A stretch of 64,000 nucleotides of DNA from Verrucomicrobiia bacterium (GCA_025451535.1 JANWKE010000009.1:11917-75916); one strand, 5' to 3'; shown: positions 1-64,000, counted from the first letter of the stretch. Translations and numbers: made by a program. Notes: generated by a model not told the origin, from the letters alone.

Positions 1-950
1 TCAATGCGGCCGTCCGGCATCGGGCCGACGTTGAGCAGCAGGTTGCCGTCACCACCCACAACCCGGCAAAGTACGCTCACGACTTCGGCAGGTGATTTCA
101 GTTTGTCGTTTGGTTTCCACGCCCATTGCTGGCAGATCGTCATGCACGTTTCCCACGGACGCTGGTCATCGTAAGTGCCGATTTGTTGTTCGGGCGTGTA
201 ATAGTCCGCGTTTGGATTCAGGATGCGCCGGTTGCTTTGATTCACGCCGAGATCGAGCCGGTTATCAATGATGATTTCCGGCTCCAATTTTTTGACGAGG
301 GCGTAAGTATTGGTCTGGTCATAAACCGCCTCGCGTCCGTCGAAGTCGAACCACATCACGTCAATCCTGCCGTAGTTGGAGAGCAACTCGCGGATTTCGC
401 CCTGCATCCGTTTGAGAAAGTCCCCGTTCCGTTCCGTGCGAAAATCCGGGTCGCGCCAGTCCATCGGCGAAAAATACCATCCGATCCGCAGCCCGTCCTG
501 GCGCGCAGCCTGGGACAATTCCGCGCAGAGGTCGCGCTTGAACGGGGTGGCGGTGATGTTGTAACCGTCCACTTTGGAATCCCACAGCAGAAAGCCATCG
601 CAATGCTTTGCGGTCAGCACCATGTATTTCATGCCGGCCATTTTGGCGACACCGGCCCAGTCAGCGGCGTTGAAATTCGTCGGGTCGAATCTCTTGTAAA
701 GATTGTCGTAAACCGCGACCGGCGTCGGGCCTTTGTTGGGACACTTCGGATTCGAGTTGGCGCGCGACCAACTGATTTCCTTGCCGGTCAACGTCACCGG
801 GCCATAGTGGATGAACATCCCGAACCGCGCCTCGCGCCACCATCGGATGCGCGCGGCGGCGGCATTAGTGTCGGTCGTGACTACGACCGTTTGTGCCAGG
901 GCGGAGTTGACAACGACCATCAGGGTGGCGAGCGGCAGGAATTTTTTCAT
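1..950 (-). CDS. alpha-L-fucosidase, GH29 family (3' end runs off the window start)
   Basis: Absent from the ORF track because it is open at the window edge. My own minus-strand translation from the ATG (complement of 948-950) gives MKKFLPLATLMVVVNSALAQ (signal peptide) ...RWWREARFGMFIHYGPVTL...MKYMVLTAKHCDGFLLWDS...IGWYFSPMDW...DVMWFDFDG, a GH29 core. The listed + ORF 126-959 is its antisense shadow. Confidence 0.85.
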   Translation of the reverse strand, partial: MKKFLPLATLMVVVNSALAQTVVVTTDTNAAAARIRWWREARFGMFIHYGPVTLTGKEISWSRANSNPKCPNKGPTPVAVYDNLYKRFDPTNFNAADWAGVAKMAGMKYMVLTAKHCDGFLLWDSKVDGYNITATPFKRDLCAELSQAARQDGLRIGWYFSPMDWRDPDFRTERNGDFLKRMQGEIRELLSNYGRIDVMWFDFDGREAVYDQTNTYALVKKLEPEIIIDNRLDLGVNQSNRRILNPNADYYTPEQQIGTYDDQRPWETCMTICQQWAWKPNDKLKSPAEVVSVLCRVVGGDGNLLLNVGPMPDGRI

Positions 951-1007
951 GGGAATTAGTCGAGTGAATTTTCCACCTACCTCTTCACAGTTTCCTTTTT
1001 CGTTTTC

Positions 1008-1793
1008 TCATGGCTTCATGCCAGGCCAAAGGAGAAGCGCCCGGAGGTATCCTTCGTTTAGCACCAAGGGTGAAGGAACGAAAACCACAAGCCAGACAAA
1101 CGTCATCGTCAAACGCGGATGACCTTTCAGGAAATGGCGTTCCACAAGGATGCCGACCGCTTGAAGGAGGAAATAGATCATCATTGTGCCAAATAGAACT
1201 CTGCCCGTGAGGCAGTAAAGCGGGAAATTTACCACCCATTCGTGCATGAAGCCGGAAGCCGCAAAGACCAGGAACAGCGCGAACATGGGGCGACGGCGTA
1301 ATCGGCCGAAGATGACGTAGCGAAACCAGCCGCTGGCCCAAAGATTCCATCGGTTGCCCCAAAAGTCCGCAATGCTCCGCGCCGCCCACGGACGGCGATG
1401 CAGCGCGGGAAGCAGGTAGCCACAGGGCAGCAAGAACAGGTTCATAATGGCAACGAGCGACTCTCCGATCAGAAGCAGAAATGGAACGGCAAGATAGCTC
1501 AGGAGAATTCCGCGAATTTGAAAACCACGGACCAGTTGCCAATAGACCCAATAAGTCAGCAACACAGCAGCAAACAGCATCAGGATTCGCAGCACCACCG
1601 GCCCGGCGCCGGTTGCCCGTTGCGCACGCAAGACCGAGTCAGGCGAAAACAGCACCCACGACATGGCCCTTCGCTCTATTTCACATTTGGCCGGCAGCAA
1701 CAGCGCCACCAGCTTCATAACGAATGACATCACCGCCAGCGCGAGCAGGAGAAACACGGTCATCTGCCAGTTGGGATCGTCCGGCAACATCAT
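1008..1793 (-). CDS. MBOAT_2/wax-synthase-like membrane acyltransferase
   Basis: 261-aa polytopic membrane protein with SIADFWGNRWNLW and FAASGFMHEW (conserved His) motifs typical of the MBOAT_2 family. Confidence 0.6.
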   Translation of the reverse strand: MMLPDDPNWQMTVFLLLALAVMSFVMKLVALLLPAKCEIERRAMSWVLFSPDSVLRAQRATGAGPVVLRILMLFAAVLLTYWVYWQLVRGFQIRGILLSYLAVPFLLLIGESLVAIMNLFLLPCGYLLPALHRRPWAARSIADFWGNRWNLWASGWFRYVIFGRLRRRPMFALFLVFAASGFMHEWVVNFPLYCLTGRVLFGTMMIYFLLQAVGILVERHFLKGHPRLTMTFVWLVVFVPSPLVLNEGYLRALLLWPGMKP

Positions 1794-1982
1794 CCGATGA
1801 GGAAATTACTTGAGTGGCGTGCCTACTTCCAGCCCAAGGTGGCGCGTTGTGGCCGTCTGCAAAGACTGGCCACCTGCCAAGACCCGCAGCCACCGCAGGA
1901 CATCCCGCGCGAGATGGAGATGGTGAAAAAATTCGAGCTGGAATTCCTGCCGCCGCTTTGAGCATGAGCGGTATTTAGATAA

Positions 1983-3116
1983 CTAATCAGTTGGTTTTTG
2001 CCTCAGCGCCAAAACTAACCCATCAAATCCTCGGCGCTTTGGAATCCGCTTGTGCAAAGTCTCAAGCAATGGATGTTCTCTCGCCGCTTGGCGGATGATA
2101 TCAGCAATTCGTTTGTCCACATTCAAAACGTCAACATAAAGGCCGAAAGATGCAGCATATTTGTCATGCATATTTCCTGTCTCTGCTTTAGGGAGCTGTC
2201 TCAATCGGCGATCAATTTCTTGCCATACAAACCATGACGGCACGGATTCTTTACGAACGAGCCGAAGTAGTTCGTCTCTGTTTTGCTTTAATCGACGAGC
2301 ATATATTTGCATCGAAGAAACAAATAAATATTCAAAGGTCACATCTTCCACACGAGCATTTTTTGGCAGCCTATTTCGCTCTACACCATCTCTCGCCAAT
2401 AGCGCCTCAAAATAATTGCCGCCATGCTGTAATAATGGGCGTGATTCAGTGAAGGCTTCATGCATGAATCGGTATGCAAACTCTTCAGGATTAATTCCTC
2501 GCAGGTCACCGGAGACAGTCATTTTCTCTGTAAGCCATTGGGCAGACTGGGCAAATCTTTTTTCAAACTCTGCGTCGGACGGAATCTTAATTCGCTGCCC
2601 TTTTTTAGGGATTTTTGCTTTTGGATCTCCAACGTAAAAGTGAGTGGCATTAGCTACTTCTGCCAGTCGCCTTTTATACGCTTCTAACTCGAATTTTCGG
2701 AAACGTTTCAACCAACCCAAATTATCAGCGACAAATTGCTCCCCTGAACTGAATCCGCTACGAATCTGAGTCCGCACGGTATCAATAACTTCATCGCGAG
2801 CCGCACTAGGGTGGTTCGCCAAAAACGCAATTTCAAAGCTTCGGAGAGCAATGACATCTCCAGTTGGAAACCGCTCCGTCCCTGTAGGAAAAGCTATGTT
2901 TGCCAACCCAGCTAAAAACTCTAAACGGCGTTCAACTACTCCATCATTACCGTGACTCGCGAGCTCTTGAAGTTGATGGAAAGTGATATACGCAATCCAA
3001 TCTCCGGAATTGAGAATCTTCGTAAGCTCTACAACTGTGGCATAATTTGGGCGGTCAGCAGCGTAATTAATCGTTGCCGTATCCAAAAACACATAGCGTG
3101 GATTGGAAAGGCGCAT
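1983..3116 (-). CDS. hypothetical protein, AT-rich orphan (possible split PIN-like fold)
   Basis: Uninterrupted 377-aa ORF with soluble-protein composition. N-terminal YVFLDTATINY and C-terminal LYVDVLNVDKRIADI resemble the first and last acidic strands of PIN-like domains. G+C is much lower than in the flanks. Confidence 0.65.
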   Translation of the reverse strand: MRLSNPRYVFLDTATINYAADRPNYATVVELTKILNSGDWIAYITFHQLQELASHGNDGVVERRLEFLAGLANIAFPTGTERFPTGDVIALRSFEIAFLANHPSAARDEVIDTVRTQIRSGFSSGEQFVADNLGWLKRFRKFELEAYKRRLAEVANATHFYVGDPKAKIPKKGQRIKIPSDAEFEKRFAQSAQWLTEKMTVSGDLRGINPEEFAYRFMHEAFTESRPLLQHGGNYFEALLARDGVERNRLPKNARVEDVTFEYLFVSSMQIYARRLKQNRDELLRLVRKESVPSWFVWQEIDRRLRQLPKAETGNMHDKYAASFGLYVDVLNVDKRIADIIRQAAREHPLLETLHKRIPKRRGFDGLVLALRQKPTD

Positions 3117-3126
3117 GGCCGACGCT

Positions 3127-4635
3127 TCAGGATTTAAACAGCTTTTCCACCTTCGCCTTCACCGCCTCATCCATCTTGATCAACGGCGGCCAAGCGCGCT
3201 TGAAGCCTTCGCCGGGCAGTTTCTTCGTTGCATCAATGCCCAGCTTGCTCCCGATGGCCATTTCGCTCGTCGCGTGATCGAGCACGTCGGACGGGCCCTT
3301 GGTGAAGATGCTGTCGCGCTGCGGGTCGGTGTTGGCACAGAGACGGAACAACACCTCGCTCGTGTTGTGTACGTCCACGTCGTCGTCCACCACCACGATG
3401 TATTTCGTGAACATCATCTGGCCCATGCCCCAAAGGCCGTGCATGATCTTGTACGCCTGCATTGGATAGGTCTTCTTGATGCTGACGAACACCAGATTGT
3501 GAAACACCCCTTCCGCCGGCAGCGCGATGTCCACAATTTCCGGAAAGTTCATTTTGAACACCGGCAGGAACAATTTCACGCTCGCGCTGCCGATGTAGAA
3601 ATCCTCCATCGGCGGCATGCCCACAATCGTCGCCGGATACACCGCGTCCTTGCGATGCGTGATGGCGGTGATGTGAAAGACCGGATACGGCTCGGGCAAC
3701 GTGTAATAGCCGGTATGATCGCCGAACGGCCCTTCATCGCGCAGCGGTTCCTTGGGGTCCACGTAACCTTCAATGACAAAGTCGGCGTTGGCGGGGACTT
3801 CGAGGTCATTGGTCTCGCACTTGACGAGTTCAACGGATTTTTTACGGAGATAACCCGCCAACAGAAATTCATCCAAGCCGTCGGGCAGCGGCGCGGTGGC
3901 GGCGAAGGTGAACACCGGGTCGCCGCCAATGAAAATGCTGACAGGCATGCGCGCACCGGTTTCATAATAACGGCGGCCGTGTCGCGCGCCGACTTTCTGG
4001 AGCTGCCAGTGCATGCCGGTGGTGCGATCGTCGTAAATCTGGATGCGGTACATGCCCACGTTGCGTTCGCCGGTATCCGGGTCTTTCGTTACCACGCAGG
4101 GCAGCGTGATGAAACGTCCGCCGTCCAAAGGCCAGCACTTCTGAATCGGGAGAGCGGAATGCGGAGTGCGGAGTGTCGGGAGAGAGTCACCACTTTCATT
4201 CCGCATTCCGAGTTCCGCATTCCGCACTAAATGAATGACCTCTTTGCAGGGGCCGTCCTTGACGGTTTTCGGTTTGGCGTGGCGCAGATCGAGTGCCTGG
4301 CCGAGCAGTTTGATGGCTTCACGAAAACTAGTCGGCGGCTTGGCTTTCATCAACGAACCCAGTTCGGCGGCGACTTCATTCACAGAATCCGCGCCCAGAC
4401 TCATGGCCATGCGTTTCCACGAACCCATGGTGTTGATGGCGACTGGAAACGGCGAGACTTCGCCGTTGACGGTCGGCTTTTCGAACAGCAACGCCTTGCC
4501 ACCGTTCGGCGATTTCATTTCGCGGTCGGCGATTTCAGTGATTTCGAGTTCGGTGGCGACGGGCTGGGAGATGCGCTTGAGTTCGCCGGCTCGGTCGAGT
4601 TGCCCGATAAAATCGCGGAAGGAATCAAAAGCCAT
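3127..4635 (-). CDS. ubiD: UbiD-family (prenyl-FMN dependent) aromatic acid decarboxylase
   Basis: From MAFDSFRDFIGQLDRAGELKRISQPV... through ...CWPLDGGRFITLP...GMYRIQIYD... to the C-terminus, the sequence is typical full-length UbiD. The start is set at the internal ATG (complement of 4633-4635), because the ORF-track extension to 4968 overlaps the rhomboid gene. Confidence 0.9.
   Translation of the reverse strand: MAFDSFRDFIGQLDRAGELKRISQPVATELEITEIADREMKSPNGGKALLFEKPTVNGEVSPFPVAINTMGSWKRMAMSLGADSVNEVAAELGSLMKAKPPTSFREAIKLLGQALDLRHAKPKTVKDGPCKEVIHLVRNAELGMRNESGDSLPTLRTPHSALPIQKCWPLDGGRFITLPCVVTKDPDTGERNVGMYRIQIYDDRTTGMHWQLQKVGARHGRRYYETGARMPVSIFIGGDPVFTFAATAPLPDGLDEFLLAGYLRKKSVELVKCETNDLEVPANADFVIEGYVDPKEPLRDEGPFGDHTGYYTLPEPYPVFHITAITHRKDAVYPATIVGMPPMEDFYIGSASVKLFLPVFKMNFPEIVDIALPAEGVFHNLVFVSIKKTYPMQAYKIMHGLWGMGQMMFTKYIVVVDDDVDVHNTSEVLFRLCANTDPQRDSIFTKGPSDVLDHATSEMAIGSKLGIDATKKLPGEGFKRAWPPLIKMDEAVKAKVEKLFKS
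4152..4228. repeat. imperfect palindrome built from GCGGAAT/GCGGAGT heptamers, inside the ubiD reading frame
   Basis: Left arm agcggaatgcggagtgcggagtg, right arm cattccgcattccgagttccgcattccgcact. The 12-nt gcggaatgcgga (4154-4165) is the exact reverse complement of tccgcattccgc (4214-4225). Confidence 0.7.
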
Positions 4636-4693
4636 ACGGGCGCGAGGCTGGCATAAAATAACGCAGCTGGCAATGCGGGGCTGAGAGAACAGG

Positions 4694-5839
4694 TCAACGA
4701 ACCGGCGTTGACACAACGGGCGCGGGTTCCAATTCAACTTTGCGCCAGAGAAACCACAGCGCCACGCCGACGGCGGTGCCGCCGAGGTGTGCCAGTGACG
4801 AAACGCCATTGAAACCGGCCACCTGCTCGTAAGCGCCAAAACATTGCAGGAGCAGCCACAGCAGAAACGCGCACCAGGCCGGGAATTGAAGCCATTTGAA
4901 ATAAACGTAGTAGTAACGGAACAGAATCCCGAGTTTGGCATGCGGAAATTTGAAGGCATAAAACGCAATCAAACCGGAAATGCCGCCACTGGCTCCGATA
5001 CAGGGAACGTCGCCCCGTGGATCAGCCGCGACATGCAGAAAATCTCCCACGATCGCCGCCAAAAATACCAACAGCAGCCAGCGTTTCGAGCCGAGATAAT
5101 TTTCCACGTGAACACCGAAGATAATCAGGAAATAGAGATTGCTGACCAGGTGAAAAATTCCGCCGTGCAGAAAGAACGAGGTCAAAAAGGTCAATCCACC
5201 GTAACGCCAGGCGTGGTCGGGAATCAGCCCGAAATTCTGAACAACGTTTTCCAAATCGAAGAAGGCCCAGATACTGACGGCAGTAATCACGAGTGAAAGC
5301 GACAGGGTCGCCATGGGTATGCGTGTCAGCGGATCGGAGTCCATTTCAACGGGCAAACCGAACAAGGCCGGAACCGCTTTCCAGCTGGCGTCCGGTTCCG
5401 GGTCTTCCTCCTGTGCCTGTTTGGCCATTTGCTGGACTTTGTAAATGGCCAGCGCTTCCCGGGCTCCCTGAGGCAACTCCTTTTCGTCCGTTTCGCCCGG
5501 TTCTCTGCGTGGCGGGGGTGGCGGCGGAATCGCTTCGTATTCCGCCGCGTCAAACCAGACAAACTCGCATCGTTTGCAAACGTCAATTTCCAACATCTGA
5601 CCGGCCAAACCCATGGCCACGTGCACCATGGCGCGCAAACAGATCGGGCAGGACTTGCCATCATTCTTTGTCGTGTTGATTGCCCGCGACCAGATAGCAG
5701 AGACCCGGTCATTGCCGATGGCAGCCCGTAAGACCGGAACGCCTACGGCCCGGCCGCCGCATTGGTCGCAGTTCCAAAACAACCCTTTCGGCCCCGGTGT
5801 GCGCGTCAATGCGGTACCGCAATTTGGGCAGGTGAACAT
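4694..5839 (-). CDS. rhomboid-family intramembrane serine protease with N-terminal zinc-ribbon domains
   Basis: CPNCG...CDQCGG and CPIC...CKRC zinc ribbons, six-TM core with GASGGISGL (catalytic Ser) and AHLGG (His). Confidence 0.85.
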   Translation of the reverse strand: MFTCPNCGTALTRTPGPKGLFWNCDQCGGRAVGVPVLRAAIGNDRVSAIWSRAINTTKNDGKSCPICLRAMVHVAMGLAGQMLEIDVCKRCEFVWFDAAEYEAIPPPPPPRREPGETDEKELPQGAREALAIYKVQQMAKQAQEEDPEPDASWKAVPALFGLPVEMDSDPLTRIPMATLSLSLVITAVSIWAFFDLENVVQNFGLIPDHAWRYGGLTFLTSFFLHGGIFHLVSNLYFLIIFGVHVENYLGSKRWLLLVFLAAIVGDFLHVAADPRGDVPCIGASGGISGLIAFYAFKFPHAKLGILFRYYYVYFKWLQFPAWCAFLLWLLLQCFGAYEQVAGFNGVSSLAHLGGTAVGVALWFLWRKVELEPAPVVSTPVR

Positions 5840-5853
5840 GGCGGAACCGCCAA

Positions 5854-6843
5854 TTATTTTGGCAGCAACTCAGCCACCAGCGCGCGTTCTTCCTTCAATT
5901 CGTTCACCGTGGCGTCAATCTTCACGCGACTGAACTCGTTGATGGCAACACCCTGAACGATTTCCAGTTTCTGGCCGTTGCTGCGAAGCGGGAAGGAGCA
6001 AATCAGGCTTTTTTCAATACCGTAACTGCCGTCAGAGCAGACACAGACGCTGTGCCAATCACCGGCGGGCGTCGGCACGATAATGGAACGGACACTGTCC
6101 ACGACGGCGTTCGCCGCGCTGGCGGCGCTGGACGAACCACGTGCCTTGATGATGGCCGCACCGCGCTGTTGCACGGTCGAAATAAATTCACTCTTGAGCC
6201 AGGTTTCGTCAGTAACCACGCCGGTGGCGGATTTGCCGTTGATTTTGGCGTTATAAAAATCGGGATATTGCGTGGCGGAATGGTTGCCCCAGATGGCAAC
6301 GTTGCTGACGGCGGTGATGTCCACGCCGGCCTTTTTCGCAAGCTGGGCCCTGGCGCGATTTTCATCCAGGCGCGTCATCGCGAAAAACCGGTCGCGCGAA
6401 ATATCCGGCGCGTTGTGCATGGCGATGAGGCAATTGGTGTTGCACGGATTGCCGACGACATGGATGCGGACATCGGCCGCGGCGTTTTTTTGAATGGCCT
6501 TCCCCTGCCCGATGAAAATCTTGCCGTTGATGCCGAGTAAATCCTTTCGTTCCATGCCGGCCTTGCGCGGCACGCTGCCGACCAGCAGCGCCCAATTCAC
6601 ATCGCGAAAACCTTCGTCGAGATTTGCCGTGGGCACGATGCCCTTGAGCAGTGGAAAGGCGCAATCATCCAATTCCATGCAAACGCCGTGCAACGCAGGC
6701 AACGCGGGTTCAATTTCAAGCAAATGCAGGATGACGGGCTGGTCCGGCCCGAACATGGCGCCGGAAGCGATGCGGAATAAAAGCGAGTAACCGATTTGGC
6801 CGGCGGCGCCGGTGACTGCGACTCGAACGGGTGTCTGGCTCAT
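5854..6843 (-). CDS. mdh: NAD-dependent malate dehydrogenase
   Basis: [23 protein letters not shown] Rossmann N-terminus and full-length similarity to the 329-aa MDH class. Confidence 0.95.
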
Positions 6844-6901
6844 AAATTAAAACGGGGCGCGATTATAGTTGCCGCCTTCCATGCTGCGCAAGCGTGGAGC
6901 T

Positions 6902-8647
6902 TCAACGTGTGTGCTCTTCCGTTACATCGAATCGCTCAAACAACTTGCCCAGCAGCAGCACACCCAGACCGGCTTCGACCGCCAGCACGGCGGTCGCCGC
7001 CAGCGATGCCGGCAGCAAGGCAGCACCCGGACCCACAACAATATTCAGCGGCAAAAAGATTACGGTAAATACGACGGCGGCGGGCGCGAGTGCCAGTAAT
7101 AAAGCGAGCAGTTGGGCCAGGGCCATAATCAATCTCTGACCAGTGACCTCAATACCGCGCGGGCCGTCCTTGCCGGTTTGAATCCATGCCGGGAACAACA
7201 GGACGGCCGCATTGGGAATCAGCAGTAGCAACCAATCCAGCACGGGCAACAGGACCGCCGCGCCCAGCGCGATGGCCAGGCCCAGGCCTTCCAGTTTGGC
7301 GGGCAGATAAAAAACCAGTCCGGCGCCAATCAACAGCAGCAGCCATTGGAAAGCCGCCAGCGCCGCCACCGGCGCGAGAATTTCGCCCAGGGCAATCTGC
7401 CAGCCGCGCAGGGGGAATGTCTTCAGGATATCGGCCAGCGGCAGGTCCCGCCGGAAATCCAACCGCAGCAGTTGCGGCCCCAGAAACAGCGAATAACCCA
7501 GGGCAATGGCAATCAGGAATTCCGCGACGATGGAAGATCCGTGACTTTGTGCTTTGCCGGCAAAGGCAAAACCGAAAATGACCACGATGACGATAATCGT
7601 AATCCAGAGGCGTATGGAAAACACCTGGCCGATGCCGATGAGATTTTTCCAGAACAGCGCGGTGGCGGAAAATCCGGTCCCGGAGAGCGCGAACCACGGC
7701 CGTTTCGCCTTCTGATTTTTCTTCGCGCCCTGCCAGTTGCCGGCGCGGGCGGCAGCGAGGCGGGTGGCAAGCTTTTGGGAGGCTTCCACCGAGGCTTCTT
7801 CAAACGCCACATCCGAATAGATGACCCATAGATAATGGAGCAGGAACAGCAACAGCGCCGGGGCGAATGCACCCAAAAACGCCGTGGCATCCGGTGCCAG
7901 AAATGGCCGCACGACCAGCCGGAATGGATAAAGCAGGTACAGGGCCGGGCCGGTGGTCAAAACGCGTTGCAGATAATCCATCGCCGAACCAAGATCGGTA
8001 ATGTCCGCGGAATTCAATCTCGGCATGGTCCGTTTCGCCCAAACCCAGACACCGGCGACCATCGCAACCGCCAGCCCGAGGACGAGCAGCCGCCGCAACC
8101 GGTTGGAGATACCGCGATCCAGCATCATCGTCCGGGCGAACGAAGAACCCAGAAAATGGAGGTTCAACGTTGAGAGAATGAGCCACCAGCCAAGCGCATG
8201 AATCCAGGCATTCCCGCCGAACCGCCGGGAAAACAAGGTCAGCAGGAGGACGCTGAAGAAGATGCGCAACTGGGACCGCAGGAGTTTGAAGTGAATCAGC
8301 GTGCGCCGGGTTACGGGCGCGGGAAATAGAAACGCCACCTCGGCTTCGCTGAAGGTCAGGGCGGCCCGCTCATGCGGGACGAGCCACGCCATCAAAACGA
8401 TGACGAAGAGCACCAGCGCGCCGAGCAATTCAAACAGCAACAGATGTCCCGGCGGCCACGTCAGGTTGGCCGGCGGTTGCGGGCCGCCGGCATAACCCCG
8501 GAACAGGTAGCGGAAGAAGTACCAATAGAAATAAAGCCCGCCGACGATGGCGCCGATGAGATATTTCGGCTGTTTTAGCCGCTTAAACCGGCTCACCAGC
8601 CGGTTGCGGACGGTGTGATATTGCAGGTAGAACAGCGCGGAAATCAT
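6902..8647 (-). CDS. putative ABC-exporter membrane protein
   Basis: 581-aa polytopic membrane protein. Its ATG overlaps the stop of the upstream ATPase gene in an ATGA (8644-8647). Confidence 0.7.
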   Translation of the reverse strand: MISALFYLQYHTVRNRLVSRFKRLKQPKYLIGAIVGGLYFYWYFFRYLFRGYAGGPQPPANLTWPPGHLLLFELLGALVLFVIVLMAWLVPHERAALTFSEAEVAFLFPAPVTRRTLIHFKLLRSQLRIFFSVLLLTLFSRRFGGNAWIHALGWWLILSTLNLHFLGSSFARTMMLDRGISNRLRRLLVLGLAVAMVAGVWVWAKRTMPRLNSADITDLGSAMDYLQRVLTTGPALYLLYPFRLVVRPFLAPDATAFLGAFAPALLLFLLHYLWVIYSDVAFEEASVEASQKLATRLAAARAGNWQGAKKNQKAKRPWFALSGTGFSATALFWKNLIGIGQVFSIRLWITIIVIVVIFGFAFAGKAQSHGSSIVAEFLIAIALGYSLFLGPQLLRLDFRRDLPLADILKTFPLRGWQIALGEILAPVAALAAFQWLLLLIGAGLVFYLPAKLEGLGLAIALGAAVLLPVLDWLLLLIPNAAVLLFPAWIQTGKDGPRGIEVTGQRLIMALAQLLALLLALAPAAVVFTVIFLPLNIVVGPGAALLPASLAATAVLAVEAGLGVLLLGKLFERFDVTEEHTR

Positions 8648-9420
8648 CGCTCGTTTCCGGGAGGCAACGGCGGCGCCGCCGCCGGCGCGGCCGGATTGGT
8701 TTCACTGGTGGCGCGGAAGAAGATTTCCTCGAGGTTGGCGTCACCGGGCTGTTCGGAAAATTTCCGGGTCACTTCCTCAAGCGTGCCGTCAATAATCTTC
8801 TGCCCGTTCTTCAAAATCAGGAGGCGCGAGCAAATTTCCCCGACCAGGTGCAACAGGTGCGAACTGATGATGATGGCGGCGCCGTTGCGCGCCCGTTTCA
8901 GGATGGAATCCTTCATCCGGCGGATGCCCAGCGGGTCCAGCCCGGTTAACGGTTCGTCAAAGTAAATCACCCGGGGCGAGTGCAACAGGCCGCAGGCGAT
9001 GGCGAGCTTTTGCTTCATGCCGCGGGACAGTTCACCGGGTAATGCGTCCCGCTTGTTCGCGATTTCGAGCTCCTCCAGCAGGGCTGCGCCGGTCCGTTCG
9101 TAATCGGCGACCTGGTAAATCCGCGCGATGAAATTCAGGTGCTGCCAGACGGTGAGATAATCGAACAGGCGCGGTTCGTCGGTGAAAAACGCCAGTTGTT
9201 TCTTGGCGTCGATTGCGTCGCGGACGATGTCATGGCCGCCGACGCGCACCGTGCCGCGCGTGGGCGGAATGATGCCGGCGAGGCAGCGCAAGGTGGTGGT
9301 CTTGCCGGCGCCGTTCGGGCCGACCAGGCCCAACACTTCGCCGGGCTGGAGAGAAAACGTGAGTTCACTCACGGCGGTGAATTCGCCGTAGAGTTTGGTG
9401 AGGCTTTCGACCTGAACCAT
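8644..9420 (-). CDS. ABC transporter ATP-binding protein
   Basis: Walker A GPNGAGKTT, signature LSRGMKQKL, Walker B VIYFDEP. The ATG at 9418-9420 (MVQVESLTKLYG) is preferred over the TTG at 9459. Confidence 0.9.
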   Translation of the reverse strand: MVQVESLTKLYGEFTAVSELTFSLQPGEVLGLVGPNGAGKTTTLRCLAGIIPPTRGTVRVGGHDIVRDAIDAKKQLAFFTDEPRLFDYLTVWQHLNFIARIYQVADYERTGAALLEELEIANKRDALPGELSRGMKQKLAIACGLLHSPRVIYFDEPLTGLDPLGIRRMKDSILKRARNGAAIIISSHLLHLVGEICSRLLILKNGQKIIDGTLEEVTRKFSEQPGDANLEEIFFRATSETNPAAPAAAPPLPPGNER

Positions 9421-9534
9421 GCGTTGGCGTCGGGTTACCCGCGATTTCGGTCGGTTCAAATTAGCAGCCCGCCCGCCCGGACGTAAAGTCCGCAGATTTG
9501 CTCCATGCTCGTAAAAGATTTCATAAAAAATTCC

Positions 9535-9563
9535 TTGGCAAAAGTGCGCGGCGGGCGTAGAAA
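9535..9563 (+). promoter_or_regulatory. candidate sigma70-like promoter for the riboswitch leader
   Basis: TTGGCA, 17-nt spacer, TAGAAA, about 20 nt upstream of the riboswitch P1 stem. Motif match only. Confidence 0.25.
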
Positions 9564-9585
9564 CGGAATGTTCTTTGAAACAACG

Positions 9586-9729
9586 CAGTCAAATGTCTGG
9601 GAACCCGGTGAAAATCCGGGACGGTTGCGCCACTGTAACGGCTACAAATTCCCCGAGCCACTGTTCCGCGCTGCGGAACGGGAAGGCGGAATGAGGTTTG
9701 AGGCCGAAGTCAGGATACCGGTTTGGCTG
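9586..9729 (+). promoter_or_regulatory. cobalamin (B12) riboswitch aptamer
   Basis: GGGAACCCGGTGAAAATCCGGGAC..GCGCCACTGTAA core, GAGCCACTG...CGGGAAGGC, and B12 box GAAGTCAGGATACCGG. The closing helix cagtcaaa (9586-9593) pairs with tttggctg (9722-9729). Confidence 0.85.
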
Positions 9730-10013
9730 TGCTCGTCTGGGAAGTTGATTGTTGAGAGTTGATAGTCGAATGCCGGCAGGCGGTTTTCTCTATCAACCAT
9801 CAACGGTAGACCATCAACCCACCCACTTCTCCGTCAAAGAGAAGGATGAGGCCAGCCTGTTGAACGGTTTTCGACAGGATTCGTGGGATGCCTTCATTCT
9901 CCGTTTTGCCGGGGTCTGGAGGTTTTTTCATTTTCAGGCCCCGCGCTGGTCTCTCAACTGTAAAACCACCCGGCTCTTGCATGCAAGGCCGGGCCAAACT
10001 GAAAGATCAGCCA

Positions 10014-10814
10014 ATGAAAAAAGTCTGTTTAATGCTGGCGTTGGCCAGCGGGTTCGTCATTCCCACCATCACGCGCGCGCAATTTGCCAGCGGCGTGTAC
10101 GATTACACCGAAGGTAGCGGCGTGATTGCCGGTTACAATGATCCGACGGTTGCGTTGGGCGGCCCCTCGACCCAGACAATGGATCCGACCTATGGTAATT
10201 CTCCGGTTGACCCGTTTGATGCACCGTATCTTTCCAGCCAGATAGTCGGGGTGGGCACCGGCGGTTCCATAACGCTGCAATTCAACACGCCGATTCAAAA
10301 CAACCCGGGTAATCCGTTCGGCGTGGATTTTATCATCTTCGGGCACGCGGGTTTTATTGAAGATTTCAGCACCGGCACCGCCGTGGACGGCTCGCTTTAT
10401 ACCGGTGGCACCAGCGATGTGCGCGTATCGGTGAGCATGGACGGCACGACCTTTTACACTTTGAATCCAGCGTTGACTCCCCAGGTTGATGGCCTTTTCC
10501 CGACCGACGGAAGCGGCAATCCGTTCCTGCCGGTCAATCCGGCCCTGACGGCGGCCGATTTTGCCGGCCAGGATTTGGCCGGAATCCGCGCCCTTTACAA
10601 CGGGTCGGCCGGCGGCGCGGGTTTCAGCCTGGCTTGGGCGACAGATGCAAATGGCCAGAGCGTATCGTTATCATCCGTCAATTACGTCCGGCTGACGGTT
10701 CTGAATGATGGAACCCCGGCATACGTTGACGCGATTTCAGTGGTGCCGGAACCGGGAACGTGGGCGCTGACGTTGACTGGTGCGGGGTTGTTTCTGCTGC
10801 GACGGCGCGCCTGA
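10014..10814 (+). CDS. PEP-CTERM sorting-domain surface protein, function unknown
   Basis: Signal peptide MKKVCLMLALASGFVIPTITRAQ. C-terminus VPEPGTWALTLTGAGLFLLRRRA has the PEP motif, a TM helix and a basic tail. The start is set at the internal ATG with the signal peptide. Confidence 0.85.
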   Translation: MKKVCLMLALASGFVIPTITRAQFASGVYDYTEGSGVIAGYNDPTVALGGPSTQTMDPTYGNSPVDPFDAPYLSSQIVGVGTGGSITLQFNTPIQNNPGNPFGVDFIIFGHAGFIEDFSTGTAVDGSLYTGGTSDVRVSVSMDGTTFYTLNPALTPQVDGLFPTDGSGNPFLPVNPALTAADFAGQDLAGIRALYNGSAGGAGFSLAWATDANGQSVSLSSVNYVRLTVLNDGTPAYVDAISVVPEPGTWALTLTGAGLFLLRRRA

Positions 10815-10818
10815 TAAC

Positions 10819-11790
10819 ATGCGCATCCGTTTGCTCATTTTGTGGGGCCTGGTTGCCGCCTCGGTCAGCGGGGCGGCAACTCTCGAGGAGGATTTCTCCA
10901 GCAACCCGCTGCAGAACGGCTGGAAAATCTTTGGCGACACCAACCTGTTTCAATGGAATGCCACCAACCAGGATCTCGCTGTCACCTGGGATTCGTCGCA
11001 AACCAACAGCTACTTTTATCATGCGTTGGGAACCATTCTCGCCCGGGACGACAATTTTCATCTGAATTTTGACCTGATGTTTCAGGATTACACGAATGGC
11101 ACCACACCGGGCAAGCCGTACGACTTTGAGGCGGCCGTTGGTTTCCTAAATCTCACCAACGCCACGCAAACGAATTTCTCGCGTGGCGCTGGCATCAACA
11201 AAACATACGGCCCGGATAATCTGGTCGAGTTCGATTTCTTTCCGGCCTTTTCCAGCTACCAACCGACCATCAGCCAGGTCATCGTCTCCACCAACAACGC
11301 CTGGTTATACAACAACAATAATCTCCTCGACCTGACGCCCGGCCAATGGTTCCACGTGGACGTGGATTACAACAGCGCGACCCGGACGCTTACCACCATC
11401 ATAACCAACAATGGTGTCCAATACGGCATGACCCAGACGATTCTGGTGCCGACCAATTTTGATTTTCGTGTCACCGCCATCTCCGTGAACAGTTACAGCG
11501 ACCAGAACGCCACCGGCTCGATCATGGCGCACGGCACGGTGGATAATTTCGTCATTACCGTTCCGTCATCGCCTGTGCAAAATTTCAGCGGCAGCTTCAC
11601 CGACGGCGTCTGGCAAACCCAATTTCTCAGCCGGAGTAACTGGCTTTATTCATTGCAACGTTCGCCGGACTTCCAATCTTGGACGAACATCTCATCAACG
11701 ATGCCGGGCAACGCGACGAATCTGTCCCTGCAAGACACCAGCCCGCCGGCAGGCGGGGCGTTTTACCGGATCAGCGCTCAAAGACCATGA
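10819..11790 (+). CDS. secreted hypothetical protein (beta-sandwich/LamG-like by composition)
   Basis: Signal peptide MRIRLLILWGLVAASVSGAA. Starts 5 nt after the upstream stop. N/T/S-rich, beta-rich sequence with no recognisable catalytic motif. Confidence 0.75.
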   Translation: MRIRLLILWGLVAASVSGAATLEEDFSSNPLQNGWKIFGDTNLFQWNATNQDLAVTWDSSQTNSYFYHALGTILARDDNFHLNFDLMFQDYTNGTTPGKPYDFEAAVGFLNLTNATQTNFSRGAGINKTYGPDNLVEFDFFPAFSSYQPTISQVIVSTNNAWLYNNNNLLDLTPGQWFHVDVDYNSATRTLTTIITNNGVQYGMTQTILVPTNFDFRVTAISVNSYSDQNATGSIMAHGTVDNFVITVPSSPVQNFSGSFTDGVWQTQFLSRSNWLYSLQRSPDFQSWTNISSTMPGNATNLSLQDTSPPAGGAFYRISAQRP

Positions 11791-12614
11791 AAACACGTGG
11801 CGAGTGGCGGGCGACAAGTGACGTGACACGAAGCACGAAGCACGCCGGGTTGGTGTTTTCCCGTCACGCGTCACGCATCACACGTCACCCGGAAGCCTTC
11901 ACACTGATTGAACTGCTGGTCAGCCTTGCGGTGATTGCGATTCTGGCGGCGATGATTCTGCCGGCCCTGAGCCAGAGCAAACAGTCCGCCTGGCGCGTTC
12001 AATGCACCAGCAACCTGCGCCAGCTGGGCATGGCCACGGAAATGTACTGGGACGACAACAAAGGAAGTTGTTTCCGATACATTTTCGGCGCCACGAACTA
12101 CGGAACCATTTACTGGTTCGGCTGGATTGGGCCGGGACCGGAAGGCCAGCGTCCCTACGATTTGTCATTGGGTGCATTGCACCCCTATGTCAGCGACAGC
12201 CACGTGAGAATTTGTCCCTCGTTGAACTACGCGTTGGCGCAGTTCAAATTGAAGGCCGATGGCGTCGTGTACAGTTATGGCTATAATCTTTACCTCTCCG
12301 CGGCCTCAACCAAACCGCCGGTCGCCGCCGGAACAATTTCGCACCCGGCCGAAACCGTCCTTTTTGCCGACGCCGCCCAGGTCAACGATTTTCAGGCACC
12401 CGCCTCGCCCGCGAACCCGATGCTGGAGGAATGGTATTACGTGGACACCAACACGAGTTATCCGAATGGCCATTTCCGTCATGATCAAAAAGCCAACGTA
12501 GTCTTTGTTGACGGACACGTGGGCCTGGAAAAACCGGTGTCCAGTTCAATCGATCAACGATTGCCCGCCCAATTCGTGGGACGGTTGCGGCCGGAGATTT
12601 TGGTGGTCCCGTAG
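11787..12614 (+). CDS. prepilin-type N-terminal cleavage/methylation domain protein, H-X9-DG (DUF1559-like) family
   Basis: [24 protein letters not shown] pilin-like helix and C-terminal HDQKANVVFVDGH (H-X9-DG). The ATG overlaps the upstream stop (ATGA at 11787-11790). Confidence 0.85.
   Translation: MKTRGEWRATSDVTRSTKHAGLVFSRHASRITRHPEAFTLIELLVSLAVIAILAAMILPALSQSKQSAWRVQCTSNLRQLGMATEMYWDDNKGSCFRYIFGATNYGTIYWFGWIGPGPEGQRPYDLSLGALHPYVSDSHVRICPSLNYALAQFKLKADGVVYSYGYNLYLSAASTKPPVAAGTISHPAETVLFADAAQVNDFQAPASPANPMLEEWYYVDTNTSYPNGHFRHDQKANVVFVDGHVGLEKPVSSSIDQRLPAQFVGRLRPEILVVP
11818..11888. repeat. imperfect heptad palindrome inside the pseudopilin leader-coding region
   Basis: gtgacgtgacacgaagcacgaagcacg ... 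cgtcacgcgtcacgcatcacacgtcac. The outer 8 bp gtgacgtg/cacgtcac are a perfect match, with ACG/CGT matches at 7-nt periodicity inside (17 of 27 positions complementary by hand). Confidence 0.6.
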
Positions 12615-12668
12615 TTCAACGGTGCAAATTCGATTGGGGGCTTGAGCCGGAAATGGTAGCATTCAGCG

Positions 12669-14717
12669 ATGATGCGTTTGCGCCTGCTTTCCCTGGGTTT
12701 GGCCGGCTTGAGCTGGCTGATTTTCAACCCGGTTGCGCGAGCGCAAAATGACATGATGCCAGGCGATTTCAACGCATCCTATTGTTACACCAACGATGAC
12801 TTGGGGGCGGTTTATCATCCGGAATCGACCTCGGTCAAGTTGTGGGCGCCGACCGCGAAGCAGGTTCGCCTGCTGTTGTTCGATGATGCGACCAATGAAG
12901 CTTTTCAGATCATTCCCCTGTCGCGCGATCCCGATGGCATTTGGTCCGCCGAATTGAAGGGCGACATGGATGGCAAATATTATTTGTACGAGGTCACACA
13001 TTTGCCCGCGGGGTCGGCCAGGCCGGCGGTTTATCGTGTCAACGATCCTTATGCCCGCGGCTGTTCCGCCAACACTGGCCGGACTTTGATTTATGACCCG
13101 CAAAAAACCAATCCCCAGGACTGGGACCAGGACCATTTCGTCACTTTGAAAAACAACGCGGATGCCGTGCTGTACGAGGTGCATATTCGCGACTTTTCCA
13201 TCAACAAAAATTCCGGCGCCACTGACGGCAACCGCGGAAAGTACTTCGGCATGGTGCAGCCGGGCACGAAAACGCCGGGTGGCGCGGCGAGCGGTTTGGA
13301 TCATTTGAAAGAGCTGGGCGTGACGCATGTTCACCTGTTGCCCTGCTTTGATTTCGCAGGCGGAGACGAACGGCAGAAAGCAGATGAATATACCTGGTAT
13401 AATTGGGGCTACGACCCGGTTCTCTACAACACCCCGGAAGGTTCCTACGCCACGAACCCCAATGGCGCCGCCCGGCAGAAGGAATTCAAGGAGATGGTTC
13501 AGGCCTTTCATCGGAACCAGATCGGCGTGGTCCTGGACGTGGTTTTCAATCACACCGCCGCCACCGGCTCGCGTCCGGCGTCCATTTTTGACAAGGTGTT
13601 TCCGCATTATTATTACCGGATGGACAAGTCCGGCCGTTACGCCAACGGCACCGGCTGCGGCAACGAATTTGCCTCGGAAAAACCCATGGCGCGGAAATTC
13701 ATCATGGATTCCGTCAAATACTGGATGACGGAATATCACGTGGACGGGTTCCGGTTTGACCTGATGGGAGTCTTGGACCGCGAAACCATGCTGGAGGTGT
13801 ATCGCGAGGCCAAAAAAATCAATCCCAGCGCCATCATTTATGGCGAAGGCTGGCAGATGGAACGCGTGTTGCCGGCCGATGAAATGACGACGCAGGCCAA
13901 CGTCCAGGGCACAGGCATCGCCGCCTTCAACGACGGCATCCGCGACAACATCAAGGGAGACAATGCAAACGCCCGCGAAGCTGGATTCGTCCAGGGAGCC
14001 GCACCGCCAGTCGGCGGCATGACCGGATTTCACCTGGAAATCAAAGGCCAGAGCACCGGCAAGGGCGGTCAAGGCATCGAAGTCTTTTCGCCGAACGAGA
14101 CCATCAATTACGACTCCGCCCATGATGACCTTTGTCTCCGGGACAAGCTGTGGTTGTCCGCGCCCGAAGTGCCGGAGGCCATGCGCATCAGCATGGACAA
14201 GTTGGCCGCAGGCATTGTGCTGACCGCCCAGGGAGTTCCCTTCATCCACGCCGGTGACGAATTTCTACGTTCCAAGAACCTCAATTCCAACAGCTACAAT
14301 GACAACGACCCGCGCGTGAATCCGATAGACTGGTCGCTCAAGGACCGGCACATGGACGTTTTCAATTTCTACCGGGGCCTCATCACCCTGCGGCGCGCGC
14401 ATCCCGCCTTGCGCATGACGGACCGGGCGCACGTGGACGAGGCTTTGGATTTCGCGACCGCCGCGCCCGCGAACGTCGTCGAATATGTGCTCAAGAACCA
14501 TGCGAACGGTGACGACTGGCAGACCATCCTGGTGATTTACAACGGCAACCCGGAGCCGAAAGAGTTAAGCGTGACCGGCGATTGGGCCGTCGTGGCAAAC
14601 GACCAAGCGGCGGGCACGGAGACATTGGAAACGGCGACTAACAAAATCCCCGTTGCGCGATTTTCACTCGTGGTGGCCCACACCGGGGGCGCGTACCATC
14701 TTGACGCGAATCATTAG
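12669..14717 (+). CDS. pulA: type I pullulanase (GH13)
   Basis: Signal peptide, a CBM48-like N-terminal region, the YNWGYDP motif, and GH13 conserved regions DVVFNHT, GFRFDLMG, YGEGW, YDSAHDD. Confidence 0.9.
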   Translation: MMRLRLLSLGLAGLSWLIFNPVARAQNDMMPGDFNASYCYTNDDLGAVYHPESTSVKLWAPTAKQVRLLLFDDATNEAFQIIPLSRDPDGIWSAELKGDMDGKYYLYEVTHLPAGSARPAVYRVNDPYARGCSANTGRTLIYDPQKTNPQDWDQDHFVTLKNNADAVLYEVHIRDFSINKNSGATDGNRGKYFGMVQPGTKTPGGAASGLDHLKELGVTHVHLLPCFDFAGGDERQKADEYTWYNWGYDPVLYNTPEGSYATNPNGAARQKEFKEMVQAFHRNQIGVVLDVVFNHTAATGSRPASIFDKVFPHYYYRMDKSGRYANGTGCGNEFASEKPMARKFIMDSVKYWMTEYHVDGFRFDLMGVLDRETMLEVYREAKKINPSAIIYGEGWQMERVLPADEMTTQANVQGTGIAAFNDGIRDNIKGDNANAREAGFVQGAAPPVGGMTGFHLEIKGQSTGKGGQGIEVFSPNETINYDSAHDDLCLRDKLWLSAPEVPEAMRISMDKLAAGIVLTAQGVPFIHAGDEFLRSKNLNSNSYNDNDPRVNPIDWSLKDRHMDVFNFYRGLITLRRAHPALRMTDRAHVDEALDFATAAPANVVEYVLKNHANGDDWQTILVIYNGNPEPKELSVTGDWAVVANDQAAGTETLETATNKIPVARFSLVVAHTGGAYHLDANH

Positions 14718-14733
14718 TTGTTTGTCGCCACGT

Positions 14734-16122
14734 TCACACGCCAATCTGTTTCTGGATGGCGCCGCAAATTTTTTGGGACCATTTTTCCAAAACCTTTGCG
14801 TCGCGGCCTTCGAGGAGCAGTCGCGCCTTTGGTTCCGTGCCGGAGTAACGCAGGAAAACCCGTCCGCCCTGCCCCTTCAGTTCCGTTTCGGCCTCGGCCA
14901 CCAGTTTATTCAGTCCGTCAAGCTGTTCGAACGGTTTTTTCTCACGGACTTTAACGTTGGTCACGAGCTGTGGAAAACGTGGCCAGCATTTCGCCAGTTC
15001 CGAAAGCGGCGCTTTTCTTGCGCGCATGATTTGCAGCACCTGCAATGCGGCCACGAGACCGTCACCGGTTGAACTGTAATCACGGAATATCAAATGACCG
15101 CTCTGCTCGCCGCCGAAGTTAAAGCCGTGATGCAGCATCTCATCAATCACGTTTCTATCGCCGACCGCAGTACGAACCACCTTGCCACCGGCGGATTTAA
15201 TCGCCACCTCCAGGCCCGCGTTGCTCATCACGGTGGTGACCAACGTTTTTTCCGCCAGCGTTTTCTGCGCCAGCATGTCGAGTGCCGCAATGGCCATGAT
15301 ATCGTCGCCGTCAATCAACTTGCCGGCCTCATCACACAGCAGGACGCGATCGGCGTCGCCGTCGTGGGCAACGCCTAAGTGTGCCCGCTGTTCAACCACC
15401 TTGCGGCAGAGGTTTTCCGGATGCATGGAACCGCAATTCTGATTGATGTTCATGCCATCAGGCTGGTTGCCACAGACGATGACCTCGGCGCCCAATTCCC
15501 GCAGCACGCAGGGCGTGGATTTGTAGGCCGCGCCATGGGCGCAATCCACAACCACGCGCAAACCTTCCAGGGTCAGATTTTTGGGAAAACTTGTCTTGGC
15601 AAATTCGATGTAGCGTCCCAGCGCGTCGTCAATGCGCACCGCCTTGCCAATTTCACCGGCGGTGGGGCGGATATTTTCGATTTCGCCGCTGAAAACGAGG
15701 TGTTCAATCTCGTCCTCGATTTTGTCATCGAGTTTGTAACCGTCGGCGCGGAAGAATTTGATGCCGTTGTCGGCATAAGGATTATGCGAGGCGGTGATGA
15801 CAATGCCGGCATCGGCGCGGAGGCTGCGGGTCACGTAGGCAACGCCGGGTGTCGGCAGCGGGCCGATGAACAGCACGTCCACGCCCATGGACAGGATGCC
15901 CGAGGAGATGGCATTTTCGAGCAGGTACCCGGAAAGTCGTGTGTCCTTGCCGATGACGATCTTGTGTTTGCCCCGGTTGCCCTGCCGCGGCTGACGTTCG
16001 AGATTCTTAAAAACATGGGCGGCGGCGCGGCCGAGTTTGAGGGCGGTTTCGGCGATGACCGGCTCGACGTTGGCCGTGCCGCGGACACCGTCCGTACCGA
16101 AAATTTTCTGGGGCTTGCTCAT
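14734..16122 (-). CDS. glmM: phosphoglucosamine mutase
   Basis: FGTDGVRGTAN, the active-site TASHNPYADNGIKFF, and full-length 462 aa. Confidence 0.95.
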   Translation of the reverse strand: MSKPQKIFGTDGVRGTANVEPVIAETALKLGRAAAHVFKNLERQPRQGNRGKHKIVIGKDTRLSGYLLENAISSGILSMGVDVLFIGPLPTPGVAYVTRSLRADAGIVITASHNPYADNGIKFFRADGYKLDDKIEDEIEHLVFSGEIENIRPTAGEIGKAVRIDDALGRYIEFAKTSFPKNLTLEGLRVVVDCAHGAAYKSTPCVLRELGAEVIVCGNQPDGMNINQNCGSMHPENLCRKVVEQRAHLGVAHDGDADRVLLCDEAGKLIDGDDIMAIAALDMLAQKTLAEKTLVTTVMSNAGLEVAIKSAGGKVVRTAVGDRNVIDEMLHHGFNFGGEQSGHLIFRDYSSTGDGLVAALQVLQIMRARKAPLSELAKCWPRFPQLVTNVKVREKKPFEQLDGLNKLVAEAETELKGQGGRVFLRYSGTEPKARLLLEGRDAKVLEKWSQKICGAIQKQIGV

Positions 16123-16127
16123 GGCAT

Positions 16128-16547
16128 CTATTCAGCCGGAGGCGTAATGGTCACGCCGACTTTGGGGGGGTCGACGGTATCGAGCGCCGCACCGGGTGGC
16201 GCTGAAATGTCCACGTTCAGGCGCGAGCCGGTCGCGGTATCGATGCCCGTAAGATTTACGATTGCGTGAACCTTGTTTGACTGTAAAACGGCGATGACGT
16301 CGGAGGGCCCGCTGAGTTTGACGGTGACCACGTTCGGAACGACCTGGGCGCTGTGCACGTCCGCGTTGGCGGAAAGCGCGAGCACCGGCAGATTCGAGAA
16401 TGTCACCGTGCTCACGGTGGCAAAGGGAGTGACGGCGACTTCCGGCGTTTCGCGGAGGTTATGGATGGTAATCCAAAGCCCGACAGCCAGAATCAGGGAA
16501 AACAATTTCCAGGTCAGATCCTTGGTAATCCAGTCACGCTTCGGCAT
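16128..16547 (-). CDS. cdaR: YbbR-domain protein (CdaR-like regulator of diadenylate cyclase)
   Basis: One TM helix followed by a single YbbR-like beta domain. It sits between cdaA and glmM as in the conserved operon. The start is set at MPKRDW, 4 nt after the cdaA stop. Confidence 0.65.
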   Translation of the reverse strand: MPKRDWITKDLTWKLFSLILAVGLWITIHNLRETPEVAVTPFATVSTVTFSNLPVLALSANADVHSAQVVPNVVTVKLSGPSDVIAVLQSNKVHAIVNLTGIDTATGSRLNVDISAPPGAALDTVDPPKVGVTITPPAE

Positions 16548-16551
16548 AAAT

Positions 16552-17418
16552 TCAATTGCTGGTCTGTTTGAGTTCCGGGCGGGGTTCATTTTTGGTGATG
16601 ACCGCCGAGCTGGGCTTGTGCCGTTCACTCAAATGGGAACGGAGCCAATCAATAATGCTGTGCGACTTTGCCGGCTGGATGAGCAGGGACGTTAGAAATG
16701 CGCGCAATTCCTCCAGGGTGACGCCGCGCACCAGCTGGCCTTTGTAGGCATGCGAAATCTTGCCGTTTTCCTCCGACACCGCGACGACCACTGCGTCGGT
16801 TTCCTCGGTCAGGCCGATGGCCGCGCGATGGCGTGTGCCGAGCGACTTGTTCAAATCCTGCCTTTGTGTCAGCGGGAAAATACAGGCCGCGTAAGCGATG
16901 CGGTCGCCTTTGATGATGACCCCGCCGTCGTGAATGGCATTGTTGGGAAAGAAAATCGTCTCGAGCATTTCCGGCGTCGCTTCGCAATCCACCGGAACGC
17001 CGGATTCAACGGCTTCGAACAGCTGGATGGATTGTTCGATGGCGATGAGCGCGCCGATGCGGACGTCTGACAGCCGCTCAACGGTTTGAATGATGACCTC
17101 GATATTTTCGCGCTGTTCCCGGGCGCTGGTAAACAACGGCAGGTTGCCGAGTTCGGCCAGCATGCGGCGCAATTCCGGTTGAAAGATGATCAGCACGGCA
17201 ATGGCAAAAAACGCCGAGAACGTGCCGAGCAACCAGCTCAAAACCTTCAACTTCAGCAGGGTCGTGGCAAAGGCCAGTACCAACAATACGACGACAAAGC
17301 CGACCACCACGGGCCAGCCGCGCGTGCCGCGCAAGAAACGGGAGGAGTAATAAATCATCACCGCGAGGATTAAAACTTCCAACGCGGGCCGCCAGCCTTC
17401 CTGGAGGTAGTGCCACAT
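16552..17418 (-). CDS. cdaA: diadenylate cyclase (c-di-AMP synthase), membrane-anchored
   Basis: Three N-terminal TM helices plus a DAC domain: HDGGVIIKGDRI...LGTRHRAAIGLTEETDAVVVAVSEE. Confidence 0.9.
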   Translation of the reverse strand: MWHYLQEGWRPALEVLILAVMIYYSSRFLRGTRGWPVVVGFVVVLLVLAFATTLLKLKVLSWLLGTFSAFFAIAVLIIFQPELRRMLAELGNLPLFTSAREQRENIEVIIQTVERLSDVRIGALIAIEQSIQLFEAVESGVPVDCEATPEMLETIFFPNNAIHDGGVIIKGDRIAYAACIFPLTQRQDLNKSLGTRHRAAIGLTEETDAVVVAVSEENGKISHAYKGQLVRGVTLEELRAFLTSLLIQPAKSHSIIDWLRSHLSERHKPSSAVITKNEPRPELKQTSN

Positions 17419-18260
17419 TATTTTCGTTTCCGAGCCAGCACGGCTTCCGTCATTCGCACCGCCTGGGCGGTTTCCGCCACGTCGTGCGCCCGGACCATTT
17501 GGGCGCCGGATTCAACCGCCAGGCATGCGCACGCCAGCGAAGCCGGCAATCGTTCTTTCAAATCCGCGCCCAGCAGTTTCCCGATAAACGACTTGCGGGA
17601 AACCCCGATCAGCAACGGACGTGCCATCGTTGTAAAACTCCGCAAGTTCGCGAGCAACTGCAAATTATGTTCCGCCGTTTTGCCAAACCCGATGCCGACA
17701 TCGAGCACGACCTGGTCAGCGGATACCCCGCTGGCCGTCAATCGTCCCAACCGTTCCTGAAAAAACCCGGCGACCTCGCGGACGACATCCGAGTAAACCG
17801 GATTTTCCTGCATAATCTTTGGCGTGCCGCGCGCATGCATGCAAACGTAACCCGCCTTGAACTCCGCCACAACCTGCCACATCAAGGCATCTTCACGGTT
17901 GGCTGCCACATCATTGACGATACTGGCGCCGGCGGCAAGCGCGGCGCGCGCCACGGCGGGTTTCATCGTGTCAATGGAAATGGGAACGTTCACGCGACCG
18001 GCCAATCGTTCGATAACGGGCAAAACCCGGCGCAACTCTTCCGCGGCGGAAACCGGTTCGGCACCGGGACGCGTGGATTCGCCGCCAAGGTCGAGAATCT
18101 CCGCGCCCTGGGCGACAAGCTTCAACGCGCGCGCCACGGCGGCATCGGCATCCAAAAACTCGCCGCCATCGGAAAACGAGTCGGGCGTGACGTTGACCAC
18201 GCCCATGACGGCCGTCGGCCGCGGAAAAACAAATTCAAACTGGCGGGCGCGAAATACCAT
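17418..18260 (-). CDS. folP: dihydropteroate synthase
   Basis: MGVVNVTPDSFSDGG, DLGGESTRPG, full-length pterin-binding domain. The stop overlaps the cdaA start by 1 nt (TAATG). Confidence 0.95.
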   Translation of the reverse strand: MVFRARQFEFVFPRPTAVMGVVNVTPDSFSDGGEFLDADAAVARALKLVAQGAEILDLGGESTRPGAEPVSAAEELRRVLPVIERLAGRVNVPISIDTMKPAVARAALAAGASIVNDVAANREDALMWQVVAEFKAGYVCMHARGTPKIMQENPVYSDVVREVAGFFQERLGRLTASGVSADQVVLDVGIGFGKTAEHNLQLLANLRSFTTMARPLLIGVSRKSFIGKLLGADLKERLPASLACACLAVESGAQMVRAHDVAETAQAVRMTEAVLARKRK

Positions 18261-18343
18261 TTATGATTTGCGATTTATGATTGCTGATCGGGTTTCAGCG
18301 GCGCATGCCAACCGGCCAAATCGCAAATCTTCAATCATAAATG
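18258..18343. repeat. imperfect heptad palindrome (GATTTGC/GATTTAT units) between the UXS gene and folP
   Basis: catttatgatttgcgatttatgattg ... caaatcgcaaatcttcaatcataaatg. catttatgatt is exactly complementary to aatcataaatg, with further gattt/aaatc matches inside. Confidence 0.6.
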
Positions 18344-18362
18344 AGAATTCGCCCACACCCTT

Positions 18363-19307
18363 TCAAATCTTCGTTCGGAAGTAGGCGATGGTGTCCGTCA
18401 GCCCCCGGTTCAGCGGTACCTTGGGCATCCAGTGGAGAATCTTTCGCGCGCGGGTGATGTCGGGTTGGCGCTGCTTGGGATCATCCTGCGGCAGCGGTTT
18501 GAATACGATCTTGCTGCGCGAGCCGGTGGCGCGAATGATTTCCCGGGCGAATTCGAGCATGGTCAGTTCGCTGGAATTGCCGATGTTCATCGGTTGATCG
18601 TACCGGCTCATCATCAACCGATAAATGCCTTCGATCAAATCGGACATATAACAAAAGCTCCGGGTTTGCCGGCCTTCGCCGAAGACGGTGACGGGTTTGT
18701 TTTTGAGCGCCTGGCTGATGAAGGAGGGAACGACGCGGCCGTCATTCAACCTCATACGCGGGCCATAGGTGTTGAAGATGCGGACAATGCGCGTCTCGAC
18801 CCGGTGTTCGCGGTGGTAGGCCATCGTCATGGCTTCGGCAAACCTTTTGGCCTCGTCGTAACAACCGCGCGGGCCGATGGGGTTGACATTGCCCCAATAA
18901 TCCTCCGTTTGCGGGTGTACCAGCGGGTCGCCGTAAATCTCCGAAGTCGAGGCGAGTAAAAAACGGGCCTGCTTGTTTTTGGCCAGGCCCAGCGCCTTGT
19001 GCGTGCCGAGTGAACCGACTTTGAGCGTCTGGATCGGCAGCTCCAGATAATCAATCGGACTGGCCGGCGACGCGAAATGCCACACGTAATCCACCGGTTC
19101 GTTCAGAAAAATGAATTCGCTGACGTCCTGCTGGATAAATTTGAAATTCGGATTGCCGCCGAGGTGCGAAATGTTGTCCACGGTGCCGGTGACAAAATTA
19201 TCAATGCCGATGACTTTATGGCCGTGCGCCAGGAGCAAATCGCTCAAGTGCGAGCCGAGAAACCCGGCGGCGCCGGTGACGACGGAGGTGGGTGGCTTCT
19301 TTTTCAT
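18363..19307 (-). CDS. UDP-glucuronate decarboxylase (UDP-xylose synthase)
   Basis: [18 protein letters not shown]...IGIDNFVTG...[11 protein letters not shown]...YDEAKR, the UXS-type SDR. The start is set at MKKKPPTS. Confidence 0.88.
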
Positions 19308-19397
19308 CAAAGGCAAATGGTTCGACGGTTCCACCGCCGAATGAAAGCAGCGTAGTGGAACGGAAACAGGATTCAACGATTAAACGGACCAGCCATT

Positions 19398-20789
19398 TCA
19401 TTTGGCACCAGTGGCCGCAAACACGGCGGGAATGGTGCGCAGCAAAATTGACAAATCAAGCCACAACGACCAGTTGTCAATGTATTCGAGATCAAGCCGC
19501 ACCCAATCCTTGAAGTCCTTGATCTGGTTGCGTCCGCTGATTTGCCAAAGGCAGGTGATGCCGGGTTTCACGCTGAGACGGCGGCGGTGGGCCAGATCGC
19601 TGAAGCGCCTGACTTCGTCCACCGGCAACGGGCGTGGCCCAACCAGGCTCATCTCGCCGCGCAGCACATTGAAGAGCTGGGGCAATTCGTCCAGACTGTA
19701 ACGGCGCAGCCACTTGCCAATGCGGGTGATCCGCGGGTCGTTGGTTACTTTGAACACCGGACCGCTCATTTCGTTCATGGCCTCCAGCTCGTGTTTCAGT
19801 TGTTCGGCGTTGGTGATCATCGTCCGAAATTTGTAAAGGGTAAACGGCGCACCGTTCTGTCCGGAACGTTGCTGTTTGAAGAAGATCGGACCGGGCGAGG
19901 TGAGCTTGATGGCGATGGCAATCAACAAAAACAACGGAAAAAGCACGATCAAGAGGATAAACGCGCCCACCCGGTCCATGACATGCTTGACGACGCTTTG
20001 CCATGAGGCATCGGGCGTGGTGCGAAAGACGAGCAGCGGGCGATCCAGTAATTCGTCGAAACTCGTGCGGGAGATTTGCGTCGCAAAAAAATCGGCAATC
20101 AACCATACTTCCACGCCTTCGAGTTCACAGGCTCGGATGACGTATTCGACTTGTTCGAAATAGGTGTGTTTGGCGCTGAGAATCACACCATACACCGAAT
20201 AATGGTGGAGCATGGACACAATTTGTTGTACGGGCGTCTCCAGCAGATTGAGGTCGGCCACGATTTCGACGCTTTGGTCGGTTTGTTCCTTCAGTTCTTT
20301 TCTCATCCTGGCGATTTCACGTTCGGTACCAACCAGGACAAAGCGGCGTTTGTATTGCAACTGGGCCATTTTGCTTTTGAGCAATACGCGCACCAGCTCC
20401 TCTTTTAAACACACCAGGCAAAAACCGACGCATCCGAACAAAATAAAAATCCCGCGCGCCACGATCAGATGGAAGACATAGACCGTCAGCATCAACCCCA
20501 CCGTAATCAGCGCACAACCTTTGAACAGCGGCCACCAAATGGCCCTGCGGGAACACAACGGCGGATGATCATAAAACCCCTGCGATTCGAGGACGAGCGG
20601 CGTGGCCGGTATCAATACCAGATAGAGCCACGCGAAATTTTCGAATGGACTGGACGGCTCCAGCTTTAACCACGCGATAACGTCGGGATTGGCACGCAGC
20701 GCATACGCCACCCAAAAGGCGATCGCAAACAGGCCTGCGTCCGTCAATTGATGAATCACCGTCCGAATCTGGCGATCGCGTCTCAGCAT
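19398..20789 (-). CDS. exopolysaccharide polyprenyl glycosylphosphotransferase (priming sugar transferase)
   Basis: N-terminal TM bundle plus a C-terminal bacterial sugar transferase domain: PIFFKQQRSGQNGAPFTLYKFRTM...VGPRPLPVDE...KPGITCLWQISGRN. Confidence 0.9.
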   Translation of the reverse strand: MLRRDRQIRTVIHQLTDAGLFAIAFWVAYALRANPDVIAWLKLEPSSPFENFAWLYLVLIPATPLVLESQGFYDHPPLCSRRAIWWPLFKGCALITVGLMLTVYVFHLIVARGIFILFGCVGFCLVCLKEELVRVLLKSKMAQLQYKRRFVLVGTEREIARMRKELKEQTDQSVEIVADLNLLETPVQQIVSMLHHYSVYGVILSAKHTYFEQVEYVIRACELEGVEVWLIADFFATQISRTSFDELLDRPLLVFRTTPDASWQSVVKHVMDRVGAFILLIVLFPLFLLIAIAIKLTSPGPIFFKQQRSGQNGAPFTLYKFRTMITNAEQLKHELEAMNEMSGPVFKVTNDPRITRIGKWLRRYSLDELPQLFNVLRGEMSLVGPRPLPVDEVRRFSDLAHRRRLSVKPGITCLWQISGRNQIKDFKDWVRLDLEYIDNWSLWLDLSILLRTIPAVFAATGAK

Positions 20790-20864
20790 GTTATCAAACG
20801 ATTACGTGTTTTCCGGAACGGCCCGGCCACATACGAACTCAATTCTCGGTTTCAGCGGCCGGAT

Positions 20865-21578
20865 CTATTTTGCTTCCGGCGGCAATTGAAACTCCGGCAC
20901 GGAAGCCGCAATAAGTTTTTCCATCCGGTCAAATGTGGCATCCTCCTGCCCCGGCGGGCAAATCGTGAAATAGGAAACATAGGCCCAGCGTTGCAAAATT
21001 CCGGTAGTCAATAAATCCCGCGTCAACCACCAGATGCGCTGCCAATGGCTGGTTGTCTCTTCATTTTTTGTGACGAACCAAAACACGTAAAGGCCGCGCA
21101 CTTCCTGTTTCCGTCCATCGTTGTCCTGAACAAAATTCGTGATCGTCCATTTGGCGACCCGCAATTGATACGAATCCCGGCCTTCAATCGGAACGTCCAC
21201 CGTTGCTTTTTGGTCAATATGCCAGCCCTGACCCGGGAGGCAAAACTCCGGTTTGTGAATACTGGTTCGGTCCATCCCCATCAAAATAATGTTTCCATTC
21301 ACCCAAAACCCGTTTGTCTCCGTGTAGCGGCGTTGAGCGTAGCTTGTGTCTTTGGGAAGCATGTCCAGGACTGTTTTATCCTGGGGCACACGTTCAGAGG
21401 TGTAACCGAGAACGTGCGCCGGCAAATCAAAATCCATCCTTATATCTCCAGGGATTGGCGCTGCCTTGATGCCGGGCAGGCCGAGCTTTTGATTTTTTTT
21501 GAGCCAGTTCAATGCCCCGCCGCCGCCGGCAATCAATACAACCGCAATGATAAAAACAAGGATTCGTTGGCTCTTCAT
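20865..21578 (-). CDS. exosortase-associated EpsI-family protein
   Basis: N-terminal TM anchor, about 210-aa periplasmic domain. Its start overlaps the exosortase stop (ATGA). Confidence 0.75.
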   Translation of the reverse strand: MKSQRILVFIIAVVLIAGGGGALNWLKKNQKLGLPGIKAAPIPGDIRMDFDLPAHVLGYTSERVPQDKTVLDMLPKDTSYAQRRYTETNGFWVNGNIILMGMDRTSIHKPEFCLPGQGWHIDQKATVDVPIEGRDSYQLRVAKWTITNFVQDNDGRKQEVRGLYVFWFVTKNEETTSHWQRIWWLTRDLLTTGILQRWAYVSYFTICPPGQEDATFDRMEKLIAASVPEFQLPPEAK

Positions 21579-22537
21579 GGCTGTTTGTTTTCCTCTGAAT
21601 CAGTTTTTTCCTCCAACCAGCGGCCGATGAACAACAATCCCAGGAAAGCCGGAAGGTAAGGAACCAGACTAATGAGGGTGCTCTCGTGAACATAATTGCC
21701 CCATTCTTGACCGCCCATGACTGCCGCGATGATAATCAAGAGCATCCGGAGGAGATTTCCCAAAATGGCAAAAGGAATCGCCAACGCCATCATGAACAGC
21801 CGCCGCCAGGGAGAGCGAAGCATCACGAAGCCACAAACCGTGGCGAACAAAACAATGGCCATCAGACTGCGGATGCCACTGCACGCCGCGGCAACGTCGT
21901 ATTGATAGGTGCCCAGCGGATCGAACAGTTGCGTCCCCATGCGCATCACTCCAATCCCCAGAATGTTGTGTGCAAACCACTCCACCAGCGCGGAAACGAG
22001 AAGGCGCAGCGGGAAAGTAATCGGTTCGGATATTGAACTCAAGGGCACGAAAAAAATAAAAAGAAAACACGGGAAAAAGCTGTGGCGCAGCCAGGGGGAA
22101 CCCCACGCCAGTCCCATCAATCCATAAATGCCGGTGAATAACGCAACGATGGAAAGGCGCGGCTCTTGAACCACGTAACCTATAATATGCAACACCAGAC
22201 CCAAACCGACAAGCAGCAGGCCGGGCGGCCAGATTTTCAACGGCAATGCCAGCAATTCCCTGCGTTTCCACCAAAATAAACCAATTACCAAAAATGGAAT
22301 AATGTCTCCATAGGCGTCATCGCCGGAACCACTCTGGCTGTTGTAGGAATTAAACATCCAGTACAACAACGACGGACTATGAATGTAACCAAAGACGGAA
22401 TTGCCCAAAAACTGAAACAGCGCCAGCCACGCCGCCAGCAAAAGGAAAAAGAAACCCTTGTTTGGCAGGCGCCGCCAGCAATCCACGAAATTCGCTTGAA
22501 ATCCCACAGGAGTTCCAGGTTGGGTTTGTTCATTCAT
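21575..22537 (-). CDS. exosortase (EpsH/Xrt family transpeptidase)
   Basis: Eight-TM protein with the conserved Cys motif AAACSGIRSL and downstream Arg/His-containing helices. The start is set at MNEQTQPG (complement of 22535-22537). Confidence 0.85.
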   Translation of the reverse strand: MNEQTQPGTPVGFQANFVDCWRRLPNKGFFFLLLAAWLALFQFLGNSVFGYIHSPSLLYWMFNSYNSQSGSGDDAYGDIIPFLVIGLFWWKRRELLALPLKIWPPGLLLVGLGLVLHIIGYVVQEPRLSIVALFTGIYGLMGLAWGSPWLRHSFFPCFLFIFFVPLSSISEPITFPLRLLVSALVEWFAHNILGIGVMRMGTQLFDPLGTYQYDVAAACSGIRSLMAIVLFATVCGFVMLRSPWRRLFMMALAIPFAILGNLLRMLLIIIAAVMGGQEWGNYVHESTLISLVPYLPAFLGLLFIGRWLEEKTDSEENKQP

Positions 22538-22823
22538 GCACGTACAATTGGAATTTGTTTGATAGCTTATTTTGTTCTTTTGCTCAATCAAATTGTTCTC
22601 TCGCAACAACCCGTTTAGCTGCCGTCCCAACGGCGGAGAATACAAAGGAATTCGTGAAACACTGCGGCGCCAGCCGCCGCCGTTCTGACCCGGGCCGGGA
22701 AACTCCAATCGGCCCGAGGCATTGGTTTCCGTGAATCAGTTTTCATGCCACAATTGCATCAAGTATAACCAGCCTGTGGTCATTCCCTGACTTTTCCTTC
22801 ATTCGTTCATTCGCATTCCTGCT

Positions 22824-23591
22824 TCACGTCAAATTATATTTCTTTAACCCGCAAAGTTGGCCGGCAATTTTGGCGACAAAGAGCGGATTATTCTTGAGAT
22901 AACGTCTGGCCAGCCGGCGCGGCTCGGTACAGAAACGGTAAAACCACTCGAGTCCGCTGTGCTGCATCCAGCGCGGCGCCTGCTTTATGCGGCCGCTGTG
23001 AAAATCAAAAGCCGCGCCGACGCCGATCGTCAGCGTCGCTTCCAGCGTCGGTGAAAATTCCGCCATGAACTTTTCCTGCTTGGGCGTGCTCAAGCCAACC
23101 CACAAAATGTCGGGCCGCGCGACACGGATTTTTTCCCGTAATTCATTCTCCTCGGCAGGATTGAGCGGCCGGAACGGCGGCGTGAATGTTCCCACAATCT
23201 GCATTTTCGGAAAGCGCGCCTTTAATTTTTCGGCCAGCTTGTCTGCCACGCCATCGGCGCCACCGAAGAAAAAGTGACGGCACTGATTTTTTTCGCTCCA
23301 GGCACAAACCTCCAGCATCAGGTCGGGACCATAAACCCGCCGCATTTCAGAATAACCGTGAATTTTGCCCATCCAGACCATCGGCATCCCGTCAGGCGTG
23401 CAGAGAAACGCATGATTCAAAATGGCCCGAAAATTTTCGTCGTTTTGCGCCTCCATGACCCCATGAACGCCGGTGACGCAAATGTAGCCTTTGCGTTTTT
23501 GCCGCACGGCGTCGGCAATCGCTGCCAGCGCCGTTTGCAGATTAAGGACGCTGACGCCGACGCCAAGGACATTGACACGTTCTACAACCAT
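22824..23591 (-). CDS. WecB/TagA/CpsF-family glycosyltransferase (GT26)
   Basis: VNVLGVGVSVLN N-terminus and PKQEKF...IGVGAAFDFHSG...PRWMQHSGLEWFYR signature. Confidence 0.85.
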   Translation of the reverse strand: MVVERVNVLGVGVSVLNLQTALAAIADAVRQKRKGYICVTGVHGVMEAQNDENFRAILNHAFLCTPDGMPMVWMGKIHGYSEMRRVYGPDLMLEVCAWSEKNQCRHFFFGGADGVADKLAEKLKARFPKMQIVGTFTPPFRPLNPAEENELREKIRVARPDILWVGLSTPKQEKFMAEFSPTLEATLTIGVGAAFDFHSGRIKQAPRWMQHSGLEWFYRFCTEPRRLARRYLKNNPLFVAKIAGQLCGLKKYNLT

Positions 23592-23679
23592 TGAATTTAA
23601 ACCGTCACCTGACTTTAGCTTTCATACTTTCACTGGCGCCTTCGCCGTAGCACGGCAATGATGAAATACCTCCGGCCGC

Positions 23680-24723
23680 TCAAGCGGGTTGCAAGGCTCC
23701 CACCATTTTTCCAAAAATCCGGTCAAGGGAATGGCTGATTTTCCAGTCGGGATAGTGGCTTTTTAATTTGCGAAGGTCGCTGATGTAGCAAATGTGGTCG
23801 CCGGCGCGTGCCTGGTCGGTGTAGGTGTAGCTTATTTTTTTACCGGTGAGCGCTTCGATTTTTTGGATGCACTCCAGAATGGAGGCGCTGTTTTCGCGTC
23901 CGCCGCCGAGGTTATAAACCTCGCCCGGCCGCGGCTTTTTCGTGAATTCGGCAAACGCAGCCAGCACATCCGCGCTGTGGATCTGGTCGCGCACCTGTTT
24001 GCCTTTGTAGCCGAAAATCGTGTAACTTTCGCCTGCCAATGCGACTTTGACGAGATAGGAAAGAAATCCGTGCAGCTGAACGCCGGAATGGTTTTCACCC
24101 GTGAGGCAACCGCCGCGGAAAATGCCGACCTTCATGCCGAAATACCGGCCATATTCCTGGGCGACCACGTCCGCCGCTGTCTTGCTCGCGCCAAAAAGGC
24201 TGTGCATGGTCCGGTCAATCCGGCAGTCCTCGCGCACGCCGTTAAAATCCTCCGGTCGCGCGTAGTCCCAGCGCGTCGGCAATTCCTTGAGCGGGATTTC
24301 ATTCGGGGCATCGCCATAGACCTTGTTGGTGGACATGAAAATGAAGACGGCCTCAGGATTCGTAAGGCGTGTCGTTTCCAGCAGGTTGATGGTGCCCACG
24401 GCATTGACATCGAAATCCACAAAGGGGATTTCCCTGGCCTTGTCGTGTGAAGGTTGCGCAGCACAATGGATGATAAGGTCAAATTTTTCCGATTTGAACA
24501 AATCAATGATCTTTTGCCGGTCGCGGATATCCAGTTCGTGGTGGCGAAAATGGCGGGTGGTATGGCGGAGCCGTTCCAGATTCCAGCGGGTGTCTCCTTG
24601 CGGGCCAAAAAACTCACGGCGCAGGTTGTTGTCAATCCCGTGAACCTCATGTCCCTCGCGGTCATAATGACTGACCGCTTCCGACCCGATCAAACCATTG
24701 GAACCGGTAATCAGTACTTTCAT
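23680..24723 (-). CDS. NAD-dependent sugar epimerase/dehydratase (CDP-paratose-2-epimerase-like SDR)
   Basis: [17 protein letters not shown] Rossmann motif and YGASKTAAD catalytic YxxxK. The start is set at the internal ATG 24721-24723. Confidence 0.85.
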
Positions 24724-24881
24724 CGCTGGCAGCATAATTAACCGAAATGCTGATGGCACGCAATTTGTCGCGTTTGCCGGCCGTCTATTCCGGACGCAGT
24801 AATGATTTGGTTTGCTGGTATCCAAAAATGTTTGCACAGTTAATTGTTGTTGCCTATTTTTGATGTTTATTTCCCGGTTTT

Positions 24882-25871
24882 GTGAAACGTGTAATTGTCA
24901 CAGGCGGTTCTGGATTCATCGGCACTCATCTGGTTTCCCATTTGATTAAGCAAGGGCATCAAGTGCTGAACCTCGACAAAAACACGCCGCTGAATCCGGA
25001 ACATGAAAAGTTTCATCGCCCGGCGGACATTCTTGACGCCGCCGCCCTTCACAATGAGTTTGATTCGTTCCGTCCCCAATGGATGTTTCATCTCGCTGCC
25101 CGCACGGATTGTGATGAAACGACCACGGTTGAAGCAGGCTATGCCGTGAATACCGTTGGCGCGGCGAATGTCCTGGCTGCCGCGGCCGCCAGCCCGTCGC
25201 TGGAAAGAGCGTTGATCACCTCTTCCCAATATGTTTGCCGGCCCGGACATCCACCTTCGGACGACCAGGATTATTGTCCGCACACCGTGTACGGCTGGAG
25301 CAAGGTGGAGACGGAACGCGCCACCCGCCGCGCCGGTTTGAAATGCCCATGGGTCATGGTCCGGCCCACAAACATTTGGGGACCGTGGCATCTGCGCTAC
25401 CGAAAACAGGTTTGGCGCGCGATCCAGCGCGGCTTTTATCTTCATCCCGGCGGTGAGCCTGTCGTCCGCTCTTACGGCTATGTCGGCAACGTGGTACGAC
25501 AAATGGCGGGGCTAATGGAGGCTGACACAGCAAAAATCAATGGCAAAACTTTTTATGTCGGCGATGCGCCGCGGGATTTGCGTGATTGGGTCAACGGTTT
25601 TTCTCTTGCCTTGCGAGGCCGCCCGGTGACGGTAGTGCCCCGGCCTTTGTTGCGCACCGTGGCCCTGGCGGGTGATCTCATCGGCAAGGTGCGCGGACGC
25701 GAATTCCTCATCCATTCGTCACGCTATCGCAGCATGATCACTTCCGATCAGGCGCCCATGTCGGCAACATTTGAACTGCTCGGTCCCGGCCCAATTACCC
25801 TGGACGACGCGGTGGCTGAAACCGTCCAGTGGCTTCGTTCGTACGACGGACACGACCGTCTCCGTTTCTAA
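24882..25871 (+). CDS. NAD-dependent epimerase/dehydratase family protein
   Basis: [15 protein letters not shown] Rossmann motif and YGWSK (YxxxK). GTG start. Divergent from the previous gene. Confidence 0.8.
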
Positions 25872-26014
25872 ACACACCCATTTTAAATCAAGCAGCGCCT
25901 GTGCCGGCATCCGGACAGGATTTCCCACGGCCGCCTGGTCGGTGAGCGCGATTCCGGCGGAGGACTCATTTTCCATTGTGCCGGCCGGTGGCTCCCCGTA
26001 GCTTTGAATTCGAA

Positions 26015-26803
26015 ATGGACGATATGGCGACACAGCAAGTCTTTGAGACAGTCTATCGAGGCCGGCAAAGTGCGCTTCACCATATGGCTTACATGCGAAT
26101 GTCAAAAGTGCTGCTCAGCCAGCAGATCCTCCACAAAGCCGGAATTAATCTCGCCGGCAAATCGTTCTTCGACTACGGATTCGGCGCAGGGACCTTCTTT
26201 CGATATTGCCCCTTGAACACGCGGTTGTTTGGGGTCGAAATGGATCCCGTAACGGTGGAAGAGGTGGGGCGAATGCTTGCCCTATGCGGCCATTCGCAGG
26301 TAACGCTGGCTCCCATCGATCCCGAGCACTGGACAACGCACCCGTTGCTGCAGCAATCTTACGACGTGGTGCTCTGCAGCCATGTTCTGGAGCACCTGCC
26401 GGACCCGGTTGATGCCCTGCGAAGGTTGAAGGCGTGCCTGAACCCGGATGGTGCGCTCGTAGTCCTCCTGCCGCTGAACGAGCGCCGAGCCAATCCACAC
26501 CACATTCACACGGTCGATCACGGAAAAATTGTGGATTGGCTGCAGGCGAGCGGGTTGCGGATGATTTGTTATCAGGAAGCTGATCCCTGGACTTATTGGA
26601 CTCAACCGTTCTTCACTCAGGACTCAGGGCCGGGCGCCGGACTCGTCCGAATCCTGGCCCAGGTGTTCAGCCTTGGCCTGGGGATTCCTTCCACCCTGGT
26701 GGGATATCGGATGTGGCAACACCTTTCGAAACCCTTCGGATGGTTGACTTGTTCGAAGCCGACGCAGGCGGCATTTGTGTGCAATCCAATTGCGACTCGC
26801 TGA
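26015..26803 (+). CDS. class I SAM-dependent methyltransferase
   Basis: FDYGFGAGTFF motif I and VLCSHVLEHLPDP motif. The start is set at MDDMATQQ. Confidence 0.75.
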   Translation: MDDMATQQVFETVYRGRQSALHHMAYMRMSKVLLSQQILHKAGINLAGKSFFDYGFGAGTFFRYCPLNTRLFGVEMDPVTVEEVGRMLALCGHSQVTLAPIDPEHWTTHPLLQQSYDVVLCSHVLEHLPDPVDALRRLKACLNPDGALVVLLPLNERRANPHHIHTVDHGKIVDWLQASGLRMICYQEADPWTYWTQPFFTQDSGPGAGLVRILAQVFSLGLGIPSTLVGYRMWQHLSKPFGWLTCSKPTQAAFVCNPIATR

Positions 26804-27955
26804 TTATCCGGTGTTTTTCTTCAGCCATTCGCGAACTGCGCCGACGCGTTCGATGGCCATGCGTTCAAAACTGAATTTTTTCGCCTGCTCCAGGCCCCGG
26901 GTCCGGATTTGCCCGCTCAATGCCGGCTCTTCCAGCAACCGCCGCAAGGTCGCCGTCACCAAAGCGCGGTTATTAAAATCAATGATCAATGCGTGACCAC
27001 CGGAAATTTCGTGCGCGATGGGAATATCGTTCAGCACGCAGAGAGTTCCGCAGGACAGGGCTTCGGTGATGGTGCGACCGAATGTTTCTTCGCGGCTGGG
27101 CAGAACATAGGCCAGAGCGTGCCGATACAACGGCGCGAGCCATTTGGCATCCACCCAGCCCATCACCCGCACATTGGACTGGAGATCCCGGGTTTTAATC
27201 AATTCGTTGACCGCCGCCGCGCCCCCCCAATCGCCGCCAAGCATGACCACCGGCATTCGAGCGCGGACTTCGGCCGGCAAGTCCGCGTAACCCTCCAAAA
27301 ACAGCGGTGCCTGCTTGTAATGATGCAAATTGGAAACCCACAAAAGATAGCCCGGTTTAATTTGCAGCGCTTTTTCCAGCGCCCCGGTCTCGCCCGGTTC
27401 GCGCCGCGGAGTGAATTCCGGCAGCGTCCCTTCATGACTCACGAACAGTTTGCCCGCGCACGCCGGAAATGCCTCGCGCAATCGCGACGCGGTGAACGCG
27501 GAATTGGCAATCACCAAAGATGCCTTGCGCATCCCGCGGGTGATGTTCCAATTTCGATACCAGCGCCGCAAAAAACCAGGGCAGTTCTGCTTGTCCAGGT
27601 GCAAAAGGGCGTTGACGCCCATGAAGACCGGCAGTGGCGCTCGCACCGGCACGAAACCAATCGTGAAAAGTCCGGCGGCGCCGAGCTGCCTTGACCGCGG
27701 CCCGACGCGAAATTGATCCGCCCATAAACGGGCTTTCATTCGATCATTGGCCGGATATTCACGATCGTAGCGCAGCCGCGGATGTTCGATCCCCATCTCC
27801 TGGTTTGGCCCGGCAAAAACCAGCCATTCCAAATCTTCAAAATGATTGAGGGAATGAACCAGATACTCGCGGAAAAATGTCGTCAGCGCCGTCTGGTGTT
27901 GCGGGTTTTCACAAAGAAATGAAAAGGCGAGCCGGCTGGAAGTTCTCTTTTGCAT
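26804..27955 (-). CDS. glycosyltransferase family 4 (GT-B, EX7E type)
   Basis: C-terminal YRHALAYVLPSREETFGRTITEALSCG motif. The stop abuts the stop of the convergent methyltransferase gene. Start uncertain (27955 or 28039). Confidence 0.8.
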   Translation of the reverse strand: MQKRTSSRLAFSFLCENPQHQTALTTFFREYLVHSLNHFEDLEWLVFAGPNQEMGIEHPRLRYDREYPANDRMKARLWADQFRVGPRSRQLGAAGLFTIGFVPVRAPLPVFMGVNALLHLDKQNCPGFLRRWYRNWNITRGMRKASLVIANSAFTASRLREAFPACAGKLFVSHEGTLPEFTPRREPGETGALEKALQIKPGYLLWVSNLHHYKQAPLFLEGYADLPAEVRARMPVVMLGGDWGGAAAVNELIKTRDLQSNVRVMGWVDAKWLAPLYRHALAYVLPSREETFGRTITEALSCGTLCVLNDIPIAHEISGGHALIIDFNNRALVTATLRRLLEEPALSGQIRTRGLEQAKKFSFERMAIERVGAVREWLKKNTG

Positions 27956-28120
27956 TACACCAATGGCACCCGGGTATTGAATAGCACCGTGCTTTTTCGT
28001 ACAAGAGTTTATTTCCCGGTCAAGCGCGATTAAACTCAATTGCGGCCCAACCGGGCGACCTGCCGGCGGGGGACGAGGAAAACGTTGCGAAACGGTCGGT
28101 AGTTTCTATCCTCAACCTCA

Positions 28121-29764
28121 TTGAATCTCGGCCTGCTACAACTGAACTCGACCGTTGGTGATTTTGCGGCCAACCGCCGGAACCTCCTGGCGGGTTATGA
28201 AAAAGCCTGCGCCCGCGGTGCCGAGTTTGTCCTCGCGCCGGAGTTGTTTTTATGTGGTTACCCCCCGCGGGATTTGTTGCTGCGCGCGGATTTTGTCAAT
28301 ACCAGTCTCGCGACGCTGGCGGACACCGCGAAAAGCATCGGTAAAATTCCCCTCTGTGTCGGCTACGTGGACCAAAATCCTGATCGACCCGGACGCGCCC
28401 TTTACAATTCCGCCGCCGTCCTGCAAAACGGGAAAATCATCTGGCGCACGCACAAATGTCTGTTGCCGACTTACGATGTTTTTGATGAAGACCGTTATTT
28501 CGAACCCGCGAAAACCGTCGCGCCTTTTGAGTTTAATGGCCGCAAGCTGGGCATTACGATTTGTGAAGACATTTGGAACGATCAGGATTTTTGGCCCGAG
28601 CGGCTGTATCGCCGCGACCCCATCAAGGAACTCGTCGCGCAAGGCGCCCAGGCCATCGTCAACATCTCCGCGTCGCCGTGGCATGACGGCAAGGAGCGTG
28701 TGCGATTGGAAATGCTCCAGCGGGTGGCACGGGACGAAGCTGTGCCGCTGGCCTACGTGAATCTCACCGGCGCAAACGATGAATTGATCTTCGACGGCCA
28801 TAGCGTCGTCCTTAATCAACGCGGTGAAGCACTGGCCTTGGGCAAGGGATTTGCAGAAGATCTGTTGGTGGTGGATTGGGCCGCCGACTCGCCAACGCCA
28901 AAAGTCGAATGGCCGGCGCGGGAACAACAATTATTCGCTGCGCTGTCCCTGGGTATTCGCGATTACGTCGGCAAATGCGGTTTCCAATCGGCTATTGTCG
29001 GTCTCTCCGGCGGCATTGATTCGGCCCTGGTTGCCGTCCTGGCCGCGGAAGCGTTGGGACCGGACCAGGTCATGGGCGTGTCCCTGCCGGCGCGGTATTC
29101 GAGCCAGGGCAGTCTGAGCGACGCTGCGGCACTGGCAAAGAACTTGGGCATTCGATACGAAGTCCTGCCGATTGAAACTGTTTTTCAGTCAGTTGAACAA
29201 CAACTGGCCAAAGTGTTTGCCGGGACCAAACCCAATGAAGCCGAGGAAAATATCCAATCACGCTTGCGCGGTGTCACCTTGATGGCGCTGTCCAACAAAT
29301 TCGGCGCGCTGGTGCTGACGACCGGCAACAAGTCGGAGATGGCCGTCGGCTATTGCACGCTGTACGGTGACATGTGCGGCGCGCTGGCGCCCCTGGCCGA
29401 CGTTTTCAAGATGGACGTCTATAAAATTTCACGCTGGGTAAACCGCGAATGTGAAACCATTCCCGCCGCTTCCCTCACCAAACCGCCCAGCGCCGAGTTG
29501 CGCCCGAACCAAAAGGATCAGGACTCCCTGCCCGCTTATGAAATCCTGGACCAGATCCTGGACGCCTACGTCGTGCAAAATCTGAGCAAACCGGAGATTA
29601 TTGCGCGCGGGTTTGAGGCTGCGGTCGTGAACGACGTCATCAATAAAATAACCTTCAGCGAATACAAACGCCGCCAGGCGGCGCCGGGATTGAAGGTGTC
29701 GCCCCGCGCCTTTGGTATCGGCCGTCGTATTCCCATTGCGCAACGGTTCCGCACCTCAAAATAG
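28121..29764 (+). CDS. nadE: glutamine-dependent NAD+ synthetase
   Basis: N-terminal CN-hydrolase domain (LGITICEDIW) plus a C-terminal synthetase domain with the SGGIDSALV P-loop. Apparent TTG start. Confidence 0.92.
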   Translation: MNLGLLQLNSTVGDFAANRRNLLAGYEKACARGAEFVLAPELFLCGYPPRDLLLRADFVNTSLATLADTAKSIGKIPLCVGYVDQNPDRPGRALYNSAAVLQNGKIIWRTHKCLLPTYDVFDEDRYFEPAKTVAPFEFNGRKLGITICEDIWNDQDFWPERLYRRDPIKELVAQGAQAIVNISASPWHDGKERVRLEMLQRVARDEAVPLAYVNLTGANDELIFDGHSVVLNQRGEALALGKGFAEDLLVVDWAADSPTPKVEWPAREQQLFAALSLGIRDYVGKCGFQSAIVGLSGGIDSALVAVLAAEALGPDQVMGVSLPARYSSQGSLSDAAALAKNLGIRYEVLPIETVFQSVEQQLAKVFAGTKPNEAEENIQSRLRGVTLMALSNKFGALVLTTGNKSEMAVGYCTLYGDMCGALAPLADVFKMDVYKISRWVNRECETIPAASLTKPPSAELRPNQKDQDSLPAYEILDQILDAYVVQNLSKPEIIARGFEAAVVNDVINKITFSEYKRRQAAPGLKVSPRAFGIGRRIPIAQRFRTSK

Positions 29765-30036
29765 GTAATTTTAATTGAAAACCATGAAATGTTTGTTGTA
29801 GGATGCGTAATAACGAAATCGTCTCACAGTTAAACTGCAATGTGAAAATGATCTACCGGGGACACTTCCGCCTTACCAACTTTTCCGTTTGCCGTACCCG
29901 GTTCACAGATCCGGCTGCTGGCGGACGATTTGCCATTGTGAGAGCCTCATCCCTTCAGCATGCCCGGCCCACTTTCAACCAGGGTGACACCGGTTTGACG
30001 ATAGCAACTTGAAGATGTCTCGAAATAATTGAGGCC

Positions 30037-30879
30037 ATGACGGAACCCATTGACAGTCCGACGAAATCAGCATCGGTAAACAGCGAACATTTCAGTCGCG
30101 TGGGCGAGAAAAAATTCGTCAGGGGATCGCCTCATTTGAAACACCCGGCCCTGGCAACGAGTATGCTTGGCAAAGTCCGTGACGTTTTTGCACAGGTCCG
30201 CCAAAGGGGTGATCACCCGGAAGTGCTCGATATGGGAGCGGGTGCCGGAATGTTAACGTTGCCATTGTTGGAAATGGGAGCTTCCGTCACTGCGGCGGAT
30301 GCCACGCAGGCATTGATGGACATTCTTGTCGCACGCGCTGCTGGATTTGAACCGCGGCTGACCCTCGCGGTAGGGGACATTTTCGAAACGCTTGCGCAAT
30401 ACGAAAAATCGGGCAGAAGGTTTGATCTTATCTGCGCGAGTTCGTTTCTTCATCATATTCCTGATTACCTGAAGCTCTGCCGCATGTCGGCCGGCTTAAT
30501 CCGGCCCAATGGTCTGTTCTTCACCTTTCAAGATCCGCTGCGGTACGATACTCTCGGGAAAGGAGCCTACTGGTTCGACCGTTCGTCTTATTTCGCCTGG
30601 CGGTTGTTTCAGGGAAATTACGTCCAGGGTTTCAAAACACGGTTGCGCCGGCTCTGTGGCATTTGTCGCGCAGATTTGTCGGAAGACGTTGTCGAGTATC
30701 ACGTCGTCCGAAACGGGGTGGATCAGGTGTCAATCCAGCAATTATTCGAAGCCGAAGGCTTCACCTGCGAAATCCAAAAATATTGGAGCACGCAATCATC
30801 CTTGTTCCAGCACCTGGGCGTCAGGCTGGGCTTCGCTAACACGTTCGCCATCGTTGCCACCCGGCGCCAAAATCGATGA
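30037..30879 (+). CDS. class I SAM-dependent methyltransferase
   Basis: VLDMGAGAGMLTLPLLEMGASVTAADA motif I/II. Confidence 0.75.
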   Translation: MTEPIDSPTKSASVNSEHFSRVGEKKFVRGSPHLKHPALATSMLGKVRDVFAQVRQRGDHPEVLDMGAGAGMLTLPLLEMGASVTAADATQALMDILVARAAGFEPRLTLAVGDIFETLAQYEKSGRRFDLICASSFLHHIPDYLKLCRMSAGLIRPNGLFFTFQDPLRYDTLGKGAYWFDRSSYFAWRLFQGNYVQGFKTRLRRLCGICRADLSEDVVEYHVVRNGVDQVSIQQLFEAEGFTCEIQKYWSTQSSLFQHLGVRLGFANTFAIVATRRQNR

Positions 30880-31712
30880 GATTTTCCATTGTAACCCCCA
30901 GTTTCCGCAATTCAAAATGGCTCAAGCTTTGTATCGCATCAGTGGCTGACCAGGAAGGCGTTGAATTCGAACACATTGTCCAGGACTCCTGTTCGGATGA
31001 CGGCACGCAGGATTGGCTGCCCCGTGACCCGCGCGTGCGGGCATTCATCGAAAAAGATACGGGGATGTACGATGCCGTCAACCGGGGTTTCCGGCGCGCT
31101 CAAGGTGATATCCTGGCTTATTTGAATTGTGATGAACAGTATCTGCCCGGCGCGCTTAAAACCATTCACGATTTTTTTGCCGCAAACCCAAAAATCGAAG
31201 TGGTGCTGGCCGGCAGCATCATCATCAACGGTGAAGGAAAATACATCTGCCATCGCCATTCACTGGTGCCTTACCGGCACTCCCTCTGGTTTCGTTTCCC
31301 GGTCTTTACCTGCGCGTTGTTCCTCCGGCGGCGGGTGGTGCATGAGCGCGGCATCGTCTTTGACCCGCGCTGGCGCGATCTCGGTGACGGGTTTTGGGTT
31401 CAGGCAATGCTGGAAAGCCATATTCCCATGACCGTCTGCGATTCCTTCACCTCCGCTTTTGCCGATACCGGTGAAAACATGAATCTAAAGCCGAATGCGA
31501 TTCGAGAGAAAAATGAGATTCTGGCGACGATCCCCCGGTGGCTTCGGTTGTTCAAACCCGTCTGGATCCTGGAATATCGTTTACGCAAGTTGATGGCCGG
31601 CCACTATTCACTCAAACCAACCAGTTATTCCATTTACACGCTCCAAAGTCCGCAACAGCGGGTCCGCTTCGACGTCGCCAAACCAACTGCGGTCTGGCAT
31701 AACCGGCTTTGA
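30876..31712 (+). CDS. glycosyltransferase family 2
   Basis: FSIVTPSFRNSKWLKLCIASV...QDSCSDDGT...YLNCDEQY (DXD-like). ATGA overlap with the upstream gene. Confidence 0.85.
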   Translation: MRFSIVTPSFRNSKWLKLCIASVADQEGVEFEHIVQDSCSDDGTQDWLPRDPRVRAFIEKDTGMYDAVNRGFRRAQGDILAYLNCDEQYLPGALKTIHDFFAANPKIEVVLAGSIIINGEGKYICHRHSLVPYRHSLWFRFPVFTCALFLRRRVVHERGIVFDPRWRDLGDGFWVQAMLESHIPMTVCDSFTSAFADTGENMNLKPNAIREKNEILATIPRWLRLFKPVWILEYRLRKLMAGHYSLKPTSYSIYTLQSPQQRVRFDVAKPTAVWHNRL

Positions 31713-31965
31713 CGCCGCCCGGTAAATACAAGCCGCCAGGCGCGAACCTGGCCGCCATGCTTCCCCCGGTCGTCCGGATGGCAATGGGGACTCGTTCCTG
31801 AAAAATGGGATTGCCACGCCGCCGGCTATCGAGCAAAATTATCCCTCTCATGCAAAATCAATTTGTAGTGGTCGGTGGCGGCGAATTTTTCCGTGTTCAA
31901 CTTGATTGGGCATTGAGCAATTAAACCCCGGACGTTCACCCTTGGTTGTACTCAATACCGATGAT

Positions 31966-33009
31966 ATGGAAACAAAACGACTTGTCGAAAAAGACCCGGC
32001 CCTGAAAAAGGATGATCTGATTGTCATCACCGGCGCCGGTGGATTTATTGGCGGCAACCTGGCGCTTTATTTCAAGCAAAAGGGCTTCCAACGCATCCGC
32101 GCCGTGGACAAGAAACCGCTCTACGAATGGTATCTCAAGGTGCCGGGCGTGGAAAATCTCTGCCTGGATGTCAGCCACGAAGACAATTGCCATCGCGCTT
32201 GTGAAGGCGCGGTGGAGGTGTACCAATTGGCTGCCGACATGGGCGGCATGGGCTTCATTGAACGTTTCCGGGTCGAATGCCTGCGTTCCATCCTCATCAA
32301 CACGCACATGGTCGAGGCGGCTTACCGCGCGGGGGTGCGCCGCTATTTTTACTCCAGCTCCGCCTGTGCCTACAACACATTGCTGCAGCAGGACCCGAAG
32401 GTCCGCGCGCTGAAAGAATCCGATGCCTATCCGGCCATGGCCGAACGGGGTTACGGCTGGGAAAAACTCGTTTCGGAAATGTTCTGCCAGGAATACTGGG
32501 CCGAACGCGGAATGAAAACGTTAATCGCCCGGTTCCACAATGTCTATGGCCCGCACGGCACCTGGGACGGCGGACGCGAAAAAGCCCCCGCCGCCCTCTG
32601 TCGCAAGGTCATCGAAGCCATGGATACCGGCAAAAAGGACATCACGCTTTGGGGGGACGGGACGCCGACGCGCAGCTTCATGTACATTGACGATTGTGTG
32701 AAAGGCATCGACCTGATCATGCACTGCGATGATTTGATTGCCACGCCGATCAATCTGGGCACCAGTGAACTGGTCTCCGTCAACGAACTCCTCTCGAAGA
32801 TTGAGAAAATTGCCGGCGTGAAGCTCAAGCGCCATTACGACCTGGATGCTCCCCGGGGCGTGGCCGGCCGTAACAGCGACAACACCTTCATCAAGAAAAT
32901 GCTCAAGTGGGAGCCAAACACTCCCTTGGACGAGGGCCTGACGGTGACTTACAAATGGATCCATGAGCAATACCACAATCGCAAGCAAGGCCGGCGCGTC
33001 GTGGAATAA
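31966..33009 (+). CDS. NAD-dependent epimerase (GDP-mannose-3,5-epimerase-like SDR)
   Basis: IVITGAGGFIGGNLALYF, AADMGGMGFI and YGWEK motifs as in the GME-type family. The start is set at METKRL. Confidence 0.82.
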   Translation: METKRLVEKDPALKKDDLIVITGAGGFIGGNLALYFKQKGFQRIRAVDKKPLYEWYLKVPGVENLCLDVSHEDNCHRACEGAVEVYQLAADMGGMGFIERFRVECLRSILINTHMVEAAYRAGVRRYFYSSSACAYNTLLQQDPKVRALKESDAYPAMAERGYGWEKLVSEMFCQEYWAERGMKTLIARFHNVYGPHGTWDGGREKAPAALCRKVIEAMDTGKKDITLWGDGTPTRSFMYIDDCVKGIDLIMHCDDLIATPINLGTSELVSVNELLSKIEKIAGVKLKRHYDLDAPRGVAGRNSDNTFIKKMLKWEPNTPLDEGLTVTYKWIHEQYHNRKQGRRVVE

Positions 33010-33144
33010 CCACCTTGCAGCCAGAAGGTTGCTCATATTTTCATCATCCGCGGCACTTGGCGTTCCTGGGTTGAACACCCCAATTGAAGCCCTGCGTCTG
33101 TCGCTGGACAATTACCGCAAAGCAACGAGACCAATGGAGGATTT

Positions 33145-33372
33145 ATGACAACAGCAACAAAAATCCTGAGTCAGGTAAGTGATGCCAAAGTTATCAAACG
33201 TGTTATCAGCGGAGAGGCCGTAGTCGGATACGCCGTGCTGGGCTGTCTGGTGGCCGGCACGATCGGCATCATCAAGGCAATCGGGATGGAGGACATCGGC
33301 GCAGCCGCATGTCTGCTGGCTTCAGTCGCAGCGTTCGGCACCGTTTGCTACATCTATTTTCGGAAGCCTTGA
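33145..33372 (+). CDS. small membrane protein, hypothetical
   Basis: 75-aa ORF with two hydrophobic helices. GGAGG lies 4 nt upstream of the ATG. Confidence 0.4.
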   Translation: MTTATKILSQVSDAKVIKRVISGEAVVGYAVLGCLVAGTIGIIKAIGMEDIGAAACLLASVAAFGTVCYIYFRKP

Positions 33373-33470
33373 GTCTGGCGAGCGGCGCCGTCTGACTTCG
33401 CGCCGCCGCCGTGTTTGAACAGCAAAGCAATCTCAGCGGGATTTCATCCGCGAGGTTGCGGTTCAACTTT

Positions 33471-35057
33471 TCAAGCACTAATCTGTTTCAGCGCTTCGCG
33501 CTCACACGCCGCGTATTTCTCGACGAGCCGGTCATAAACGCGCGCGGCTTTCGGGTCCGGACGGACCTCGCTGCCGGGAATCGGATCGGTGAATCCGGCC
33601 ACCAGTTCCTCCCAGCCCGGTTTTTCTCCCGCTTGAACCAGCCAGCCGTGTGCCGCCAGCAAGGCGGCACCGAGTGCGGCGCTCTTGGAAATCTCAATAC
33701 GCAACACGCGGCAGTTCATCACGTCGGCCATCACCCGCAACAACGCCGGATCGTTCGACGCGCCGCCCGTGGCGTAAATACAGTCCGGCTCAACCTTCAT
33801 CCACTGCGCATGCAGCCGCTTGGACAGCATCTGCGCCTCCACAATCGCGCGGCAGTTTGCCGCGGCGCCCTGCTCGTCCAGATCAAAGCGGTGAATGCCG
33901 GGCCGGTTCACGCGCGGGACAATCTCCGCCTCGAACCAGGGTAATAAAATCCCGCCATCGTTACCCGGGGGGGTAGTGGCCATCAACTCGCCGAATTCCT
34001 TCCAGCTTTTGACACCGTAAGCATCCCGGATTTTTTCGCGCGCGAGCGACCCGTTTTTGAAACAGATCAACGACATGTAACCACCCGCCGGCGAGCCGAA
34101 CACGTGGCCTTCGCCGAAATCATCGGTGCGGCAGCTTCTCATCGAACCGAAATACGTGTCACTCGTGCCCAGGCTGATGGCCACCCTGCCCTGCTTGATA
34201 AGCCCCAATCCGACGAGGCTGCACGGATTGTCACCCGACCAGACCAATGCCTGCGCGGCGGGATTCAATCCATGCTTCTTCACAAAATAGTTGCTGACCG
34301 GTCCGACGATTTTCGACGAATCGGCCAGCGATGGGAGTCTGTGCCGCAAACCCGGCGCGGTCGCCTTGAGCGCGCCCGGATGCCAGACCTTTTGGTGAAT
34401 GTCCATCAGGTTCATCCCCGCGCCGTCGCCGTAATCAATCGGCGCGATTTGCCCGGCCAGCAGTGACGCCATGAACGAGCTGACGAGCGCAATGTGCTCG
34501 GTTTGGGCATAAGCTTCCGGGTCGATCCTGTAAAACTTGCGGATTTGCGGGCCGGTGAACCGTTCGAAAGTATCCGATCCGGTTTGCTGCGCCGTCCGTT
34601 GGATGCCGCCCAGTTTCTTCCGAATCTCGGCACACTCCACCGCCGTCGAGGAATCCATCCAAATCGGCGAAGTCCGGCGCGAAAAAACTCCCTTCAAATT
34701 TTCCACCAGACTCATTCCGGGATCCAGATTGGCCAGCGCCTCCGCCGCGCGCGCATTGAGATAAACCGAGCCATGCTGCTGGCCGCTGCCGCTCACGGCC
34801 AGAATGTCGCCCAGTGCCACACCATCCTTTTGCATCGCGGCCAGGAGCAAATCCAGCGCCGCGGCCCACATCAACGGCGGGCTATGTTTGACCAGTGGAT
34901 CGCGATGGGGCAGCACCCCGTTTTGAGTTTTGTACTGCGGCAACGCCTGGTCGAAGTTCAACGATTTGTCATACACCACCCGGCGCCGCTCGTAATCAAT
35001 CACCACCGCGCTCAGGCTTTGCGTGCTGGAATCCAGTCCGAGAAATAATTTTGCCAT
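33471..35057 (-). CDS. FGGY-family carbohydrate kinase, xylulokinase-like
   Basis: LGLDSSTQSLSAVVID N-terminus and GGASNDPALLRVMADV C-terminal motif. 528 aa. Confidence 0.85.
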   Translation of the reverse strand: MAKLFLGLDSSTQSLSAVVIDYERRRVVYDKSLNFDQALPQYKTQNGVLPHRDPLVKHSPPLMWAAALDLLLAAMQKDGVALGDILAVSGSGQQHGSVYLNARAAEALANLDPGMSLVENLKGVFSRRTSPIWMDSSTAVECAEIRKKLGGIQRTAQQTGSDTFERFTGPQIRKFYRIDPEAYAQTEHIALVSSFMASLLAGQIAPIDYGDGAGMNLMDIHQKVWHPGALKATAPGLRHRLPSLADSSKIVGPVSNYFVKKHGLNPAAQALVWSGDNPCSLVGLGLIKQGRVAISLGTSDTYFGSMRSCRTDDFGEGHVFGSPAGGYMSLICFKNGSLAREKIRDAYGVKSWKEFGELMATTPPGNDGGILLPWFEAEIVPRVNRPGIHRFDLDEQGAAANCRAIVEAQMLSKRLHAQWMKVEPDCIYATGGASNDPALLRVMADVMNCRVLRIEISKSAALGAALLAAHGWLVQAGEKPGWEELVAGFTDPIPGSEVRPDPKAARVYDRLVEKYAACEREALKQISA

Positions 35058-35390
35058 GCGATTTCAACCGCCAGTAAAAACTGCGACCGCTCCGCCGTCA
35101 AGTATTCGTAGCCGCCGACCAATCCGGTGGGGCGAGACTCCGTCGAGCCGAGGCAGGGACGTCGCCCTGCAATATCCGAAACAGGCCGAAGCGTCTAAGA
35201 AGGGATGCGGAACTCTCGCCGGACGGCTCGGCGAGCCGTCGCTGCCAGAAATCCCCTCCCTCGACACCCACATCGGTTTCTCAATAAAAGGCTATTGACT
35301 CGCTACTTGGCGGGCGCGATTTTCACCCCATGACGCCTTGTTATGCGTCCGATATGATAGATACCTAAACGCCCGGCGTCGTTCGCGTTT

Positions 35391-35645
35391 ATGATAGAGC
35401 GATTTATCTTCGGCATGCACTGGAAGCATGACGGGAAAATGTACTATGACGAGTTGCCCGCCGACTCGAAGGAAGATGCGGCAGGGTATTTTATTGACCA
35501 CAAGCGTGACGATGTTTCTCTGGTTCGCGTCGAGTTGGTTGGTCCGAATGAGGGTGGCGTTCGAGAGTTTGTTCTTTCGCCGACCTCGCCTTTTAGCCCA
35601 TTAACGGCGCGTCGCAGATTGGACATTGATGAAGACGCCAGATAA
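35391..35645 (+). CDS. hypothetical small protein
   Basis: 84-aa ORF in a lower-GC stretch. Its 3' end begins direct-repeat copy A. Confidence 0.4.
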   Translation: MIERFIFGMHWKHDGKMYYDELPADSKEDAAGYFIDHKRDDVSLVRVELVGPNEGGVREFVLSPTSPFSPLTARRRLDIDEDAR

Positions 35646-35734
35646 CCTCATGTTTTCCAACACCGCCCTGAAGGCATTTGACCCATTGGGGAAATGGTGA
35701 AGCCAGAACGGCCGCCGGCTGTGTCCCGCGTGCC
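35589..35734. repeat. direct repeat copy A (~146 nt)
   Basis: Ungapped hand alignment with 37898-38043 gives 115 of 146 identical positions, including exact runs ccttttagcc, catgttttccaacaccgc and gaagccagaa. Confidence 0.75.
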
Positions 35735-35741
35735 GGGTATA

Positions 35742-35820
35742 TGCTCCAAAGTTATTCAGCCGGCGGCGAGGAGAGTAAGCGAGAACTCGCCGGGGCCGAC
35801 GGCTGAATAACTTTGGAGCA
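35742..35820. repeat. perfect 21-bp inverted repeat hairpin within a 102-nt copy-A-specific insert
   Basis: tgctccaaagttattcagccg (35742-35762) is the exact reverse complement of cggctgaataactttggagca (35800-35820). An inner stem ggcgag/ctcgcc lies in the loop. Confidence 0.8.
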
Positions 35821-35864
35821 CATACCAGAAATTCTCTGGGCTCTGGACGTTATAGGCGCACGAT

Positions 35865-36110
35865 ATGTTTCTAACCCCTTGGATGCTCGTCCAGGCGATT
35901 ATCTTTGCGCTTGGAATCTGGTGGTGCATGCAAATTCTTCCACGGTGGCGGGATGACCTTGGCAAGCTGCGCGAGCCTGACGACAAGGCAGATCGAGTGG
36001 TAATAATCATATTATGGAGCATTACGGGCGTGGTCATTTATCTGTGCATCCGATTTGGCCTGACCATCGGCAGCAACATCGTCGGCGGGATGCGAGATGT
36101 CCTCCGCTGA
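35865..36110 (+). CDS. small two-TM membrane protein, hypothetical
   Basis: 81-aa ORF with two clear hydrophobic helices separated by a charged loop. Confidence 0.45.
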   Translation: MFLTPWMLVQAIIFALGIWWCMQILPRWRDDLGKLREPDDKADRVVIIILWSITGVVIYLCIRFGLTIGSNIVGGMRDVLR

Positions 36111-36325
36111 AGATTCGAACCGAGGAGAAACGAGATGTGCGCCAAAACCGCGCTACGGCCGACGACCACTGCACCTTCAGTTTTGGATTGAGCGATGAGA
36201 TTTGAAAGGCAAGATTGCAGTCGTAAACCCGCCATGCGGGATTGGGAATGCCAGGCGGCTTTGTGCGCATGAACACCATTGTCCATCCATTCCTGGCCGA
36301 CGGAGGTGAGGGTTACCTTGCGGCC

Positions 36326-36577
36326 ATGGCTCAAATCGAATTGATGAAAGCGTATGTAGCGGCCGGCATCGTGATCATGTTGGCATTTTTACCCTGGTGG
36401 CGCCGCGGCACACGGTGGCTGTGTCTGGGATTTGCCTCAGTCAGTTCTTACTTAGTGATAGATTCCTATCGTGACAATGACCCTTTGCCATGGACCCTCG
36501 CTGTATTGTTCTTCCCGCTGGCGATGCCGTTGACTGGTGTGATTCTTTCATGGAGACGGTCGCGAAGATTTGAATGA
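36326..36577 (+). CDS. small membrane protein, PLD_N-like (cardiolipin synthase N-terminal type) motif
   Basis: Two TM helices. DPLPWTLAVLFFPLAMPLTGVILSW resembles the short PLD N-terminal membrane domain. Start uncertain (36242-36344). Confidence 0.4.
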   Translation: MAQIELMKAYVAAGIVIMLAFLPWWRRGTRWLCLGFASVSSYLVIDSYRDNDPLPWTLAVLFFPLAMPLTGVILSWRRSRRFE

Positions 36578-36723
36578 CGATGACGCCACTTGACGCCGCG
36601 CTGGTGCCAGCTCCGATGTATAATATCGCGAGCGGGCGACAGGATGGCGCGGTCAGGCTGCCCCGAAAATTTTTGCGATTCCGGACGTCGAGGTTCAGAT
36701 CATGCCATTGACGAGATGAAATC

Positions 36724-37866
36724 ATGCCCGGCCAACCGCAAAGCAACGCCCGGCTCGGCTACATAGACAATCTGCGCTCGACGATGATTGTTTGGGTCGT
36801 GGCCTTTCACACCGCGATAACCTACAGCCACATCGGCAGTTGGTATTACAGCGATCCGAAGCCGGTGGATAACTTTTCTCCCGTCGTATTCCTCACATTC
36901 GAAGTGCATTCCCAGGCTTTCTTCATGGGGATACTTTTCCTGCTTGCCGGATATTTCGTTCCCGGCGCGTTCGACCGCAAAGGGTTCCGACGGTTCATGG
37001 CCGACCGATTCGTGCGGCTTGGTCTGCCATCGCTGATCTACATCTTCGTTATTCAGCCACTGCTGATGCATTACCTGTTGCGGGCCGGCAAAGGCAGCCT
37101 GGCGGATTATTATCGCACCTTTCTGGCCTCCGGCGACTGGCTCACTGGTGGAGGACCGATGTGGTTTGCCATCGCGCTGCTGATCTTCTGCCTGGTCTAT
37201 GGCCTGTTTAGGATTATCGTGCCGGCAAAGGAAAGAACCTCCGTGCTGCCTGCACCCGGCCTGGCCGGTTTGATGGGCGTGGGGTTGGTAATTGCGATGT
37301 TCGCGTTTCTGATCCGTACGGAGGAACCGATGGGAAAGGGTTTTCTTTATTTTCAACCAGGTTTCTTCACGCAGTACATAGTCCTGTTCGTGCTTGGCAA
37401 TGTGGCGTACCGCAACAACTGGTTTGCCAGCCTGCCAAGGCGGCTCGGCTACGGAGTGCTGGTCGGCGCGGCGATCTTCAGCCCGATGGCGTGGTTTGGG
37501 CTGCTCATTTTGGGGGGCGGACTTCAACAGGGTGTTGCCGCGTATGTGGGCGGCTGGCGGTGGCAGAGTGCGGGTTATGCCTTGTGGGAATCACTTTTCT
37601 GCATGGCGATGTGCGCCGGGTTGCCGGTGCTTTACCGTGAACACTTCAACGGCCGGGGCCGGGTCTCGAAGCTGACGTCTGACAACTCATTCGGAATCTA
37701 TTTCATCCATCCGCCGGTGGTCGTGGCAGTCTCACAAATGTCCGTAGGGCTGGCGCTGCCGCCGCTCGTGAAATGGCTTATGGTGGCGCCGCTGGCGTTC
37801 CTGGCCACGCTGGCGGTCGTGCATCTGGTCCTGCGCCGTACGCCTCTCCTGCGCCGGATCATCTGA
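36724..37866 (+). CDS. acyltransferase family 3 membrane protein
   Basis: GYIDNLRSTMIVWVVAFH N-terminal motif, about ten TM helices, 380 aa. Confidence 0.85.
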   Translation: MPGQPQSNARLGYIDNLRSTMIVWVVAFHTAITYSHIGSWYYSDPKPVDNFSPVVFLTFEVHSQAFFMGILFLLAGYFVPGAFDRKGFRRFMADRFVRLGLPSLIYIFVIQPLLMHYLLRAGKGSLADYYRTFLASGDWLTGGGPMWFAIALLIFCLVYGLFRIIVPAKERTSVLPAPGLAGLMGVGLVIAMFAFLIRTEEPMGKGFLYFQPGFFTQYIVLFVLGNVAYRNNWFASLPRRLGYGVLVGAAIFSPMAWFGLLILGGGLQQGVAAYVGGWRWQSAGYALWESLFCMAMCAGLPVLYREHFNGRGRVSKLTSDNSFGIYFIHPPVVVAVSQMSVGLALPPLVKWLMVAPLAFLATLAVVHLVLRRTPLLRRII

Positions 37867-37897
37867 TCCCGAAAAAGTTGCTCATTCGCCTGTTTCA

Positions 37898-38043
37898 CCT
37901 TTTAGCCCTTTGGAAGCACGTGGCAGATTGGACATAGGCGAGGATGCCGGATGACCTCATGTTTTCCAACACCGCGCCGCCGCCATTTAAGCCATCGGAG
38001 AAATGGCGAAGCCAGAACAGCGGCTGGTCGTGGCCCGCCTGCC
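37898..38043. repeat. direct repeat copy B (~146 nt)
   Basis: See copy A. It also retains a degenerate in-frame remnant PFSPLEARGRLDIGEDAG*, comparable to the C-terminus SPFSPLTARRRLDIDEDAR* of ORF 35391-35645. Confidence 0.75.
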
Positions 38044-38335
38044 TGGGCTCTGGATGTTAGACCTCTTAGTGCGCAGGAGTGGACCGGCAATACAAAAAAC
38101 GCAAACTCGGTGCCGAGGACCTGTGACTGGAGAAACCTCAGTTAACCATTGGCCAACAAGAGGTTCTTTTAAGCCGGATGACGCGCAGACGGGGACGTGC
38201 TTTATTTGAAGCCAGCCGCAGGTTCGAGGGGGCAAATTATCATTTTTTGCAAATGTTTTGACAATTTTTGCATTGGAACATTTATGGGAGATGATAAAAA
38301 AGTATTATACCTTTGTGAAAGAAATCCGATTCTTT

Positions 38336-39208
38336 ATGGCCACACGGGGAGTTATGGCGCGCAACGGCGGCGTAAAAGGTTTTCAGTGGAAGTTGCGGCG
38401 GCCGGCCGGGTTTACCCTGATTGAATTGTTAGTGGTGATCGCGATCATCGCAATTCTGGCCGCGATACTGCTGCCGGCGCTGGCGGCAGCGAAAGAAAAG
38501 GCCCAGCGCACCATCTGCATCAATAACCTCAAAGAATTGCTCGTGGCCAATACCATGTGCGCCGACGACAACAATCAAGTCATTGCCCACCCAAACGCTG
38601 ATTCGGCCTTTTCCTGGAATTCTGCAACTCCGGGTGGGGATCCGCCGGGTTGGTTGTACCGAACCGGCCTCACGCCAGCGGGTCTGGGCCACGGGATCCC
38701 TGCGGGTGTGTCCTGGACGCTGCTGGGTCCGGAGGGAGGCGCCTTCTGGCAATATATAAGCAACGGCAAGGTGACAGGAACGTCGGTCAACAATATCGGG
38801 CCGAATCACAAAGTTCCCAAAGTTTGGCAGATGTACCAGTGCCCGTTAGATCCGCCGCCAAAGTACGCGTCCCTGTTTAGCAGCCGTCAAATCAAGTTCG
38901 ACAGTTATGTGATGAATTGGGGCGTTGCCAACTTCAGCCAGAACCAGCCACAAAAGATCACTGCCTTCCGGGGGGACGCGATTGTGCTGTGGGAGGCGAA
39001 CTGCACCACGAACTCGGTGGCTCCCTTCAAGGACGGCGCGGCTGGCCCCGGTGAAGGCATAGGCGAGCAGCACGGCGGCTCGGGCGCAGATATTGGCCGC
39101 ATGGATGGAAGCGTGCAGTTTATTCGCTACATTGATTTCTACAGCATGGCCGCCAGCCCCAATAGAAACGACCTCTGGATTGCCACGGATACAGCCAATG
39201 GCCATTAG
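38336..39208 (+). CDS. prepilin-type N-terminal cleavage/methylation domain protein (DUF1559-like)
   Basis: G|[24 protein letters not shown] and C-terminal [15 protein letters not shown] (an H-X10-DG variant). The start is set at MATRGV. Confidence 0.85.
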
Positions 39209-39352
39209 CGGTGACTTTTCCCAAGGACGAAGTGATCCAGCCCCAGCAATGCGATTTCAAGAACCATCACCTCACCTCAAAACCGAAACAGACCTCCCAC
39301 TATGAAGACAGTCACAAACAACACAGCCGGTGGACTATAATCCAAATTCAAG

Positions 39353-42193
39353 TTGTTGAAAAGTGTGGCAGCAGCCTGCGGCCTCCTCCTTATGCTTCCT
39401 GTCGCCCGGGCCCAGTTCACCTGGCCGGTTTACGAGCCGTTTAGTGAATATACCAACACGCCGTTGAATCTCGGTGCTGACATAACCTCAAACTACTGGA
39501 ATTTCGGCCAGGGCAACAGCAATGGGGTTACCACATACGTGATCACAAACAGCGCTGCACTGTCCTATATCGCTTTGCTGCCTGACCCCACCAATGTTAA
39601 CCCGAATGGCGTTCAGGAGGTGCCGACATCAAGCACCAGCGCTGATCGTGGCGCGGTCTTCACGAGTCAAAGCAATACCTTTTATACTTCCTTCCTCTTA
39701 AACTACCAGGATAACGGCGGTGCCGTTTACGATCGGGCGATTTATAACGTGGTGACGGGCGCGTCCACAAACATCAACGCCGGGTCCTTCTCGAGTGTCT
39801 ACTTTGCCGTATGGCTTACCCCGGACTATCGTATCAAGCTTACCAAGAACTACCGGGGTGCCGCCAATTTTTCTGCCGCCACCCCGGTGCTGACCAAAAA
39901 TGTTCCGCACTTGATTGTCATGCGTTATGTGAAGGTCCCCGGCGGCATCGACGAGGCGGATCTCTGGGTTGACCCGACGCCCTTTGGCGACAATGCCAGT
40001 ATTCCCCCGCCCACGATCAGCACCACGAACGCACCCAATGTCGCGTTCTTTAATGGTATCGTGTTGAATAACCGGAAAATTTTCGCCAGCTACTCGCTCA
40101 ACGTCTTTCAGGTGGACGAAATCCGGTTCGATAGCACCTGGTCCGGCGTTACGCCTGCGGCCACTCCCGCGCCCGGCCCGCTCTTTGGCGTAACGGGTGG
40201 CGGAACGGGCTGCCCGGGCGACATGTTTCCGATTAATTTGAGCGGTTCAGTGACAACCAATAATTACCTGCTTTATACTAATAATGTTTACGCCGGCGTC
40301 ACGCTCGCTGGCACCGGTTCAGCGCTCAATTTCGGGTTGTATTCCACCATTGCCAATTACTCCATCCTGGCCAGCAATAGCGTGACTGGAAACTTTGGCT
40401 GGATGTCCAACAGCGTATCGGTTTACGTGCTGGCGCCCGTGAACATCGTGACCGAGCCTTCTCCTGCGGTCACGGCCACCAACAGCCGGGCCCAGTTTAT
40501 TGTGTCGGCCACCGGTGACCAACTGGGTTACCAGTGGTATAAGGATGGCAATCCACTGACGGATGATTCGCACCTCACAGGCTCGACGTCAAATATGCTG
40601 GTAATCTGGCCGGCCACGACTGGCGATATTGGCAACTATTATTGCAGCGTTACCAATCCTTGCAGTGTTTCCATCACCTACAGCACCACCAACTCTTTGA
40701 CTCTGGATGCGCCAAACAATCTGGTGTGGTCGGGCAATGCTTTCAACCAGGAATGGTGGGACATATCCACTTCATTCAACTGGAACAGCGGTGCCGCAGT
40801 TTTCAACGAGGGCGACAACGTTACCTTTGATGACAGCTATCCCGGCGGCTCCTACGGCCAGATCATTACCCTTTTTGGCACGCTGACTCCGACACTCATG
40901 ACGTATAGCACGAGTCAGCAGTTAACCTGGGCCGGCAGTGGTACCCTGGCTGGTTCCGGTGAACTGCTGGTGACCGGTGCGGGGCGGCTGACCATCAGCA
41001 ATACCGTGGGCGCCGGCGTCTTCGCAGCCAACTCCTACACGGGCGGGACCGTCATCGACAACGGCACGGTGTATATCCAAAATTGGAACAGTTTAGGCGC
41101 CGGGCCGATCACTCTGGCCGGCGGCACGCTGGAGAGCAAACTCAAGGGCAACGGTGGCACGGGCCTCAGCAACAATATCTCGGTGACGGCCAACAGCACC
41201 TGGCTGACTGACCAGTCGGGCCAGCAGTCCGCCTCGTTACTGGGAACATTGATTGGCAATCCGGGGACCACCTTGACCTTCACCAATAGTACCACGGCTA
41301 CCAACGGCCAAAACTGGGTATACTTGAATGCTCCGTTCACTAACAGTTCCGCCATTATCCTCAGTGAACTCGAGACCAATTCGAGTGTGACGGGGATGCG
41401 GCTTGTCTTCAACAACAGCACTGGCGCTCAGATCTATAACGGAACGATTTCTGAGGCTGCCCCTGGCCTGGGCGGAGTGATCGAGCAGGGCAGCGGCGCG
41501 GCCTATCTGAACGCTGCCAACACCTACACCGGCCCCACGGCAGTCAACGCCGGGCTGCTGGCCGGCAGCGGCAGCATTACCAGCCCGCTGACTGTGACTA
41601 ATGGGAGTCTCGGCGGCGGTTCGGCGAACGCCATCGGCACCTTCACCGTCAACGGTAACGTGAGCTTCCTCAATGGCAATGTCTATATTCGCGTGAACAA
41701 ATCGCTCGCGCAATCGAATGACATCATCTCCGTCACCGGCACCATTACCAACGGCGGGACGGGAACGGTAACCATCACGAACAGCGGAGCGACACCTCTG
41801 GCTGTGGGTGACAGGTTCAAAATTCTCAGCGGCCCGGTTGAGAATGGCACAGCGCTGGCAGTGACCGGAGGCGGAGTGACGTGGGCCAACAACCTGGCGG
41901 TAGACGGAAGTGTTCAGGTCAGCCTCGGCTTCGTAGTCCTTACCAACTCGCCGCTGATCACCAGCTTCAGTCCGCAGGGTGCGAATGCGGTCATCAACGG
42001 CACCAACGGCCAGGTGGGCGCGACCGCCTATCTGTTGATGACGACCAATATTGCCCGACCGCCGAACCAATGGAAGACAGTGGCAACCAATGTCCTGGGC
42101 GGAAGTGCCTATACCTTCGTCGGCACCAATGTGATAACCACCGGCTCGCCGCAACAATTCTTCATGTTGAGCAGCACCAATTACAATCCTTGA
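39353..42193 (+). CDS. large secreted protein with an Ig-like domain and autotransporter-associated beta-strand (PATR) repeats
   Basis: Signal peptide LKSVAAACGLLLMLPVARAQ. Ig-like segment ...GYQWYKDGNPL...GNYYCSVTN. Repeated YTGGTVIDNGTVYI / NTYTGPTAVNAGLLAGSG units. No beta-barrel translocator and no PEP-CTERM. Non-ATG (TTG) start, so the 5' end is uncertain. Confidence 0.85.
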   Translation: MLKSVAAACGLLLMLPVARAQFTWPVYEPFSEYTNTPLNLGADITSNYWNFGQGNSNGVTTYVITNSAALSYIALLPDPTNVNPNGVQEVPTSSTSADRGAVFTSQSNTFYTSFLLNYQDNGGAVYDRAIYNVVTGASTNINAGSFSSVYFAVWLTPDYRIKLTKNYRGAANFSAATPVLTKNVPHLIVMRYVKVPGGIDEADLWVDPTPFGDNASIPPPTISTTNAPNVAFFNGIVLNNRKIFASYSLNVFQVDEIRFDSTWSGVTPAATPAPGPLFGVTGGGTGCPGDMFPINLSGSVTTNNYLLYTNNVYAGVTLAGTGSALNFGLYSTIANYSILASNSVTGNFGWMSNSVSVYVLAPVNIVTEPSPAVTATNSRAQFIVSATGDQLGYQWYKDGNPLTDDSHLTGSTSNMLVIWPATTGDIGNYYCSVTNPCSVSITYSTTNSLTLDAPNNLVWSGNAFNQEWWDISTSFNWNSGAAVFNEGDNVTFDDSYPGGSYGQIITLFGTLTPTLMTYSTSQQLTWAGSGTLAGSGELLVTGAGRLTISNTVGAGVFAANSYTGGTVIDNGTVYIQNWNSLGAGPITLAGGTLESKLKGNGGTGLSNNISVTANSTWLTDQSGQQSASLLGTLIGNPGTTLTFTNSTTATNGQNWVYLNAPFTNSSAIILSELETNSSVTGMRLVFNNSTGAQIYNGTISEAAPGLGGVIEQGSGAAYLNAANTYTGPTAVNAGLLAGSGSITSPLTVTNGSLGGGSANAIGTFTVNGNVSFLNGNVYIRVNKSLAQSNDIISVTGTITNGGTGTVTITNSGATPLAVGDRFKILSGPVENGTALAVTGGGVTWANNLAVDGSVQVSLGFVVLTNSPLITSFSPQGANAVINGTNGQVGATAYLLMTTNIARPPNQWKTVATNVLGGSAYTFVGTNVITTGSPQQFFMLSSTNYNP

Positions 42194-42221
42194 GGAAAAT
42201 TACCCAGCCGATGATGTCATG

Positions 42222-42262
42222 AAATGGAATCGGGGTGCTCGCAATGCATCCCGCTTCCATTT
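42222..42262 (+). terminator. candidate rho-independent terminator
   Basis: aaatggaatcgggg / cccgcttccattt stem with one mismatch, 13-nt loop, followed by a T-containing tail (tttgagtt). Confidence 0.45.
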
Positions 42263-42352
42263 GAGTTATCCGGGAGAACTTTGAGATCGCAGTGCATTTA
42301 ATTCACGGTTAAAAGTTTTGCCCGAAGGTTTCACTTTTGCAAAACTGTGGGC

Positions 42353-43186
42353 ATGTTCGAAGACACCATCCGCCGGATGCCGCGTCCGCAGGATGCGGCG
42401 ACCCTGGCCACCCAACAGCTTCGCGATACTTTTGCCGTCACCAACCTGTTCGCACCGGGCGAACTGCGCGGCGTGTTCACCGATCTCGACCGCCTGGTCG
42501 TCGGCGGTGTCATGCCGTTGAAACCGGTGGACCTGCCGAACCACAAGGAAACCGGACGCGCCTTTTTCCTCGAGCGCCGCGAACTGGGCGCCATCAACGT
42601 CGGCGGGCCGGGTGTGGTCCATGCCGATGGCAAATCGTTTTCGCTCGACCGGTTGGATTGTGCTTATCTGCCGATGGGAACGAAATCAGTGACGTTTGAA
42701 AGCAAGGATGCCCGGCATCCGGCCAAATTTTATTTTCTGAGCTGTCCGGCGCACGCGGCCCATCCGGCCGCGACCATGAAACCAAAGGATGCATCACCCG
42801 TGCCACTGGGATCGCAGGCGGCAGCCAACCAGCGAACGATCCATAAGTACATCCACACCGGTGGCATTCAGAGTTGCCAGTTGGTGATGGGTTTCACCGC
42901 GCTGGAGGAAGGGAATGTGTGGAATTCGTTCCCGCCGCACACGCATTGGCGGCGCACGGAGATTTATTTTTATTTCGACCTTGGTGAAAACGTGCTGACG
43001 CATTTCATGGGCGAGCCGCTGCAGACGCGGCACCTGTTTTTGCACAACGAAGACGCCGTGCTGTCGCCGAACTGGTCCATCCATTGCGGCTGCGGCACCG
43101 GCAACTACAAGTTCATCTGGGGCATGGCCGGCGAAAACCAGACATTTGACGACATGGATGGCGTAAAGCCACTGGATTTGCGCTAA
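42353..43186 (+). CDS. kduI: 5-dehydro-4-deoxy-D-glucuronate isomerase
   Basis: Collinear with E. coli KduI as I recall it: YFLERRELGAINVGG, QLVMGFTALEEGNVWNSFPPHTH, FIWGMAGENQTFDDMD. Confidence 0.93.
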   Translation: MFEDTIRRMPRPQDAATLATQQLRDTFAVTNLFAPGELRGVFTDLDRLVVGGVMPLKPVDLPNHKETGRAFFLERRELGAINVGGPGVVHADGKSFSLDRLDCAYLPMGTKSVTFESKDARHPAKFYFLSCPAHAAHPAATMKPKDASPVPLGSQAAANQRTIHKYIHTGGIQSCQLVMGFTALEEGNVWNSFPPHTHWRRTEIYFYFDLGENVLTHFMGEPLQTRHLFLHNEDAVLSPNWSIHCGCGTGNYKFIWGMAGENQTFDDMDGVKPLDLR

Positions 43187-43202
43187 ACCATCGAGATTTC
43201 AT

Positions 43203-43280
43203 TCGGAGGGACGAGCGATGCGAGTCCCTGAATTGGCTTGGACGGAAGATGGTGGGGACTCGTGTAACTCGTCCCTCCGA
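43203..43280. repeat. 26-nt-arm inverted repeat between kduI and kduD
   Basis: tcggagggacgagcgatgcgagtccc versus the reverse complement of gggactcgtgtaactcgtccctccga. 22 of 26 positions pair (blocks of 13 and 8 perfect); 26-nt loop. Confidence 0.75.
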
Positions 43281-43295
43281 GCTAACGATTGGGTC

Positions 43296-44072
43296 ATGAA
43301 GCGATTTGAAAAGAAAGTGATCGTTGTCACCGGTGCGAGCCGGGGCATCGGCCAGGCCATTGCGGTGGCGTTCGCACGGGAAGGCGCGCAGGTCGCTGGT
43401 GTGGCGCGGAGCAACCTGGCGGAAACGGCGTCGAAGGCAAAAGACGCCGGCGGCAAATTCATTGCCGTCAACGCCGATTTAAGCAAAGGCACGCAAAAGG
43501 AAGCGGCCGATTTGACCGCGGCGATTTTAAAAAAGACCGGGCGCATTGACATACTGGTCAATAATGCCGGCATCATCCGCCGCGCGCCGGCGGTGGATTT
43601 TCCTGAAGCGGACTGGAACGAGGTCCTGCGCACCAATTTATCCACGCCATTTTTCCTTTGCCAGGCAGTGGCGAAATGGTGGTTGACGGGTGGGCGCGAA
43701 CAATCGCCCGCCAACGCGCGATTGAGGATCATCAACATCGCATCGCTGCTTTCGTTCCAAGGCGGCATCCGGGTCCCCGCGTACACGGCGAGCAAGCACG
43801 GCATCGCCGGCGTCACCAAGGCGCTGGCCAACGAATGGGCGAAGGAACGCATCAACGTCAACGCCATTGCGCCGGGATACATTGCCACCGAAAACACCAG
43901 GGCCTTGCGTGAAGACGCCAAACGCAATCAAGCGATTGTCGAGCGCATTCCCGAAGGCCGTTGGGGCAAACCGGAAGATATTGCGGGGATGTGCGTGTTC
44001 CTGGCCTCCCGCGACGCGGATTATCTCAACGGTTCGGTAATCAACGTTGATGGCGGCTGGTTGGGGCGGTGA
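43296..44072 (+). CDS. kduD: 2-dehydro-3-deoxy-D-gluconate 5-dehydrogenase (SDR)
   Basis: VTGASRGIGQAIA, NNAGI, YTASKHG motifs, adjacent to kduI. The start is set at MKRFEKK. Confidence 0.9.
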   Translation: MKRFEKKVIVVTGASRGIGQAIAVAFAREGAQVAGVARSNLAETASKAKDAGGKFIAVNADLSKGTQKEAADLTAAILKKTGRIDILVNNAGIIRRAPAVDFPEADWNEVLRTNLSTPFFLCQAVAKWWLTGGREQSPANARLRIINIASLLSFQGGIRVPAYTASKHGIAGVTKALANEWAKERINVNAIAPGYIATENTRALREDAKRNQAIVERIPEGRWGKPEDIAGMCVFLASRDADYLNGSVINVDGGWLGR

Positions 44073-44093
44073 GTTAAAAATTTAAAAGGTAAA

Positions 44094-45344
44094 ATGCAAA
44101 AATTATTTCATCGCAGTTGGTTCAACCGTTTGCCTTTTGCCTTTTGTCTTGTGCCCTGGCTTCTGACTTCCTGTGCGGCTACGTCGCATACCGCACCGGA
44201 GGATTCCGGGGCAACGCCGTTACAGTGGTCGGTGCGAATCGCAAATTCGGAAATGGCACGGCGCGGCGACAGCCTGGAATGGAATCCGGGCGGCAAGGCC
44301 AAATGGGATTACACCACCGGTTTGTTCACGTTCGCCCTGCTCAAACTGAATGAACAGGCGAACGACCCGCGCGACCTTAAATTTGCCGGGGATACAATTG
44401 GTTCATTCATCACCGCGGACGGAGAAATCAACGGTTACAAACCGCAGGACGAGAGTCTGGACAACGTTGCGCCGGGCCGGACCGTGCTGGCACTCTGGCA
44501 AATCACCCACGACGAACGTTATCGCGCGGCCGCGGCGCGGCTGCGTCAGCAGCTCAAAACCCAACCGCGCACCAGCGATGGCGGGTTCTGGCACAAGCAA
44601 CGATACCCGCATCAAATGTGGCTGGATGGACTCTATATGGCGGGACCGTTTTACGCCGAGTACGCAAAGTTGTTTGACGAACCGACCAATTTTGACGATG
44701 TGGCCAAACAAATCCGTCTGGCGGGCGAACATACTTACGACGCGAAAACCGGATTGTTTTATCATGGCTGGGATGAAAGCAAATCGCAGCCGTGGGCGGA
44801 CAGAGTCACCGGCACGTCGTCCAACTTCTGGGGGCGCGCGATGGGCTGGTACGCCATGGCGATGGTGGATGTACTCGATTATTTCCCGACGAACCATCCG
44901 GCACGGCCCGAAATCATCGCTACGTTCCAAAAATTATGCGCCGGTGCAGTGAAATATCAGGATCCCGGGACCGGCCTTTGGTGGCAGGTGGTTGACGCGG
45001 GTCATCGCCAGGGCAATTACCTCGAAGCCACGGCCTCGGGCATGTTCGTTTACGCAATGGCCAAGGGCATCAACCACGGCTATCTCCCGCGCAACTATGA
45101 ACCGGCGGTGTTGAAAGGTTATCGCGTCATCATTGAGCATCTCATTCGGGACAACGGCGATGGGAAATGGTCGCTGACCCATTGCTGTTCCGTGGCCGGG
45201 CTGGGCTATGGCCGGGACGGCTCGTTCGAGTATTACGTCAACGAGCCGGTGGTGGAGAATGATCTCAAAGGCATCGGCCCGTTCATTTTGGCCGGCATTG
45301 AATTGCAGAAATTAGCTGGCCGATCCACCAACACGGCCCAATAA
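44094..45344 (+). CDS. unsaturated rhamnogalacturonyl hydrolase (GH105/GH88 fold)
   Basis: WDYTTGL..., GGFWHKQRYPHQMWLDGLYMAGPF, FWGRAMGWYAMAMVD motifs of YteR-type enzymes. Signal peptide or lipobox at the N-terminus. Confidence 0.85.
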   Translation: MQKLFHRSWFNRLPFAFCLVPWLLTSCAATSHTAPEDSGATPLQWSVRIANSEMARRGDSLEWNPGGKAKWDYTTGLFTFALLKLNEQANDPRDLKFAGDTIGSFITADGEINGYKPQDESLDNVAPGRTVLALWQITHDERYRAAAARLRQQLKTQPRTSDGGFWHKQRYPHQMWLDGLYMAGPFYAEYAKLFDEPTNFDDVAKQIRLAGEHTYDAKTGLFYHGWDESKSQPWADRVTGTSSNFWGRAMGWYAMAMVDVLDYFPTNHPARPEIIATFQKLCAGAVKYQDPGTGLWWQVVDAGHRQGNYLEATASGMFVYAMAKGINHGYLPRNYEPAVLKGYRVIIEHLIRDNGDGKWSLTHCCSVAGLGYGRDGSFEYYVNEPVVENDLKGIGPFILAGIELQKLAGRSTNTAQ

Positions 45345-45389
45345 ATTTCCTGACGCCAAACCGAATGTCTGGTAATCAAATCCAAGCAC

Positions 45390-47777
45390 ATGAATACCAT
45401 TCCTCTTCCCGGGAATCTTAGTTGCCTGACCGGCTGGCTGATCGGATTGAACTGTTTCATCGCAACCCTGCCGCTCTGCGCACAATCCAGCACAACTACT
45501 ACTATACCTGGTCCCCAGCCTCCGCCCATCACGCTAACGGCAAGCCTTTCGTCAGCGGTAAAGCCGTATGCGGTACTGACAGCGATGCAGCGCGTGGGAG
45601 ATTGGGAACTGACGCACTCGGCCACGAACCGGCCGACCGGCTGGGTTCAGGCCGTTGGCGACGCGGGCATGATGGCCCTGGCCGGAATTTCCAGCGACCC
45701 GAAATATCGCGCGGCCATGCTCGCCAAGGGTGAGGCCAACGATTGGGATCTGGCGGCGTACCAAGGGCGAAAATATCACGCCGACGACCAGTGCGAGGGA
45801 CAAACCTGGACGGAACTTTATTTTCTTTACCGTGAAAACAAAATGATCGCTCCCCTGCGTGAAAGGTTTGATTTCATTCTGACGAATCCCTCAGACGCAC
45901 CAGGCCTCGATTTCACGCAACCACATGGAAAAGCACAGGAACTTTGGTCCTGGTGCGATTCGTTGTTCATGGCACCGCCAACCTGGGTGCGGCTTTACGC
46001 CGCGACCGGTGACGAGCGGTATCTGGATTTTGCCGTAACCAACTGGTGGCGCACCACGGATTTTCTATACGACAAGGAGGAGCATTTGTTTTTCCGCGAC
46101 AGCACGTATTTCGACAAACGCGAGGCCAACGGCCAGAAGATTTTCTGGAGCCGCGGCAACGGCTGGGTGATGGCCGGGCTGGTGCGTGTGCTGCAATATC
46201 TGCCGACGAACCATCCGGACCGCCCGCGCTTTGGGCAGTTGTTCAATGACATGGCTGCGAAAGTTGTGGCCCTCCAGCAACCCGACGGTCTTTGGCACGC
46301 CAGTTTGCTGGATCCGGCAGATTATCCGGAAAAGGAAACCAGCGGTTCCGCCCTGTTCACCTACGCCCTGGCCTGGGGCGTGAACCAGGGTCTGCTCGAC
46401 CGCACAACCTTTGAACCGGCGGTCCGCAAAGGCTGGGCGACGCTCGTGGATTGCGTGGCAGCCGACGGCAAACTGACGCATGTTCAACCTCCCGGCGCCG
46501 ATCCAAAAAGCTTCGATGCCGACTCAACTGAATCTTACGGTGTCGGTGCTTTTTTGCTGGCCGGCAGCGAAATTTATCGCATGGCGGCATTGGCGAATGC
46601 ACATCCGATTGCCATCAAAGTCACGAATCCAGCAAACTTCTATCGTGACTGCGAAACAGTCGATGTAAACTGGTCTCACTTTAGTAAGCCCGCCGCAACA
46701 CAACCTTACCCCGCTGTCATGGATGGTCTCTCCTCACGCATCTTAGCCTCGCAAATCTATGAATCTCCCGGCAATTCGGCTGAAGGCAGCACGACTGAAA
46801 GGTTGCTTTTCCAGGTCGACTTGGCGCCACACGAAACGAGAACTTATTATGTTGCTCCGGCCTTGGCCGCCTTACCGCCGCCAATCGTCAAAACCTTTGC
46901 GCGTTACGTACCGGAACGCTACGACGATTTCGCCTGGGAGAGCGATCGCATCGCGCACCGTGCCTACGCCCTGGCGCTCATCCCGGCGGAAGGCACCATC
47001 AGCAGCGCACCGGACGTGTGGATTAAAAAGGACCGCGGTCTCATCGTTGAAACCATGTATAAAACCGGTCATTACCACGAGGATAACGGCTCGTTCATGG
47101 ACGATTATCGCGTCGGCCACAGCCGGGGCTGCGGCGGGCTGGGCATCTGGGACGGCAAGAAACTTTACACATCCAGCAATTACCGTAACTGGAAGCTCAT
47201 TACCACCGGCCCCATCCGGTCGGAATTTGAACTGACCTACGACGCGTGGGATGCCGGCCATGGCCGGATAGTTTCCGAGGTCAAGCGTTACAGCATTGAC
47301 GCCGGCTCGTGGATGACCAGGGCGCAAAGCACGTTCAGCAGCGAGGACAAGTCAGCGTTGACGATTGGCGTCGGCCTGGCTGAGCGCGCGTGCCCCACCA
47401 ACCGCGTGGAATTCATCGCCGGCGATCAAAGCGAAGGCTGGATGAGCTATTGGCAGCCAGAAGACACACCGAAAGGCATCATCGGCGTCGCGATGGTACT
47501 GCCCAAAGACAGCGTGGAAGCGTTCACGAACGACGCGCCGGACATGCCGGAGTCCAAACTTCACGCCGCGGTACCGCAGCCGACGCATGAAGGTTATCCG
47601 CCGATCCGCGACCTGCTTGCCATCACACCGGCCAAAGTTGGCCAGCCGTTCACCTACTACTTCGGCGCGTGCTGGGATCGCAGCGGCGATTTCACCAACC
47701 ACGTACAGTGGGAAGATTACGTCAAGCGCTTCGCCGAACGCCGCGACCAGCCCTTGCAGGTGACGATCGGGAATTGA
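45390..47777 (+). CDS. GH105-like hydrolase fused to a DUF4861-like C-terminal domain
   Basis: The N-terminal half has WSWCDSLFMAPP and FWSRGNGWVMAGLVRVL (GH105/88 fold). The C-terminal half (FAWESDRIAHRAY...GCGGLGIWDG...) matches the domain family usually found as a separate gene in kdu/pectin loci. Confidence 0.8.
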   Translation: MNTIPLPGNLSCLTGWLIGLNCFIATLPLCAQSSTTTTIPGPQPPPITLTASLSSAVKPYAVLTAMQRVGDWELTHSATNRPTGWVQAVGDAGMMALAGISSDPKYRAAMLAKGEANDWDLAAYQGRKYHADDQCEGQTWTELYFLYRENKMIAPLRERFDFILTNPSDAPGLDFTQPHGKAQELWSWCDSLFMAPPTWVRLYAATGDERYLDFAVTNWWRTTDFLYDKEEHLFFRDSTYFDKREANGQKIFWSRGNGWVMAGLVRVLQYLPTNHPDRPRFGQLFNDMAAKVVALQQPDGLWHASLLDPADYPEKETSGSALFTYALAWGVNQGLLDRTTFEPAVRKGWATLVDCVAADGKLTHVQPPGADPKSFDADSTESYGVGAFLLAGSEIYRMAALANAHPIAIKVTNPANFYRDCETVDVNWSHFSKPAATQPYPAVMDGLSSRILASQIYESPGNSAEGSTTERLLFQVDLAPHETRTYYVAPALAALPPPIVKTFARYVPERYDDFAWESDRIAHRAYALALIPAEGTISSAPDVWIKKDRGLIVETMYKTGHYHEDNGSFMDDYRVGHSRGCGGLGIWDGKKLYTSSNYRNWKLITTGPIRSEFELTYDAWDAGHGRIVSEVKRYSIDAGSWMTRAQSTFSSEDKSALTIGVGLAERACPTNRVEFIAGDQSEGWMSYWQPEDTPKGIIGVAMVLPKDSVEAFTNDAPDMPESKLHAAVPQPTHEGYPPIRDLLAITPAKVGQPFTYYFGACWDRSGDFTNHVQWEDYVKRFAERRDQPLQVTIGN

Positions 47778-47851
47778 TTTGCGATATACGATTTACGATT
47801 GACGCGCCGTTTTGCCAAATGTTGCGTAAATCGAATATCGTAAATCGTAAA
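47778..47851. terminator. heptad palindrome, probable bidirectional terminator between convergent genes
   Basis: 28-nt arms tttgcgatatacgatttacgattgacgc / gcgtaaatcgaatatcgtaaatcgtaaa with 23 of 28 positions complementary (hand count) and an 18-nt loop. It fills the gap between the stops at 47777 (+) and 47860 (-). Confidence 0.6.
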
Positions 47852-47859
47852 CAGTGCGG

Positions 47860-48504
47860 TCAGTTTTTTACCGGCGATGCTGAAATCACCTTCAATGCTT
47901 CGACGGTAATCGCAGTGATTTTGCCCCACGACTTTTCGGCGACGAGCTTCTTTTCGGCCATCCACGAGCCGCCGACGGCGGCGACCTGCGGCAAGGCCAG
48001 GTAATTCGCCAGGGTAGTGGTGGTGATGCCACCGGTGGGAAGGAATTTTACGCCGGTATGCGCAAACGGCGCGGCCAGGGCCTTGAGCATGGCTGCGCCG
48101 CCGGCGGGTTCGGCCGGAAAAAACTTCAGATATTTGCAGCCGAGATTCAGCGCACGGTCTACTTCGGTTGGCGTCATGACACCTGGAAAAAACGGCATCT
48201 GAACTTTGCCGGCCGCCGTCAGCACCGTTTCGTTCAAACCCGGCGAAACACCAAACTGCGCGCCGGCGGCCGATGCCTGATGCACCTGCTCTGCCGTCAA
48301 CAATGTGCCTGCGCCGATGGCCATCTGCGAAACTTCCTGACGGACACGCCGGATGGATTCGGCGGCGGCAGCGGTACGGAAGGTGATTTCCATCACGTTC
48401 AGTCCACCAGCGAGGAGGGCCCTGGCCAACGGCACGGCGTCGTCCACCCGGTCAATGGTCGTGATACACATCAAGCGCTGTCGGAGAAAGGATTCGCTTT
48501 TCAT
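47860..48504 (-). CDS. eda: KDPG / 4-hydroxy-2-oxoglutarate aldolase
   Basis: LNVMEITFRT, GAGTLLT, FGVSPG and KFFPAE (Schiff-base Lys) motifs. Confidence 0.9.
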   Translation of the reverse strand: MKSESFLRQRLMCITTIDRVDDAVPLARALLAGGLNVMEITFRTAAAAESIRRVRQEVSQMAIGAGTLLTAEQVHQASAAGAQFGVSPGLNETVLTAAGKVQMPFFPGVMTPTEVDRALNLGCKYLKFFPAEPAGGAAMLKALAAPFAHTGVKFLPTGGITTTTLANYLALPQVAAVGGSWMAEKKLVAEKSWGKITAITVEALKVISASPVKN

Positions 48505-48566
48505 AAAGTTGTTCGCGATGATACAGGAAATTCCAAGCGGACGAACGAAAATTTCAGCCGGTTGAT

Positions 48567-48648
48567 CGGTTAAATCGGTGACTGGTTAAATAAGTGATTG
48601 CCGACCCACCTTCACCGATTTAACCATTTAACGAATCACTCATTTAAC
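48567..48648. repeat. heptad palindrome (GGTTAAAT units) in the eda / VOC divergent intergenic region
   Basis: cggttaaatcggtgactggttaaataagtgattg ... caccgatttaaccatttaacgaatcactcatttaac. gttaaat..gtga...gttaaat blocks pair with the opposite arm. Confidence 0.6.
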
Positions 48649-48654
48649 ATTCAA

Positions 48655-49056
48655 ATGAACATTGCCTTCGAACATATCGCCATCCCTTCTCCGAACCCGG
48701 TCGCATTGAAAAACTGGTATGAAAGCGTTTTGGGAGCGCGCGAAATTTTCAACAGCGGCCGGAATCCACCCACCTGTCTGATGGCGCTGCCCGGCGGCGG
48801 GTGGTTTGAAATTTACGCCGCCGAAGGCGCGCCGGAAAACCGCGGCAACAACAAACTCGCCGGCTTTCGCCACGTCGCCTTGCGGGTGGATTCGATTGAG
48901 ACAGCCAAAGCTGAACTGGAAGAACGCGGGGTGACGTTTAGCGAAGAAATCCGGCCGGCCGCCGGCGGTGGACGGGTATTGTTCTTTGAAGACCTCGAAG
49001 GCAATTTGCTGCATCTGGTCGAGCGACCGGCGGATGCGCCACCCGGGAAAGGCTGA
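48655..49056 (+). CDS. VOC (glyoxalase/bleomycin-resistance) family protein
   Basis: 133 aa. FEHIAIPSPNP and GFRHVALRVDS...LEGNLLHL are paired beta-alpha-beta-beta-beta motifs. Confidence 0.8.
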   Translation: MNIAFEHIAIPSPNPVALKNWYESVLGAREIFNSGRNPPTCLMALPGGGWFEIYAAEGAPENRGNNKLAGFRHVALRVDSIETAKAELEERGVTFSEEIRPAAGGGRVLFFEDLEGNLLHLVERPADAPPGKG

Positions 49057-49061
49057 GCCGA

Positions 49062-49490
49062 TTATTTCTTCCGCACCCGCACCACGAGAATGGGAATTGA
49101 AGTTTTATGGCGGACTTCGGTAATCGTGCTGCCGTGTAAAAGGTCGCCAAACAGGCGGTGGCCATGGCTGGTCATGGCAATCAAATCGCAATGTTCGCCT
49201 TCGGCCACTTTGAGGATTTCCTGCGGCGGATCGCCCAACGCCAACATGGTTTGAACCGAAAACCCGTTGCCGCGAAGTTTAACGGCGACTTTTTCCAGAT
49301 ATTCACGGTCGTTTTTCATTTCCTCGGATTCAGCCAGCTTGAGCTGGTTGAAATTCCTCGCCACCCAGCCGTCGGCAACGTGCAACAACAGCAATTTCGC
49401 CCCGGTCAACCGGACCAGCGGTGTGATGTGGTCCAGAATGACGTGGTCGGCCGCGCTGTTTTCCAGCGGAATAAGAATGTGTTGATACAT
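49062..49490 (-). CDS. universal stress protein (UspA family)
   Basis: MYQHILIPLENS...LLLLHV...DLIAMTSHGH...GSTITEVRHKTSIPILVV. Confidence 0.85.
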   Translation of the reverse strand: MYQHILIPLENSAADHVILDHITPLVRLTGAKLLLLHVADGWVARNFNQLKLAESEEMKNDREYLEKVAVKLRGNGFSVQTMLALGDPPQEILKVAEGEHCDLIAMTSHGHRLFGDLLHGSTITEVRHKTSIPILVVRVRKK

Positions 49491-49495
49491 GTTCG

Positions 49496-50905
49496 TTATT
49501 GCGGAACGGGCAGGCCGAGATGCCCGTACAACGCCTTCAGGACGGCAGCCGGCATGAAGGTGTCAAAAAGCAGTTTCATGTTCAGGATGATGATGAGGGC
49601 GGTCGTCGTCCAGCCGAGAATTTTAAGCCAGGTTCGGTTTGCAAATTCACCCATCTTGTTCTTTTCGCCGGTAAAACGCATCAACGGCCAGACCGCGAAC
49701 CCCAATTGCATGCTCAAGACAACCTGGCTGGCGATGAGCAGTTCCGTCGTTTTGTTCTCGCCGAAAAATCCGATAACACAAACGGCGGGAACAATGGCAA
49801 TGAGCCGGGTCATCAGCCGGCGCAGCCAGGGACGCAGCCGGACGTTCACGAAACCTTCCATGACGACCTGCCCCGCCAGCGTGCCGGTCAACGTCGAATT
49901 CTGTCCCGAAGCCAGCAGCGCCACGGCGAATAAAATGCTGGCCCCGCCCACGCCGAGCAATGGACTCAATAATTTGTAGGCGTCCTGGATTTCCGCCACG
50001 TTTTGATGGCCGGACCAATGAAACGCCGCGGCCGCGAGGGCCAGGATGGCACCGTTGACCAGCAGCGCGAACATGAGCGCCACCGTCGAGTCGATGGTCG
50101 CAAACTTGATGGCTTCACGCCGGCCGGTGGCGTCCTGCTCGAATTTGCGCGTCTGGACGATGGAGGAATGCAGATACAGATTGTGCGGCATGACGGTCGC
50201 GCCAATGATGCCGATGGCAACATACAGCATATTTTGATTCTTCAAAATATCCGGGCTGGGGATGAAGCCAAACAGCATCGGCACCACCTGGGGTTTGGAA
50301 AAAAATAATTCCGCCGCAAAACAACCGGCAATGGTAGCAATGAGCGTGATGACGAGCGCCTCAATATAGCGAAAACCTTTGGTTTGCAAAAACAGCACGG
50401 CGATCACGTCCAGCGCCGTAATGACACAACCCCAAACCAGCGGGATGCCGAAAAGGAGTTGCAGGGCGATGGCTGAACCGACGACTTCCGCCAAATCACA
50501 GGCGGCAATGGCGATTTCACAAAGGATCCAGAGGAACCAGAGCGTCGGCGTCGAGTAATGGTCGCGGCAGGCCTGCGCCAGGTCGCGTCCCGTGGCAACG
50601 CCGAGTTTGATGGCCAGGTGCTGGAGCAGAATCGCCATGAGATTGGAAACCATGACAATGGAGAGCAACGTGTAGCCGAACTGCGCGCCACCGGACAGGT
50701 CCGTCGCCCAGTTGCCAGGGTCCATGTAGCCCACGGCGATAAGAAAGCCAGGGCCGGAAAAGGCCAGCAGCTTCCTCCAAAATGGAGCGGTGGTCGGGAC
50801 CACAATGCTGCGGTGGACTTCCGGCAGGGAAACCCGTCCCGCGGGCTTGCGCCATCCCGGTTTGGCAGCGATCCCGTTGGTTGATTTGGAATTCGTGGTT
50901 TTCAC
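49496..50905 (-). CDS. mntH: NRAMP-family divalent metal (Mn2+/Fe2+) transporter
   Basis: GPGFLIAVGYMDPGNWATDL and VMPHNLYLHS signatures, 11-12 TM helices. GTG start. Confidence 0.93.
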   Translation of the reverse strand: MKTTNSKSTNGIAAKPGWRKPAGRVSLPEVHRSIVVPTTAPFWRKLLAFSGPGFLIAVGYMDPGNWATDLSGGAQFGYTLLSIVMVSNLMAILLQHLAIKLGVATGRDLAQACRDHYSTPTLWFLWILCEIAIAACDLAEVVGSAIALQLLFGIPLVWGCVITALDVIAVLFLQTKGFRYIEALVITLIATIAGCFAAELFFSKPQVVPMLFGFIPSPDILKNQNMLYVAIGIIGATVMPHNLYLHSSIVQTRKFEQDATGRREAIKFATIDSTVALMFALLVNGAILALAAAAFHWSGHQNVAEIQDAYKLLSPLLGVGGASILFAVALLASGQNSTLTGTLAGQVVMEGFVNVRLRPWLRRLMTRLIAIVPAVCVIGFFGENKTTELLIASQVVLSMQLGFAVWPLMRFTGEKNKMGEFANRTWLKILGWTTTALIIILNMKLLFDTFMPAAVLKALYGHLGLPVPQ

Positions 50906-50919
50906 ACCCAGCCATCATG

Positions 50920-50989
50920 AGCAAAACATGTAGCATAAGATACAAACAGTGTTCCCGTTGTCAAAGCAAAATGTAGCACAAGATACAAA
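50920..50989. promoter_or_regulatory. two direct copies of a ~25-nt box in the mntH/mntR divergent region (candidate MntR operators)
   Basis: agcaaaaCAtgtagcaTaagatacaaa (50920-50946) and agcaaaatgtagcaCaagatacaaa (50965-50989) are identical except for a 2-nt indel and one substitution. Confidence 0.5.
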
Positions 50990-51035
50990 ATAAAACCTAG
51001 ACTCCCAAGCCGGGTTGGGCTTCACTTTTCGAACC

Positions 51036-51497
51036 ATGCCCCATTCCAACCGGATAAGGATCGCCGCCACGCATGCCTCCCAGCTGCGTTTGCCGGCACA
51101 GCAGGCCGAAGGCTTTCGCCGCTCGCGCCGCGACCGGGCCATGGAAGTCGTGCAGGATTATGTCGAGGCCATTGCTGATTTGTCGGCGGCTCTGGGGGAA
51201 GCACGCGTGGTGGATCTGGCGCGCCGGCTCGGTGTCACGCATGTGACCGTCAATCGAACCCTCTCGCGCCTGCGACAGGCCGGTTACGTAAACACCAAGC
51301 CTTACCGATCCATTTTTCTGACCGAAGCCGGGCACCGGCTGGCTGCGGAATGCAAGCAGCGGCATGAAACGGTGGTGGCTTTTTTGCGTTCGTTGGGTAT
51401 TTCGGAAAAAACCTCCGAGCTGGACGCCGAGGGGATTGAGCATCACGTCAGCCCCGAAACACTGGCCGCGTTTGAACGGCGTTTGAAAAGGCGCTGA
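51036..51497 (+). CDS. mntR: DtxR/MntR-family metal-dependent transcriptional regulator
   Basis: EDYVEAIADL-like VQDYVEAIADL, wHTH ...LARRLGVTHVTVNRTLSRLRQAGYV, C-terminal dimerisation/metal-site region. Divergent from mntH. Confidence 0.85.
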   Translation: MPHSNRIRIAATHASQLRLPAQQAEGFRRSRRDRAMEVVQDYVEAIADLSAALGEARVVDLARRLGVTHVTVNRTLSRLRQAGYVNTKPYRSIFLTEAGHRLAAECKQRHETVVAFLRSLGISEKTSELDAEGIEHHVSPETLAAFERRLKRR

Positions 51498-51808
51498 TGC
51501 AACCCCGGGATATTCAGCAAATCGGCAATGAGCTGGCCATCAAATGGGACGACGGCAGCGAAAGTTACATTCCCCTGAGGGTATTGCGGCGATGTTGTCC
51601 CTGCGCTCACTGCAAGGGCGAAGGGGACATTTTGGGGAACATCCACAAAAATCCCGGCGGGCCATTGACGCCAATGGCTTTTCAGCTCGTCCGGTTTGAC
51701 CGGGTGGGCGGCTATGCCATTCAGCCGGTTTGGGCGGATGGACACGCAACCGGGATATATTCATTTGATTATTTGAAAAGGACCGCCGCCGCAAACCCGA
51801 CTGATTAA
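51497..51808 (+). CDS. DUF971-family protein (gamma-butyrobetaine-hydroxylase-like N-terminal domain)
   Basis: LAIKWDDGSESYIPLRVLRRCCPCAHCKGE...IQPVWADGHATGIYSFDYL. The start overlaps the mntR stop by 1 nt (TGATG). Confidence 0.8.
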   Translation: MQPRDIQQIGNELAIKWDDGSESYIPLRVLRRCCPCAHCKGEGDILGNIHKNPGGPLTPMAFQLVRFDRVGGYAIQPVWADGHATGIYSFDYLKRTAAANPTD

Positions 51809-51814
51809 AAAAAT

Positions 51815-51842
51815 AACGGCGCGCCCGGAAGAGCGCGCCGTT
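51815..51842 (-). terminator. rho-independent terminator of pilQ
   Basis: Perfect 10-bp GC-rich stem aacggcgcgc / gcgcgccgtt with an 8-nt loop. On the minus strand it is followed by ATTTTTTT. Confidence 0.7.
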
Positions 51843-51858
51843 AAGAACCAGTTTCCTT

Positions 51859-53703
51859 TTATGGGTTAAGATTAACCGTTGAATTCGACGCGGTTGAAGC
51901 ATCGGCCGCCTTGTTGGGCGTTTGCCAGTCAGTCGCAGATTGATTGGCTACATCGTAATAGGGGTCCGTGTTTTTTGGGTGGCTCCAGTCATACGGCTTG
52001 GCGCTATTCCACGGAGTTTTAGGATTCATGGGGGGTTTTGGCCCCAAGGGACTGGACTGCAGGAATGCAGTTGAGGTCGGCTGGTAGTCCGTGTCTCTGA
52101 CGATGGTCGGGGTGATGAAAATCAGCAGATTGTCCTTATCAAGACCCTTATTTTCAGACCGAAACGCATATCCCAGGACCGGAATGTCACCCAGGATGGG
52201 CACCTTGGTGTAAATATTTTTGGTGTTGTCCTTGATAAAGCCACCCATGACCAGCGTGTTCGCGTTAGGGATTAGAACCTGGGTGGTAACCTTGCGGACA
52301 TCATATTCGTCCGCCTGGTTCTCCACACCGGCAACAATCTTTGTGACCGTGTCGAACACACTGGAAACCTCCGGTTCAACCGTGAGCCAGATGTAATCGT
52401 TGGCGGAAATGCGCGGGGTAACGTCCAGGATCGTTCCCAGGTTGGTGTAGGCCACCTGCGAACCACCGGGCGAACCCTGAGTACCGGCAGTGGTGGCGAA
52501 GATGGGAACGGCCCGCGTCACCTCGATATGAGCTTTCTCATTGTCCAGCGTCACCACACGAGGGGTAGCGATGGTTTGGGCGTCAGAGTCATTGTTCAAG
52601 AAAGAAAGCACGGCTTTTACTCCATCGGCGTCAAGAAAGGCGGTTGATGGGTTGAACCCCTTCATCGTATCAACCAATACATTTGGATTTTGGACAAGGT
52701 TGTTCTGACCAAAGGTGATTAGTTCATCCCAACCACCAGTAATTGGGTTGGTAATAAACGAAGGCGTTTGTCCGTAACGCATTGCTTGTCCGCCAATGAC
52801 ATTGTTTCCGAACGAAACATTTTGTGCGCTCAGAGTACCCGACCAATCAATGCCCTTGGTGGTGGTGGGCGAACTGGAAACCTCCATCAGCCGGGTTTCG
52901 ATCAAGACCTGGCGGGTAGGTTTGTCAAGCTGGTCGACCAGCGTGTCCACCGCGTCTTGTTCGTTTTCGGTGGCGACCACAACCAATTGGCTGGTACGTG
53001 TATCACCCACCACCCTGCTCCGTTTGTCGGTCAGAGTGCTATCCACCGCGGCTAACATGTTCGAAACGCTCGCATATTTGAGTTGGATGACCCGGGTAAT
53101 CAGCGGCGGCGCCGCATTGGGGTTTCTTACGCTAATGCGGCCGATTTTGGTTTTCGGATCTTCGACGAGTTGAAGGTTATAATTATCCAACACCGCCAGC
53201 AGCGCCTGACGGGCGGAGACATTTTCCCAGCGGACGGAAATCGTCGGTTCGGGCTTGACCTGCCCGTTTTGATCGGGCTGGCCGTAACCGATCTTCGGGT
53301 CGAGCAGATAATTGATTCCTGCCAGACGGGCCAAATTTTCGATGGCGGTAGTAATCGGAACGTCCTGGAATTGTATGGGCAACACGACCGGCGCGTTGGA
53401 GGTGGTGCCGGCAGTTTCATTCGTGCTCTCCACTCCTGACGGTCCCGCGTTCGTCGTCATGGCCGGTGTGCTGCTGGCAGTAACACTGGCGGTATCGTTG
53501 CTGGCAGCCGGCATGGCTGCCGCATTGGCGGCAACGGGAGCCGTGGTTTCGGTAGTGGTGGCGGTGGCGGGCTGAGCCGCCGGGGCCGACTCACTCATCG
53601 CGGGTTGGTTTGTCGCGACACTGTTGGTATCAGTTTGAGACATAGCCCACCATTGCGAGACAAGTCCCACACACAGCGTGGCAATTAGCAGTTTCGATTT
53701 CAT
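51859..53703 (-). CDS. pilQ: type IV pilus secretin
   Basis: Signal peptide, T/A-rich linker, STN-like VPITTAIENLARLAGINYLLD, and the secretin C-domain VPILGDIPVLGYAFRSE...LLIFITPTIV. Confidence 0.9.
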   Translation of the reverse strand: MKSKLLIATLCVGLVSQWWAMSQTDTNSVATNQPAMSESAPAAQPATATTTETTAPVAANAAAMPAASNDTASVTASSTPAMTTNAGPSGVESTNETAGTTSNAPVVLPIQFQDVPITTAIENLARLAGINYLLDPKIGYGQPDQNGQVKPEPTISVRWENVSARQALLAVLDNYNLQLVEDPKTKIGRISVRNPNAAPPLITRVIQLKYASVSNMLAAVDSTLTDKRSRVVGDTRTSQLVVVATENEQDAVDTLVDQLDKPTRQVLIETRLMEVSSSPTTTKGIDWSGTLSAQNVSFGNNVIGGQAMRYGQTPSFITNPITGGWDELITFGQNNLVQNPNVLVDTMKGFNPSTAFLDADGVKAVLSFLNNDSDAQTIATPRVVTLDNEKAHIEVTRAVPIFATTAGTQGSPGGSQVAYTNLGTILDVTPRISANDYIWLTVEPEVSSVFDTVTKIVAGVENQADEYDVRKVTTQVLIPNANTLVMGGFIKDNTKNIYTKVPILGDIPVLGYAFRSENKGLDKDNLLIFITPTIVRDTDYQPTSTAFLQSSPLGPKPPMNPKTPWNSAKPYDWSHPKNTDPYYDVANQSATDWQTPNKAADASTASNSTVNLNP

Positions 53704-53937
53704 ATTTTTTTGTTTTTATTGGTTTTTTAATCCAATGGTGGAAGACTTAGCAGATACCGAGCCAACCCCGAAGACGCCCAGGACTTTTAATTTTTCCAGG
53801 AAGCGTCAATGTCAGGCCACAACCTGAAAAATGAGGTTTCGCTCAACCAGGCTCAAAGCAAAAAAAAACACCTCCCCGAATAAATCAATTCGGAATGAAC
53901 GCTCGATTAAATTTTAAGGTTCTGACGGTTTTCGACC

Positions 53938-54369
53938 TTAAGGTTTGTCGAAATAAAACACTTCGTGGCGTTGACCGCCAACTTCAATCACAACCGAATT
54001 GGTTTTGATTTCAATACAGCTTAGATGGATGCGGCCGGCAGGAGTAATAACGTCGCCTTCGTCGCCGGCGGCAAAAGTGTGATTATTGATAATGACCAAT
54101 CGGCGATCCATCGATCCGGAAAATCCTTTCACCACCAGCGATGTCACATCAGCCGCTCGAGGATTGGCGGCAGCGGCAAGTTTATAAGGCCGGGTGGAGT
54201 CGGGGAAAAATGGGTCGCGGCCTTCCCAGGGATCTGAGGGAAGGATAAATATTGAACGGATCGCATTGGTCATGGTGGATTGAGGTGCCGGCGCGGCGCC
54301 AGCCGCAAGGACCATCGCGTACCCGAACGCAAACGAAACCGTCATTATTTTTATGCTGAAATTCTTCAT
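53938..54369 (-). CDS. PilP-position pilus assembly protein, hypothetical
   Basis: 143 aa from MKNFSIKIM, signal peptide then a beta-rich domain. It occupies the pilP slot between pilO and pilQ. The rest of ORF 53938-54723 overlaps pilO out of frame. Confidence 0.5.
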   Translation of the reverse strand: MKNFSIKIMTVSFAFGYAMVLAAGAAPAPQSTMTNAIRSIFILPSDPWEGRDPFFPDSTRPYKLAAAANPRAADVTSLVVKGFSGSMDRRLVIINNHTFAAGDEGDVITPAGRIHLSCIEIKTNSVVIEVGGQRHEVFYFDKP

Positions 54370-54394
54370 GGCCGCTTCCTGGGAGTTCGTTTGG

Positions 54395-54961
54395 TTAAGA
54401 GGTGGATTTTGCCAGAGCGATAATTTCCATCCGGAAGGAAAGTTTTTCGGGGCCATCCGCGGCGTCAGCCGGCTGGATTTGCAGATTGACCACCCGGATA
54501 TGCGGATACGTATTTTCAAAATCGGCAATGAATTTGCCCAGGTCATGATAATAGGCCGTCCCGGTAACGGTGAATCTAACCTGCTGGAAAGGAAAAGACG
54601 AAAACAAGTCCACCGTACCGACATCCGGGTGGCCGATTTCAGGAATGTCCACCTGATACTGGGCTTTAAAAAGCCGGAGGGTGTTGTAGCTCCAGGAGTA
54701 AAGGTCTCCCGAGGCCATGTCACTCTCGGCGTCTGAAAGAGTCTGCGTCACATTGGTCAATTCGGCGGCGGTGGTGCCGGCGTGCTTTATGGCAGTTTGA
54801 ATGCCGTCGAGTTTTTTTTGGGCAGCGCCTTGACTCGCGACCGCCCGCGCCAGCGCCGCGTACCGGGGCTGAATTAACTCAAACCACATCAAGGCGATTA
54901 CCACCAATGTGCCGACGAGCACAAGGGCGAGCTGATTACGTTTGTCTTTGGACAATTTCAT
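54395..54961 (-). CDS. pilO: type IV pilus assembly protein PilO
   Basis: Single TM helix, coiled coil, ferredoxin-like C-domain. ATGA overlap with the pilN stop. Confidence 0.75.
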   Translation of the reverse strand: MKLSKDKRNQLALVLVGTLVVIALMWFELIQPRYAALARAVASQGAAQKKLDGIQTAIKHAGTTAAELTNVTQTLSDAESDMASGDLYSWSYNTLRLFKAQYQVDIPEIGHPDVGTVDLFSSFPFQQVRFTVTGTAYYHDLGKFIADFENTYPHIRVVNLQIQPADAADGPEKLSFRMEIIALAKSTS

Positions 54962-55608
54962 CGGGTTCGATCGGGGTAAGTGCACTGCAAGGTAAATTGT
55001 ACCGACGGTCTGCCGCCCGGATCAACTTGCGGAGCAGACAGGTTGGTCAGACGGACAACATTCGTTCCACCCAGCTCGGCTTCAAAGTACGGCTCATGAC
55101 TGACGGCATCTTTAAATTTGTTTACTTGATCGCCGGGGTTGCCGCTGAAGTCTTCGGCGTCCAGTGACACCACAATTTTTTCGATAACACTGGCATTGGT
55201 CTTGGTCGTGGTCGTGGTTCCCTGACTGGCCAGATACGTTTGGTCCACCCGCAATCTGACCAGTTGTACGCCGGGCACCGTGGCATACTGCAGGCTGTTC
55301 ATCAGGTTGCCTTGCAGGAAACGGTTATTGGTCAATTTTTGCAGGGCTGCCAGATTTCCCTTTGCTTCGGCAATTTTTTTCTCACTGACCAATACCACCT
55401 GGTAGGCATTGGTGTGCGACTGGATCTGCGCTTCGATTTGGGACAGGTTTGCGTTGGCCACCATGACCCGGAGTTGGAGCCAACTCCACCATACAAATAT
55501 TAATGCCACCACCAGTACCCCCGCGAAGATCACGCGTTTGATCGGGTCCCGGCGCCGTAATTCTTCGGCGGCTTGGGCTTCGGCCAGCAGATTGAGGCGT
55601 ATGGGCAT
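54958..55608 (-). CDS. pilN: type IV pilus assembly protein PilN
   Basis: MPIRLNLLAE N-terminus (PilM-binding peptide) followed by a TM helix. Confidence 0.8.
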   Translation of the reverse strand: MPIRLNLLAEAQAAEELRRRDPIKRVIFAGVLVVALIFVWWSWLQLRVMVANANLSQIEAQIQSHTNAYQVVLVSEKKIAEAKGNLAALQKLTNNRFLQGNLMNSLQYATVPGVQLVRLRVDQTYLASQGTTTTTKTNASVIEKIVVSLDAEDFSGNPGDQVNKFKDAVSHEPYFEAELGGTNVVRLTNLSAPQVDPGGRPSVQFTLQCTYPDRTR

Positions 55609-55611
55609 AAC

Positions 55612-56691
55612 TCAGAAGGCGGCCACCGCAGCACCGATGGCCACAGTCAGTTGCGGCGCGACATGTTCAAGCTCGGCGGTCTGTTGTTCCGGCAATGCCA
55701 GTTGAAGAAAGGTCGTCGGATTCCAGGCCTTGCATTCCGCGATCAACTCGCTGTGCAGCATTTGCAGGATGAGTTCCGAACGGGCGGAGCCACCGCTGAC
55801 ATAAACGTGTGAGACCGGCCGGTCCTGTTGGTGTTCAAAAAAGTCAAGCGACGCCCGCAACTCACGGCCCAGCGGCAACACCTGTGCTTCCAGGGTGGAC
55901 TGAATTTCCGGGGCCATGCCTATTTTAATTCCCTCCGCCTCGGCGTAACTGATATTCATCGCTTCCGCCAAACCGGCTGTCAATTTGTCACCGCCGATGC
56001 CTACCACCCGGCTTAACACCAACTCACCCTGATGCAGAAGGCATATCGAGGAATTTTTGAATCCAATGTCCACCAGCGCAACGGAGTCATTTGCGAACGC
56101 CTCTGGCATTGCCATCTCAAAAGCATTCACCGGACCAATCAGACCGGGTACGATGTGGTCCGCTACCAGGCCTGCATCCCCGACCGCATTTTGAAAATCG
56201 CCAACCAGCTCTTTTCTGGCAGCCGCCACCAATACTTTCACTTTGGCGATGGCCGGGGTTTTGCCAGCGTCGGCGGGTTTGGGCAGCGACTTGATCGGAA
56301 TAATATGGCAGTCGAAAACGCGATTCGGCAAATCCTGTTGGAGATAACCGCGAGTGTTGTTTTTCAACACCAGGCGCATCTCGTCCACCGGTATCAGCGG
56401 CAACTCCACCGGTCGCACGATGGCGTCATTTACGCCAATTGACAGGGTTACAAACCTGCTTTTGGCTCCCAATGTTTCACAAACTGCTTTGAGATGTTCC
56501 GCCAGTAATTCCGGAGAAAGGGTCTTTTCGAAAATCGGCGCGTCCGCCAACACATAACGGGTCAGGGCGAAACCTTCTCCCCGCCGTTCCAAAAGCACGG
56601 CTTTGGTCGTGCGGCCCCCCAAATCAACCGATATCATTTGGTTCCGGGTTTTTCCCGCGACACCATTCAGAAATGGCAAGCCCATTTGCAT
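55612..56691 (-). CDS. pilM: type IV pilus assembly ATPase-fold protein PilM
   Basis: Actin-like fold, ISVDLGGRTTKAV and VALVDIGFKNSSI phosphate motifs, 359 aa. Confidence 0.9.
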   Translation of the reverse strand: MQMGLPFLNGVAGKTRNQMISVDLGGRTTKAVLLERRGEGFALTRYVLADAPIFEKTLSPELLAEHLKAVCETLGAKSRFVTLSIGVNDAIVRPVELPLIPVDEMRLVLKNNTRGYLQQDLPNRVFDCHIIPIKSLPKPADAGKTPAIAKVKVLVAAARKELVGDFQNAVGDAGLVADHIVPGLIGPVNAFEMAMPEAFANDSVALVDIGFKNSSICLLHQGELVLSRVVGIGGDKLTAGLAEAMNISYAEAEGIKIGMAPEIQSTLEAQVLPLGRELRASLDFFEHQQDRPVSHVYVSGGSARSELILQMLHSELIAECKAWNPTTFLQLALPEQQTAELEHVAPQLTVAIGAAVAAF

Positions 56692-56989
56692 TGTTTAATC
56701 GTCCAACTTTAATTACCTAATTACACGCAGCTTTCAAACAGATTCTGCGCAAGTTCAGCAATCGCCGCGCCAGATTCCAATGCGGGCAGAAATTACTTTA
56801 AATCGGCGTTAATTTGTCCTGACCCAAGGCGCGGTGTCTTGGAAATGGCCGTGCCGCGGCAGCCAATTCTTGCGCAAGCACGTGCATTGAAAACATTGCC
56901 GGGCTTCCAATATTCCGGCTTCCCGGAAGCTGAGCCGACCGCTGTCGCCCACCAAATAGAATGGGCGCGCAATTTCCTGGGCCATGCTA

Positions 56990-58498
56990 TCAGGGCGCGG
57001 TGAATGTTTGTGTAGAATTCGTACGGCCGGCACTTCGCGGGGCGTGTACAAAGTTTGGATCGAGTTCGCGCTCCAACTGGTACTGCCGGAGCGCGTCTTG
57101 GGTCCGGCCGGTTTGCGAAAAATATACTCCCAGGTTTTCGTGGGCGATGTAATTGCCGGGATCAATTTTCAAAGCGTGCTCCATCAAAGTTTGCGTATTT
57201 TGCCAATAGGCGAGTTGCTGGCGTGACGACAGCGCGCACCCTGCCAGAATTGCCACAGTCGCAACCCCCGGCAAAAACCGGCGCGCCATCGGTGGAAACA
57301 GAACCTCGGCCAGTCCGGTCGCTCCCCAAACGCACATAATGAAAAATCCAATGGAAGGCAGATACGTGTAGCGATCGGCGATGGATTGGAGACCGAACTG
57401 GATCAAGCCGCACACCGGCAACAGCATTCCCAGGAACCAGAACCAGCCCACCATCAGATAGGGCCGACGGTGGCGATTGACGACTGCCAACAGTGAGATT
57501 CCAGCCAGAACGCATACCGCCACAAGCAGCCATCCCACGTTGACGCCACCATGACGCAGGTAAAGAAAGGTCAGATCGTGCGGCCAGAATATTTTTTCAA
57601 GGTAACTCAGATATCCAACGATCGCGTCTCCCATCCGCGAAAAAAAACCTGCCGGCGGAGCGGAACTGGTCGCACCACCCGCGCGCTGCGCAAAAAAAGC
57701 GATGACACCAAAGATTGATGAAAGCAAAAGGAAAGGCACTTTTTCGGCGAGCAATTTTTTAGCAATTTCCTTCATGGAAGAATCCCGGCTGCAAGTAATG
57801 CAACGATGCAAAGGCCAGAAATCCATCAGCAGCAAAATCACCGGGACAGTAACCACCATGGGTTTTGACAGAAGTCCCAGGATGAAGAACCCCAAAGAGC
57901 ACCTGAAATAAATTTTATGACGGGGCGTTGATGGCCGGCCCGCCTGTGCCGTCTCCCCCTGCCTTTCAACATTTCGGGAAATATTTTTTTGTACATGAAG
58001 CGCATACATCCAAAGCGTCAGCAGGAAGAAAAATCCGCTTAACACATCCTTGCGTTCCGAAATCCACGCGACCGATTCCACCCGTAACGGATGCCAGGCA
58101 AATAAAGCCGCGACCACGGCGCTCCGCCAGAAAGCGCGCGTCATGGAGTTCAACAACAGGAACAGGAGCACCGCGTTGGCGCAGTGATACAGCACATTCA
58201 CCATATGCTGCGCGCCGGCATTCAACCCGAACAATTGACAATCGAGCATGTGGGAGAGCCAGGTCAGCGGGTGCCAATTGCTCGCATGTTGATCCACAAC
58301 GGACCACACCAATCCCCACCAGCTTAAGCCGGCGCGCACCGTCGGATTGTTGAAGACGTAATCATTATCGTCGTAATCAACAAAACCATAAAGGCGCGCC
58401 GGCCAATAAATGGCCAATGTTCCCAGGACCAGCGCCAGGCACACGCCACCGGTCCACCAACGGCTGGTTCGGAAATCAGTCACGTTCCTATACTGCAA
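56990..58498 (-). CDS. polytopic membrane protein with C-terminal TPR repeats (PMT/TMTC-like glycosyltransferase family candidate)
   Basis: N-terminal FVDYDDNDYV motif, about ten TM helices, and a C-terminal TPR (ALKIDPGNYIAHENLGVYFSQTGRTQDAL). Confidence 0.7.
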   Translation of the reverse strand: MQYRNVTDFRTSRWWTGGVCLALVLGTLAIYWPARLYGFVDYDDNDYVFNNPTVRAGLSWWGLVWSVVDQHASNWHPLTWLSHMLDCQLFGLNAGAQHMVNVLYHCANAVLLFLLLNSMTRAFWRSAVVAALFAWHPLRVESVAWISERKDVLSGFFFLLTLWMYALHVQKNISRNVERQGETAQAGRPSTPRHKIYFRCSLGFFILGLLSKPMVVTVPVILLLMDFWPLHRCITCSRDSSMKEIAKKLLAEKVPFLLLSSIFGVIAFFAQRAGGATSSAPPAGFFSRMGDAIVGYLSYLEKIFWPHDLTFLYLRHGGVNVGWLLVAVCVLAGISLLAVVNRHRRPYLMVGWFWFLGMLLPVCGLIQFGLQSIADRYTYLPSIGFFIMCVWGATGLAEVLFPPMARRFLPGVATVAILAGCALSSRQQLAYWQNTQTLMEHALKIDPGNYIAHENLGVYFSQTGRTQDALRQYQLERELDPNFVHAPRSAGRTNSTQTFTAP

Positions 58499-58596
58499 GG
58501 TAAAGGACGTTTTCCAAGGATTTTCCCGGCGTCAGCGACGATTCGAAAAAATTTCCCATGGCGATCAAGCTCCGGAGGATCTCCGCGTTTGGAGCA

Positions 58597-59490
58597 TCAC
58601 GAGTCCAGGTTTTCTCCCGCCACCATCCGGCGTGCCGTGGCCTGGACAATCTTGAGAAAGGCATCGAGCAGGGGATTTTTCCCGCCCTGCCAGAGGACAC
58701 CAAACTTGACCGGCTCAAATCCATCGAGCGGCAACACACGCACCTGCGGATGGAGTTTCATTTTGGGCACGCCTACGGTCACGCCAATGCCGTAGCCGTT
58801 GGCGACATAGGTTTGCACGATTTCGACGGAGTTGACTTCAATGCGGCTGAACCAGTCCACCCCAAGCTTCGCCAGCCCCGCCTGAAACGCGCGGCTGATG
58901 AATTCGTTGCTCGGGACCGTAATAAGCGATTCCCCGATCGGATCGCGTTCCCAGAGTTCCTGGGCGGATTTTAGTTTGCTCGTCTTCGGAACCAGCAGCA
59001 CCAGCGGCAGTTTGAACAAGGACAAGGCGTTCACGCCCGAGGGCGGCTTATTGCCAACCAGCCCGAGAGACACGTCAACTTCCCTCTCTTGCAACCAGGC
59101 AACGACCTCCGGGTGATAACCTTCACGCAAGGTCACCTTCAACTTCGGAAACGGTCGCCGCAGTTCCTGCAGCATCGCGGGCAGATGTTCGCGCAGCACC
59201 GTTTCGGACGCCGCAATACGCAGGTGCTGGGAAATGCCCCCGCGGATTTTCTCGGCCACCGAATCCAGGTTGTCAAAAAATGGCCGGACGTAATCGTAAA
59301 GTTCCTGGCCCGCCGGCGTCAGCGCAAACGGCCGGCGATGAAACAACGTCGCGCCGAGGAATTCCTCCAGTTGAGAAATCTGGGAACTGACCGCCGGTTG
59401 CTGGATGCCGTAGGGGATATTGTGCACCGCCGGCATGATGCCGCCGTGACGGGCAACGTAATAGAACAACTCCAGGTGATGGATGTTCAT
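58597..59490 (-). CDS. LysR-family transcriptional regulator
   Basis: MNIHHLELFYYVARHGGI...GIQQPAVSSQISQLEEFLGATLFHR HTH plus a substrate-binding domain. The start is set at the internal ATG. Confidence 0.9.
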   Translation of the reverse strand: MNIHHLELFYYVARHGGIMPAVHNIPYGIQQPAVSSQISQLEEFLGATLFHRRPFALTPAGQELYDYVRPFFDNLDSVAEKIRGGISQHLRIAASETVLREHLPAMLQELRRPFPKLKVTLREGYHPEVVAWLQEREVDVSLGLVGNKPPSGVNALSLFKLPLVLLVPKTSKLKSAQELWERDPIGESLITVPSNEFISRAFQAGLAKLGVDWFSRIEVNSVEIVQTYVANGYGIGVTVGVPKMKLHPQVRVLPLDGFEPVKFGVLWQGGKNPLLDAFLKIVQATARRMVAGENLDS

Positions 59491-59512
59491 TGGTTTAAGC
59501 GATGATGCCGCC

Positions 59513-59531
59513 AGTTTTATCAATTAACACC
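59513..59531. repeat. exact 19-nt direct repeat, copy 1
   Basis: agttttatcaattaacacc, identical to 60418-60436. Confidence 0.85.
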
Positions 59532-59620
59532 CGCAAGGCAAGTGGAGTTACATGACAGGTAGAAACATCAATGGTCAGACAAAACCATGAACCTGACCGA
59601 AAACTCAAACCGTTGAACCT

Positions 59621-60355
59621 ATGAAAACAACCCGAGTTAAAACCTTCCTCGGGGTGATCGGACTTGTCCTGGCAAACTCAACGTCGCATCTCCCGGCACA
59701 ATCTCCGCCCCCTGCCTACTACGATGCCCCGTACTCCGGCGTGCCAACCGGCACAGTACCGGGCCGCTATTATGCAACGCCACTGAGCGGCAAAGTGTAC
59801 CTGAGTTTCGACGCCGGCGTCGCCCTGCAACAGGACATCACCATGAGCGACACCATTGGTGACAGCGAGACCGTGACGTTCGATCCCGGAGCCAGACTTG
59901 ATTTCGATCTCGGGTATAACTTCACCAAAAATTGGGCGTCCGAACTGGAAATCGGTCTCGTCGCCAATCAGGTTAAAAACTCGTTCTTCCTCGGAACCGA
60001 TTTCATGGAAGTTGATTTGGTCGAGCTCCCCATTATGGTTAACGTCATCTACACCCAACCATTGGGCCGTCACTTTTCGACTTACATCGGCGGCGGCATT
60101 GGCGGCGTCTTCAGCGATTATAGCAATGAATTCGGCGGGACCACCGCCAGCGACACGACGTTTGGCTTCCAGGGCCTGGCCGGCATCAAATACGCGATCA
60201 ATGACCGGTGGGATATTGGTGTCACCTACAAGTTCCTCGGCACGACCGACCACGATGTCGGGCCGGGCTTCGACTCGAATGGAAACCCGACGGAATTCAA
60301 ATCAGACGGGACCATGACGCATTCGATTCTGGTGGCTTTGACCTGCAAGTTTTAA
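59621..60355 (+). CDS. outer-membrane beta-barrel (OmpW/OmpA-like porin family) protein
   Basis: Signal peptide, alternating amphipathic beta strands, C-terminal ...ILVALTCKF ending in Phe. Confidence 0.8.
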   Translation: MKTTRVKTFLGVIGLVLANSTSHLPAQSPPPAYYDAPYSGVPTGTVPGRYYATPLSGKVYLSFDAGVALQQDITMSDTIGDSETVTFDPGARLDFDLGYNFTKNWASELEIGLVANQVKNSFFLGTDFMEVDLVELPIMVNVIYTQPLGRHFSTYIGGGIGGVFSDYSNEFGGTTASDTTFGFQGLAGIKYAINDRWDIGVTYKFLGTTDHDVGPGFDSNGNPTEFKSDGTMTHSILVALTCKF

Positions 60356-60417
60356 CCATGAAGCCAACCGGACAATTCCCAATGAAGGTACCGGTTAACC
60401 CAGCCGATGCTCCATGA

Positions 60418-60436
60418 AGTTTTATCAATTAACACC
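60418..60436. repeat. exact 19-nt direct repeat, copy 2
   Basis: agttttatcaattaacacc, identical to 59513-59531. Confidence 0.85.
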
Positions 60437-60525
60437 TTCCCGGTTGGCAGGGATAAAGTTGCTGTGAAATGAAAACCATATTCACCGAAAACATTTTGCG
60501 GACGAGAGGTGGAGGGCAAACGGCA

Positions 60526-60936
60526 TCAGGTCTGAGGCTCCCTCTTCAAAGACCAGTAGCATTCTGCCATCAGGACGAAAAAGACCGCATCGGCCACCCC
60601 GAAGAGCGCGGCGAACGCGACGTGCGGCAGATTGCCCGCCGACCAGTAATAAAATGCCGTCGCCGCGTAGGCCAGTTTGTAAAGCGTGCCGACGAAGATC
60701 AAATCCGCGTTGCCCCGCAGGTCGCCGCGCGAAATCAATGCGTAGGCGATGCCGATGACCAGCAGGAAGGCGCCGAGCAGTGTGACATAGCCGCCGAACG
60801 CCGGCAGTTTTTCACTGATGCCCAGTGCGGCAAAGGCCCGCGCCGGGAAGAAGGTAAACGTGACGCCGAGCAGAAGGTCGTAAAAGGCGGCGATGGTGAA
60901 GAGGGTCCGATAATACCTTTCTTTGGCGGGTTTCAT
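60526..60936 (-). CDS. four-TM membrane protein, hypothetical
   Basis: 136 aa from MKPAKERYY, with four hydrophobic helices. Confidence 0.6.
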   Translation of the reverse strand: MKPAKERYYRTLFTIAAFYDLLLGVTFTFFPARAFAALGISEKLPAFGGYVTLLGAFLLVIGIAYALISRGDLRGNADLIFVGTLYKLAYAATAFYYWSAGNLPHVAFAALFGVADAVFFVLMAECYWSLKREPQT

Positions 60937-60972
60937 GACATAAGCTTGTAGCAATCAATCCCAGGAAATCAA

Positions 60973-61359
60973 ATGAAATCTAATCCAAATCTTTTCCTCG
61001 CCTGGCTCTGGATTCTGCTCGGGTTTGTGACCGGCATGGTGCTGGGTTTGTTCTTCCACCGCGAAAACTGGCTCGGCGGTTACGGCAGCTTCCAACGCCG
61101 GATGTATCGGCTCGCACACATTTCATTCTTTGGCCTCGGCGCGGTCAATTTGCTGTTCTGGCTGACGATGCAAAAAATTTCTCAGCCAGGGCCGCTGACC
61201 GATGTCGCATCATGGATGTTCATCATCGGCGCCATCACCATGCCGGTCTGTTGCGCGGTCATGGCGCATTTTCCGAAGGCGCATCCAATTTTCGCCGTGC
61301 CGGTGGTGAGCCTGATGACTGGCGGAACTTTGACTTTACTGGAGGTAACAAAACTATGA
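60973..61359 (+). CDS. four-TM membrane protein, hypothetical
   Basis: 128 aa. Its stop overlaps the start of the radical SAM gene (ATGA). Confidence 0.6.
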   Translation: MKSNPNLFLAWLWILLGFVTGMVLGLFFHRENWLGGYGSFQRRMYRLAHISFFGLGAVNLLFWLTMQKISQPGPLTDVASWMFIIGAITMPVCCAVMAHFPKAHPIFAVPVVSLMTGGTLTLLEVTKL

Positions 61360-62717
61360 ACACAAAAAAACGCATTGGCTTCATCGCCATGAGCGGCGTG
61401 CGCGCCCATAACGAAGAACTTACCCGGCTCGGACTCACCCTGCCCGGTTTTGTGGACCGGAACAAAATCATCGCCTCGCTCCCCAGCCTCGGTCTCCTTA
61501 CGCTCGCCGGACTGACGCCGGATAAATTTGAAATCGCCTACCACGAAATCGCCGATTTAACAAAGTTGCCGGAGTTGTCGACTGACTTTGACCTCGTCGC
61601 CATCAGCACCTTCACGGCGCAATTTTATGAGGCGTGCGACGTTGCCGATTTTTACCGGGCGCGCGGGATTCCCGTCGTCATGGGCGGCATCACGGTCTCG
61701 TCGTTACGCGAGCAGACAAAGGAGCATTGCACCAGCGTCGTCATCGGCGAAGGCGAACCACTCTGGCCGGAGGTGTTGAAGGATTTCGAGCGTGGCACCC
61801 TGAAACCTTTTTATACATCGATGAAGGAATTCCATTTTGCCGATGCGCCGATGCCGCGCTTTGATTTGCTGGCACCGCAGAAATACAACCGCCTGACCGT
61901 GCAAACGAGCCGCGGTTGTCCGCACCGCTGCGAATTCTGCGCGAGTTCCATTCTGCTGACGCCGCGTTACAAGGTGAAGCCGGTGGAAAAGGTCATCGCC
62001 GAAATCCGCGAGATCAAAAAAATCTGGCCCAGGCCATTCATCGAATTTGCCGATGACAACAGCTTTGTCCACCACGAGCATTACAGGAAATTGCTGCGCG
62101 AACTGGCGAAGGAAAATGTCCGCTGGTTCACTGAAGCCGATGTCAGTATAGCCGCCGATGACGAATTGCTCGGCCTCATACGTGATTCCGGTTGCCAGCA
62201 GGTGCTCATCGGTTTGGAAAGTCCACGCCGCGCCAACCTCAATGGCCTCGAACTCAAAAACAACTGGAAGGCCCGTCAACAGGACCGTTACCAGGCGGCC
62301 ATCGCCAGAATCCAGTCTTACGGCATCACCGTCAACGGCTGTTTTATCCTCGGCCTCGACGGTGATACGCCGGAAACCTTCGATGACGTGCTGGATTTTG
62401 TGCGTGACGCTGGCCTTTACGAAGTGCAAGTGACGTTTCAAACGGCGTTTCCCGGCACGCCGCTGCATGCGCGGTTGAAAAAAGAAGGCCGCATCCTCCG
62501 CGACAACGCGTGGGAGCTTTGCACTTTGTTCGATATCAACTTTCAGCCGAAACACATGAGCGTCGCTGAATTGCAAAGCGGGTTCTTGAAACTGGTAAAA
62601 CAACTTTATTCCGCCGGGGAAACGTACATGCGTCGTGCGAAATTCAAACGCATGTTGAAAACGTCGCCAAACTTTGGCCGGTACGCAGCGCGAAGGGAGC
62701 AAATGCTCGCGGCGTAG
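61356..62717 (+). CDS. B12-binding-domain radical SAM protein
   Basis: N-terminal Rossmann-like cobalamin-binding-type domain (FDLVAISTFTAQ...VVMGG), then TSRGCPHRCEFCAS (CX3CX2C). The start is set at MNTKKRIGF. Confidence 0.85.
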   Translation: MNTKKRIGFIAMSGVRAHNEELTRLGLTLPGFVDRNKIIASLPSLGLLTLAGLTPDKFEIAYHEIADLTKLPELSTDFDLVAISTFTAQFYEACDVADFYRARGIPVVMGGITVSSLREQTKEHCTSVVIGEGEPLWPEVLKDFERGTLKPFYTSMKEFHFADAPMPRFDLLAPQKYNRLTVQTSRGCPHRCEFCASSILLTPRYKVKPVEKVIAEIREIKKIWPRPFIEFADDNSFVHHEHYRKLLRELAKENVRWFTEADVSIAADDELLGLIRDSGCQQVLIGLESPRRANLNGLELKNNWKARQQDRYQAAIARIQSYGITVNGCFILGLDGDTPETFDDVLDFVRDAGLYEVQVTFQTAFPGTPLHARLKKEGRILRDNAWELCTLFDINFQPKHMSVAELQSGFLKLVKQLYSAGETYMRRAKFKRMLKTSPNFGRYAARREQMLAA

Positions 62718-62786
62718 AAACGCCCAATGATTTTTAGAGACAGTGGCATCGCCCACGTCCAGAAAGCAAAAAATGAAAGGTAAATA

Positions 62787-63389
62787 ATGAAAATACGAAT
62801 CATCAACCAGCCAACCCGTATCATCACCACCATGGCGGCGTTGTTCGCGGTCATGTGCTTCCTCGTTAGCTGTGTCGTCACCTCCATCTACCCGTATTAC
62901 ACGGACAAGGATTTGGTCTCCGACCCGGCGTTGGTCGGCGAATGGGTGGAAGCAGGCGCGACCAATCAGCCTCCCGAATACGTGCAGATCGAATCGTTGG
63001 GTGAAAAGAGCTATTGGGCGACCATATTTGGCGAGCACGAAACCAATAGCATGGAAGTGCACCTGTTTCGCCTGAAAGAGCAGTTGTTTCTGGATTCGTT
63101 CCCCACCAATCGTTCGCTGGACTTTGTGCCCGTTCATCAGGTGTCCAAAGTCACGCAAATCGGGCCGGTGTTGGAAACGGCCAACCTGAATTACGACTGG
63201 CTCGCCAAATTGGTGGAGCATCACCCCAAGGCGATCCGGCACATGGTGTTGCGCGAAAAAGCCGGGGACGAACAGGGTGGTCGGATTATTCTGACTGCCG
63301 ACACAAAAGAATTGCAGCGGTTCATACTCAAATACGTCAACAACACCAACGCCTGGAAAGAGCCCACACAGTGGAAGCACCGGAACTGA
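62787..63389 (+). CDS. hypothetical lipoprotein
   Basis: 200 aa with an N-terminal hydrophobic segment ending FLVSC (lipobox-like). Confidence 0.6.
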   Translation: MKIRIINQPTRIITTMAALFAVMCFLVSCVVTSIYPYYTDKDLVSDPALVGEWVEAGATNQPPEYVQIESLGEKSYWATIFGEHETNSMEVHLFRLKEQLFLDSFPTNRSLDFVPVHQVSKVTQIGPVLETANLNYDWLAKLVEHHPKAIRHMVLREKAGDEQGGRIILTADTKELQRFILKYVNNTNAWKEPTQWKHRN

Positions 63390-63620
63390 ACAATGTCCTG
63401 ACCGTAAACGCCGGTCGAAATTTAAACGGACATTAAAACATCGCCGAAGCGCGAAAATTGCCGGTGGCTTCGCGCTCTTGCTTGGCCGCCACGCGGGTGG
63501 CTGGTGGCTGCGCGAGGTTGAAGGGAAACATCTCAAATTGCAACCGTCCGAACCGACCGCGCCATGAGCCGGAAACGAAATTTTTGAATCTCAACCAAAA
63601 ACTGAAAGAAACCGATAACA

Positions 63621-64000
63621 ATGAAAAAGATTGTCGTTCTTTTGTGGCTGGCGTTTTTGTTGGCTGGCTGCCAGACAAACACGTTCACGCATAAACATTT
63701 TCCCGAACGGGTTGCCCGAATCCATAGCGTCGGGCTTTTGCCGCAGGTTCATACCGCAATGCTGAACACTTATTTCGGGACGGACCCTTCTCCGGCGCCG
63801 CTTCCTGAAGAACAGCAAATCCGGTCGGAGCTGGTGGCTTCGACCATGGATCAATTACAACGGCACGGTTTTGTGGTCATTGATGGCTCGTTTCCTGAGG
63901 GCACAAACCAGATCTGGAACGGCCTCATGATTCAACAAGCCTGTTCAAAATGGCCCTCCAAAGCGGCACGACCGGACGCGAGGGTGCTGGCAACCAATCT
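63621..64000 (+). CDS. hypothetical lipoprotein (3' end runs off the window)
   Basis: My own translation gives MKKIVVLLWLAFLLAGCQTN (lipobox LAGC). It is open to the window end, so it is absent from the ORF track. Confidence 0.6.
   Translation, partial: MKKIVVLLWLAFLLAGCQTNTFTHKHFPERVARIHSVGLLPQVHTAMLNTYFGTDPSPAPLPEEQQIRSELVASTMDQLQRHGFVVIDGSFPEGTNQIWNGLMIQQACSKWPSKAARPDARVLATN

Follow-up and report, generated by a model that had tools for sequence, protein, structure and literature searches.

A conserved operon behind a cobalamin riboswitch in Limisphaerales, a probable new version of a B12-scavenging system

Introduction

To our knowledge, the genes under the control of cobalamin riboswitches serve B12 synthesis or transport or encode B12-independent isozymes, and the BtuH fold has been described as being without other structural homologues. 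More than 80% of Bacteroides btuH genes are co-encoded with btuB. On the surface of Bacteroides, BtuH binds B12 with affinities in the nM to pM range; its loci are riboswitch-regulated, and it is fused to BtuG in BT1490 (PMC8941943, PMC10404256, PMC13616437). The protein has been reported only from gut Bacteroidota and three Firmicutes (PMC8941943, PMC13616437). Its corrin contacts and metal ligands comprise Gln333, Phe334, Asn399, Phe401, Glu406, Tyr475, His476, Tyr510, Asp522, Trp577, Ser582 and Glu584 (PMC13616437). Bacteroides BtuJ and BtuH are described as reservoir/relay proteins without stable BtuB association (PMC10404256, PMC13616437, bioRxiv 10.1101/2025.07.01.662609). The B12-binding jellyrolls of the DUF4465/BtuJ type include verrucomicrobial members from Coraliomargarita (D5EK51) and Haloferula (PMC13398666).

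Here we describe an operon of three genes (g1, g2 and g3) behind a cobalamin riboswitch. The window, i.e., the whole stretch of DNA analysed, is 64 kb long, and its host is a soil/peat Verrucomicrobium of the Limisphaerales (Verrucomicrobiota). Among the closest known systems are the Btu accessory surface proteins of Bacteroides thetaiotaomicron, above all BtuH (BT1488, BT1956) and the BtuG-BtuH fusion BT1490 (PDB 7BIZ, 8BLW).

Results

The riboswitch and its linkage to the operon

9574-9740, + strand: cobalamin riboswitch aptamer (RF00174; 81.7 bits, gathering score 31.5, E 1.5e-18)
10014-10814, + strand: g1, candidate corrinoid binder, a secreted protein carrying a PEP-CTERM tag and a BtuH-like domain (TIGR02595, profile and fold searches)
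10819-11790, + strand: g2, secreted protein predicted to fold as a legume-lectin/ConA-like jellyroll over about aa 20-250, with a beta-sandwich at the C terminus (AlphaFold2, Foldseek)
11787-12614, + strand: g3, prepilin-type (type IV pilin / type II pseudopilin-like) DUF1559 / H-X9-DG protein (PF07963, PF07596, TIGR04294)

The covariance-model match covers positions 1-189 of 189, i.e., the full RF00174 model, and is the sole Rfam gathering-level match in the whole window. The core motif GGGAACCCGGTGAAAATCC (9600-9618) and the B12 box AGTCAGGATACC (9708-9719) are both invariant in a 12-sequence aptamer alignment. The initial annotation had thus correctly recognised a cobalamin aptamer and located its B12 box, and its description of the products as a PEP-CTERM protein, a signal-peptide protein and a prepilin-type H-X9-DG protein also held. 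The genes are tightly packed: g2 begins 4 nt past the g1 stop, and the g3 ATG overlaps the g2 stop as ATGA.

The linkage was followed in 80 species-representative Limisphaerales/Pedosphaera genomes encoding a g2 relative, each locus coming from a different species representative and g2 identity going as low as 42%. The RF00174 gathering score was passed in all 11 diverse related loci (45-82 bits). With a model built in this analysis, the riboswitch was found at 73 of the 80 loci, always on the + strand and upstream of g1/g2; the other seven all lie on contigs ending less than 900 nt upstream of g2. Every locus with upstream sequence (73/73) therefore carries the riboswitch on the operon strand. 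This recurrence, which had been named as the decisive test of the module, indicates that B12 control of the operon is ancient and conserved.

A conserved expression platform in the leader

The leader measures 273 nt by Rfam boundaries, not the 284 nt given initially. Across 74 leaders (73 loci plus the window), a platform of roughly 105 nt with an antiterminator and an intrinsic terminator is common to all, and so is a helix burying the ribosome-binding region.

9741-9825, + strand: variable spacer with a lineage-specific hairpin from GTTGA/TCAAC repeats (-29.7 kcal/mol, z -3.4)
9826-9844, + strand: hairpin 1 (CUUCUC / CGUCAAA / GAGAAG), stem invariant in 74/74 leaders
9845-9898, + strand: antiterminator helix, 9845-9850 with 9893-9898, enclosing hairpin 2 (RNAalifold consensus, 74 leaders)
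9891-9928, + strand: intrinsic terminator with a 13-position stem, a 2x2 internal loop, the loop UUUUGC and U6 at 9923-9928
9945-10011, + strand: helix sequestering the ribosome-binding region, 9945-9956 with 10000-10011 (96.2% of cells paired)

The repeat hairpin of the spacer is limited to the window and loci L002, L014 and L035; elsewhere the spacer measures 15-110 nt. The 3' strand of hairpin 1, GAGAAG, continues straight into the antiterminator strand, and we propose that this hairpin may act as an anti-antiterminator. Hairpin 2 pairs 9856-9864 with 9870-9878, and all nine of its pairs show both-side compensatory changes (RNAalifold, 74 leaders); in the antiterminator itself, an A-U pair is replaced by G-C in L045 and L051. 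The terminator folds at -17.6 kcal/mol (z -3.5), and at least 63 of the 74 leaders are predicted to form a hairpin followed by a U-run, at a fixed distance of about 97 nt past the CUUCUCC motif. The initial annotation had reported no obvious intrinsic terminator, a statement that no longer holds; a simple terminator scanner likewise missed this one because of its internal loop.

In the sequestering helix, the paired cells were counted over 70 distinct leaders, compared with 21-45% in slid controls, and five pairs show changes on both sides. The palindrome at 9969-9993 noted initially is present at that position and is the variable inner hairpin of this conserved helix, with its structure kept and its sequence changing across loci. 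The collinear order of aptamer, platform, helix and gene is the same in all 74 leaders; it depends neither on which of g1 and g2 comes first nor on the upstream context. A kissing-loop partner was looked for and none was established.

The antiterminator and terminator alternatives are conserved in the 74 leaders, and a switching platform with OFF-switch logic is predicted from them. When corrinoid is bound, hairpin 1 would hold the GAGAAG strand, the terminator would form and transcription would stop. When B12 is scarce, GAUGAG (9845-9850) would pair with CUUCAU (9893-9898), which is the terminator 5' arm, and RNA polymerase would read through. The second conserved helix would bury the region immediately upstream of the start codon.

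g1, a probable remote relative of the BtuH B12-binding domain

The PEP-CTERM tag of g1 is recognised by TIGR02595 (25.6 bits against a cut-off of 16), whereas Pfam PF07589 scores 18.0 bits, under its 20.7 cut-off; PF07589 is matched by 16 of 26 g1 orthologues, and the tag is absent from some orthologues. The gene is present in 46 of 73 operons and missing from 27, making it an accessory member.

A g1 profile searched against PDB sequences had as its top matches 8blw_B (BtuG1 H-domain; E 6.9e-6) and 7biz_A (BtuH2; E 0.039), both reached via the same two motif blocks. In Foldseek against 350,542 chains, BtuH-domain chains again took ranks 1 and 2 (8blw_B, E 5.5e-8; 7biz_B, E 1.3e-4), with a query-normalised TM of 0.41, an rmsd of 12-14 Å and a g1 model of pLDDT only 61.8; the following matches were CBM32/discoidin sugar-binding modules (E about 1e-3). 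The hhalign comparison with BtuH gave E 0.0022 over 149 columns but a probability of 13%, and the DUF4465 control gave E 0.44. The BtuH2 corrin contacts Tyr475, His476 and Tyr510 align to unrelated g1 residues or gaps, in an alignment that is unreliable at such distance. Only Phe334 (on Tyr41) and Asn399 among the 12 listed BtuH residues align with g1; at the metal ligand Asn399, most g1 proteins have Asn, and the window (His111) and its clade have His. The similarity is weak, and these profile and model comparisons suggest that g1 is a remote relative of the BtuH domain, which lends independent support to the corrinoid-capture idea. The initial view that none of the three proteins has a known B12 function was wrong for g1. 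g2 and g3 resemble no known corrinoid binder in our comparisons.

Fusions of g1 with g2 occur in P0248, at loci L027, L072 and L079, and in 21 of the best 150 g2-family representatives. Because the two are often fused, g1 probably works physically with g2.

The g2-g3 core

The invariant core of the operon is g2+g3. No Pfam or NCBIfam family matched g2. Its AlphaFold2 model (pLDDT 88.4) retrieved legume lectins in Foldseek (E about 1e-9; 1G9F, E 1.5e-9; target-normalised TM 0.5-0.6), suggesting that residues of about 20-250 form a legume-lectin/ConA-like jellyroll, an assignment at the fold level only. The nearest folds are thus sugar-binding lectins. The g2 family comprises 694 clusters at 50% identity.

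11000-11550, + strand: hypervariable cassette in g2, about aa 62-245 (DNA identity of the window and L009)

Between the window and L009, the operon DNA is about 96% identical and the cassette about 55%. Among close relatives, cassette identities fall into two groups, at about 48% and about 87%; the two allele classes share about 48% identity with each other.

Of the 67 loci whose downstream sequence extends for 2.5 kb or more, 65 have g3 after g2. The g3 protein carries an N-terminal cleavage/methylation motif (PF07963, 29.8 bits against 21.2; TIGR02532, 22.2 against 16.3), and its DUF1559 match (PF07596, 24.6 bits against 23.3) covers just profile positions 4-28 of 268. TIGR04294 scores 18.8 bits against 19.0; the sequence does contain the motif H-DQKANVVFV-DG. 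The match to solved pilins is confined to the N-terminal pilin helix. In the literature mentioning DUF1559, we found no published function for the DUF1559 / H-X9-DG family.

Neighbouring genes and machinery

12669-14717, + strand: secreted pullulanase-type GH13 enzyme (CBM_48, Alpha-amylase and pulA_all-beta domains)
20865-22708, - strand: exosortase EpsH (21575-22708; PF09721, 134.5 bits) and its DUF3485 partner (20865-21578; PF11984, 56.4 bits)
51859-56691, - strand: secretin (51859-53703; PF00263, 152.5 bits) and PilM (55612-56691; PF11104, 92.9 bits), with small ORFs between

The pullulanase gene lies 3' of g3 in only 11 of the 80 loci. In the window the gap is 54 nt and contains no terminator-like site. 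We regard the enzyme as a lineage-specific neighbour outside the conserved unit that is possibly co-transcribed with it. At 38-48 kb, a uronate/GH88 locus begins with a second pilin-like gene.

The exosortase and its DUF3485 partner are the sorting machinery required by PEP-CTERM proteins. The secretin/PilM cluster represents pilus or type II secretion-type machinery, which could handle g3-type prepilins. The radical SAM gene with a B12-binding domain, noted initially at 61356-62717, was recovered (Radical_SAM, 68 bits; B12-binding domain, 29.2 bits, under its 32.1 cut-off). Genes for a DUF6580 membrane protein and a PP-loop ATPase lie inside the operon in 6-7 loci. Within 6 kb of the 80 loci, no btuB, btuFCD or other transporter was seen, nor any TonB-dependent receptor, the receptor model having been applied to part of the ORFs.

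Discussion

We consider it likely that the locus is a B12-repressed operon for corrinoid scavenging at the cell envelope of a Limisphaerales bacterium. Because the same switch stands before the same genes in 73/73 testable species, the operon is, judging from sequence, probably a new version of a B12-scavenging system, a variant of the Bacteroides Btu accessory-protein theme. g1 would be exported by its signal peptide, anchored through PEP-CTERM and exosortase, and would present the BtuH-like domain. g2 would be secreted, with a lectin fold and a central cassette that can be swapped, and corrinoid would be bound by g1 and/or g2. The prepilin-type g3 may serve in hand-over. g2+g3 would be the ancestral B12-regulated pair and g1 an add-on. 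We count the aptamer and its linkage to the genes, the platform, the sequestering helix, the g1-BtuH similarity, the exosortase, the secretin/PilM cluster, the DUF6580/PP-loop ATPase genes and the g1-g2 fusions in favour of corrinoid scavenging. Against it we count the weakness of the g1-BtuH similarity, the contact residues that are not visibly conserved, the absence of g1 from 27 of 73 operons, the lack of resemblance of g2 and g3 to known corrinoid binders, the lack of a nearby transporter and the variable spacer across which aptamer and platform would have to be coupled. The surface corrinoid-capture module proposed in the initial annotation thus gains from the riboswitch linkage, the g1-BtuH relation and the exosortase and secretin/PilM genes of the window, and loses from the accessory status of g1 and from BtuH contacts that are not visibly conserved.

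The lectin-like fold of g2 leads one to ask whether B12 is only a signal, of B12-producing partners nearby or of nutritional state, and not the ligand, the proteins binding carbohydrates or cells in a B12-responsive remodelling of the surface. The CBM32/discoidin matches of g1, the secreted pullulanase directly 3' in the window's clade, the pilin-like gene heading the uronate/GH88 locus, and the g2 cassette, which is typical of exposed adhesins, all point the same way. However, two independent searches rank the BtuH domain above every sugar-binding module, and the pullulanase accompanies only 11/80 loci whereas the riboswitch is found in 73/73. The RF00174 regulon known to us, namely B12 synthesis, transport or B12-independent isozymes, also argues against this explanation, which we regard as unlikely. 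Somewhat less probable still is that the proteins sequester or store corrinoid, forming an extracellular B12 reservoir or starving competitors, with unlinked BtuB/BtuFCD-type import and g3 as a secretion/display helper. Transporter genes are absent from the operon and its vicinity, the diversity of g2 alleles is consistent with competition, and BtuJ and BtuH have been described as reservoir/relay proteins (PMC10404256, PMC13616437, bioRxiv 10.1101/2025.07.01.662609). Storage is, however, a variant of scavenging, from which sequence data do not separate it, and B12 repression fits both.

The riboswitch might also end in its own terminator and be functionally uncoupled from the genes, which would use a promoter between terminator and start codon, the co-occurrence being positional. 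The strong terminator does lie about 85 nt before the start codon, and in some loci up to about 100 nt of variable sequence separates it from the downstream helix. In the window, however, the U-run (9928) and the helix (9945) are separated by only 16 nt, too little for a promoter to fit, and a search of the + strand found no sigma-70-like site. An antiterminator with a compensatory change exists, and the order from aptamer to gene is kept in all 74 leaders regardless of first gene or upstream context. We therefore consider uncoupling very improbable.

Going beyond corrinoid scavenging as such, g2+g3 might form a TonB-independent "fishing-rod", in which g3, assembled by secretin/PilM, displays g2 (with or without g1) outside the cell, catches corrinoids there and carries them into the periplasm for carriers such as DUF6580 to take over, the g2 allele classes tuning cobamide specificity. 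This is a speculative proposal to which we give a small chance. If true, the very large DUF1559 / H-X9-DG family, found in Planctomycetota and Verrucomicrobiota, would have its first assigned ligand, and one could suspect that its members are pseudopilins for substrate capture.

Comparison with known systems

The scavenging operon proposed here resembles the BtuH systems in standing behind a cobalamin riboswitch and in encoding exported, cell-surface-tethered proteins (here predicted). g1 has two sequence motif blocks in common with the BtuH domain, which also supplies its best fold matches, and in both systems there are fusions joining the BtuH-type domain to another surface protein, which is BtuG in Bacteroides and g2 here (PMC13616437). 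However, the phylum is Verrucomicrobiota, g1 is anchored via PEP-CTERM/exosortase whereas BtuH uses a lipoprotein signal, and g1 has no PKD domains, a domain of about 210 aa compared with about 270 aa, and no visible conservation of the corrin-contact residues. The operon also lacks btuB, btuG and btuFCD, its partners being lectin-fold and pseudopilin-like proteins.

DUF4465/BtuJ proteins are likewise secreted B12-binding beta-jellyrolls that occur in Verrucomicrobiota (PMC13398666). The DGTPAY string of the window's g1 resembles the DUF4465 GTPAYF loop and is missing from divergent g1 orthologues. No profile similarity to this family was found: hhalign against BtuJ2 gave g1 an E of 0.44 and g2 an E of 0.039, the latter over 17 columns, and Pfam DUF4465 (PF14717) matched neither the window's operon proteins nor the 26 g1 orthologues.

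The full-length aptamer, the B12 box and the mutually exclusive antiterminator and terminator helices downstream are those of class I RF00174 riboswitches with a termination platform. Here, in contrast, the platform lies a variable spacer of 15-110 nt away from P1, and a second conserved helix covers the ribosome-binding region 3' of the terminator. The prepilin helix of g3 and the secretin/PilM cluster recall type II secretion pseudopilins and type IV pilus tip adhesin complexes. With its cleavage/methylation helix, DUF1559 start and H-X9-DG motif, g3 resembles the DUF1559 / H-X9-DG proteins (PF07596, TIGR04294) of Planctomycetota and Verrucomicrobiota, from which its orthologue group differs in being fixed beside g2, behind a B12 riboswitch.

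Riboswitch linkage to the operon

A search against Rfam identified a cobalamin riboswitch (RF00174) at 9574-9740 of the plus strand, scoring 81.7 bits against a gathering score of 31.5 (E 1.5e-18). The match spans the entire model and is the sole gathering-level RNA family match within the 64 kb. The aptamer motifs quoted in the initial annotation are at their correct positions, and the gene layout downstream on the plus strand is also as described there:

10014-10814, +: g1, signal peptide and PEP-CTERM tail (TIGR02595, 25.6 bits against 16)
10819-11790, +: g2, signal peptide, starting 4 nt past the g1 stop
11787-12614, +: g3, prepilin N-methylation motif, DUF1559 start and H-X9-DG motif, its ATG overlapping the g2 stop as ATGA

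For g2, neither Pfam nor NCBIfam gave a family. We scanned one genome per species across 185,579 species for g2 relatives, found 197, and fetched the best 80 with 6 kb flanks. These 80 loci, 42-86% identical to g2, all come from Limisphaerales/Pedosphaera-type MAGs, some with wrong labels. The MAGs derive from peat, bog and soil samples, and long contigs bearing the operon include CAWDIX010000002.1 (4.6 Mb), CAVPSH010000001.1 (2.2 Mb) and JBGAJN010000001.1 (2.3 Mb). RF00174 was found by Rfam at the gathering threshold in all 11 diverse g2 loci searched. A covariance model made from these 11 aptamers and that of the window detected an aptamer in 73 of the 80 loci, invariably upstream and on the gene strand. 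The seven loci without a match coincide with those in which less than 900 nt of contig precedes g2; because all seven lack sufficient upstream contig, the recurrence of the riboswitch before homologous operons, raised in the initial annotation, holds in 73 of 73 testable loci. The flanking genes vary greatly between loci (large ORFs encode AcrB, OEP, MutL, RHS, glycosyltransferases, a MoxR ATPase, a phosphoesterase and others), and the riboswitch moves with the operon, independently of the neighbourhood.

An ORF at 9505-9762 of the window overlaps the riboswitch. Public gene callers likewise translated P0244, a cluster representative of the g2 family, through its riboswitch, and the riboswitch-derived peptide appears in database entries as ..SNV.EPG.NPGRLRHCNGYKF.. 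Such gene calls have left spurious N-terminal extensions on some g2 entries.

Structure of the leader

Aptamer and start codon are consistently far apart among the loci, by a median of 248 nt (range 163-386). In all 74 leaders (73 loci and the window), a common block of about 105 nt follows a variable spacer. In the window, it contains the following predicted elements:

9826-9844, +: hairpin 1 (CUUCUC / CGUCAAA / GAGAAG), stem invariant in the 74 leaders
9856-9878, +: hairpin 2, 9 of 9 pairs with compensatory changes on both sides
9845-9850 (GAUGAG) with 9893-9898 (CUUCAU), +: antiterminator helix, RNAalifold consensus
9891-9922, followed by U6 at 9923-9928, +: terminator hairpin, -17.6 kcal/mol, z -3.5

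The initial annotation had seen no obvious intrinsic terminator in this leader. Folding and comparative analysis overturned that statement by revealing the terminator at 9891-9928, and at least 63 of the 74 leaders are predicted to have a hairpin with a U-run behind it. A simple terminator scanner detected nothing in the leader because the hairpin has an internal loop. As judged from sequence, the hairpin at 9891-9922 competes with the helix 9845-9850/9893-9898 as a classical antiterminator/terminator pair; an A-U pair of the antiterminator is replaced by G-C in two loci (L045 and L051). The corrinoid ligand would steady hairpin 1, and with hairpin 1 held, the terminator would form and the operon would be switched off. 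Aptamer loop L5 (GACGG) is complementary to the loop of hairpin 1 (CCGUC), a potential kissing loop. The leaders contain no covariation for this pairing: L5 is the same throughout, and the loop U varies or is missing in about 16.

Downstream of the terminator, a helix is formed by CGCGCUGGUCUCUCAA and UUGAAAGAUCAG, the latter stopping 2 nt short of the AUG. This helix has 96.2% of cells paired and five compensatory pairs, against 21-45% pairing in slid controls, and it surrounds an inner hairpin whose sequence changes while its structure is kept. The palindrome singled out in the initial annotation is indeed in the leader, where it represents this inner hairpin. The leader is a clean, deeply conserved instance of a two-stage platform, with a terminator and a helix over the ribosome-binding region.

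Two further pairings are predicted in the window. The spacer at 9741-9825 holds an extra stable hairpin of GTTGA/TCAAC repeats (-29.7 kcal/mol) that is shared only with loci L002, L014 and L035 and therefore resembles a small insertion or repeat element. At 9923-9943, the terminator's 3' arm and U-run can instead pair with a downstream AUUUUCAGGCCCC, giving a 13-bp hairpin when the full leader is folded; this AUUUUCAGGCCCC motif recurs in many loci.

Operon composition

We found 839 homologues of g1 and 1079 of g2, all from Verrucomicrobiota MAGs and none informatively named; the g2 profile matched 694 clusters at 50% identity. The constant pair is g2 and g3, with g3 following g2 in 65 of the 67 loci that have at least 2.5 kb of downstream sequence. 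Between riboswitch and g2, 46 of 73 loci carry g1, and where it is missing from this position the riboswitch is 190-390 nt directly upstream of g2. The two proteins were merged in clustering, but they are not paralogues (BLASTP E 2.1); the merge was caused by fused genes. Fusions occur in loci L027, L072 and L079 and in the g2-family representative P0248. Among the 150 best cluster representatives, 21 are fusions, although some of these 21 may be read-through gene calls. The fused polypeptide consists of g1 minus PEP-CTERM followed by g2 minus signal peptide.

Additional genes were found in some operons. A small Cys_rich_CWC gene, with or without DUF5522, occupies the g1/g2 or g2/g3 interval in 19 loci (L018 5547-5978, L045 6973-7257 and 17 more); it has no signal peptide and does not occur in the window, and our literature search for Cys_rich_CWC returned one unrelated mention. 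A DUF6580 membrane protein is present in six operons and one or two copies of a Dph6-like PP-loop ATPase (PF01902) in seven, all of them operons without g1. These insertions are found in L029 (7815-9101), L074 (7002-8260), L048, L055, L077, L031 and L033. The DUF6580 protein is a candidate inner-membrane carrier; a search against solved structures gave no match, and we found no paper on this family.

Upstream of the operon in the window are an ABC exporter pair and mdh on the opposite strand, and downstream are a secreted pullulanase and then glmM, ybbR, cdaA and folP, these four on the opposite strand. The pullulanase follows g3 in only 11 of the 80 loci. No TonB-dependent receptor, btuFCD or cob genes were seen within the 6 kb flanks of any of the 80. 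A transporter as conserved partner was rejected; the recurrent neighbours are housekeeping genes (mdh, ABC exporter, glmM, ybbR, cdaA, folP).

Remote similarity of g1 to the BtuH domain

A profile of close g1 homologues matched one entry among all PDB sequences, 8BLW chain B (E 9.2e-5). With a wider profile, the top two were 8blw_B (E 6.9e-6) and 7biz_A (E 0.039), both of which align over two shared collinear blocks, ..S[LI]G.GG.[LI]TV.F...I.N...DF.I.GNA.. and ..GF.I..A.D..G..V.L..[IV].[FY]V[KR][IV].. 8BLW_B is BtuG1 of B. thetaiotaomicron, whose C-terminal ~250 residues form a BtuH domain, and 7BIZ is BtuH2 with bound B12 (PMC10404256, PMC8941943, PMC13616437). The g1 profile matches on 8BLW_B are located in this BtuH domain. 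The AlphaFold2 model of g1 is modest (pLDDT 61.8, pTM 0.65). A Foldseek search of 350,542 PDB chains with this model ranked 8blw_B first (E 5.5e-8) and 7biz_B second (E 1.3e-4), followed by CBM32/discoidin jellyrolls at E ~1e-3. Because the BtuH domain has been described as having no structural homologues, this ranking is informative.

A protein search for BtuH sequences with a 67-aa fragment yielded only six fragments, and full-length BtuH2 for profile comparison was taken from gut metagenome contigs. hhalign aligned g1 73-228 with BtuH2 ~366-568 over 149 columns at E 0.0022, with a probability of just 13%; against the DUF4465 protein BtuJ2, used as a control, E was 0.44. Phe334 of BtuH2 lies opposite Tyr41 of g1, which is near-invariant among orthologues. 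At the position of the metal ligand Asn399 (in GNA), most g1 orthologues have Asn, and the window's clade has His111. Tyr475, His476 and Tyr510 of BtuH2 have no counterparts in g1 in the residue-by-residue alignment. Most likely, g1 is a divergent, shortened BtuH-type domain, and we infer that it binds corrinoid. Some g1 orthologues lack the PEP-CTERM tail.

We also considered g1 as a relative of DUF4465/BtuJ. The g1 of the window has DGTPAY, reminiscent of the B12-binding GTPAYF loop of DUF4465 (PMC13398666). However, DGTPAY is absent from divergent orthologues, no Pfam DUF4465 was found in 26 orthologues, and the hhalign comparison with BtuJ2 is at noise level; the relationship was rejected and the likeness put down to coincidence.

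g2 contains a lectin-like fold with a mosaic core

The AlphaFold2 model of g2 is confident (pLDDT 88.4, pTM 0.85). Its N-terminal jellyroll resembles legume lectins (Foldseek E 1.5e-9, target-normalised TM 0.5-0.6), and a C-terminal beta-sandwich of ~70 aa terminates in a conserved FYR..A.RP. Profile comparison found no similarity to DUF4465.

The window is ~96% identical in DNA to its closest relative, L009, from riboswitch through pullulanase, except at 11000-11550 inside g2 (~550 nt; 1800-2350 in L009), where identity drops to ~55%. We compared locus pairs with a g3 protein identity of 80% or more. Over g2 aa 62-245, identity was 40-60% in 34 pairs, 70-100% in 40 and 60-70% in none, giving two modes at ~48% and ~87%; identity was unimodal in the N- and C-terminal parts. 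Therefore, at least two allele classes of the lectin-like core exist and have been swapped between lineages; the window carries one and L009 another. The invariant residues of the family lie mostly outside this cassette, which fits an exposed ligand-binding or antigenic surface. That the classes reflect cobamide specificity is speculation. They amount to a natural experiment, be it on cobamide specificity or on diversification of the surface.

g3 and supporting machinery in the window

The match of g3 to solved pilins and pseudopilins is limited to the N-terminal helix, which is also all that it shares with a second pilin-like gene at 38258-39208. Genes for possible supporting machinery, of the kinds that the PEP-CTERM and prepilin signals imply, were found elsewhere in the window:

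20865-21578, -: DUF3485 exosortase partner
21575-22708, -: exosortase EpsH, the sorting machinery implied by the PEP-CTERM signal
51859-53703, -: secretin
53938-54723 and 54958-55608, -: small ORFs between secretin and PilM
55612-56691, -: PilM
56990-58498, -: 502-aa ORF beside the secretin/PilM cluster

The stretch 51859-58498 resembles a pilMNOPQ-like cluster and could serve prepilin-type proteins. EpsH and DUF3485 belong to a polysaccharide-synthesis island (20865-33009) with a Bac_transf priming transferase, WecG, several epimerases, glycosyltransferases and methyltransferases, and with an NAD synthase (28121-29764) in its middle. The second prepilin-type (N_methyl) gene leads a plus-strand locus (38258-47777) encoding a 946-aa Ig-domain protein, KduI, an SDR and two GH88 unsaturated glucuronyl hydrolases, one fused to DUF4861. 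In this organism, loci for substrate utilisation may generally begin with a pilin-like gene. Ordinary neighbours on the minus strand are an Nramp metal transporter (49496-50905), a UbiD-family decarboxylase (3127-4968) and a rhomboid protease with a zinc ribbon (4694-5839).

Discussion

B12 is produced by few microbes and required by most, and the mode of capture shapes communities. To our knowledge, the envelope steps of its uptake are largely unknown beyond E. coli and gut Bacteroides. Limisphaerales are an abundant lineage of soil, peat and freshwater with few cultured members; a literature search for this operon, or for B12 auxotrophy of Pedosphaera/Limisphaerales, found nothing relevant.

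The strict riboswitch linkage, the BtuH-like g1 with its fusion to g2, and the occasional DUF6580 membrane protein within the operon suggest that the operon probably serves corrinoid acquisition at the envelope and is repressed when B12 is sufficient. In the main rival reading, the proteins are binders of glycans or cells, with B12 acting only as a signal. The lectin-like jellyroll of g2 would suit such a role and the BtuH likeness of g1 would not, and we consider it unlikely. A variant of the acquisition reading, in which the proteins sequester or store corrinoid and are not directly involved in import, would accord with loci devoid of a linked receptor and looks the same as import in sequence data; we give it a low probability. 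That the riboswitch is uncoupled from the genes is very unlikely: aptamer and operon travel together through changing surroundings. Within corrinoid acquisition, pseudopilus-mediated, TonB-independent capture is a doubtful proposal.

For Limisphaerales, the locus supplies a set of candidate corrinoid-handling proteins that is strictly conserved and defined by its riboswitch. It also ties a prepilin-type H-X9-DG/DUF1559 protein to a specific small-molecule regulon, so that binding and genetic experiments are directly possible for this family. We know of no function for the family, which has hundreds of paralogues per PVC genome, and our literature search for DUF1559 found none.

Riboswitch-controlled surface B12 binders (BtuG, BtuH, BtuJ, BtuK) are established in Bacteroides. 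DUF4465 B12 binders have been shown in other phyla, Verrucomicrobiota among them (PMC13398666). BtuH has been reported solely from gut Bacteroidota and three Firmicutes, and a BtuH-type domain here would extend past the gut phyla, with an exosortase anchor. The operon follows the same regulatory logic as the Bacteroides Btu system and probably shares one domain with it (BtuH-type), and the g1-g2 fusion parallels the BtuG-BtuH fusion. However, it differs in its anchor (exosortase) and in lacking a linked outer-membrane transporter, and its conserved core, the lectin-fold g2 and the pseudopilin-like g3, is without a described counterpart.
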